Shown piece after piece: positions 1-33,002 of a stretch of 33,002 bases of DNA. Within the stretch, counting starts at the first letter, position 1, and the number at the start of each line of letters is the position of its first letter. Under the pieces are notes generated by a model. That model ran no database searches and was not told the DNA's origin. It was given only the letters and a program-made list of their open reading frames with translations. Source of the DNA: Bacteroidales bacterium (lineage in GTDB: Bacteria; Bacteroidota; Bacteroidia; Bacteroidales; UBA4181); NCBI GenBank assembly GCA_031264715.1, contig JAISDP010000196.1, forward strand, positions 1 to 33,002. The letters run 5' to 3'. The translations under genes and the position numbers were made by a program.

Positions 1-1
1 T

Positions 2-112
2 ATCTTCTTTGTGGATACATTCCCGTTGACCGGAAGCGGTAAAATACAGAAATTCAAATTACGCGAAATAGCGCTCGAAATGTTGAAGAAACAAGGCGTG
101 GAAATCGTCTGA
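2..112 (+). CDS. 3' end of an AMP-dependent acyl-CoA synthetase/ligase (partial, runs off the window start)
   Basis: Manual translation from nt 2 gives [36 protein letters not shown], with TGA at 110-112. P-x-T-x-S-G-K-I-x-K is the A10 C-terminal motif of ANL adenylate-forming enzymes. Not in the ORF track. Confidence 0.85.
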
Positions 113-150
113 AAAGATACAGGTCTTCTCAGCTTTGCAAAAACGGTCAA

Positions 151-2826
151 TTATTCCCAGTCTATTTTTATTTTCTCTTCGTCGTTTTCGTCTTTTGGCT
201 GGCTTTTCTTCTTGCTGTTCCGGTTATTACCGGACGTTTTTTCCTGTTGCCGGGTTTCTTCATCGAATGTAAAACGCAGTTTCCCGGTATTTTCCGGCGT
301 TGTTGGTTTCACCAATGATGTGTCATTCCTGAACCATCCAAATTCCTCCTTCAGGATAGTTTTCAAATTTTGTTTTTCGTTACGGATATCTTCGGCAACG
401 GACGCCTTGGCCGATTGTTTGTCGTAGCTGATTTTGAAATCATCGCCCTGGCCGGCTATTTTCAGGTACAGGGCAGTACGTTTGCCGCCATTTTCCGAAT
501 ATTCATTCTCCCGGTTTTCGCGTTTCGCTTTGCGGGCTTTCGCAGCCAGCAGTTCGCTCAGTAATATCTTCACGCGGTAAGTATAACTATTGTCGAAGTT
601 ATGTTCGCCCGATCCCTGGATATCGAAAGCCGACGTCTGGATATCCGTTTGCGGGAACATGAGTTGCCGGTTCCTGATGGAAACCCGCGTGCGGAGCTTC
701 GAAAACCGTATATTTTGCAGTTCTTCGAGCGCAACGAATCGCGAGAGATTGTTCAATGGCTCGAAATTAACCAATTCGCCACCATCCAGGTCCATCTGGC
801 TTTCCACGGTTATCTCTTCCTGGCGTAATTGCATCCGACTATTCCAGCCGATGGCAAAACCAAGATCGCCCGAAAGACTGCCTTTCACATGTTCGGCGCG
901 AAGCACATCCTGTCCGAAGTTATCGAACGCGCGGAACAATTGCTTCACTTCAACCCGGTTGAGCGTCGTTTCGCCCAGCACATGTATCATGTTCGCCCCA
1001 TTATTGGCGATGGTACCGCTTCCTGTTACTTTCCCCGACATTGACGAGAAGTCGATCGACCGTATCTCCAAAATACGCGGTTGATAAACCAAGCGGGCTT
1101 TCATATCTTCTGCCTCAAACTTCCGGTAACGGAATTTTGCTGCTTCTATACCTGCATCAAGATCGATACCTGCAGGGAGGAGCAGGGATGCCGTGTTTCC
1201 GGCTTGCTGACTTGCTACTGCCGCTGTTTTGCCGGTAGTCGCTGGCCCCGATACCAATAATGAATCGATACACACCTGCTGCGACGATATATTAGCTTTA
1301 AGATATACCGTTTTGCTCTGTTTGAGCAGGTATGGCGACAACCGTTCCATGTACCCGTCTATTTTAAAATCGTTGCCATTGAGCATCAGTGTCAGGCTGT
1401 TCACAGCCACCCGGTTGCCGAACTGCAACGATCCGTTGATACGGCTGAACCGGTAGGCCGGCTCGCGCAGATGTACCGAAGCATTGCTGAGTTTGATAGC
1501 GCCTTGCAACTCCAGCCGGTCGATATCGCTTGTTTTAGCCAATAGCAGGTGTTTCAACCGGGCATTTACAGTCAGGTCGCAATTTATCCGCCCTCCGGCT
1601 GATGCGATCCGTTTGCCGGGAATAAAGCGGTATAGTTGTCCCCAATCGGTATTGCCGGCTATTTTGATTGTTATCTGTGGTTGAACGAAGTTTTGCATCG
1701 AAAGTTGGCCTTTGATCGTTCCGCCGCCAATGCTACATGCAAAATCACGGATATGCAACACGCTGGTGGAACGCCGGCTTTTCTCGCCGGTAGAGAATGA
1801 TCCCGTAAACGACAACCCGGTCAGTTTGACTTTGCTTTGCCGGTGTGTAATCTGGCCTTGCGCCATGCCGAATTGAGCTTCAATGTGAGGCATGTTTCCG
1901 CCACCTGCTTTGCCCGTGATATCCGCTGCAAAATTAACGTCGCCCTTGCCGGAATGATCGTGCAAATTTTGTCCGTATGGATCGGGAATTACCGATACCA
2001 GCGAGGCGTAATCCATCTGCCTGCCTTCCACATGCAAATCAAGCTCAACATCGTCGCCTGTCGTAAAGCCGCCCGACACAGTCATTTCCACCTTCGCAAG
2101 CGTCAGATCGCTTTGGCGGATCGTAAATACATTATTGTCGGCATCCAGTTTACCGGTTAGTTCCAACGCCTTATCGCGAATAAAAACATCGTCGTCTACC
2201 GATAAAAGCCTTACCGTACCTTGCCAATCGGCGCTTAGCGAATACTGCCGCGAAGAGAATCTACCACTGAGGCGCGACCGGTTGGCATGTAATGCAATCA
2301 CCGTATTGCTTCGCTTGTGGCTGTAATAAACCTCCACATTGCGCAAAGCTACATTCTGCAGTTCGATGGGTGAACTGTCGCCGGTTGATTTTCCGGGAAT
2401 CTTCCAAAAAATAAAGTTGTGTTTGCCGCTTTTGTCGGTTAACATATTGATATTTCCGTCGCGCACCTCGATACGGGTGATGCGGTAGTCGCCGGTCAGC
2501 AGCCGGAAGAGGTTCAGCTCGGCAAAAACGCTTTCGGCGACAAGTAATTGGCGACTGTGCGCAGGATCGAAACTAAGCGTGTCGAAATCCCTGGCGGAAT
2601 CCATCACCACGTGTTTAAATTCGACCGCTGCATTGGGAAATTTGCGGAATACCGAAAAATGAGCCGACCGTACCTGTATGCGCGAACTAACCTGCTTGTT
2701 AATGCTTTCGATCACAAACCCAATGACTTCGTCCTGGAAAAAATGCGATACTATGCCGCTGCCCAAGGCCAGTAACGCGGCAAGGGACAAAAGGCCGATG
2801 AGGATAATTTTCAGGTACCGGTTCAT
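151..2826 (-). CDS. AsmA-family (AsmA-like C-terminal region) envelope protein
   Basis: 891 aa with one N-terminal TM anchor followed by a long beta-rich body. The C-terminal GGELVNFEPL...IRFSKL...GEHNFDNSYTY segment resembles Bacteroidetes AsmA-like proteins. Confidence 0.8.
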   Translation of the reverse strand: MNRYLKIILIGLLSLAALLALGSGIVSHFFQDEVIGFVIESINKQVSSRIQVRSAHFSVFRKFPNAAVEFKHVVMDSARDFDTLSFDPAHSRQLLVAESVFAELNLFRLLTGDYRITRIEVRDGNINMLTDKSGKHNFIFWKIPGKSTGDSSPIELQNVALRNVEVYYSHKRSNTVIALHANRSRLSGRFSSRQYSLSADWQGTVRLLSVDDDVFIRDKALELTGKLDADNNVFTIRQSDLTLAKVEMTVSGGFTTGDDVELDLHVEGRQMDYASLVSVIPDPYGQNLHDHSGKGDVNFAADITGKAGGGNMPHIEAQFGMAQGQITHRQSKVKLTGLSFTGSFSTGEKSRRSTSVLHIRDFACSIGGGTIKGQLSMQNFVQPQITIKIAGNTDWGQLYRFIPGKRIASAGGRINCDLTVNARLKHLLLAKTSDIDRLELQGAIKLSNASVHLREPAYRFSRINGSLQFGNRVAVNSLTLMLNGNDFKIDGYMERLSPYLLKQSKTVYLKANISSQQVCIDSLLVSGPATTGKTAAVASQQAGNTASLLLPAGIDLDAGIEAAKFRYRKFEAEDMKARLVYQPRILEIRSIDFSSMSGKVTGSGTIANNGANMIHVLGETTLNRVEVKQLFRAFDNFGQDVLRAEHVKGSLSGDLGFAIGWNSRMQLRQEEITVESQMDLDGGELVNFEPLNNLSRFVALEELQNIRFSKLRTRVSIRNRQLMFPQTDIQTSAFDIQGSGEHNFDNSYTYRVKILLSELLAAKARKAKRENRENEYSENGGKRTALYLKIAGQGDDFKISYDKQSAKASVAEDIRNEKQNLKTILKEEFGWFRNDTSLVKPTTPENTGKLRFTFDEETRQQEKTSGNNRNSKKKSQPKDENDEEKIKIDWE

Positions 2827-2835
2827 TATTTTGGG

Positions 2836-2962
2836 AGACCTGCCGGAACAAAACCTGCCGGGTTTTCAAACTTGGCGGCCTTAGCGGGACTATTCCACGA
2901 AATAACCGGTCTTACAATTGAATATTAAAAAGACCTGTTGGATTTGAAAGCCCCGGCAGATC
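2836..2962. repeat. Degenerate REP-like palindromic units in the AsmA/OMP intergenic region
   Basis: ACCTGCCGG occurs twice (2838-2846, 2853-2861). AAACCTGCCGGGTTTTCAAACTTGGCGG and AGACCTGTTGGATTTGAAAGCCCCGGCAGATC (2931-2962) are imperfect dyads of a similar CCTG..GGTTT..AAA.. pattern. Confidence 0.45.
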
Positions 2963-2971
2963 AATGTTTTT

Positions 2972-3472
2972 TTAAAATGAGAAACTTAACCCGCCGTTCA
3001 GGTACGACATTTCGTTATACCCAACTTCGGCAAATACGGCAATATTTTTACCGAACGAGTAGCGGCAACCTGCTGTGGTTCCAAAGAGAACACCGCTTGT
3101 GTTATTGACATAGTTTTTGGAATACGAGTATACAATGGCGCCCAGCATGGCGGTAGCGTATACTTCAAACGAACTGTTAATGGCATACCGGTAAGTGGCG
3201 CGTGGAGCAAATGCAAAGGCATTGACGCGATAGTCGCCAGAACCGGAAAGTGTTTTACCCCAGTTTTCGTACCCTGCATAACCGCCAATGGTAAAGATAC
3301 CGGGGCCCCATTTGTCAATCAGTCCATAATCATAGCTCGCATTAATCCCTATGCCGGGAACAAGTCCCAACCCGACATTGAACAGGCTCATCCCTGTTTT
3401 CATTTCCTGTGCATGAGATACGCCAATACCAATTGTACAAACAACTGCTAAAACAATAAAAAATCTTTTCAT
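2972..3472 (-). CDS. Small outer-membrane beta-barrel protein (about 8 strands)
   Basis: Sec signal MKRFFIVLAVVCTIGIGVSHA-Q, alternating Gly/aromatic strands, and a C-terminal beta-signal ending GGLSFSF. Confidence 0.8.
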   Translation of the reverse strand: MKRFFIVLAVVCTIGIGVSHAQEMKTGMSLFNVGLGLVPGIGINASYDYGLIDKWGPGIFTIGGYAGYENWGKTLSGSGDYRVNAFAFAPRATYRYAINSSFEVYATAMLGAIVYSYSKNYVNNTSGVLFGTTAGCRYSFGKNIAVFAEVGYNEMSYLNGGLSFSF

Positions 3473-3517
3473 TTCAATTAAGTTTATTAAATTATGTGAT
3501 GCGTCGTATTAAACGGT

Positions 3518-3525
3518 CAAAATTA
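3518..3525 (-). promoter_or_regulatory. Bacteroidetes sigma70 -7 box upstream of the OMP gene
   Basis: CAAAATTA on + reads TAATTTTG on -, matching TAnnTTTG about 45 nt upstream of the ATG. Confidence 0.5.
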
Positions 3526-3663
3526 CAAATTATTTCACTTCCGTAGCGCAAAGTTGCCACTATTCCTGTTATATAATAAGTTATACTGTCGTTTGTCGAG
3601 TAATTTCCCCCTGTTTAAATCTAAATTTCCGTAAAAAAACATAGTAATTTGAAAAAAAACATG

Positions 3664-3671
3664 TAGGTTTG
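3664..3671 (+). promoter_or_regulatory. Bacteroidetes sigma70 -7 box upstream of the acyl-CoA ligase
   Basis: TAGGTTTG matches TAnnTTTG. It overlaps the ORF-track TTG start, which favours ATG 3702 as the true start. Confidence 0.55.
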
Positions 3672-3701
3672 CCGTCCATAATTTTCTTAAACTCATTGAT
3701 C

Positions 3702-5492
3702 ATGGTTACACGAACGTTTGATATACTGGATCAATACCGGACAAAATACCGGTTGGGCGATGCTTTGGCATGTAAGGTCACCGGCAAATGGGTTAAATAT
3801 AGTGGGGATGAATACATCAAATATGCCAACGATATCAGTTGCGGATTGTTGGCGATGGGATACAGTTCGGGCGACAAGATCGCTTTGATCTCGAACAACC
3901 GTCCCGAATGGAATTTTTTCGAAATGGGAATGGCGCAGATCGGGGTAATTTCCGTGCCCATCTACCCAACGATTAGCCTGGATGAATACCAACACATATT
4001 AAGCCATGCCGAACCCCGGATGTTAATGGTTTCGGATAAGCTGCTGCTCGAAAAGCTGCGGCCACTGTTCGAAAACAGTCCAACCATAGAACATGTCTAC
4101 TCTTTCAATAACATCGAAGGTGTGAACAATTGGAAGGAAATTGCTGTACAGGGAAACAACTCCTGTGAATTGTTATCGCAGGTGCAGCAAATAAAAGACG
4201 CGATAAAGCCCGATGATATGGCCACGTTAATCTATACATCGGGAACTACCGGTACGCCCAAGGGAGTGATGTTGTCACACAACAATCTGGTCAGCAATTT
4301 CAAAGCTACCTGCGACCGCAACTATCTTACCGCCGGCGCCCGTGCTTTGAGTTTCCTGCCTGTCAGCCATATATATGAGCGCATGATGAATTATCATTTC
4401 CAGAACCTCGGCATTGCAGTGTATTATGCTGAAAACATGGGAGCTATCATGGAAAATATCAGGGAAGTGCAGCCCCACATATTCAATACGGTTCCCCGGC
4501 TGCTCGAACGAATGTATATCGGCATCATCGGAAAAAGCAAAGAATTAAAAGGCATCAAAGGGAAAATATTTAACGACGCCATTAATATAGCTGTAAAGTT
4601 CGATCCCCGACACAAAAGCAATCTCGGTTACCGGTTCCGCCTGATGTTAGCCCGACGGTTGGTCTTTTCCAAATGGACTGCTATATTGGGCGGGCAGGTA
4701 CGCATCATCGTTTCAGGTGGCGCCCCGTTGCAAACACGGTTGACCAACCTGTTCAGCGCCATAGGTATTGACTTGCTTGAAGGCTACGGCCTTACGGAGA
4801 CTTCGCCTGTAATTGCCGTGAGCGATTTACGACGGGGCAGACCCAAACCGGGTAGCGTAGGGCCGGTACTCGACGGTGTGAAGATAAAACTGGACGAAGA
4901 TGGCGAAATATTGTGCAAAGGCCCGAATGTGATGTTGGGTTATTATAAAAATCCGGAACTAACAGCACAAGTAATTGATAGCGAAGGATATTTCCATACC
5001 GGCGATATTGGTGTATTCGATGAGAATGAATTTCTGACGGTTACCGATCGTAAAAAGGAAATCTTCAAACTGTCGAATGGCAAATACATATCGCCCCAGG
5101 TAATCGAAAACAAACTGAAGGAATCCCTGTTGATCGATCAGGTCATTGTGATCGGCGAAAACGAGAAATTTGCCAGCGCATTGATTTCCCCGAATTTTAC
5201 GCAACTGCACAACTGGTGCTATACCCGGGAAATTACATTTTCGGACAACAAGGAGTTGATACAGATTCCCGAAGTGATTGAAAATTTTCGGCAGGAAGTC
5301 AACCAGGTGAACAAACAAATGGGCGCTGCCGAGCAAGTCAAACGGTTCCGGCTGGTAGCAGACGAGTGGAGTGCGCAAACAGGCGAGCTTTCCCCGACCC
5401 TAAAGCTCAAACGCCGCCAGCTTACTGAAAAATACGCCAAGATTATCGATGAAATATACGTCTACTCACGAACCGAAAAAGCCGATAAATAA
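3702..5492 (+). CDS. Long-chain fatty acid--CoA ligase (FadD15/FAA1-like)
   Basis: AMP-binding motifs LIYTSGTTGTPKGVMLSHNN, EGYGLTETSP, YFHTGDIG, DRKKEIFKLSNGKYISP and ELSPTLKLKR. Start moved to ATG 3702 (MVTRTFD). Confidence 0.92.
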   Translation: MVTRTFDILDQYRTKYRLGDALACKVTGKWVKYSGDEYIKYANDISCGLLAMGYSSGDKIALISNNRPEWNFFEMGMAQIGVISVPIYPTISLDEYQHILSHAEPRMLMVSDKLLLEKLRPLFENSPTIEHVYSFNNIEGVNNWKEIAVQGNNSCELLSQVQQIKDAIKPDDMATLIYTSGTTGTPKGVMLSHNNLVSNFKATCDRNYLTAGARALSFLPVSHIYERMMNYHFQNLGIAVYYAENMGAIMENIREVQPHIFNTVPRLLERMYIGIIGKSKELKGIKGKIFNDAINIAVKFDPRHKSNLGYRFRLMLARRLVFSKWTAILGGQVRIIVSGGAPLQTRLTNLFSAIGIDLLEGYGLTETSPVIAVSDLRRGRPKPGSVGPVLDGVKIKLDEDGEILCKGPNVMLGYYKNPELTAQVIDSEGYFHTGDIGVFDENEFLTVTDRKKEIFKLSNGKYISPQVIENKLKESLLIDQVIVIGENEKFASALISPNFTQLHNWCYTREITFSDNKELIQIPEVIENFRQEVNQVNKQMGAAEQVKRFRLVADEWSAQTGELSPTLKLKRRQLTEKYAKIIDEIYVYSRTEKADK

Positions 5493-5523
5493 TTGAATAT
5501 TCATTATGGCTCTATAACGAATT

Positions 5524-5563
5524 AAACCTATCCGGTTTTGCGCAGTCATAAAGTACAAAACCG
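5524..5563 (+). promoter_or_regulatory. Possible ECF-type promoter overlapped by an 8-bp inverted repeat
   Basis: AAAC (5524-5527), 17 nt, then GTC (5545). CGGTTTTG (5533-5540) and CAAAACCG (5556-5563) form a perfect inverted repeat. Confidence 0.35.
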
Positions 5564-5619
5564 ATGTATAAGGAATGTTAATTTAAAATTTGTTATAGTT
5601 GAATTTAATTTTTTGAATC

Positions 5620-6138
5620 ATGAAGACGAATATGATAATGGTCATTGCCATTGCAGTTGTAACGAGCCTGGCAGTAGACGCTCAATCGCAAACGCCGCGC
5701 CCCTATTCGGGCAAAAGTCCCGGGGAAGTGAAGCAAGTGATGCGTCCCGAAGGCTTTACCACGCCGATGATGGGTCTGGACGACAAGCAGCGCGAAGAAC
5801 TCAAGAAAATCCGCACGGAACAGGTAAAGAGACGCATCCAAACACGTAACCTGCTGAAAGAAAAACACGCGAAACTCGAACTGCTTCAAACTGCTGATAA
5901 GCCGGATATGAAAGAGATCAACAAGGTAATCGACGAAATTGCAGCAGTGCAGGCACAGGAAATGAAAGCCAAAGCCGCCGACAGGCAAAAGACCAGAAGC
6001 CTGCTCACCGAAGAACAACGGGTATACTTCGATGCGCATGGCGACAAAATGGACAGGATGCATACGGACAGGAAAGTGCGCGCTGCTGATGGCGACCGCT
6101 TCCGCGGACAAAGAGGCGGCCCGGCAGGAAAAGGATGA
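5620..6138 (+). CDS. Spy/CpxP-family periplasmic protein (LTXXQ / heavy-metal-sensor-like)
   Basis: Signal peptide ending AVDA-Q, helical charged body, GLDDKQ and LLTEEQRVYFD (LTxxQ) motifs, Met/Arg/Gly-rich ends. Confidence 0.8.
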   Translation: MKTNMIMVIAIAVVTSLAVDAQSQTPRPYSGKSPGEVKQVMRPEGFTTPMMGLDDKQREELKKIRTEQVKRRIQTRNLLKEKHAKLELLQTADKPDMKEINKVIDEIAAVQAQEMKAKAADRQKTRSLLTEEQRVYFDAHGDKMDRMHTDRKVRAADGDRFRGQRGGPAGKG

Positions 6139-6168
6139 AAGTTTTCTGCTGGACAGGGGACAAAAATA

Positions 6169-6315
6169 CGGACGTTCGCAATTTCCGGCGCGGACGTTCG
6201 TTTACCTTCCATGCGAACGTTCGCATCCCGGAACGCAGACGTTCGCATCTGCACCCCGGGAACGTCCGCATCTGCACCTCGGGAACGTTCGCGTCCAAAG
6301 TTGCAGACATTCGCA
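6169..6315. repeat. Array of 7 palindromic cores (consensus about GC-G/A-A/G-ACGTTCGCA) at 22-23 bp period with variable linkers
   Basis: The 10-nt core RACGTTCGCA starts at 6171, 6193, 6216, 6238, 6261, 6284 and 6306 (steps 22, 23, 22, 23, 23, 22). Copy 3 sits in a perfect 16-bp palindrome, ATGCGAACGTTCGCAT (6211-6226). Confidence 0.85.
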
Positions 6316-6403
6316 CAGGAAGCCGGGAGCGGTAACGGTTTCCCTTCGAGGCAAAGACCGGATGTGATAACAAAAAAACAACGAACGATAAAACAGGAAA
6401 AAA

Positions 6404-7717
6404 ATGAACTGGAAAAAAGTAAACATGCTGAGTGCGGGCATCCTTTACATGGGGATCCTTTTAGCCTGCAACAAAGAAGAAAACACGGGTCTGACGGTTG
6501 CCTCCAACTTGTCGGATGATATGGTTTCGGTACGGGATTTTGGCGCCAAAGGAGATGGCAAAACCGATGATACGGAGGCTTTCCAAAAAGCGCTCCATTC
6601 ATTCGGGACGAGAGGTGGTACGGTATATGCTCCACGCGGGACGTATCTTTTCGCAGGCAGTTTGAATATCCCCCAGGCAGTGACATTAAAAGGCTCTTTC
6701 GAATCGGTTCCTGCCCATAACGGTATCCGCGACAAGGGACTTCCCAAACCGGGAGATGACGGAACTGTATTTTTGGTTACCGGGGGTAAAGGAAATGAAG
6801 ATGCAACGCCGTTTATCACCCTGAATACGAACAGCACGCTCCGTGGGGTTGTGTTATACTGGCCGCAGCAGGATCCGGAAAAAGAGCCCGACGCCTATCC
6901 GTGGGGAGTAGCCATGCGCGGAAAAAATCCTGCACTGCTCGACGTGGAAATGTTGAATCCCTACAACGCGATTGACGCCTCGAAAAACGAACGCGCCCTG
7001 ATCCGCAATATCAGCGGCCAACCGCTCCGGAGAGGCATCTATGTCGATGGCATTTATGACATCGGGCGGATTGAAAATGTCCACTGGAACCCGTGGTGGA
7101 GCATGAAGCCGGCTCTGTTCAACTGGCAGAAAGCGAACGGAGAAGCGTTTATTTTTGAGCGTACCGACTGGCATTACGTGTTCAATACATTCTGCTTCGG
7201 ATACCGGGTCGGTTACAAGTTCGGCGGCAGTAAGGCAGGCGTTTGCAACGGCAATTTTCTGGGCATCGGCGCCGACGCCTGTCATACGGCGGTGCTGGTG
7301 GAAAGAAGCGCTCCGATGGGACTGTTGATTACCAATGGCGAGTTTGTTGCGATGGACGGCGAAAATCCTGTCATGGTACGGGTAAATTCCGGTAACGAGG
7401 GAAATGTAACCTTCTCCAATTGCGCCTTTTGGGGGCCTTGCAACCAGAATGCCATTATCGACGGACGGGGAACGACAACCTTTTCCGACTGTATTTTCAT
7501 GCAATGGGATCGAAACCGCGAAGGACGCTATTCCGTCCAGGTAACCGGCGGCTCCGTGATGATTCGCGGATGTAATTTCATGACCGACAGTCCGCAGGTA
7601 TTCATTAGCGAAAACGTGTCGCGGGCAATTGTCGCCGATAATATGGTCAGGGGCAAAATCAGGATTGACAATCGGTCGGCTAATACCGTGATAAAAGATA
7701 ATCTGGGCAGCGAATGA
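6404..7717 (+). CDS. Right-handed beta-helix lipoprotein (pectate_lyase_3/GH28-like N-terminal motif), putative carbohydrate-active enzyme
   Basis: Lipobox LLAC, VSVRDFGAKGDGKTDDTEAFQKAL, GGTVYAPRGTYL, and Asn/Cys ladder repeats (FSNCAF, FSDCIF, IRGCNF). Confidence 0.8.
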   Translation: MNWKKVNMLSAGILYMGILLACNKEENTGLTVASNLSDDMVSVRDFGAKGDGKTDDTEAFQKALHSFGTRGGTVYAPRGTYLFAGSLNIPQAVTLKGSFESVPAHNGIRDKGLPKPGDDGTVFLVTGGKGNEDATPFITLNTNSTLRGVVLYWPQQDPEKEPDAYPWGVAMRGKNPALLDVEMLNPYNAIDASKNERALIRNISGQPLRRGIYVDGIYDIGRIENVHWNPWWSMKPALFNWQKANGEAFIFERTDWHYVFNTFCFGYRVGYKFGGSKAGVCNGNFLGIGADACHTAVLVERSAPMGLLITNGEFVAMDGENPVMVRVNSGNEGNVTFSNCAFWGPCNQNAIIDGRGTTTFSDCIFMQWDRNREGRYSVQVTGGSVMIRGCNFMTDSPQVFISENVSRAIVADNMVRGKIRIDNRSANTVIKDNLGSE

Positions 7718-7757
7718 AAGCGGCGCCCTGCGAACGGTCGGCCTTAGCTGCGTATGC

Positions 7758-7788
7758 TTTGTACTCTTGTGGGAAAATGTTAACTTTG
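7758..7788 (+). promoter_or_regulatory. Consensus Bacteroidetes sigma70 promoter for ribF-ahcY
   Basis: TTTG (7758-7761), 19 nt, then TAACTTTG (7781-7788): a full match to the -33/-7 consensus. Confidence 0.75.
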
Positions 7789-7822
7789 CCGTCGATTTTT
7801 GATCACCACCATTTTAAGCGAC

Positions 7823-8752
7823 TTGGCAGTTTATAGGGACATCAGCAATTTGAATTTTGAAAGGACGGCAGTTGCCGTCGGCAGTTTCGATGGCGTGCAT
7901 TGCGGACACCAGATGCTGCTCCGGCGTGTGGCTGGCCTGGCTGTCCGGCATCATCTCCGGTCGGTAGCGCTCACATTCTGGCCGCATCCCCGGCAGGTTC
8001 TCGATCCGGTTGGCGATGCTCCCCTGCTGCTTAATACACTCGGCGAAAAGATCGCCCTGTTGGAGCAGGCAGGTGTCGACGACGTGGTGGTATACCCGTT
8101 CGACAAGACTTTAGCGCAGATGCAGGCGGCCGGTTTCATTAGGGATGTCGTCGCCGGCAAGCTGGATGCACGCTGCCTGGTAGTCGGCCGGGACCATCAT
8201 TTCGGGAAAGACCGCGGCGGTAATGTGCAACGCCTGTCAAAACTTATTGCCCACAGCGATTTGCGGGTGGAAGTGGTCGATTTAAAGATGCTTGCCCGGA
8301 AAATCAGTTCATCGGCCATCCGTAAGGCGCTTTCATGCGGCGACCTGCCGCTGGCCGGCGAGATGTTAGGCTACGAGTACCTTATTTCCGGAAAGGTGGT
8401 TGCGGGCAACCATTTGGGGCGTACCATCGGTTATCCTACGGCAAATATCGAAACGCCCAGCTACAAACTTCTCCCCAGGGAAGGGGTCTACCGTGTAAGG
8501 GTAAAGACAGGAACCGGTGGATTCGACAGGCTTGGCATGATGTACATTGGCAGGCGTCCGGTACTGAAGCAGAAAGATGCCACGATACGCGTCGAAGTGA
8601 ATATATTCGATTTCGGGCAGGAAATATATGGGCAGGAAATAACGCTGGCCGTGACCCACCGTATCCGCGACGATATCGAGTTCGAGGATATGGGGCAATT
8701 ATCCGAGCAGCTTTATCGCGACAAGCAGAACATATTAAGTATTTCATCATAG
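7823..8752 (+). CDS. ribF: Bifunctional riboflavin kinase / FAD synthetase
   Basis: VGSFDGVHCGHQ, LTFWPHP, VVGRDHHFG, KISSSAIR, GRTIGYPTAN, EVNIFDF...IYG. The start is probably TTG 7823 (ORF track gives 7799). Confidence 0.95.
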   Translation: MAVYRDISNLNFERTAVAVGSFDGVHCGHQMLLRRVAGLAVRHHLRSVALTFWPHPRQVLDPVGDAPLLLNTLGEKIALLEQAGVDDVVVYPFDKTLAQMQAAGFIRDVVAGKLDARCLVVGRDHHFGKDRGGNVQRLSKLIAHSDLRVEVVDLKMLARKISSSAIRKALSCGDLPLAGEMLGYEYLISGKVVAGNHLGRTIGYPTANIETPSYKLLPREGVYRVRVKTGTGGFDRLGMMYIGRRPVLKQKDATIRVEVNIFDFGQEIYGQEITLAVTHRIRDDIEFEDMGQLSEQLYRDKQNILSISS

Positions 8753-8768
8753 ATTATCATCATTATAA

Positions 8769-10178
<1,410 letters not shown>

Positions 10179-10225
10179 GGATTTGCACATATCCTCCCGC
10201 TGTGTGTTATTTCATACCAAAGGCA

Positions 10226-10283
10226 GAAGAAATTCCGGTTGATATAATGGAAATACGCTTTATTTTTTCAACCGGAATTCTTC
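10226..10283. terminator. Inverted repeat between convergent ahcY and DUF4249-like genes (possible terminator or RNA-stabilising stem)
   Basis: AATTCCGGTTGA (10231-10242) and TCAACCGGAATT (10268-10279) form a perfect 12-bp stem, extendable by GAAG/CTTC, with a 25-nt loop. No classical U-tract geometry. Confidence 0.4.
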
Positions 10284-11237
10284 TTTCACCACAGTATCGG
10301 CATAGCGACTGGGAAATGCAGCGAAAAAGCCTGACACGGGGACGCCGCTGCCGACGCAACGGATATTTGTTTCCACATTGGCCGGCGGCCCGCTGAAAAT
10401 CGGGTTCGAACCGCGTATTTCCGAGCGCACATTGCTGATGAAAGTAGCATACTCTTTCGGAATGGCATTAATATTGAGCGTCACTTTGTCGCCGGCGCGC
10501 AGTATTTCAACTTCTGCGTCTGCGTCTTCGGGGGCCTGGTTCAGGTAGTAGCACGCCACTCCGTTTATGTATTGCCCGTTAATGAATTTGTCGTCCATTA
10601 TAAAAAACTTATTGATGGTAGAGTTGACGGTCACATCGTTGATGGCGACAAAGATGCTGTAAAAATTTTCTTCGGGCATATCCTGGGCGTACAGAAGCAC
10701 TTCCACCATGTTCTTGAAAACAGCGGACGCCTGCAACCCCACCGAATCGATAAAATTGATGCGGGTAAGATATGATGACGATTGATAATGTTCGGGGACA
10801 TGATCGCCGTCGAAATCAAGGCGGACATCCAGCGTATAGGTTTTACCCTCTTCGCCGTATACATCGGCGGCTGTCTGATACAAGCCGGCCACCGTATCAT
10901 TCCTGGCCAGCGGTATCACCTTTCCGTCGTTATCCGAAACAGTAACCGTAGCATTGTTGATGCCTTCGGGACTGTCGGTAGTGAAATAGCCTGCCGAACG
11001 GGTGATCCGTATCGAATGTTGCATGGTGTCGGTGGTGATATAGCCATAAATGACTAATCGTGGCGGCGCATCGTCGGTTTCAATGCTGATGCGTTCGGTG
11101 CAGGCGGCTGCTGCAATTACCGGGAGCAAACACCATAACGCCAGCCTGACAGGCCTGATGGATGATTGCCGCAGGAAGTCTGCCGTATATTTGGAACCTG
11201 ACAGGTTGCCAGGGTATCTGTTAAAAAATTTTTCCAC
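10260..11237 (-). CDS. DUF4249-like lipoprotein
   Basis: Lipobox AAAAC-TERISI, then PPRLVIYGYIT, NATVTVSD, GLYQT, GKTYTLDV, PPANVETNI and SGFF. The start is uncertain: GTG 11237 just after the lpxB stop is preferred over ORF-track 11282. Confidence 0.75.
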   Translation of the reverse strand: MEKFFNRYPGNLSGSKYTADFLRQSSIRPVRLALWCLLPVIAAAACTERISIETDDAPPRLVIYGYITTDTMQHSIRITRSAGYFTTDSPEGINNATVTVSDNDGKVIPLARNDTVAGLYQTAADVYGEEGKTYTLDVRLDFDGDHVPEHYQSSSYLTRINFIDSVGLQASAVFKNMVEVLLYAQDMPEENFYSIFVAINDVTVNSTINKFFIMDDKFINGQYINGVACYYLNQAPEDADAEVEILRAGDKVTLNINAIPKEYATFISNVRSEIRGSNPIFSGPPANVETNIRCVGSGVPVSGFFAAFPSRYADTVVKEEFRLKK

Positions 11238-11245
11238 TGTCGGAA

Positions 11246-12427
11246 TTAATATTTTGGGACCTGCTGCCCAATAACAGACCAAACTGTTTCGGCTGCTTTT
11301 TGGGAGGGCGTCATGTCGCCGGGTTTCAATTTCAGGAGATATTGCTGCGCTTCGTCCATTTGGGCTTTTGCCTTGTCGGATTGTTGCATCAGGTCAAGTA
11401 CTTTTGGGGTGATCAACGGTTCGCGGCAGTTTTCGAGCACAAATTCGGGAATCACAAACTTGTCCGCCAGTATATTGATCAGGTTGGCATATTTTGTCCC
11501 GGCAAAATGTTTCAATATCTTGTTGGTGACGTAACCGAACCTGTAAGCGATCACATGGGGTATGCCGAAAGCCGTGAGTTCCAGCGATACCGTCCCTGAT
11601 GCGGCCAGGGCGAACATGCTTGCCTGGAAAGCGGCGTACCGTTCGTATTGTCCCATAATGATGCGGTGAGGGACTTCCAGATCGGCAAAAGCAGCTTCCA
11701 CTTCGCGGGAAATAGCAGCTACCGACGGAATCACCACATACAGGTCGGGGAACGTTTTTTTCAGTTGCAGGAGCGCCTGCCTGAAAACGGGTATCAGCCG
11801 TTTGATCTCACTGTGGCGGCTTCCCGGCAGTACCGACATCAGTGTACATTGTTCGGGTATACCGTATTTTACCTTGAAGGCAACCGGATCGTTCACTAAG
11901 TTGGCCGTGGTTTCGATAACGGGATGTCCCACGAAAGTGCAATTCAGCCCGTACTTTTCAAAATAGGGCGGTTCGTAAGGGAGTAGCGCCATCAGCCGGT
12001 CAACTAACCGGGCGACGGTTTTGGCGCGACCTTTTTTCCATGCCCACACCTGCGGCGCGACATAATGTACTTTGGGTATTTTGCAGCCTTCCTTTTTCAA
12101 CCGGGCAAGCACCTGATGTACAAAACCCCAGCTATCAACCGTTACCACCACATCGGGACGCTGCTCGCGGATATCGGCCACAACCTGTTTCACCCGCCGC
12201 AGGATGACCCGCAGTTTGGGCACCACTTCCATGATCCCCATGACGGAAATTTCGGAAATGTCGAACAGGCTTTCGAAACCCATCGCGATCATGGTTTCGC
12301 CGCCCATCCCGGCAAACCGGATGCCCGGGTCCTTATCATGCAAAGCCTGCATCAGCCTCGATGCAAGCAGGTCGCCCGACGGCTCGCCGGCAATAATGTA
12401 TACTAACTTTTGCTGTCTGTTGTCCAA
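11246..12427 (-). CDS. lpxB: Lipid-A-disaccharide synthase
   Basis: IIAGEPSGDLL, YVAPQVWAWK, FVGHP, LPGSRHSEI, ASGTVSLE, NLINIL...IPE. The start is probably TTG 12427 behind an A-rich leader; ATG 12508 is the alternative. Confidence 0.95.
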   Translation of the reverse strand: MDNRQQKLVYIIAGEPSGDLLASRLMQALHDKDPGIRFAGMGGETMIAMGFESLFDISEISVMGIMEVVPKLRVILRRVKQVVADIREQRPDVVVTVDSWGFVHQVLARLKKEGCKIPKVHYVAPQVWAWKKGRAKTVARLVDRLMALLPYEPPYFEKYGLNCTFVGHPVIETTANLVNDPVAFKVKYGIPEQCTLMSVLPGSRHSEIKRLIPVFRQALLQLKKTFPDLYVVIPSVAAISREVEAAFADLEVPHRIIMGQYERYAAFQASMFALAASGTVSLELTAFGIPHVIAYRFGYVTNKILKHFAGTKYANLINILADKFVIPEFVLENCREPLITPKVLDLMQQSDKAKAQMDEAQQYLLKLKPGDMTPSQKAAETVWSVIGQQVPKY

Positions 12428-12525
12428 ATTCTGTTTTTTGATTTGTTGCCCGAAAAGGCGCAGGAACGCAAAGAAATGACAGGAAGATAATACCGAGTGG
12501 ATATACATCCCTGCATTTTTTTGCG

Positions 12526-12556
12526 CAAAGTTACAAAATTACAAATTGTTCGCAAC
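12526..12556 (-). promoter_or_regulatory. Bacteroidetes sigma70 promoter upstream of lpxB (tandem -7 boxes)
   Basis: On the - strand, TAACTTTG (12533-12526) has a second box TAATTTTG (12541-12534) beside it, and GTTG lies 19 nt upstream of the first box. Confidence 0.6.
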
Positions 12557-12567
12557 CCCATTTTAAT

Positions 12568-13455
12568 TTAGGCATTTGCCCGCGCATCATCAATACCTTT
12601 GATGGTTTTGCGCAGGAATGTCTCGAACTGTACGGCAAACTCACGGCGATGCAAGGCAAATTCCACGGTGGTTTTCAGGAAGTCGAGCTTATTCCCGATA
12701 TCGTACCGTTTACCTTCGATTACCGACGCGATGATATTTTCCTGTTTCAGGAGCAGGCGCAAGGCATCGGTAAGTTGCACTTCGTTGCTTTTACCGCGTT
12801 CGGTACGTTCGATGGCCGGGAAAATCTGTGGCGTCAGGATGTAGCGTCCCGCTATTGCCAGGTCGGACGGCGCTTTGTCACATTCGGGCTTTTCCACCAA
12901 TTCCGACAGTTGCATGATCCGGTTGTTCAGTTGTGTGCCGCCCACAATCCCGTAGCGTGAAACCTTGTCGCGGGGAACGCGCTCCACAGCTATGGCGCAT
13001 TGGTGATACTGGTCGTAAGCGTCGACCAGTTGCTGGGTAACCGGGATCACAGAGTTGATAATGGTATCGCCCAGGAGTACGGCAAAAGGTTCGTTGCCGC
13101 AGTGGAACCGGGCATGGTAGATGGCATCGCCCAGGCCGCAGAGTTCCTTCTGGCGGATGAAATGGATATTAGCCATATCCTCGATGTGGCGGAGCTGGTT
13201 GTACAGCGTCTCGTCCTCCTGTTCCTGTATGCGCGCATCCAGTTCGGGATTCCTGTCGAAATGGTCTTCGATGGATCGCTTGCCTTTACCGGAAATAATC
13301 AAAATATCTTCGATGCCCGAATCGACACATTCCTGCACCACGTATTGGATGACGGGCGTGTCGATAATGGGCAGCATTTCCTTTGGTTGCGCCTTGGTTG
13401 CAGGCAAAAAACGAGTCCCGAGACCTGCTGCGGGGATAACTGCTTTTCTGATCAT
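12568..13455 (-). CDS. galU: UTP--sugar-1-phosphate uridylyltransferase, GalU family
   Basis: KAVIPAAGLGTRFLPATKAQPKEMLPI, IEDHFD, VEKP, GRYIL, EVQLTDA, RYDIG. Start set to ATG 13455 (MIRKAV); the upstream extension is translated repeat. Confidence 0.93.
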   Translation of the reverse strand: MIRKAVIPAAGLGTRFLPATKAQPKEMLPIIDTPVIQYVVQECVDSGIEDILIISGKGKRSIEDHFDRNPELDARIQEQEDETLYNQLRHIEDMANIHFIRQKELCGLGDAIYHARFHCGNEPFAVLLGDTIINSVIPVTQQLVDAYDQYHQCAIAVERVPRDKVSRYGIVGGTQLNNRIMQLSELVEKPECDKAPSDLAIAGRYILTPQIFPAIERTERGKSNEVQLTDALRLLLKQENIIASVIEGKRYDIGNKLDFLKTTVEFALHRREFAVQFETFLRKTIKGIDDARANA

Positions 13456-13464
13456 GTTTACGAT

Positions 13465-13556
13465 AGCGTTTGTAGCGTTTACAGCGCTCCTGGCGCTCAT
13501 AACGCTTGTAGCGCCGGGGCGCTTTACGTTATGAGCGTTCGGGCGTTATGAACGCC
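13465..13556. repeat. Degenerate 9-bp tandem repeat folding into a hairpin, between the kinase and galU
   Basis: AGCGTTTGT, AGCGTTTAC, AGCGCTCCT, GGCGCTCAT, AACGCTTGT, AGCGCCGGG at exact 9-nt steps from 13465. There is an 11-bp IR, CGCTCATAACG (13494-13504) / CGTTATGAGCG (13527-13537), with an inner AGCGCC/GGCGCT stem. Confidence 0.75.
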
Positions 13557-14551
13557 TATAATACATAAGGTTTAATTACTCTTGCATTGATTTTCCGGAG
13601 GTTTACCACTAATTTGCTCAGGGTATCATCGTCGGGATACATGCCGATGATGGCGCCTCCCGAGCCCGAAAATTTGGCCGAAGCGCCCGATAAACGCGCA
13701 ACCCGCACAAGCTCCATGTTATTTTCGGAGATATTCATGATTTTGCACCGGAGATCGAAATTGTAATTGATCAACTGGTTCAAAGTCTTGTAATCCCTGT
13801 TGATGATGGCCTGTTTGCCTTCCACTGCCACATCGCCCAGCTCGCGGATGGTCTGGTGTACCAGTTCGTCGCCATTGTTGTAGCGTTCTTTCAGGTTGTT
13901 GAATACAGGCCCCGACACTTTGCTCAGGTCGGTCTTGTAGGCCATGTACAGTTTGGGAAGCATTGCAGGGTCCAGTCGCTGATACTTGCCGTGATTGTGC
14001 TTTTCCATGTATTTCCTGTCGAAATCCATATACACGCAGCCTTCATAAACCTGTATTACCCTGTCCTGCAAGCCGGCATTGATGGACAATTCCTCGGTTT
14101 CGGCAGCAAGCACGAGACTGGGCACCACTTCAACCGGTACCTGCACGCCGTAGAACTGCATCAAGGCGCGCATGGCGGCGGTAGCGATGGCGCTGGATCC
14201 GGCCATACCTACCTGGCGCGGTATGGACGATTCGTAGCGTATGGTGAAGTTCTTGTTTGCCAGCTTGATCCGGTTCAAATCACAATATTCGCAGAAGCGC
14301 TTGATTACGGCTTTAATCAGGCGCCTGCCTCCGTAATAACCGTTTTGCCTGATGGTTTCGGTCAGATGGTATATGTTGCGGAAACTGTTCCGGTCAACCT
14401 CCATTTCCTCTATTACCAGTTCGGGAGTTTGGTACAGTGACACGATCGCCCCGAAATTCTTGACAATAATCGAAATCGTTTTTCCAAAATACCCGTCCGA
14501 CGGATTTCCCAGCAATCCGGCACGAGCATATGCCCTACATTCTATGATCAT
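13556..14551 (-). CDS. GHMP-family sugar kinase, glucuronokinase-like
   Basis: GHMP ATP loop IPRQVGMAGSSA and C-terminal KFSGSGGA. ARAGLLGNPSDGYFGKTIS, GYYGGRRL and AGLQDRVIQVYEGCVYMDF resemble plant glucuronokinase motifs as I recall them. Confidence 0.8.
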   Translation of the reverse strand: MIIECRAYARAGLLGNPSDGYFGKTISIIVKNFGAIVSLYQTPELVIEEMEVDRNSFRNIYHLTETIRQNGYYGGRRLIKAVIKRFCEYCDLNRIKLANKNFTIRYESSIPRQVGMAGSSAIATAAMRALMQFYGVQVPVEVVPSLVLAAETEELSINAGLQDRVIQVYEGCVYMDFDRKYMEKHNHGKYQRLDPAMLPKLYMAYKTDLSKVSGPVFNNLKERYNNGDELVHQTIRELGDVAVEGKQAIINRDYKTLNQLINYNFDLRCKIMNISENNMELVRVARLSGASAKFSGSGGAIIGMYPDDDTLSKLVVNLRKINARVIKPYVL

Positions 14552-14586
14552 AATCGGAACCTGTAAAATGATTCTACTTCACGCGT

Positions 14587-14686
14587 CAAAAATAAGCATT
14601 TTGTTAACATGCGACGAAAAAAGACGAAAAAAGCGCATAATTGCAACCCTGTAGAGCCTGTAGAGTTTGAAAAACATTTATCTTTG
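14587..14686. promoter_or_regulatory. Divergent promoter region (kinase-galU leftward, ECF sigma rightward)
   Basis: The - strand has TATTTTTG (14594-14587) with TTCG 20 nt upstream; the + strand has TATCTTTG (14679-14686). Two perfect tandem duplications lie between them: GACGAAAAAA x2 (14613-14632) and CCTGTAGAG x2 (14648-14665). Confidence 0.6.
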
Positions 14687-14702
14687 CCAAAAAAATACGC
14701 GA

Positions 14703-15275
14703 ATGTCCGAGTTCGATTCTGTCAATATTGCTGTAAAGGAACTGAAGGACGGTAATAAAAAAACATTTGAATGGATGTTTAAAGCCTATTACCGCGGGTT
14801 GTGTTTTTATGCAGAAGGGATCGTTGGGGAGAAAGAAGCCGCCGAAGAAATCGTAAGCGATTTCTTTATGAAATTATGGGAGAATCACGAAATCATACAC
14901 ATCACCACTTCATTGCAGGCCTATTTGTATAAAGGCATCTACAACAACAGTCTGAAATATCTGGAACACATTAAAGTATTAAATAAATACCGCGGATATG
15001 GCCGGTATATGGCTACTAACCACGACTTATTCCAACCGCAGGCCGATCAGCCTTTATCCATGCTGATATCCCGGGAGACGGTGGCCGAAATAGAAAATGC
15101 CATAGACGCCTTGCCCGCACAATGTAAGGAAGTATTCTCCCTGGCGCGTCTGGAAGGATTAAGTTATCAGGAAATAGCAGAAAAATTAGATATTTCCATT
15201 AATACAGTTCGTACACAGATCACCCGCGCAATGACTAAACTGCGGGAATCACTTGGAAAATTGATAAAAAATTAA
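14703..15275 (+). CDS. ECF RNA polymerase sigma-70 factor (Bacteroides expansion type)
   Basis: AEEIVSDFFMKLWE, AYLY, LPAQCKEVFSLARLEGLSYQEIAEKLDISINTVRTQITRA (region 4 HTH). Start ATG 14703 lies downstream of the -7 box. Confidence 0.93.
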   Translation: MSEFDSVNIAVKELKDGNKKTFEWMFKAYYRGLCFYAEGIVGEKEAAEEIVSDFFMKLWENHEIIHITTSLQAYLYKGIYNNSLKYLEHIKVLNKYRGYGRYMATNHDLFQPQADQPLSMLISRETVAEIENAIDALPAQCKEVFSLARLEGLSYQEIAEKLDISINTVRTQITRAMTKLRESLGKLIKN

Positions 15276-15292
15276 AAAAATTTATTTTCCCT

Positions 15293-15323
15293 GTCACATC
15301 TTTTTTGTCCTAACCGGTCTTAT
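15293..15323 (+). promoter_or_regulatory. Possible ECF-dependent promoter directly downstream of the sigma gene
   Basis: GTCAC, a T-rich spacer, then GGTCTTAT. Position and form resemble motifs that follow PUL ECF genes; this is inference only. Confidence 0.3.
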
Positions 15324-15685
15324 AATGTGATCGGCTTATCCGGTGAAGGATAACCCGTATCACATATCTGTAAAAAGTTATTCAAAATAAATCACTTAAC
15401 CTGTTTTGCCAATGGAGTAATCTGCAAGTAAATTAAAATACTGATCCTTTGCGAAAATAATAGATGTTTCGTAGAGGAGGAAAATTATAATTAAGAGATG
15501 CGAAATAAACAAGAAAGATATAACGGCTTTATGATGTGATGTGTAGCAAACAGTGCGTCGAATGTGTGTACATTGGACAGGATGCAACAACATTGAACAT
15601 TTATATCATTGATGTGTTATTTATTTTTCATCCCTAAAGAGAATTATACGAGCGAATTTTATAACAAATCTTAAATTACGGTTTT

Positions 15686-18600
15686 ATGCAAAAACTATTA
15701 GAAAATAGATTTTTCAAATTGAATGGCGAGGCTTTAAAACTATTGGGTTTATTGCCTGTCATGGTTTTTATGTTATCTGCTCCTTTATACGGGCAGGATG
15801 CACGCCAGATAACAGGCGTGGTGAAGAGCGCTGATGGCGAAACGATGCCAGGCGTAAACGTGGTTGAGCGAGGGACAACCAACGGTATAGCAACCAATAT
15901 TGACGGACAGTATTCTATCAGAGTCCCCAACAACGATACGGTCGTTTTGATTTTTTCGTCCGTTGGCTATGACCGTCAAGAGATTACCATTGGGAATTTG
16001 AGGACTGTCAATGTTGTGATGAACGAATCGAGCCAGCAACTTGACGAAGTGGTGGTAGTAGGTTATGGTATTCAGTCAAAAGCGAGTGTCGTGGGATCTA
16101 TTGTGCAAGCTTCCGGAGACGATTTGAAACGTGCAGTGAGCGGTTCCGATATTACTGCTGCTTTATCCTCGCAATTGCCGGGGGTTATCTCCTTGACGTC
16201 TTCGGGCGAACCGGGTGGAATCCTTACCGGGGAAAGTTCGACCAACCTCTATATTCGCGGGCAAAATACATGGAACAACTCAGGTCCGCTGGTACTTGTC
16301 GACGGGGTTGAACGCCCCTTAATGAGCGTTGATCCCAACGAGGTTGAATCGGTTTCGGTTTTGAAAGATGCTTCGGCAACAGCTGTTTACGGGGTAAAAG
16401 GCGCCAACGGCGTACTTCTTATCACTACCAAACGCGGAATCGAAGGTAAGACTAAATTGTCTGTCAATTATACGGCAACAGGAATCATGTTGTCTAAATT
16501 ACCCGGAATGTTGGATTCCTATGACGCTTTGATGGCAAAAAATGAAATGATAGAACGCGAGGTTTCTCTTCGCGAAGCCTCGTGGGCTGATTATACTCCG
16601 TACGAAGTCGTGGCGCGTTACAAGTACAGGCAATCGCCTGAAGACAAGTATATTTTTCCGAATGTTGACTGGAAAGATGAGATGTTCAAAAAGATGGGAT
16701 TTCAGCATCGGGTAAACGTCAATGCACAGGGCGGAAACAAGACGATCAAGTATTTTGGTCAACTGTCCTATTTATACGAAGGCGATATGATGAAGAAGTA
16801 TGACAACGGTAAGGGATATGACCCAAGTTATGCCGCCAACCGTTTCAATTTCAGAAGCAATATTGATGTTAACCTGACAAGTACTACGAAATTTAAAATG
16901 AACCTGGCAGGATCATTCAGTCAAAAGAATACCAATTATAATAACACCGGTTCTACCGGTCGTGCTGACCAATGGATGTGGGCTGCCGTATACGGTTTGG
17001 CGCCGGATTTATTCCCTGCACAGTATCCCGACGGGTATTGGGGCGCTTATTCCGAGGGAGGTAACAATACCGTAAATCCCGCAGCAGTTGTTGCCAATAT
17101 GGGCGTGCGCAAAGCGCGGGAAACCCAGTTGCAGTCCAATTTCGTGCTGGAGCAGGATTTGAAAATGATTACCAAAGGTTTGAATGCGGCGGTAACGCTG
17201 GCTTTTGATAACAGGATACGATCTGAAGGCGGTATTTACGACGTTGCCAATCATGGCAGGCCCGGCGAAGAAGCGACAAATATTGCTTACAGGCAGATTT
17301 ATCCTTCCAGGTATCTTGAAAATCCGGATGATGAGAGCTATTATACCGTATATTTGCCCGCCTCTTCAGGCGACTACGACTGGTATGTGCGCCCGTGGAG
17401 CATCCGCCAGGAGGGAGTCGCTACAGGTCTGGAAAATAGCTGGACGAGCAGATTGCCGGTCGACAGGTTTTTAATGTATCAGTTTCAATTAACTTATGCA
17501 CGAAAATTTGGCAGTCATTCGGTAGGGGCGACAGGAGTATTCAAACGGGAAGAAAGCGCTAAGGGAGCCGAATTTAAACGTTACAGGGAAGACTGGGTTT
17601 TCCGCGTCACCTATGATTACGCTTCGCGCTATATGTTCGAGTTCAACGGCGCTTATAACGGTTCCGAAAAATTCGGTCCGGGTTACCGGTTCGACTTTTT
17701 CCCGTCGTTAGGACTGGGATGGTATATCTCAAACGAACGCTTTTTCTCGAATATCAAATGGGTCGATCGTCTTAAAGTACGGTACAGCATAGGTATAGCA
17801 GGGGCTGACGATGCAGGCGGCAGATATCTTTATGAACAGCAGTATGCATACGGCGGCGCTGCCCATTTGGTCTATAATGCCAATAACAATAGCCCGTATT
17901 CCTTTTACCGCATCGCCAGCAAAGCCAATCCCGATGCCCGGTGGGAACAGGCTTTGAAGACCAATTACGGTTTGGAATTCGGCATATTGAAAAACCTTGT
18001 TTCATTGAGTTTTGATTACTTTACCGAAAACCGTACCGACATTTTGATTGCCGGAAACAACAGGTCTGTTCCGGTATATTATGGATTCAGTCCGCCTGCG
18101 GTCAATTCGGGTCAAGTTAAATCGAACGGGTTCGAAATAGAGTTGGGGCTTAACAAATCCATTAATAAAGACATTGATGTCTGGGCGAAATTTTCGTTAA
18201 CGCATACCCGGAATAAGGTTATATTCAGGGATGACCCGCCTCTGGCCGATGATCACATGAAAGCCCAGGATTTTAGGATTGGCCAAAATAAGAGAGTGCT
18301 GAACACCGGATATTTTTACAATAACTGGGATGAGGTATGGGCGAGCGCGCCTACTGAAACCAACGATCTCCAAAAGCTTCCGGGTTATTATGACCAGATT
18401 GATTACGATGGCAATGGCGTCATTAGCAGTACTTACGATTCAGCTCCGGTGGGATATTCCGAAGTGCCTGAAAATACAGGCAGTTTGACGCTGGGCGCGT
18501 CATACAGGGGGCTGTCCTTCACTATCCAGTTCTTTGGGGCGAACAATAGCAACCGTTACATTGGCTGGGATAATTACCGGAACAATACGAATGTTGTATA

Positions 18601-18940
18601 TGATCATGTAGGCAATTACTGGTCGAAAGACAATCCGAATGCAAGTTCATTTCTTCCCCGGTGGCAAACGTATGCGGAAAACATCGGACACTATTATCTG
18701 TACGATGCTTCCTTTATCAGATTACAAAATGTAGAGTTGGGTTATTCTTTCTCCAATGCCGGATGGGCTAAAAAGGCAGGAATTTCCAATTTAAGGATTT
18801 TTATGAACGGCAATAATTTGTTTTTTTGGTCGAAATTACCTGACGACCGGCAAACAACCTATTCCGGTGCGGGCAGTGCAACCGAGGGTTCATATCCTTC
18901 CACCAGGAGAATCAATTTAGGAGTAGAAATATCATTTTAA
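15686..18940 (+). CDS. susC: SusC/RagA-family TonB-dependent transporter (first)
   Basis: [57 protein letters not shown], C-terminal GVEISF. No STN-type N-terminal extension is visible. Confidence 0.96.
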   Translation: [1084 protein letters not shown]

Positions 18941-18960
18941 CAAAGAAAAACTGAATAAAA

Positions 18961-20775
18961 ATGAAAAGGATAATCGATTATATATCTATTGCCGTTGTTG
19001 CATTATGTTTTACTTCGTGCGAGGAATACCTGGACAGACCATCGCAGTCGAATATTACGGAAAGGGATATCTATGTAAATTTCAGGAGTTTTCAAGGTTT
19101 TGTAGAAGAATTGTACAACTGTATTATCAGTCCGAGCGAATGTGGCGCATGGAACAATTATTCGTTTGCCGATGAAAACCTGGGGCCAAGGATTTACAAT
19201 TTTGACACCGGTAATTATTGGGGTGGCGAAACGTATTTCCACAACAATGGCAATCAGGCTGTAAGTACCACGGATGGTCAATCCAGGACCAAGCGCATCT
19301 GGGAATATGCGTGGTATGCTCTCGCCAAAGCAAATATTGTGCTGGATAAAATCGAAGAGGAAGATTTGTTTGCAGGTAACGCGGATGAAAAAAAATTGAT
19401 CCGCGGACAGGCGCTTTTTTTCAGAGGGTGGTTCTATTTTGAAATATGCCGTTTCTGGGGCGGGATGCCTTATATTGACAGGCCGCTGACTGAAACGGAA
19501 AATTACGAAGACCCTTATTTTCAAAGAATGAACTTTCGGGAGACAGCGCTGAAAATGGCGGCTGATTTCAGGGAAGCGGCTGATTTGTTGCCTGAACACT
19601 GGGAAGATATGTATGGAAAAGCGGACGGCGTTCCACAGGGAAGGAATGACAACAATCAATACATCAACAAGTTTCATGCCCTGGGGTATCTTGGTAAGGC
19701 TTTACTGTTTGCCGCCAGTCCGATGATTAACGAGGAAGCCACCGGCGTTAACGCATTTGACCCGGCGCTGTGCGCCCAGGCAGCTGACGCTTTTGGCGAA
19801 CTGTTGACGCTTGCCGAAAATACCAACAGGTATACGCTGGCGTCGTGGAATGAGTACAATCAGATTTTTTTCTGCGCAAACCGGAACGCCGCTCCCTACC
19901 GGAACGGCTTGAATGAAGTGATCATGCTGCCCACGACTTATGACGCAACACGGTTCAGATGGTCTACAATAGGCGCGATATCTCCTAACGACATGGGGTT
20001 GAATGCAGGCTCCAGCGCTGATGTGCCGACACATAACATTGTCAAAAATTTCGCCACAGCGAATGGACTTCCGCAAGCAGAGGACCCTGCTTTTGATCCG
20101 CAAAAACCATGGACTAATCTTGAGCCTCGTTTTTATAAGGTTATTGCGAAGCACGGCGATAAAATACACAATGGAACGACGGGACGACAGGTTCTTGAAT
20201 GTCAAAACGGCGGATTCCACCGCACAATACAGTATCCGACCGTTACCGGGTATTACCAGAGGAAGTTCAGCGGATTGGATCCGAATGCTTACAGGGCTTC
20301 GCCCGATTGTTATGCGGCTGCTCCTTACCTGAGGCTTGCAGATGTTTACCTGATGTATGCCGAAGCGGTAAATTTCATGACGGGCGGCGGACCCAAAGCG
20401 AAAACCGGCAATTATTCCAAAACTGCCGAGGATGCATTGAACATGGTAAGGCAGCGCGCCCAGATTCCGACTGTTGATCCCAAATATACGGCTGATAAAA
20501 ATGTGTTTTTTGAGGAGCTTGTCCGTGAAAGAGCGGTAGAATTATTTATGGAAGGCGCCCGCTTTTGCGATTTGCGACGCTGGAGCAGAAACGATGATCC
20601 GCGTTACCTGGAAAAAACAGGGATATATTTTGATTTAGACGGCAATGGTGAACCTGTCGCAGTTAGAGAGCAAGTTATTACTAAAAGGGCGGCTGATAAA
20701 AAACACAACTGGTTGCCTGTCATAACGAAATACACTACGATGTACAGTACTTTTCCGCAAAATCCAGGATGGTAA
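18961..20775 (+). CDS. susD: SusD/RagB-family glycan-binding lipoprotein (first)
   Basis: Lipobox FTSC-EEYLD, GQALFFRGWFYF, YLRLADVYLMYAEA, RERAVELFMEGARFCDLRRW, and QNPGW terminus. Confidence 0.95.
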   Translation: MKRIIDYISIAVVALCFTSCEEYLDRPSQSNITERDIYVNFRSFQGFVEELYNCIISPSECGAWNNYSFADENLGPRIYNFDTGNYWGGETYFHNNGNQAVSTTDGQSRTKRIWEYAWYALAKANIVLDKIEEEDLFAGNADEKKLIRGQALFFRGWFYFEICRFWGGMPYIDRPLTETENYEDPYFQRMNFRETALKMAADFREAADLLPEHWEDMYGKADGVPQGRNDNNQYINKFHALGYLGKALLFAASPMINEEATGVNAFDPALCAQAADAFGELLTLAENTNRYTLASWNEYNQIFFCANRNAAPYRNGLNEVIMLPTTYDATRFRWSTIGAISPNDMGLNAGSSADVPTHNIVKNFATANGLPQAEDPAFDPQKPWTNLEPRFYKVIAKHGDKIHNGTTGRQVLECQNGGFHRTIQYPTVTGYYQRKFSGLDPNAYRASPDCYAAAPYLRLADVYLMYAEAVNFMTGGGPKAKTGNYSKTAEDALNMVRQRAQIPTVDPKYTADKNVFFEELVRERAVELFMEGARFCDLRRWSRNDDPRYLEKTGIYFDLDGNGEPVAVREQVITKRAADKKHNWLPVITKYTTMYSTFPQNPGW

Positions 20776-20801
20776 AAGAATGTATTGTCTAATTATTAAT
20801 A

Positions 20802-23800
20802 ATGTATCAAATGAAAAATAAGATATTATATTCAGTTCTTTTTCTATTAATGTTTTGTACTTGTCATACTTATGCGCAAAGTGAACCGGGCAGCATTAGC
20901 GTTTCATCCATCGTTTCCGATACGGATGGAAATCCTGTAGAAAATGTCGAAATCTTCAGTGATCCGGCTTATGCCAAAACCGGAGCCGACGGACAGTTTA
21001 CGATTTCGGTATCGCCGGACGCCCTTTTAATCATAAAGGCAAACGGATATCAGACGGTTAAGTTGCTGGCGGGGGATGTTCAGAACATGTCGAATATCAG
21101 TCTCGCAAGTAATGACTTATTATACGGTAAAAAAATAAACCTGGCTTTCCGTCAATCTTATCAGGGTGATCTGACAGGCGCTGTAACATACGTTGACGCC
21201 GATGAAATACTGAAATACGACGAAACAGGCGCTTCCGGTCTTCTGAGTAACAGAACCCTGGGCATGTTGGGTTCCAATCAGATAAGGGGATTGGGGGTTA
21301 ATTTCGACGTTGGCAATATCATGACTGTTTCTACCCAGGGAACAGCGGCCATGGTTGTTGTAGACGGTATTCCGCGGGAATTGACCTATTTGCGCGCGTC
21401 CGAGATTGAAAGCATCACGGTTTTGAAAGATGCGAATGCGGCAGTTCTTTACGGAACAGCGGCAGCCAATGGCGTGATTCTGGTCACTACAAAGAGAGGA
21501 GAAGCCTATAAGAAGCAGGCTGACTTTAAGGTAACATACGGTATCAATAAGCCGATGGCGTTCCCCAAGTTTTTAAATTCGGCGGATTATATGGAGTATT
21601 ACAATCAGGCGCGCCGAAACGATCAACTGGATGCCGTGTTCACGGATATCGACAATTACCGTTCGGGTGATCCATATCGTTATCCAAACGTCGACTATTT
21701 CTCAAGGGATTATTTAAGGCCGTTCTACAGGTCTTTTAACGCCGAAGGGCAATTTTCAGGAGGGAACAGTGTGGCAAAATACTATTCAAATTTTGGATGG
21801 AACAATCAAAACACCATATACAGTTTCGGCGAAGGCAAAGATTCGCGAACAAACGAGTTCCATGCACGATTGAATGGCGATTTGAAAATTAACAGCTGGA
21901 TCAATACCCGGCTTGACGGAAGTGTGACTTTTCAAAATCAAGTTGTGCCGCGTATCTCCGCCAGTGACGGTTATTGGGCTGCGGCGCGCAGCATCCGCCC
22001 GTACGAATATACTCCGCTGATCCCCATAGACCTGATTGAACCGGATAATCCGGTATTGGAGTCCGCCAAGAGAATCATCGACGGGAAGTATCTTTTAGGA
22101 GGATCCGACGCTTACCGCACAACACCCATTGGCGATATGTATGGCGCCGGCGAAAGTGAAATCGGATTTCGTAACTTTTCGTTAGGTAACCAGATTAATT
22201 TTGATTTTAACCAATGGATAGAAGGATTGACATTAAATACCAATTTCGGTTTCGATTTCTGGTCGGGGTTTTCAACAACAGTTGCCAATATCTATGCCAC
22301 CTATTTTCCAACTTTCGATAACAACAACAGGATTACCGGCTTGCAGAAATTCAATGCCGACGAAGCGGCAACCTCTCCGCTGATTGAAGGAATTGCACTA
22401 AGGAGACGGTTTGGGTATAACCTGTCATTGCAATACGACAAGATGTTTGATGATATACACCACATTACGGCAATCCTTCTTGGATACGGCAATACGTACA
22501 AACAGTCGGGCGACCTGCAAGGGTCAAAGTTCGCGCATTTGGGCTTGCATTTGGGGTATATCTACAACAAGCGCTATATGATTGATTTCAGCAGCGCTTA
22601 CGTCAATTCGACACGGCTTGCGCCGGGGCACCGGGGCGGTTTTTCGCCTACGGCAGGGCTGGCCTGGGTAATGAGTTCCGAAGAGTTTATGTCCTCGGCA
22701 GATTTTATTGATTATTTGAAAATAAGGTTTTCGGCAGGTATCATTAAATCGGACCTCATGACCTCAAACAACTCCGCTCCCGGCTATTTCTGGTATGACG
22801 ATAATTATGGAGGTTCCACATCCTGGGGTTGGGGCGACGGGCTACGAAGCCGCAGCAGTACGATCGCAAACAGAACGCGTAATTTTGATATGACCTTTGC
22901 TGAACGTAAAGATTTGAACCTTGGTTTTGAATCGCTGTTGTTTGGGAACAGGTTGGGTTTGGAAGCCAATTATTTTCTTACTTTAAACGAAGGTATGCTT
23001 GTGCGCTCGACAAACGAGTATCCCAGTTTCCTGGGCACCTTTGTGCCGTACGAAAACTTCGAAAATGTGAAATACCAGGGCTTCGAACTTGGAGCGAGCT
23101 ATGTAGAGAAATGGAATGACTGGTCGTTGAGGGTTGGAGCCAATTTGCTGTATTCTGTCTCGGTAAAAACCAAAGTTAACGAATTGCGTGCCTACCCGCA
23201 TTTGAACAGGGTGGGAACGCCTCACGACGGTTATTGGGGATTGGTAAGTCTCGGCTTTTTCGAGAATCAGGCAGACGTAGACAACAGTACGCCGCAGGTT
23301 TTTGGAGGCACAGTACGCGAAGGCGACCTTAAATATCAGGCGCAGAAAGAGAATGGAAGAATTGACACTGATGACGAAGTTCTTTTGGGACGCTGGCAGG
23401 CTCCGTGGTCGGGAGGTATAAATTTTACGCTGTCCTACAAAAAAATCTCGCTTTTTGTGATAGGTGAAGGCCGTTCCGGCGCCAAGCCGTTTAAGGAAAA
23501 TAATTATTTCTGGCTGGAAGGCACGCGTAAATACTCCGAAGTGGCATTAAACAGTTGGACGCCTGAAACAAGAAATACCGCTGTCTATCCCAGACTGTCG
23601 TCCCAGTCGAATCCAAACAATAACCGCCGCTCAACATTTTGGCAGTATAATGCTGATTACTTTGAAATCAGCAAAATACAGTTGAATTATCAGATGCCCG
23701 AATTGTTGACCAGCGCCTTGCACATGAAAAGTTTGGATGTATTCGCTTATGTAACCCGTCCGCTCATTCTTGCTAAAGAAAAAGAAATGAGGTTAATTCA

Positions 23801-23864
23801 AACTGGAAACAGCGGCGGATTGAATTATCGCTCCTTTGTGTTCGGTTTGAAAGTTTCTTTCTAA
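20802..23864 (+). CDS. susC: SusC/RagA-family TonB-dependent transporter (second, divergent)
   Basis: VVVDGIPR, IESITVLKDANAAVLYGTAAANGVILVTTKRG, YPRLS, C-terminal GLKVSF. It lacks the typical EVVVVGYG segment. Start is 20802 or 20811. Confidence 0.93.
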   Translation: MYQMKNKILYSVLFLLMFCTCHTYAQSEPGSISVSSIVSDTDGNPVENVEIFSDPAYAKTGADGQFTISVSPDALLIIKANGYQTVKLLAGDVQNMSNISLASNDLLYGKKINLAFRQSYQGDLTGAVTYVDADEILKYDETGASGLLSNRTLGMLGSNQIRGLGVNFDVGNIMTVSTQGTAAMVVVDGIPRELTYLRASEIESITVLKDANAAVLYGTAAANGVILVTTKRGEAYKKQADFKVTYGINKPMAFPKFLNSADYMEYYNQARRNDQLDAVFTDIDNYRSGDPYRYPNVDYFSRDYLRPFYRSFNAEGQFSGGNSVAKYYSNFGWNNQNTIYSFGEGKDSRTNEFHARLNGDLKINSWINTRLDGSVTFQNQVVPRISASDGYWAAARSIRPYEYTPLIPIDLIEPDNPVLESAKRIIDGKYLLGGSDAYRTTPIGDMYGAGESEIGFRNFSLGNQINFDFNQWIEGLTLNTNFGFDFWSGFSTTVANIYATYFPTFDNNNRITGLQKFNADEAATSPLIEGIALRRRFGYNLSLQYDKMFDDIHHITAILLGYGNTYKQSGDLQGSKFAHLGLHLGYIYNKRYMIDFSSAYVNSTRLAPGHRGGFSPTAGLAWVMSSEEFMSSADFIDYLKIRFSAGIIKSDLMTSNNSAPGYFWYDDNYGGSTSWGWGDGLRSRSSTIANRTRNFDMTFAERKDLNLGFESLLFGNRLGLEANYFLTLNEGMLVRSTNEYPSFLGTFVPYENFENVKYQGFELGASYVEKWNDWSLRVGANLLYSVSVKTKVNELRAYPHLNRVGTPHDGYWGLVSLGFFENQADVDNSTPQVFGGTVREGDLKYQAQKENGRIDTDDEVLLGRWQAPWSGGINFTLSYKKISLFVIGEGRSGAKPFKENNYFWLEGTRKYSEVALNSWTPETRNTAVYPRLSSQSNPNNNRRSTFWQYNADYFEISKIQLNYQMPELLTSALHMKSLDVFAYVTRPLILAKEKEMRLIQTGNSGGLNYRSFVFGLKVSF

Positions 23865-23894
23865 TTGTTTTCGAATAAATTAAATAATGTTGAA

Positions 23895-25709
23895 ATGAAG
23901 AATTATAAATTTATACTACCCGGGGTTATTTTCATCATGTTATTTTCCTGCCAGTTGCTTGAGCCGGATAATGAAAACTATAGCACTTTTGACCGTGTTT
24001 ATGAAGACCCCGCCTTTGCCGAAGGTCTTTTAATACGCGGATTTATCCAGGTTCCTGTCAGGGATTACAGGTATGATGAACGTGCAACGGACGACGCTGT
24101 GACCAACGATTTAGCCAATGATTATGTCAGGATGGCAACAGGCGGCTGGTCGTCTCAGTATAATCCCCAGCATGTATGGCAAAATTGCAATGACGGGATC
24201 ATGTATGTTAACAAATTTCTGGAAATTGTGGACAAGGTGCCGTTCAGACCTTCCAATCCTGATATAGACAGGATGTACAAGCGGCGCTATAAGGGAGAAG
24301 CGTATGCCATCAGAGGTATTTTGAAATATTATCTGTTGCGTAATCATGGCGGATATGGCGCCAATGGAGAATTGCTGGGAACGCCGATATACGATGAGTT
24401 TATGGAATACACCGACAAGTCTAAATTTTCCCAGCCCCGTGCAAAATTTGTCGACTGTGTGCAAACTGTATATGACGATCTCGACATGGCGGTTTCACTA
24501 CTTCCGCTCGACTTTGGCAATGTAACTGCCGGCATTGGAATACCGCCGGGCTACAATGAATCAGGCAATGCGACCATAGACGATTACAATCTGGTTTGCG
24601 GACGTACTGCAAGTGAACGTGTTTCGGGACGTATTGCGTTGGCTTTTAAGGCAAAAATGGCATTACTCCACGCAAGTCCTGCATTTAACGAAGGCAATAG
24701 CGCTTTGTGGGAAAAAGCAGCCGAGTTTTCGGGCGAACTGCTGTCCAAACCGAATGTTATTTACAGTTCCGCTTTTCAGGGCGGGCTGGATATTGATCCC
24801 AACGGCCATCGCTTTTATGCCTCTACCGAAGTCGCTAAATATAATTGGAATACTCCTGTTACCGGAAAAGAATATGTGTGGAGAAAAAACAGGGAAAACA
24901 ACAATACAAAAGAAACGGAGCATTATCCTCCAACCTTTGGGGGCAATGGACGGATCAATCCTTCGCAAAATTTTGTGGACGCGTTTCCTATGGCAAACGG
25001 TTATCCCATCACTGCTGATCCTTCACTTTCGGGGTATGATCCGGCAGCGCCCTATACGGGGAGGGATTCGCGGCTTGGGCTGTTTGTGCTGTATAATGGC
25101 GCAAGTTTTAAAAGCAATACCGTTTACACTGCCATTGACGGAACCGGGACACATGCCGGGGATAACCGGCTGGGCATGGCAGCCAGATCGACACGGACAG
25201 GCTATTATCTGAAAAAACTGCTGGTGGACAATAATGTTACATGGAACGGGTCCAGTTGGAATACGGCTGATCATATTGAAGGCTATGTTCGTTACACCGA
25301 AATGTTTTTGACATATGCCGAAGCAGCTAACCAGGCGTGGGGGCCTGACGGAGTTTCGCAGTCCTACAATTATTCAGCACGTCAAATCATTGGAGAAATT
25401 CGCAAGCGTGCAAATCCCGGAATAGGCGCTGATCCTTATTTGGCGTCGCTCGACAAAGAAGGGATGATTACATTGATTCAAAATGAAAGGCGCATTGAAC
25501 TGAGCTTTGAAAGTCATCGTTTTTGGGATTTGCGTCGCTGGAACAAGACCGACCTGATGAAAGAATCCGTCAGGGGTGTAAGGTGGGAAGGCGGAATACC
25601 ATCGTACTTTGATGTAGAAAGCAGAGATTATGAGGATTATATGATTTATGGCCCTGTTCCCCAAACGGAAATCCTTAAATTCAACTTTATTCAAAACCGG
25701 GGTTGGTAA
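23895..25709 (+). CDS. susD: SusD/RagB-family glycan-binding lipoprotein (second)
   Basis: Lipobox LFSC, GEAYAIRG, VDAFPMANGYPI, RYTEMFLTYAEAAN, NERRIELSFESHRFWDLRRW, QNRGW. Start set to ATG 23895 (MKNYK). Confidence 0.95.
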   Translation: MKNYKFILPGVIFIMLFSCQLLEPDNENYSTFDRVYEDPAFAEGLLIRGFIQVPVRDYRYDERATDDAVTNDLANDYVRMATGGWSSQYNPQHVWQNCNDGIMYVNKFLEIVDKVPFRPSNPDIDRMYKRRYKGEAYAIRGILKYYLLRNHGGYGANGELLGTPIYDEFMEYTDKSKFSQPRAKFVDCVQTVYDDLDMAVSLLPLDFGNVTAGIGIPPGYNESGNATIDDYNLVCGRTASERVSGRIALAFKAKMALLHASPAFNEGNSALWEKAAEFSGELLSKPNVIYSSAFQGGLDIDPNGHRFYASTEVAKYNWNTPVTGKEYVWRKNRENNNTKETEHYPPTFGGNGRINPSQNFVDAFPMANGYPITADPSLSGYDPAAPYTGRDSRLGLFVLYNGASFKSNTVYTAIDGTGTHAGDNRLGMAARSTRTGYYLKKLLVDNNVTWNGSSWNTADHIEGYVRYTEMFLTYAEAANQAWGPDGVSQSYNYSARQIIGEIRKRANPGIGADPYLASLDKEGMITLIQNERRIELSFESHRFWDLRRWNKTDLMKESVRGVRWEGGIPSYFDVESRDYEDYMIYGPVPQTEILKFNFIQNRGW

Positions 25710-25727
25710 TTTAAAAAAACAAGTAGC

Positions 25728-26783
25728 ATGAAAAAATTAATTATTTTAATGATTGCAGTAATCATCGGAAGCAACGCATGTAAAAATTTCGATGTAGAGT
25801 ATAACGATTATAAATATTCCACCGCTTACTTCGGATATCAATTTCCGGTAAGGATTTTGATTCTTGGTGATTATATCTATGACAACTCAAACGACAATGC
25901 GCACAAATTTGTCATTTCGGCGCATCTGGGAGGTGTAATCGATAATAAAACAGACAGGAAGTTTTCCATCGAAGTAGACGAAAGCCTGTGTAACGGTGTG
26001 GTTTTTGCGACCGGGGATCCGGTAGTAGCAATGCCTGCATCGTGGTATACATTAAGTTCCTCTTCGGAGTTGATCATACCAAAAGGCAGGCAGGACGGAG
26101 GCATTGAAGTGCAATTGACCGAAGCCTTTTTTGCCGATCCAAATTCCATCAGGAACACGTATGCAGTTCCCATCCGTTTGAAGGGTTCTAACGATGTCGA
26201 CAGCATCCTGTCGGGCAGGAAGGACAATGCTTATCCCAATCCCGATCCGCGCCTGGCAGAACAATGGGTAGTTTCACCCAAAGACTTTGTCATGTTTGTT
26301 GTGAAATACATCAACGAATATGAAGCATCCTATCTGAAATATGGAACAAGTACGGTATCGCAGGCAGGCGGAACAACCGAAACTACGACCTATAAGGAAA
26401 AATGGGTAGAACGTAATGACGTTGTAAAACTGCGTACCACCGGACGCAACACTGTTGAGGGAGAATTTAGCCTCCAGTCGGGCATCATGACCGGAAATGT
26501 TCTCCTGACACTGGATTTTAACGGAGTTCACAACGGCAAAAACAACTGTACTGTTACCGGAGTCGGCTTGGGAAATACAAATTATTCGGTTACCGGGACG
26601 GGAACGTTCAAAACCTTCGATACGGAATATGACAATTTTGGACAGAAAATCCGACAGGGTATGACGATAAACTATACCGTTACCGACGGAAACACCGGCG
26701 ACACCTACACTGCGGAGGAGACGCTGGTAGTACGCAGCCGTGATGTAGTTCTTGAAACATACTCTGTGAGGCCAACTCCTTAA
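25728..26783 (+). CDS. PUL surface lipoprotein (DUF1735/BT_3987-like N-terminal domain plus DUF5627-like C-terminal domain)
   Basis: Lipobox SNAC-KN, AYFGYQFPVRILILG, VQLTEAFFADP, YAVPIRL, and its position after susD. Confidence 0.75.
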   Translation: MKKLIILMIAVIIGSNACKNFDVEYNDYKYSTAYFGYQFPVRILILGDYIYDNSNDNAHKFVISAHLGGVIDNKTDRKFSIEVDESLCNGVVFATGDPVVAMPASWYTLSSSSELIIPKGRQDGGIEVQLTEAFFADPNSIRNTYAVPIRLKGSNDVDSILSGRKDNAYPNPDPRLAEQWVVSPKDFVMFVVKYINEYEASYLKYGTSTVSQAGGTTETTTYKEKWVERNDVVKLRTTGRNTVEGEFSLQSGIMTGNVLLTLDFNGVHNGKNNCTVTGVGLGNTNYSVTGTGTFKTFDTEYDNFGQKIRQGMTINYTVTDGNTGDTYTAEETLVVRSRDVVLETYSVRPTP

Positions 26784-26844
26784 ATTTTTCCTGCAAATAT
26801 TCCTGATTTAACCTGAATTTGATAAATTTAATTTAATTTTGAAT

Positions 26845-27005
26845 CCCTTTGACCGGGAAGACAAAGACCCTTTGCTCGGGAAGACAAAGACCCTTTGCTC
26901 GGGCGGACAAAGACCCTTTGCTCGGGCGGACAAAGATCCTTTGACCGGGGGGGCAAAGACCCTTTGACCGAGGGGGCAAAGACCCTTTGACCGGGAAGGT
27001 AAAGA
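26845..27005. repeat. Seven exact-length 23-bp tandem units, CCCTTTG-(ACC/CTC)-purine-rich N7-CAAAGA
   Basis: Units: ccctttgaccgggaagacaaaga, ccctttgctcgggaagacaaaga, ccctttgctcgggcggacaaaga x2, tcctttgaccgggggggcaaaga, ccctttgaccgagggggcaaaga, ccctttgaccgggaaggtaaaga. The junctions form the dyad CAAAG-N3-CTTTG. Confidence 0.95.
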
Positions 27006-27146
27006 CCTGTGATAAGCGGAATATAGCGCTGTTGAGCCGAATTTGCAATTCGGCTCGGAACACGAGGCAATTTGCAATTGCCTGTGATAAGACCTCGGAG
27101 GCGGGACGTAGAACTCCCGCTCCCGGAGGTTTTAGAAACCTCCGGG
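27006..27146. repeat. Cluster of four REP-like hairpins
   Basis: GAGCCGAATT-TGC-AATTCGGCTC (27034-27056); AGGCAATT-TGC-AATTGCCT (27065-27083); GCGGGA-N8-TCCCGC (27101-27120); CCCGGAGGTTT-TAG-AAACCTCCGGG (27122-27146). CCTGTGATAAG is a direct repeat at 27006 and 27081. Confidence 0.8.
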
Positions 27147-27213
27147 GTTTCACTTGACCAAATCAAAATGTAATATCGTCAGAATCCTCTTAAAAAACCA
27201 AAAATCAAATTCT

Positions 27214-28797
27214 ATGCAGAAATTAGTATATACCGTTCTAATCTTCTTTTTACCCAGTCAATTTGCATTATCCGGACAGGGTTCGAATAACGTTCATATT
27301 TCCGTTGCATCCGGCGCTGTAACCGGTGGCGAAAAAGTTATATATTACAGCGAATACGGAGCTGTGGGCGACGGCGTAACCGACGACTTTGACGCAATCA
27401 TCAAGGCTCATGCCGAAGCGAATGAGGCGGGACTGAAAGTGAGCGCCGACGCGGGCGCAACATACTATATTGGCGGGGCGGACAAAACCGCCTTGATACA
27501 GACTGATACCGACTGGGGCGATGCCAGGTTCATTATCGACGACACGAAAGTCGAAAACCGGAATGTGCAGATATTCAAGCTTTCGTCCAAACTTCCCCCG
27601 ATTCAGGTAACGACCGTGAAAACGCTTGGAAAAAACCAGAAGAAGCTCGATCTGTCGCTTCCGTATCGCTCATTTATAACAGTAACCGACAATACGACAA
27701 AACGCTATATACGCTTTGGATTGAACCAGGACACAGGCTCTTCCCAGACGGACGCATTTGTCGTCGACAAAAAGGGAAAAGTAGATATGAAAGCCCCGAT
27801 CATATGGGACTTTAACAATATCAGCACGATGACGGCTTACCCGATCGACGCCAAAATACTGACCATTCGCGGAGGACATTTCACGACCGTTGCCAATCAG
27901 GATGAATCACGGTACACGTACTATTCCAGAGGCATTGGCGTAATGCGTTCCAATGTGGTAATCGACGGGGTCAGTCACGTGATCACGGGAGAACTTGATC
28001 ACGGCGCTCCGTATGGCGGTTTCCTTACAATATCGAATTGCACCGGCGTGACGGTGCAAAACTGCAAGTTGTCGGGACACAAGACCTATGTTACCATTGG
28101 CGCGGCAAATGCGCCGGTTTCGATGGGATCCTACGACATATCGGTTGGCAGGTCTACCAATGTGACATTCAAAAACTGTAAACAGATAAACGATATACAT
28201 GACACGAAATTATGGGGAATTTTCGGCTCGAACTATTCAAAAAATATTACATTCGATGCGGTAGAGTTTTCACGCTTCGATGCGCACATGGGTGTGGTAA
28301 ACGCGACAATAAAAAATTCGATTCTCGGACACCAGGGCATCAATATCATAGGGAGCGGCGTATTCCTCATAGAGAACACCAAAGTGTGCGCGACGAACTT
28401 CATAAATTTGCGCAGCGACTATGGCAGCACGTTTGAAGGCGAGTTCATTATAAAAAATTGCGAATATGTTCCGCGCAACGCTGCACAGTCCGATGCTGTC
28501 CTGATAAGTGGCAGCTATTCGGGCAAGCATGATTTCGGGTATACGTGCCATATGCCGCGAAAAATAACGATTAACGGTCTTGTAATAAACGATAGCAACC
28601 CTGTCGACAACTACCGGGGACCGAAAATTTTTGCACCTTTCAACAATGAGTATACGAGTGAAGCATATGAAGAAAAATACCCTTATGTAATCACCAGGGA
28701 AGTTGAAATACGAAATATGACCGTCAAAAGCGGTAAAAAATATCTCATAAGCAACAATCCGTTTATGTTCCGGAACGTCCGGATAACGGAACGATAA
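27214..28797 (+). CDS. Secreted right-handed beta-helix protein, putative polysaccharide hydrolase or lyase
   Basis: Signal peptide from ATG 27214 (MQKLVYTVLIFFL), YSEYGAVGDGVTDDFDAIIKAH, and beta-helix rungs (ISNCTGVTVQNC, NVTFKNC, NITFD, RFDAH). Confidence 0.75.
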   Translation: MQKLVYTVLIFFLPSQFALSGQGSNNVHISVASGAVTGGEKVIYYSEYGAVGDGVTDDFDAIIKAHAEANEAGLKVSADAGATYYIGGADKTALIQTDTDWGDARFIIDDTKVENRNVQIFKLSSKLPPIQVTTVKTLGKNQKKLDLSLPYRSFITVTDNTTKRYIRFGLNQDTGSSQTDAFVVDKKGKVDMKAPIIWDFNNISTMTAYPIDAKILTIRGGHFTTVANQDESRYTYYSRGIGVMRSNVVIDGVSHVITGELDHGAPYGGFLTISNCTGVTVQNCKLSGHKTYVTIGAANAPVSMGSYDISVGRSTNVTFKNCKQINDIHDTKLWGIFGSNYSKNITFDAVEFSRFDAHMGVVNATIKNSILGHQGINIIGSGVFLIENTKVCATNFINLRSDYGSTFEGEFIIKNCEYVPRNAAQSDAVLISGSYSGKHDFGYTCHMPRKITINGLVINDSNPVDNYRGPKIFAPFNNEYTSEAYEEKYPYVITREVEIRNMTVKSGKKYLISNNPFMFRNVRITER

Positions 28798-28851
28798 TAA
28801 ATAAGCATCTTTTTTAAGCCTGAAAGTAGAATTAACCAAACATATATCGAA

Positions 28852-30801
28852 ATGAACCGACATTTTACCATCCTTCTTTCCTTTCTCTTTTCCTGTAATC
28901 TGTTCGCCCAGGATCAGAACCTGATAAGCGGAAAATATTCGCTGCAGGAACTTCAAAGCATCCTTGTAACGCAGGCCGAATGGACGCCTTTCCCGCGCCT
29001 GGACGATCGTGAAAACTGGTCGAAGGCCGACCGGAAGATAATGCAGTCTTACATAAAAGCCGCCGAAAGTTACATGGACTACGATTGGCCGACTATTCCC
29101 GCAACCTATTCACTCCTGATTGTCCGTACGGGTGACAGGGATGAATATCAAAGGGTCAGTTTCAGGAAACGTTCCGTATTGGGGACGATGATTCTGGCCG
29201 AAATTGCTGAAAACAAAGGACGGTTTATCGACCAGATGATCAATGGTATATGGTCGATCTGCGAGGAATCGTGGTGGGGCGTACCTGCACATCTTCCCAA
29301 AACCGGAGAGCTATCGGGATTGATGGATGTTACGGAACCTTTTGTTGATTTGTTTGCCGCTGAAACAGGTGTTTTTCTGGCCTGGGCGGATTATTTTTTC
29401 GGTGAAAAGTTTGATGCTGTTTCTCCCCAGATACGCAAAAGAATATACAACGAAGTAAACTACCGGCTGATGCAGCCTCTGATGAAGAAACATCACTGGT
29501 GGATGGGAAAAAGCGACAGCGGTTCGCCGCCCAACAACTGGAATCCCTGGATATGTTCCAACTGGATAAATTTTGTACTGTTGCTGGAAAAAGACAATGC
29601 AAAGCGTGCAGAAATGATAGGCAAAACCTTGAAAGTGCTGGATGAATTTATGAATCCGTATCCGCAGGATGGCGGTTGTGATGAAGGTCCCAGCTACTGG
29701 GGAGCGGCGGCGGCGTCTTTGTACGACAATATCTCACTGCTTAACCTGGCAACCAATGATGCCTTCCGGTATGTCTACAAGGATGAAAAATTCAAGGATA
29801 TGGGACGTTTTATCTATCGGGCGCAGATCAGCGAAGCGTATTTCCTTAACTTCGCCGACGCAGACCCGACGCCGGGAATGGCCGCCAACATGATCTACCG
29901 GTATGGGAAGGATATTCAGGATCAGGACATGATGGATTTCGGCGCATATTACCGGAAACCCGTAACAGGCGGGGTGGGAAGTTCACATTACTTCCGCCAT
30001 TTTTTTGCGTTATTCATGCAGGAAGAATTTTGGAATGTCACGCAACGTCTTCCCCTGCCAAAAGATGTATGGTTACCCGATTTGCAGGTAGCCGTGGCGC
30101 GTGACAATGAAGGGTCTGCCAAAGGATTTTATGTGGCAACCAAAGGTGGACATAACGCAGAAAGCCACAATCATAACGATATCGGTAATTATGTGGTGTA
30201 TTACGACGGCCAGCCGTTACTGATCGATGTCGGGAGGGGAACTTATACTGCCAGGACATTCAGTGACAGGAGATACGACATATGGTACAATTGTTCGGAT
30301 TACCATAATGTGCCCACTGTCAATACCATTACCCAGCGTCCGGGAAAATCATTCCGGGCAACGGAGGTGAATTACAGGAAAGGCAAATCCTCCGTAGAGT
30401 TCGGACTCGACATTGCTAAAGCCTATCCTGAGGATGCGGGGATAAACAGTTGGAAACGTACTGTTACCCTGAACCGTAATAAAAACGTCATCATTAAGGA
30501 TGTAGCCCATTTGCAGAAAGCCAACAGCATCATCCAGCACATGATGGTCTGTTATCCTGCCAAAGAGACAAAGCCGGGTGAAATCACGATTTTCTATACC
30601 GACAAGGCCGGGGAAAATATAGATTTTATCGTGAAATACGATCCGAAGAAGATGCGGGTGCAGATTGAAAAAATAAAACTGGAAACCGAAGAGGACAAAG
30701 GTATCCGGTCAAAATGGGGAGATGTCATCCACCGGATCAATTTTGAAGTCATTGCACCCAAAACGAAGGATATTTTTGTGTTTGAGATCAGGAAAAACTG
30801 A
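28852..30801 (+). CDS. Heparinase II/III-fold polysaccharide lyase (tentatively PL33-like)
   Basis: Signal peptide, ICEESWWGVPAH, VDLFAAET, NNWNPWI, DGGCDEGPSYW, NFADA, KGGHNAESHNHNDIG, SDYHNVPTVN. The PL family is from recollection of motifs. Confidence 0.85.
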   Translation: MNRHFTILLSFLFSCNLFAQDQNLISGKYSLQELQSILVTQAEWTPFPRLDDRENWSKADRKIMQSYIKAAESYMDYDWPTIPATYSLLIVRTGDRDEYQRVSFRKRSVLGTMILAEIAENKGRFIDQMINGIWSICEESWWGVPAHLPKTGELSGLMDVTEPFVDLFAAETGVFLAWADYFFGEKFDAVSPQIRKRIYNEVNYRLMQPLMKKHHWWMGKSDSGSPPNNWNPWICSNWINFVLLLEKDNAKRAEMIGKTLKVLDEFMNPYPQDGGCDEGPSYWGAAAASLYDNISLLNLATNDAFRYVYKDEKFKDMGRFIYRAQISEAYFLNFADADPTPGMAANMIYRYGKDIQDQDMMDFGAYYRKPVTGGVGSSHYFRHFFALFMQEEFWNVTQRLPLPKDVWLPDLQVAVARDNEGSAKGFYVATKGGHNAESHNHNDIGNYVVYYDGQPLLIDVGRGTYTARTFSDRRYDIWYNCSDYHNVPTVNTITQRPGKSFRATEVNYRKGKSSVEFGLDIAKAYPEDAGINSWKRTVTLNRNKNVIIKDVAHLQKANSIIQHMMVCYPAKETKPGEITIFYTDKAGENIDFIVKYDPKKMRVQIEKIKLETEEDKGIRSKWGDVIHRINFEVIAPKTKDIFVFEIRKN

Positions 30802-30873
30802 TCCGGCATGAATATCCATCGGAAAATTAGCTGTAACGTAAGTATCACACATAAATTCATAATTTTATCACAC

Positions 30874-32742
30874 ATGAAAAGAATCGCCATTATTATCGTA
30901 ATCCTGTTTTTGCCGGCGTTTTTCGTTCAGGCGCAGTTGAAATATCTACAGGACGTAAAGAACCTTCCTCCCCATCCGAGGATTCTGCTGTTTGAAGGAG
31001 AAGAGCAACAGATCAAAAACAACATTGCAGCCGACCAGTCCCGGGCAAAAATACACCAGGCAATTATTGCCGAATGTGACAGGATCATCGCCAGTCCCGT
31101 TTTGGAAAGGAAGCAGGAAGGTCGCCGGCTTTTAGGCGTTGCCCGGGAAGCGCTCCGGCGGATATTTTACCTCTCCTACGCATACAGGATGGAACAGCAG
31201 GAAAAATACCTGCGCCATGCCGAAGAAGAAATGCTGGCCATTGCCGGGTTTTCCGACTGGAATCCGTCGCATTTCCTGGATGTGGCCGAGATGACCATGG
31301 CCATGGCCATCGGCTATGACTGGCTGTACGCGTCTCTGTCCGAAACATCGCGGGGAAAAATAAAGGGAGCCATCCTGGATAAAGGCATTGACCCGTCATT
31401 GAATACAGGTTATGCCTGGTTCCTGAAAGCAAAGCATAATTGGAATCAGGTATGCAACGCGGGAATTACCTATGGCGCGCTGGCCGTTTACGAAGAAATG
31501 CCCGAACTTTGCAAACTGGTGATCGACAGGGCTATTGAAACTATTCAACTGCCGATGAATGATTATGCCCCGGATGGCGCTTATCCCGAGGGTTATGGCT
31601 ACTGGGAATACGGCACAAGTTTTAATGTGATGTTCCTGAGCGCCATTGAAAAACTGCTCAATTCCGATTTCAAGCTTTCCGAAGCGCCCGGGTTTATGAA
31701 AACAGCGGAATATCTGGAACACATGTCAGGACCTTTCAATCTCTGTTTTAATTATGCCGACAATGGCCTGGGAGGAAATTTAAGTCCCGCCATTTTTTGG
31801 TTTTCATCCAAATTGAATGACCCCTCGTTATTATGGAATGAAAAGACTTATTTGCAGAGTGACAGGAGATTTACGGGAAACCGCCTGTTGCCGGCAATGA
31901 TGCTGTGGGGGAGTCATCTCAAGGTGGATAATATACCGGCGCCCAAAAAATTATTATGGGTAGGACAGGGGGTAACGCCTGTTGCTTTGATGCGTACTTC
32001 GTGGACGGATCCCAATGCGATCTATGCAGGTTTCAAGGGTGGCACAGCATCCAGCAACCATGCCCACATGGATGCCGGATCGTTCGTCATGGATGCGGAT
32101 GGTGTCCGTTGGGCATCCGATTTCGGCGCAGAAAACTATAACTCATTGGAGACAAAAGGAGTGGATTTATGGAACAGCAGTCAAAATTCACAGCGATGGC
32201 AAGTGTTTCGTTACAACAACAGGGCGCACAACACGCTGACTGTAGATGATCAGTTGCATGTCGTCAAAGGTTATGCGAATATACGCTCGGCTTCATCTTC
32301 CCCTGACTTTATGAATGTTACTTCCGACCTGAAAGAGATATATGACGGGCAGTTATCCGAAGCAGTACGCGGAATTGCTATTGTTGACAAACAATATGTC
32401 GTTGTAAGGGATGAAATCAAAACACTGGACAAAGAGAGCGTCATCCGGTGGACGATGCTCACCACTGCCGATGCGAAGATTACCGGTTCGAACAGAATAG
32501 AGCTGAGAAAAGACGGAAAGAGATTGAAACTGGAAGTTGCCGAGCCGTCCAAAATAACCATGAAGACGTGGACTTCCAAATCACCCAACGACTTTGATTC
32601 GCCAAATCCCGGCACTGTACTGATCGGGTTTGAGGTAAAAGTTCCTGCCAATACCGAAATCACTTTACTCGTAAAGTTAATTCCGCAAAGCGCAAAGAAA
32701 ACAACAGCTAAAATACCGGCATTAAATCAGTGGCCGAAATAA
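30874..32742 (+). CDS. Heparinase II/III-fold polysaccharide lyase with DUF4962-like N-terminus (tentatively PL35-like)
   Basis: Signal peptide from ATG 30874, HPRILL, WNPSHFLDVAEM, GYDWLY, NWNQVCNAG, PDGAYPEGYGYWEYG, HAHMDAGSFV, AHNTLTVD. The PL family is from recollection of motifs. Confidence 0.85.
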   Translation: MKRIAIIIVILFLPAFFVQAQLKYLQDVKNLPPHPRILLFEGEEQQIKNNIAADQSRAKIHQAIIAECDRIIASPVLERKQEGRRLLGVAREALRRIFYLSYAYRMEQQEKYLRHAEEEMLAIAGFSDWNPSHFLDVAEMTMAMAIGYDWLYASLSETSRGKIKGAILDKGIDPSLNTGYAWFLKAKHNWNQVCNAGITYGALAVYEEMPELCKLVIDRAIETIQLPMNDYAPDGAYPEGYGYWEYGTSFNVMFLSAIEKLLNSDFKLSEAPGFMKTAEYLEHMSGPFNLCFNYADNGLGGNLSPAIFWFSSKLNDPSLLWNEKTYLQSDRRFTGNRLLPAMMLWGSHLKVDNIPAPKKLLWVGQGVTPVALMRTSWTDPNAIYAGFKGGTASSNHAHMDAGSFVMDADGVRWASDFGAENYNSLETKGVDLWNSSQNSQRWQVFRYNNRAHNTLTVDDQLHVVKGYANIRSASSSPDFMNVTSDLKEIYDGQLSEAVRGIAIVDKQYVVVRDEIKTLDKESVIRWTMLTTADAKITGSNRIELRKDGKRLKLEVAEPSKITMKTWTSKSPNDFDSPNPGTVLIGFEVKVPANTEITLLVKLIPQSAKKTTAKIPALNQWPK

Positions 32743-32754
32743 ATTCAAACGAAA

Positions 32755-33002
32755 CCATGACGGGATTTGGTCGAATGATGGAACGTTACCTGAGGGGTCT
32801 ACCGATATGCCATCCCTGACGGGATTTCCGCTACGGGGAAAAACAGGCGGTGCACGTTTTTCTACCGATCTGTCATCCCTGACGGGATTTCGCCGAATGA
32901 TGGAACGTTCCCCGTCAGGGGAACCATATCAATAGAAAAACGTGCACCGACACCCGAACCAAAACCTCGTAGAGGTTTCACATGATGAATCTCCTACGGA
33001 GA
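32755..33002. repeat. REP/REPIN-like mosaic of ATCCCTGACGGGAT hairpins
   Basis: CTACCGAT-N4-CATCCCTGACGGGATTT occurs at 32799-32827 and 32862-32890, with an inverted variant CCCCGTCAGGGG...ATATCAATAG near 32910-32935. There is a long IR, GGTGCACGTTTTTCTA (from 32849) / TAGAAAAACGTGCACC (to 32948), and GAATGATGGAACGTT occurs twice. Confidence 0.8.

Follow-up and report, generated by a model that had tools for sequence, protein, structure and literature searches.

A glucuronokinase-family kinase paired with a GalU-type uridylyltransferase: a candidate UDP-glucuronate salvage unit in Bacteroidales

The 33,002-nucleotide stretch of Bacteroidales DNA analysed here (contig JAISDP010000196.1; the window) carries on its minus strand a kinase gene followed by a gene for a GalU-family protein, and both open reading frames were found where the initial annotation had placed them. 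The first, at 13556..14551, encodes a glucuronokinase-family GHMP kinase of 331 aa (P0001) whose translation matches the Pfam domains GHMP_kinases_N and _C. The second, at 12568..13455, encodes a GalU-family sugar-1-phosphate uridylyltransferase of the GLGDA type (P0002; TIGR01099 galU). Its longest reading frame is 12568..13500 (310 aa). Alignments with homologues begin near residue 16, and in 9 of 10 loci of same-genus relatives the spacer ends in an ATG at the same point; we therefore placed the likely start at Met16, the ATG at 13455. With this start the two genes are separated by the 100 bp initially described; with the longest reading frame the gap is 55 bp. The gene lpxB follows the pair in this genome's locus only, and the other neighbours were not conserved when loci were compared. 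A PUL with heparinase-like genes also lies near the pair and was considered as a possible functional partner.

Upstream of the kinase, TATTTTTG (14587..14594, minus strand) ends 36 nt before the ATG and matches TAnnTTTG, which we take to be the Bacteroidetes -7 promoter consensus. Within 12568-14700 this was the sole minus-strand match to the TANNTTTG pattern, in agreement with the one promoter reported upstream of the kinase. Across the window the pattern was not enriched (29 matches versus 24.2 expected), so for this candidate promoter the position alone is suggestive. The best match of a sigma-70 scan overlapped the kinase start codon and was discarded as not credible in this phylum. In the spacer between the two genes no intrinsic terminator was called and no promoter-like motif was found. 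RNA folding predicted a strong palindromic hairpin in the spacer (13474..13556, minus strand; -44.3 kcal/mol, z = -4.69, 0 of 200 shuffles equally stable), which has no T-run after it; similar AACGTT-rich palindromes were present in some, not all, of the same-genus spacers. The kinase and the GalU-type gene are probably co-transcribed as one unit. We rejected lpxB as a further member of this unit because it is adjacent to the pair in no other locus; its own TAnnTTTG matches at 12526-12541 also count against it.

P0001 exceeded the Pfam cut-offs for both GHMP domains (PF00288, 48.7 bits; PF08544, 27.6 bits). It shared 44% identity over 319 aa with an Arabidopsis protein named 'putative glucuronokinase' (E = 6e-93) and 46% identity with Ziziphus glucuronokinase 1 (257 bits). 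In contrast, it passed none of the 12 listed NCBIfam GHMP families, the best of the other GHMP models reaching 60.7 bits against a cut-off of 163. Assignment as a mevalonate, heptose, fucose or galactose kinase was rejected on these scores, all of them at most 61 bits and under their cut-offs. The best solved structure was a heptose kinase at 45.5 bits, and no glucuronokinase was found among the eight PDB sequence matches. P0001 contains all four motifs that the initial annotation had quoted as resembling plant glucuronokinase, each in register with its counterpart in the Arabidopsis enzyme. The family motifs GNPSD..G.T, IP...G..GSSA and G.QD.V.Q......M.F are retained, as are the invariant residues of all 34 invariant columns in an alignment of 18 sequences of 330-344 aa, from the window and from representatives, plus two plant sequences. 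A peptide of the Lilium enzyme given in PMC2823444 aligns to residues 11-24. The GHMP phylogeny that had been proposed as a check gave a compatible picture: in a quick tree, long branches led to the outgroups, galactokinases and heptose kinases. The search behind this tree was unfinished, and support for a single clade of plants, fused forms and bacteria, apart from the outgroups, was not obtained. These comparisons support placing P0001 with the plant glucuronokinases (EC 2.7.1.43) rather than with the other GHMP kinases, and D-glucuronate would then be its probable sugar.

A related possibility is that the same two-step logic is applied to another acidic sugar, such as D-galacturonate, 4-O-methyl-glucuronate or another hexuronate, yielding the matching UDP-uronate. 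At 44-46% identity to the plant enzyme, P0001 could still differ from it in specificity, and the DNA may derive from a termite-gut metagenome, where plant-derived uronic acids would be expected. Transporters linked to the pair at other loci speak for an acidic substrate, glucuronate included, and leave room for this alternative as well. Two operons (L038 and L070) have the order kinase, GalU, DctP, DctQ, DctM, the last three encoding a TRAP transporter, and at a third locus (L053) the same TRAP genes are located upstream of the pair. The best solved relatives of the L038 binding protein are 4X8R, 4N8Y and 4N91, described as glucuronate-bound, galacturonate-bound and a D-glucuronate binder, respectively (PMC11668362, PMC7660916), and these TRAP binding proteins resemble the glucuronate- and galacturonate-bound structures about equally (249 versus 247 bits). 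On the other side, the two family members characterised so far, the kinases of Arabidopsis and zebrafish, reportedly act specifically on D-glucuronate (PMC2823444, PMC3938481), all conserved family motifs are retained in P0001, and PMC2823444 describes plant galacturonokinase as having almost no sequence identity to this family. We regard a different acidic sugar as unlikely, though it deserves attention, and D-glucuronate as the better candidate substrate.

The partner enzyme, P0002, scored 363.3 bits against TIGR01099, the model for GalU (UTP--glucose-1-phosphate uridylyltransferase), above the equivalog cut-off of 326.8, and its best solved relative was B. subtilis YngB (310 bits). PF00483 and PF12804 exceeded their Pfam cut-offs, IspD was sub-threshold, and PF01704 was absent from the table. 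PF01704 (UDPGP), the Pfam family to which plant USP belongs, also gave no match in 41 relatives, but the controls of the same search matched nowhere either. The GalU catalytic residues are intact in P0002, judging from the alignment. Positions 26, 30, 41, 204 and 240, which are catalytic or nucleotide-binding columns, are conserved throughout the clade of kinase-linked enzymes, and every GalU-type row compared keeps Glu203 and, at position 145, the Asp that serves as Mg ligand; the residues listed for K. pneumoniae UGP are G17, R21, E32, D137, E201, K202 and E238 (PMC11796359).

P0002 nevertheless differs from canonical GalUs at the motifs singled out in the initial annotation, reading GLGDAI and LLGDTI at sites where solved GalUs have GLGHAV and LLGDDI or ILADDL. 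These differences are real, extend across the clade and track the kinase. The kinase-linked GalUs have a signature of Asp125, Thr146 and Lys237 (P0002 numbering). Asp replaces the His of GLGHA at position 125 in 53 of 53 linked enzymes, compared with His in all five reference GalUs, a small set supplemented by four solved sequences known from printed alignments. Position 146 is Thr or Ser in 53 of 53; the Asp at the equivalent site, Asp134 in YngB and D131 in P. aeruginosa UGP, is reported to make contact with the glucose unit (bioRxiv 10.1101/2020.11.30.405621, PMC11796359). Position 146 also varies in enteric GalUs, which have Val. Lys237 precedes a Glu at the active-site edge and is found in all 53 linked enzymes, in contrast to Ala or Ser in the references; a basic residue (Arg) at this position is also seen in a GalU of G243 that is unlinked and canonical in other respects. 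Two genomes have a pair of GalU paralogues each, of which the linked one carries the signature Asp and the unlinked one has retained His. Apart from the variable Asp, P0002 retains every residue required for glucose-1-phosphate. The His-to-Asp change at position 125 brings in a further negative charge, and it is not evident how this would suit the enzyme to an anionic sugar.

To what extent the two genes belong together can be judged from their distribution. The GalU-type gene lies directly downstream of the kinase in all 12 loci of this genome and its relatives. Among 80 kinase loci on genome contigs, it was directly downstream in 59 and directly upstream in three; 12 loci had no adjacent GalU despite sufficient room, and six were cut by contig ends. 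Adjacency thus held in 62 of 74 assessable loci, and the check for conservation proposed earlier came out positive well beyond Bacteroidota, with pairs also in Ignavibacteriales, Calditrichaceae, Gemmatimonadota, Acidobacteriota and other groups. Cultivated carriers of the pair include Dyadobacter, Spirosoma, Flexithrix and Rufibacter. Both gene orders occur, and so do fusions: in a small family of single proteins, a GalU-type N-terminal domain is joined to this kinase. Long forms with a C-terminal kinase accounted for 47 of the best 150 representatives, and in 46 of these the N-terminal domain had no significant BLAST similarity to P0002, the exception being P0136. Among fused forms, 2 of 8 keep His at position 125 and 3 of 10 lack a basic residue at position 237, with His there in one more. 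The unconserved neighbours, lpxB included, could suggest that the adjacency arose by chance or is a purely local arrangement without functional coupling. The conservation of the pair across loci and its co-occurrence across genomes place it far beyond chance, and we give this explanation almost no weight.

Co-occurrence was also evident among whole genomes. Of 41 relatives, 14 had the kinase and 12 the GalU type, and all 12 were among the kinase-bearing genomes; none of the 27 kinase-free relatives had the GalU type. In the two kinase-bearing relatives without it, the kinase match was partial, with at least one cut at a contig end. When 200 Bacteroidota genomes of at least 90% completeness were sampled, two had the kinase, both with an adjacent GalU type, and the 198 kinase-free genomes yielded one weak match of 151 bits. 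Within Bacteroidota the GalU type is thus almost entirely confined to kinase-bearing genomes, indicating that it is not the housekeeping UDP-glucose enzyme of the group.

This distribution bears on a second alternative, in which P0002 would be an ordinary UDP-glucose pyrophosphorylase and the co-regulated kinase would feed some other route, for example one in which glucuronate-1-phosphate is an intermediate of catabolism or signalling, or both genes would serve to supply UDP-glucose. Such a role is in keeping with the equivalog match and the retained catalytic residues. At the 12 loci without an adjacent GalU, moreover, the kinase sits with TRAP, xylose-isomerase-like, TIM-barrel and oxidoreductase genes, so that some members of the kinase family may serve another pathway, and in one genome with such a locus (G241) the only GalU is a canonical one of the His type. 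The near-absence of the GalU type from kinase-free genomes argues against it, as do the distinct signature of the linked copies, which in two genomes stand alongside canonical ones, and the fusion of GalU-type and kinase domains. The authors of the zebrafish study (PMC3938481) know of no further pathway in which glucuronate-1-phosphate is used. Taken together, we consider an ordinary GalU function improbable.

The reading that we favour, and hold to be somewhat better than an even prospect, is that the two genes are expressed as one transcription unit and turn free D-glucuronate into UDP-glucuronate by two-step salvage. The GHMP kinase would phosphorylate free D-glucuronate at C1 at the expense of ATP, giving glucuronate-1-phosphate, from which the GalU-type enzyme, with UTP, would form UDP-glucuronate and pyrophosphate. 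The flux would presumably run in this direction, and the UDP-glucuronate may then supply glycosyltransferases and other UDP-sugar-converting enzymes. The initial annotation had proposed the same route; kinase family, adjacency and GalU motifs support it, as do the TRAP transporters of related operons; substrate and product are inferred. Several points of physiological context count against this reading. No glucuronate transporter was found beside the pair in this window, and the alpha-glucuronidases GH67 and GH115 were not found in the three genomes of the genus that were searched, one of them only 57% complete. NDP-sugar dehydrogenase genes were present in 41 of 41 relatives and the glucuronate isomerase UxaC in all five genomes tested, including this one, and the organism therefore has no obvious need for salvage.

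The proposed route resembles several known systems. In plants, glucuronate is converted to glucuronate-1-phosphate and then to UDP-glucuronate by Arabidopsis GlcAK (At3g01640) and USP, as part of the myo-inositol oxygenase pathway (PMC2823444). The kinase family (44% identity, all family motifs) and the proposed two-step chemistry are shared, whereas the second enzyme here is a bacterial GalU-type transferase of about 295 aa (PF00483) rather than a USP-type enzyme, and the genes are in an operon arrangement. Zebrafish DrGKUP, a bifunctional glucuronokinase and putative UDP-glucuronate pyrophosphorylase, likewise combines this kinase family with a nucleotidyltransferase, which here are two separate proteins. 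Bacteroides Fkp, an L-fucokinase/GDP-fucose pyrophosphorylase, also joins a GHMP anomeric kinase to a nucleotidyltransferase to turn a free sugar into a nucleotide sugar. It is, however, one fused protein that makes a GDP-sugar, and P0001 is no member of its family (20.1 bits versus a cut-off of 721, NF009948). MurNAc salvage by AmgK/MurU of Pseudomonas also relies on a two-gene unit of anomeric sugar kinase and uridylyltransferase, the latter from the same broad superfamily as P0002. AmgK is not known to be a GHMP kinase, and P0002 is below the MurU cut-off (50.4 versus 250 bits). Relative to canonical GalUs (E. coli GalU, B. subtilis YngB/GtaB, and P. aeruginosa and K. pneumoniae UGP), the P0002 type has the same fold family and catalytic residues but differs in its Asp for the GLGHA His, its Thr/Ser for the glucose-contact Asp and its extra Lys, and in Bacteroidota it occurs almost exclusively together with the kinase.

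A broader proposal, for which we see the arguments as evenly balanced, derives the GLGDA-type GalU from GalU through a small number of changes in the active site, which would have made it a uridylyltransferase dedicated to glucuronate-1-phosphate. Together with the plant-type glucuronokinase, this enzyme would constitute a compact, horizontally mobile UDP-glucuronate salvage cassette, found in many phyla and on a Rufibacter plasmid and sometimes accompanied by a hexuronate TRAP importer. The pyrophosphorylase domain of the zebrafish protein showed no activity in vitro (PMC3938481), so that a transferase dedicated to glucuronate-1-phosphate has yet to be proven as the partner of this kinase in any organism. 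If the proposal holds, the cassette would be the first bacterial route of its kind and would contain the first demonstrably active transferase partnering this kinase outside the plant USP family.

If the salvage reading is correct, bacteria could make UDP-glucuronate, which goes into capsules, exopolysaccharides and modifications of lipopolysaccharide, in a second way, without UDP-glucose dehydrogenase and by recycling glucuronate freed from glycans of plants or hosts. A distinct GalU subfamily, now publicly annotated as plain GalU, would gain a name and a substrate. The pair would also provide compact bacterial enzymes for one-pot UDP-glucuronate synthesis, and the zebrafish fusion protein, the transferase half of which never showed activity, could be compared with a working counterpart. 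The salvage route has been shown in plants and fish and in no bacterium yet; the two-step chemistry is already known from plants. Our literature search found no biochemical study or enzyme assay of a bacterial member of the glucuronokinase family, consistent with the initial impression that no bacterial example had been characterised. The family had not gone unnoticed in bacteria, however: Pieslinger et al. listed bacterial kinase homologues in 2009/2010 (PMC2823444), and JGI automatic annotation already names close homologues 'glucuronokinase'. In Rufibacter, where the pair is located on a mobilizable plasmid, the record labels the two genes 'GHMP kinase' and 'GalU'.

The kinase gene (P0001) is an ORF of 331 aa on the minus strand (13556..14551) in which both GHMP kinase domains are present, and the longest ORF of its GalU-type neighbor (P0002; 12568..13500, minus strand) encodes 310 aa. 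P0002 is an NTP_transferase that scored above the NCBI GalU equivalog cut-off (363.3 vs 326.8 bits). Because alignments of P0002 homologues begin at about residue 16, and an ATG closes the spacer at the Met16-equivalent point in nine of ten same-genus loci, P0002 probably starts at Met16 (13455). With this start, the 100-bp gap between the two genes reported in the initial annotation holds. Downstream of the pair lie lpxB (minus strand, ATG at 12508) and a DUF4249 gene (minus strand, longest ORF 10260-11282 with a TTG start). Two adjacent TAnnTTTG matches (12526-12541) directly precede the lpxB ATG, so this gene probably has a separate promoter. Since the longest DUF4249 ORF overlaps the 3′ end of lpxB by 37 bp, the gene probably starts downstream of the TTG. 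Upstream of the kinase, a divergent polysaccharide-utilisation-type locus (14667-32742, plus strand) encodes an ECF sigma factor, two SusC/SusD pairs, a BT_3987-like/DUF5627 protein, two heparinase II/III-like proteins and a 547-aa protein lacking Pfam matches. The two heparinase II/III-like proteins suggest a uronic-acid-containing glycan as the target of this locus. The window corresponds to contig C157 in a metagenome-assembled genome (completeness 57%), and a termite-gut metagenome was the sole sequencing run found to contain it.

One recognisable promoter had been described, upstream of the kinase. TAnnTTTG, presumably the Bacteroidetes −7 consensus, occurred once on the minus strand between 12568 and 14700, ending 36 nt before the kinase ATG, and had no match in the kinase-GalU spacer. 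The pattern was not enriched window-wide (29 matches vs 24.2 expected), so only the position of this match speaks for a kinase promoter. No terminator was called between the two genes. The spacer contains a long hairpin (13474-13556, minus strand; −44.3 kcal/mol, z −4.69, a stability reached by none of 200 shuffles) made up of palindromes of the AACGTT/GCGTTATGA type. Within the genus, spacer length ranged from 54 to 123 nt, and comparable strong palindromes were present in four of ten spacers, counting the window locus, and absent from others. Stabilising RNA is one possible role of the hairpin; it may also be a repeat element.

No NCBIfam equivalog matched P0001 above its cut-off: scores were 60.7 bits for mevalonate kinase (cut-off 163), 42.5 for heptose kinase (600), 20.1 for Fkp (721) and 16.8 for galactokinase (443). 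The closest solved structure was a heptose kinase (45.5 bits). An exhaustive profile-free search gave 2642 matches at E <= 0.001, among them P0160, a protein named 'glucuronokinase 1 [Ziziphus jujuba]' in its source (E 2.7e-71, 46% identity). By BLASTP, P0001 was 44% identical over 319 residues to 'putative glucuronokinase [Arabidopsis thaliana]' (E 6e-93), and all the kinase motifs previously read as glucuronokinase-like were aligned in this comparison. Aligning two plant sequences with 18 sequences from the window and the representatives (330-344 aa) left 34 columns invariant. In a quick-search tree of 40 rows, whose deep node was without resolution, the window kinase fell within a 19-row set of ~330-aa representatives (SH-aLRT 99), to which plant and fused forms were attached by short branches. 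For the galactokinases and heptose-kinase-like proteins taken from related genomes, branch lengths were 5.9 and at least 1.7 changes per column, respectively. The automatic JGI name 'glucuronokinase' was already on 28 of the 120 closest clusters, and Pieslinger et al. mention homologues in Solibacter, Dyadobacter and Verrucomicrobium (PMC2823444).

The gene pair itself was confirmed by both ORFs and by conserved adjacency. Among 41 genomes (the window genome and 40 relatives), the kinase was found in 14 and the GalU type in 12, all of them kinase-bearing, and the GalU type was directly downstream of the kinase in all 12 loci having flanks. The two remaining kinase-bearing genomes had a partial kinase match, cut by a contig end in at least one, and none of the 27 kinase-free genomes had a GalU-type match at E <= 1e-20. 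Stops counted in four of the GalU-type matches probably fall where the alignment extends upstream of Met16. In 200 Bacteroidota genomes, each at least 90% complete, the kinase was found in two, both with an adjacent GalU type (gene order reversed in one), and a GalU-type match (E <= 1e-40) in three, the third being weak (151 bits). Most Bacteroidota genomes searched had no GalU-type gene; likewise, most had no PF01704 match in a search that covered the relatives and whose controls gave no signal either. When 80 kinase loci were drawn from one-genome-per-species contigs, the GalU type was directly downstream in 59 (56 full, 3 partial) and directly upstream in three, all Acidobacteriota; 12 loci with at least 900 bp of room had no adjacent GalU, and six ended at a contig boundary. 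Locus labels included Bacteroidales, Cytophagales, Sphingobacteriales, Ignavibacteriales, Calditrichaceae, Gemmatimonadota, Chitinispirillaceae, Acidobacteriota and a Gammaproteobacteria MAG, among others. One pair is carried by a mobilizable 235-kb plasmid of Rufibacter tibetensis (NZ_CP012644.1; locus L100, 4950-6888), annotated just as 'GHMP kinase' and 'GalU', a location consistent with patchy distribution and horizontal spread. In a small protein family (P0136, P0394-P0400, P0406 and P0421), the GalU-type domain is fused to the kinase.

Residues at three positions set the GalU partner apart as a distinct subtype. All 53 linked enzymes have Asp at position 125 of the P0002 numbering, Thr or Ser at 146 and Lys at 237, and GalU catalytic residues are retained in the alignment. 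Five reference GalUs (E. coli K-12 and plasmid copies of B. amyloliquefaciens, Paraburkholderia, Azospirillum and S. meliloti) have His of the GLGHA motif at 125 (5/5), Asp, Asp, Asp, Val and Met at 146, and Ala or Ser at 237. His, Asp and Ala also appear in printed alignments to four GalUs of known structure (YngB and three from Burkholderia). The residue matching position 146 is reported to contact the glucose moiety in YngB (Asp134; bioRxiv 10.1101/2020.11.30.405621) and P. aeruginosa (D131; PMC11796359). The upstream-lying Acidobacteriota copies have the same Asp, Ser and Lys, and a Planctomycetota genome whose kinase has no adjacent GalU encodes an Asp/Ser/Lys-type GalU elsewhere. In the fused family, Asp occupied position 125 in six of eight members with the region present and position 146 in none of nine with the column present; position 237 was Arg or Lys in six of ten and His in one. 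One Gammaproteobacteria and one Acidobacteriota MAG each have two GalUs, the linked copy with Asp and the unlinked copy with His. A simple charge account of the signature is disfavored by the Arg at 237 of the unlinked Acidobacteriota copy and by the negative charge that His-to-Asp adds at 125. A 650-aa Planctomycetota ORF (L131, G242:C79; locus 442-2391) includes a stretch resembling GalU (182 bits, motif of the His type) and further sequence, and no kinase similarity was detected in its locus.

Transport genes beside the pair point to hexuronates. DctP, DctQ and DctM continue the operon after the pair in two loci (L038 and L070), and the same TRAP genes lie upstream of it in L053. The best solved relatives of the L038 binding protein were 4X8R (249 bits), 4N8Y (247) and 4N91 (236), the first described as glucuronate-bound, the second as galacturonate-bound (PMC11668362) and the third as a D-glucuronate binder; 4MHF binds both sugars, and a carboxylate-binding Arg is described as typical of TRAP systems (PMC7660916). 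Another uronate could enter the same two-step logic, which we regard as unlikely; the plant enzyme is strictly D-glucuronate-specific according to Pieslinger et al. (PMC2823444), and the zebrafish enzyme is likewise reported to be so (PMC3938481). Comparative genomics supports the initial interpretation, and conversion of glucuronate to UDP-glucuronate by salvage is the function we lean towards for the pair.

UxaC was found in all five genomes searched (window genome and four relatives) and NDP-sugar dehydrogenase genes in 41/41; therefore salvage would be an additional branch, as in plants, and not the sole route. The relatives have these dehydrogenase genes even though most Bacteroidota genomes searched lack the GalU type. 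A search for GH67 and GH115 in five genomes was positive in two and negative in all three that belong to the genus of the window genome. Our literature search, with most subscription journals outside its coverage, found plant and zebrafish studies, synthetic uses of the plant enzyme and omics mentions, and no characterisation of a bacterial enzyme.

A second kinase context was observed in six loci (L073, L082, L083, L085, L088 and L090; kinase at ~4001-4990, in L073 at 16-1005) labeled Eubacteriales, Aminicenantes, Acidobacteriota and Planctomycetota, where the kinase homologues were 50-58% identical and had no adjacent GalU. Their neighbors, in subsets per locus, were xylose-isomerase-like TIM-barrel, TRAP transporter, Gfo/Idh/MocA oxidoreductase and 3-keto-disaccharide-hydrolase-family genes, a set reminiscent of oxidative glycoside-cleavage pathways.

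Follow-up and report, generated by a model that had tools for sequence, protein, structure and literature searches.

A glucuronokinase-family gene and a variant galU gene as a candidate bacterial salvage pair for UDP-glucuronate

The window, a stretch of 33,002 nucleotides from a Bacteroidales bacterium, carries on its minus strand a GHMP kinase gene and, downstream of it, a co-directional gene of the GalU type. The following features are referred to below:

14587..14594, minus strand: TATTTTTG, putative -7 promoter box of the Bacteroidota type, at a distance of 36 nt from the start codon of the kinase (pattern search)
13556..14551, minus strand: GHMP kinase of the glucuronokinase family, ORF of 331 aa; proposed to convert glucuronate (GlcA) and ATP to GlcA-1-phosphate (GlcA-1-P)
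13474..13556, minus strand: intercistronic stem-loop in the 100-nt spacer (RNA fold)
12568..13455, minus strand: variant GalU-type sugar-1-phosphate uridylyltransferase, 295 aa; proposed to convert GlcA-1-P and UTP to UDP-GlcA and PPi

This arrangement, with the kinase upstream of GalU on the same strand, is the one given in the first-pass annotation, and both ORFs lie where it had placed them. The GalU frame is open to 13500 (13500..12568, minus strand). Since the family match begins at 13452 and the alignment with YngB of Bacillus subtilis begins at MIRKAV, the ATG at 13455 is the likely start, which sets the spacer between the two genes at 100 nt; with the alternative ATG at 13500 it would be 55 nt. 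The RNA predicted for this spacer folds into a stem-loop of -44.3 kcal/mol (z -4.69), and none of 200 shuffled sequences was equally stable. The stem-loop has no U tract, no terminator-like site emerged there from the scan, and a second copy was not found in the organism's own genome, which is 57% complete.

The first-pass annotation had also described one recognisable promoter, located before the kinase. What stands of this is a box, 36 nt ahead of the kinase start codon, that matches TAnnTTTG, which we take to be the Bacteroidota-type promoter consensus. Because the pattern is not enriched in the window (29 found, 24 expected), the box is weak evidence for a promoter; the spacer contains no such box, and two occur immediately ahead of lpxB. 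Sites of the sigma-70 type were likewise close to expectation (5 against 3.2 +/- 2.3), and the second hexamer of the best of them falls within the kinase ORF.

The kinase matches both GHMP domains above their gathering scores (GHMP_kinases_N, PF00288, E 9e-13; GHMP_kinases_C, PF08544, E 4e-06). It shares 43% identity over 319 aa (E 2e-91) with the kinase domain of the Takifugu "glucuronokinase with putative uridyl pyrophosphorylase" (GKUP) and 43–47% with the glucuronokinase of the plant Ambrosia; these named orthologues stand in for the biochemically characterised zebrafish DrGK and Arabidopsis GlcAK. The best solved structures outside the family are heptose kinases (E 6e-11) and mevalonate kinases (E 1e-06), and all NCBIfam matches stay far below their respective cut-offs, including that to the Fkp model NF009948 (20.1 bits, cut-off 721), which places the protein outside the Fkp family. 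In a quick tree, the window kinase falls into a glucuronokinase clade of 26 rows, 16 bacterial and 10 eukaryotic (SH-aLRT 95, stem length 3.7), which is separate from homoserine kinase (ThrB), IspE, GalK and other GHMP kinases, the bacterial members lying outside the eukaryotic glucuronokinase clade. Tree, identities and the PDB and NCBIfam scores thus agree in grouping the protein with glucuronokinases and away from mevalonate kinases, heptose kinases and galactokinases. Furthermore, the four motifs that had first suggested a glucuronokinase align residue for residue with the fish and plant enzymes: GNPSD..G, IPRQ.G..GSSA and AGLQDRV.QVY show no difference from either of them, and the glucuronokinase motifs are invariant or nearly so among 26 bacterial members. 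We therefore assign the kinase to the glucuronokinase family (EC 2.7.1.43, KEGG K16190), and from this membership it is predicted to phosphorylate D-glucuronate at C1.

The second gene belongs to the GalU family by its domains (NTP_transferase, PF00483, and also PF12804) and by its match to the NCBIfam model TIGR01099 (galU), which it exceeds with 363.3 bits (363.6 bits in the genome search) for a cut-off of 326.8. The UDPGP domain PF01704, which characterises the plant UDP-sugar pyrophosphorylase (USP), is missing from it, and among five kinase-bearing genomes PF01704 occurred in one, elsewhere in that genome. The closest solved relative is YngB (E 2e-91), and the residues listed for YngB as binding uridine, diphosphate and Mg2+ (PMC7961091, available text) are all identical in the window protein (Ala13, Gly14, Lys28, Glu29, Gln105, Gly110, Asp133, Glu191, Lys192). 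The two enzymes part at the sugar: the glucose contact is reported to be Asp134 in YngB (PMC7961091) and D131 in PaUGP (PMC11796359), and the residue aligned with both in the window GalU is Thr131. Among kinase-linked GalUs that could be read at this position (n=67), 46 have Thr, 20 Ser and one Ala, compared with Asp in all 26 unlinked controls; five of six GalU–kinase fusions have Cys. The protein had been singled out before for reading GLGDAI and LLGDTI. Both motifs are present, and the second one covers the published sugar-contact residue, at which the protein differs from ordinary GalUs; the exchange of GLGH for GLGD is shared by 6 of 25 unlinked GalUs. What separates linked from unlinked GalUs is the residue that follows the Mg-binding Asp, LGD-T/S versus LGD-D. 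In a second phylum, the kinase was found in four of the five genomes with a GDT-type GalU and in none of the 25 for which only a canonical GalU was read, and two genomes carry the canonical and the variant form side by side. A quick tree is compatible with a single origin of the GD[T/S] type, on a sampling in which 12 of the 13 canonical rows come from a single phylum. Since an active GalU of Klebsiella is reported to have Val at position 131 (PMC11796359), a missing Asp131 alone does not exclude UDP-glucose pyrophosphorylase activity. The variant, which scores above the GalU cut-off and keeps the residues for uridine, phosphate and Mg2+, may still use Glc-1-P.

The adjacency of the two genes extends far beyond chance and beyond the Bacteroidota. 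We inspected the best 80 kinase loci, which come from Bacteroidota, Ignavibacteriales, Calditrichaceae, Acidobacteriota, Planctomycetota, Verrucomicrobiota and others, and found a same-strand GalU beside the kinase in 62 of them, at a gap of 4–497 nt, downstream in 48 and upstream in 14. An adjacent GalU is absent from the other 18; at 16 of these (L033 is left aside, and at L060 the kinase ORF was not located) no sugar-1-phosphate nucleotidyltransferase was present among 84 neighbouring ORFs. The sole recurrent partner there is a D-Tyr-tRNA deacylase, at loci of the Bryobacterales type. A linkage to lpxB was considered and rejected, lpxB being present at none of the 80 loci.

The distribution of the two genes points the same way as their location. 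Among 400 complete Bacteroidota genomes, eight contain the kinase, and TIGR01099 (E <= 1e-88) is matched in the same eight and no other; the genes are adjacent in seven of them, and one Bacteroidota genome has them on different contigs. Within a set of 31 relatives, both genes are present and adjacent in 12, neither is present in 18, and one has a partial kinase only; the module comes and goes even inside one genus. Related genomes are not independent, and these counts therefore overstate the number of independent events. Moreover, six of 120 longer homologues are fusions of a GalU-type domain with the kinase.

Neighbouring genes give hints about the product. In six loci, the gene directly beside the pair encodes either a UDP-glucuronate decarboxylase or an SDR that resembles epimerases. 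At locus L012 it is a homologue of the human UDP-glucuronate decarboxylase (E 5e-122), on the same strand and 31 nt upstream of the kinase, while at five Planctomycetota loci the SDR directly follows the kinase–GalU pair. The best solved relative of the latter is 5U4Q, deposited as a dTDP-glucose 4,6-dehydratase, and the next best include 6ZL6 and MoeE5, which are presumably UDP-GlcA 4-epimerases; every match of the neighbouring SDRs to NCBIfam is below cut-off. Ugd-like genes were found in 29 of the 31 relatives, with or without GalU, and GalU is therefore not needed for UDP-glucose in this group. Since the genomes also carry UxaC and Ugd-like genes, a salvage route would be an addition to these and not a replacement. 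In four of five genomes of other phyla that were reached through their loci, no GalU-type gene exists besides the linked one, which makes a dual role possible there. MIOX, which supplies GlcA in plants, was rejected as a general link to the kinase, being present in two of the eight kinase-bearing genomes and 28 of the 392 others. In the organism's own genome, tblastn searches that included Ugd, UXS and MIOX returned only UxaC (62% identity), and a family search returned one partial NDP-sugar dehydrogenase; at 57% completeness, absences from this genome mean little.

Taken together, we favour the reading that the two genes form one operon for the salvage of free D-glucuronate to UDP-glucuronate, to which we give a probability of about 0.65 on the basis of sequence comparisons. 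The GHMP kinase would use ATP to phosphorylate the anomeric hydroxyl of GlcA, in parallel to the activity of its plant and zebrafish relatives. The GalU paralogue, specialised by the exchange of the sugar-contact Asp of ordinary GalUs for Thr or Ser, would then join GlcA-1-P and UTP to UDP-GlcA, a step suggested by linkage, co-occurrence and the change in the active site. Such a module would be accessory, operating beside the de novo Ugd route and the catabolic UxaC route, and its product could feed users such as UDP-xylose synthase. This two-step conversion had been put forward in the first-pass annotation, and every check on it that can be made computationally came out in its favour, with the two activities themselves being predicted. 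The same annotation knew of no characterised bacterial example. Our literature search found no published bacterial characterisation of the GlcA to UDP-GlcA salvage route, whereas the kinase family itself is not new to bacteria: homologues were already remarked on in 2009 (PMC2823444, available text), and JGI annotation labels relatives of the kinase "glucuronokinase".

Linkage, co-occurrence and fusions show that the two proteins work jointly; they do not show on which substrate. A functional kinase–uridylyltransferase pair could thus act on another sugar, such as galacturonate, 4-O-methyl-glucuronate or a neutral sugar like glucose or xylose, and yield a different UDP-sugar. A precedent is reported from Solitalea canadensis, where a promiscuous GalK and a Glc-1-P uridylyltransferase salvage xylose (PMC11267548), and the position of the bacterial kinases outside the eukaryotic clade of the quick tree leaves room for a difference in substrate. 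We nevertheless consider another sugar unlikely. Specificity for GlcA is reported for the plant branch and for the fish branch, the two in which members of the family have been characterised (PMC2823444, PMC3938481), and the bacterial kinases are about equally similar to the two (43–47%) and have the family motifs in common with them. The adjoining UXS and epimerase-like SDR genes point to a UDP-uronic acid, and the replacement of an acidic contact residue by Thr or Ser would be easier to reconcile with an acidic substrate than with a neutral sugar.

A further possibility is that GalU is simply the organism's UDP-glucose pyrophosphorylase, that GlcA-1-P has another fate and that the two genes are neighbours because of shared regulation or co-transfer, not because they encode consecutive steps. 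This would fit the TIGR01099 score and the fact that YngB is a proven enzyme of that kind, as well as the genomes in which the linked gene is the sole one of GalU type; moreover, UDP-glucose pyrophosphorylases of the E. coli and eukaryotic types are reported to be specific for Glc-1-P (PMC12203929, available text). It is decidedly improbable in view of the Bacteroidota, where 392 of the 400 genomes do without a GalU-type gene and those that have one are exactly the kinase-bearing ones, and where genus-mates lacking GalU still possess Ugd-like genes. Genomes that have a canonical GalU keep the second, variant one alongside the kinase, the two proteins also occur fused, and GlcA-1-P is used by no other known pathway according to the available text of PMC3938481. 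That the neighbourhood is fortuitous and the genes functionally unrelated is strongly disfavoured and, in our estimate, close to negligible: the neighbour is missing at the 18 loci mentioned above and lies on a different contig in one Bacteroidota genome, but each of the two gene orders recurs in different phyla, the genes co-vary perfectly in presence and absence in two samples, and fusions exist. Conservation of the adjacency in Bacteroidota, proposed as a check at the outset, was found, as it was in several other phyla, together with a matching distribution of the genes.

Salvage of glucuronate would have consequences beyond this locus. Capsules, glycosaminoglycan-like polymers and derivatives of xylose and arabinose are made with UDP-glucuronate as the donor. 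To our knowledge, bacterial UDP-glucuronate is held to come only from UDP-glucose dehydrogenase, and we know of no dedicated bacterial enzyme on record for glucuronate-1-phosphate uridylyltransferase activity; this activity, EC 2.7.7.44, is reportedly among the orphan enzymes surveyed in 2007. If our reading is right, bacteria could directly reuse the glucuronate that they release from glucuronoxylans, host glycans or glucuronides, without NAD+ or UDP-glucose, and a gene would be assigned to a uridylyltransferase activity that lacks a dedicated bacterial enzyme. A broader proposal, to which we would give even odds, is that the GD[T/S]-type GalUs form a distinct and widespread family of dedicated glucuronate-1-phosphate uridylyltransferases (EC 2.7.7.44), whose specificity shifted away from Glc-1-P when the sugar-contact Asp was lost. 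Together with the bacterial glucuronokinase they would constitute a salvage module found in several hundred bacterial species or more, and the eukaryotic glucuronokinases would be one offshoot of the bacterial family. On our reading, the one-residue signature LGD-T/S versus LGD-D could correct many "GalU" annotations. Moreover, the pair might provide compact bacterial enzymes for chemoenzymatic synthesis of UDP-GlcA, for which the Arabidopsis kinase is reportedly employed.

Among known systems, the Arabidopsis pair of GlcAK and USP in the myo-inositol oxygenase pathway shares the kinase family (43–47% identity to the plant member, with motifs in common) and the succession of an anomeric kinase and a uridylyltransferase. 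Plant USP, however, is a PF01704 protein of about 600 aa, whereas the second enzyme of the window is a GalU-type PF00483 protein of about 295 aa; furthermore, the window genes probably form an operon, and MIOX is not consistently present. The zebrafish GKUP (PMC3938481) resembles the pair in its homologous kinase domain (43% identity to the Takifugu orthologue) and in the physical coupling of a nucleotidyltransferase to the kinase. The N-terminal nucleotidyltransferase domain of the eukaryotic protein, in contrast, has no significant similarity to the window GalU (BLASTP E 0.34, Takifugu), and 114 of the 120 longer homologues gave no match to this GalU better than E 0.02. GKUP is fused where the window has two genes, although separate fusions of the GalU type do exist, and the activity of the fused eukaryotic pyrophosphorylase domain itself could not be demonstrated in vitro according to the available text of PMC3938481. 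With bacterial GalUs such as YngB, the window enzyme shares the TIGR01099 match, sequence similarity (E 2e-91 to YngB) and the residues for uridine, diphosphate and Mg2+, and it departs from them in having Thr for the sugar-contact Asp134 and Asp for the His of GLGH, and in that both its location and its distribution are linked to a glucuronokinase. Finally, Fkp of Bacteroides and the GalK/GPUT pair of Solitalea likewise combine a GHMP kinase with a pyrophosphorylase to turn a free sugar into a nucleotide sugar in bacteria, with other kinase subfamilies, another nucleotide or sugar, and another partner enzyme.

The proposal of the first-pass annotation, that a GHMP kinase converts glucuronate (GlcA) to GlcA-1-P and a variant GalU-type uridylyltransferase converts the latter to UDP-GlcA, is supported, as far as computation reaches, by the family membership of both proteins, their conserved operon, co-occurrence and fusion, and an active-site substitution specific to the partner. 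The window corresponds to one contig in a genome bin of 2.86 Mb with a completeness rating of 57%, and its nearest homologues are Bacteroidales metagenome-assembled genomes. ORFs, family matches and start placement confirmed the kinase and co-directional GalU with a 100-nt spacer. The locus comprises the following features:

14667-32742, plus strand: polysaccharide-utilisation-type cluster, upstream of and divergent from the kinase
14551..13556, minus strand: kinase ORF, 331 aa
13474-13556, minus strand: stem-loop (RNA fold) filling the kinase-GalU spacer
ending at 12568, minus strand: GalU-like ORF, co-directional with the kinase and lpxB
12526-12541, minus strand: two tandem TAnnTTTG boxes between the GalU stop and the lpxB start
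12508..11246, minus strand: lpxB, co-directional, third gene after the kinase and GalU

GalU probably starts at the ATG at 13455, because its match to TIGR01099, the NCBIfam galU model, begins at 13452 and the alignment with YngB (B. subtilis) begins at MIRKAV; this start would give the spacer of 100 nt. The stem-loop in it (-44.3 kcal/mol, z -4.69) was equalled in stability by 0 of 200 shuffles and lacks a U tract; a second copy was not found in the window's 57%-complete genome bin. Spacers are shorter in the closest relatives (51 nt at locus L011, 75 nt at locus L014). A pattern search with the consensus TAnnTTTG placed a candidate Bacteroidota-type promoter box 36 nt ahead of the kinase start and none within the spacer. 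Since boxes precede the kinase and lpxB but are missing from the spacer, this arrangement weakly suggests that kinase and GalU share one transcript and that lpxB is promoted separately. As a conserved partner lpxB was rejected, being adjacent in 0 of 80 related loci. The divergent cluster encodes an ECF sigma factor, two SusC/SusD pairs, a DUF5627/BT_3987-like protein and two heparinase II/III-like proteins, which suggests a uronic-acid-containing glycan as its target.

The kinase contains both GHMP kinase domains (Pfam). No NCBIfam model came near its cut-off, the best being mevalonate kinase with 60.7 bits versus 163, and the top matching solved structures are heptose kinases (E 6e-11). The kinase domain of a Takifugu ‘glucuronokinase with putative uridyl pyrophosphorylase’ aligned at 43% identity over 319 residues (E 2e-91), and both copies in an Ambrosia glucuronokinase at 43-47%. 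The motifs previously read as those of glucuronokinase are identical in these alignments and invariant or nearly so in 26 bacterial family members. A 50%-identity library contains 488 family representatives at E <= 1e-30, and many close relatives already carry the JGI label ‘glucuronokinase’. A quick maximum-likelihood tree combined 26 family members, 16 of them bacterial and 10 eukaryotic, with 10 other GHMP kinases (homoserine kinase, IspE, galactokinases and one unassigned type) from three genomes that carry the kinase. As the first reading of the motifs had implied, the glucuronokinase-like sequences formed one group on a long stem (SH-aLRT 95), within which the eukaryotic enzymes are one subclade (support 98). 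Specificity for GlcA is reported for the enzymes of plants and zebrafish (PMC2823444, PMC3938481), and GlcA would likewise be the substrate here. The former source, a 2009 paper, also names homologues in ‘a few bacteria’ (Solibacter, Dyadobacter, Verrucomicrobium), which were left unstudied there (PMC2823444).

Of 400 complete Bacteroidota genomes sampled evenly, eight encode the kinase, and TIGR01099 matched at E <= 1e-88 in exactly the same eight, a co-occurrence that, like the linkage counts, includes non-independent kin and overstates the number of events; two further genomes had only weak matches (142-151 bits). The genes are adjacent in seven of the eight (kinase first in four, GalU first in three), and the eighth has them on different contigs, its GalU bearing the variant signature all the same. 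A wider scan with one genome per species put the number of stretches encoding the kinase at 586 or more. Its 80 best loci represent Bacteroidales, Cytophagales, Ignavibacteriales, Calditrichaceae, Acidobacteriota, Planctomycetota, Verrucomicrobiota, Gemmatimonadota and further groups; 62 of them have a GalU on the same strand across a gap of 4-497 nt (downstream of the kinase in 48, upstream in 14), so that the adjacency is indeed conserved; an adjoining GalU is absent from 18, one of which had no room for it on the contig. In 31 relatives including the window's genome, the kinase was found in 13 and GalU in 12: both genes adjacent on one contig in 12, a partial kinase only in one, and neither in 18. 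The pair is present in 7 of 14 other genomes of the window's genus. Moreover, six of the 120 longer homologues listed fuse a GalU-type domain to a glucuronokinase-like kinase (P0148, P0166, P0128, P0132, P0133, P0151), with the GalU-type domain sharing 33-37% identity with the window's GalU (E 1e-42 to 1e-52); similar-looking fusion clusters are assigned to Bacteria in a protein atlas, which is no more than a lead. Two gene orders, several phyla, gain or loss within a genus and fusion all point in the same direction, and the pairing goes well beyond chance. Two other longer homologues differ in architecture: P0126, a 976-aa protein of eukaryotic source, has the kinase fused to a PF01704 (USP-type) domain instead, and P0233 (783 aa) aligns to 60% of the kinase (62% identity) and also has the methionine-synthase-type domains PF02607, PF00809 and PF02310; either this fusion is genuine or it arose as an artefact of assembly or gene calling.

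GalU passes the curated TIGR01099 model (363.3 bits versus a 326.8 cut-off), and its closest solved relative (E 2e-91) is YngB, a proven UDP-glucose pyrophosphorylase; the ligand residues were taken from the YngB paper (PMC7961091). The alignment retains every ligand of uridine, diphosphate and Mg2+, and Asp134, there a listed glucose contact (PMC7961091), is replaced by Thr131, the residue following the Mg-binding Asp; the His of GLGH (position 110) is replaced by Asp. The equivalent Asp is reported to bind glucose in the Pseudomonas enzyme, whose Ala mutant is nearly inactive, and the Klebsiella enzyme has Val there (PMC11796359); the sugar-contact position therefore varies among true GalUs. 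The kinase-linked GalUs that could be read, 67 in all, carry Thr (46), Ser (20) or Ala (one) at position 131 and Asp (60) or His (seven) at position 110. Asp occupies position 131 in all 26 control GalUs without a neighbouring kinase (25 loci from a second phylum and one acidobacterial genome). LGD-T/S is thus diagnostic of the kinase-linked GalU; GLGD, earlier singled out as well, is not, since 6 of the 25 unlinked second-phylum GalUs share it. Five of the six fusions have Cys at position 131. The signature was then used as a predictor in the second phylum, where 4 of 78 genomes have the kinase. These are four of the five with a GDT-type GalU (genes adjacent in two, on other contigs in two), against 0 of 25 whose GalU locus reads GDD; the reading covered all but 15 of the GalU-positive genomes. 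Canonical and variant GalU occur together in two genomes, which is what a division of labour between paralogues would predict. The variant would act on GlcA-1-P. It shares no relationship with the nucleotidyltransferase domain that accompanies the kinase in the animal fusion protein (E 0.34).

Neighbouring enzymes are compatible with UDP-GlcA as the product. At locus L012 the kinase, 77% identical to that of the window, is preceded at a distance of 31 nt by a co-directional gene whose product matches human UDP-glucuronate decarboxylase (UXS; E 5e-122), and five Planctomycetota loci have an SDR directly downstream of the pair. NCBIfam does not resolve this SDR. Among solved structures it is closest to 5U4Q, which its depositors call a dTDP-glucose 4,6-dehydratase, and the next best include the 6ZL6 series and MoeE5, which we take to be UDP-glucuronate 4-epimerases, an activity on which the depositors' names are silent. 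At two Sedimentisphaerales loci (L057, L058), a GDP-mannose 4,6-dehydratase at +2 comes after the pair and its epimerase-like neighbour, and the pair lies within a larger nucleotide-sugar gene cluster.

In metabolism, the pair is apparently an accessory salvage branch, neither the sole source of UDP-GlcA nor the source of UDP-glucose: NDP-sugar dehydrogenases (beside a UXS homologue in three) and UxaC occur in 5/5 complete kinase-bearing genomes tested, and Ugd-like genes in 29/31 relatives, whether GalU is present or not. We considered a plant-like inositol route as a general GlcA source. Myo-inositol oxygenase (MIOX) is encoded in 30 of the 400 Bacteroidota genomes, but in only two of the eight kinase-bearing ones, and the route is therefore not the rule; the strong homologues have E values of about 1e-92 to 1e-112, most MIOX-bearing genomes have no glucuronokinase, and MIOX was absent from 14 control genomes. 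The input is more likely free glucuronate from polysaccharide breakdown. A GalU-type gene is absent from 392 of the 400 genomes, and PF01704 was detected in 1/5 genomes tested and 0/14 controls, B. thetaiotaomicron among them. The UDP-glucose-making enzyme of most Bacteroidota was not found by the TIGR01099 and PF01704 searches, though Ugd-like dehydrogenases are near-universal in the relatives.

Among the papers listed by our literature search, with subscription journals mostly outside it, none characterised a glucuronokinase from bacteria or a GlcA-1-P uridylyltransferase of the GalU type. EC 2.7.7.44 reportedly appears in a 2007 survey of orphan enzymes. The physiological role of the pair would be that of the known salvage routes which combine an anomeric kinase with a pyrophosphorylase: the pathway type is the same, whereas here a different pyrophosphorylase family has been recruited.
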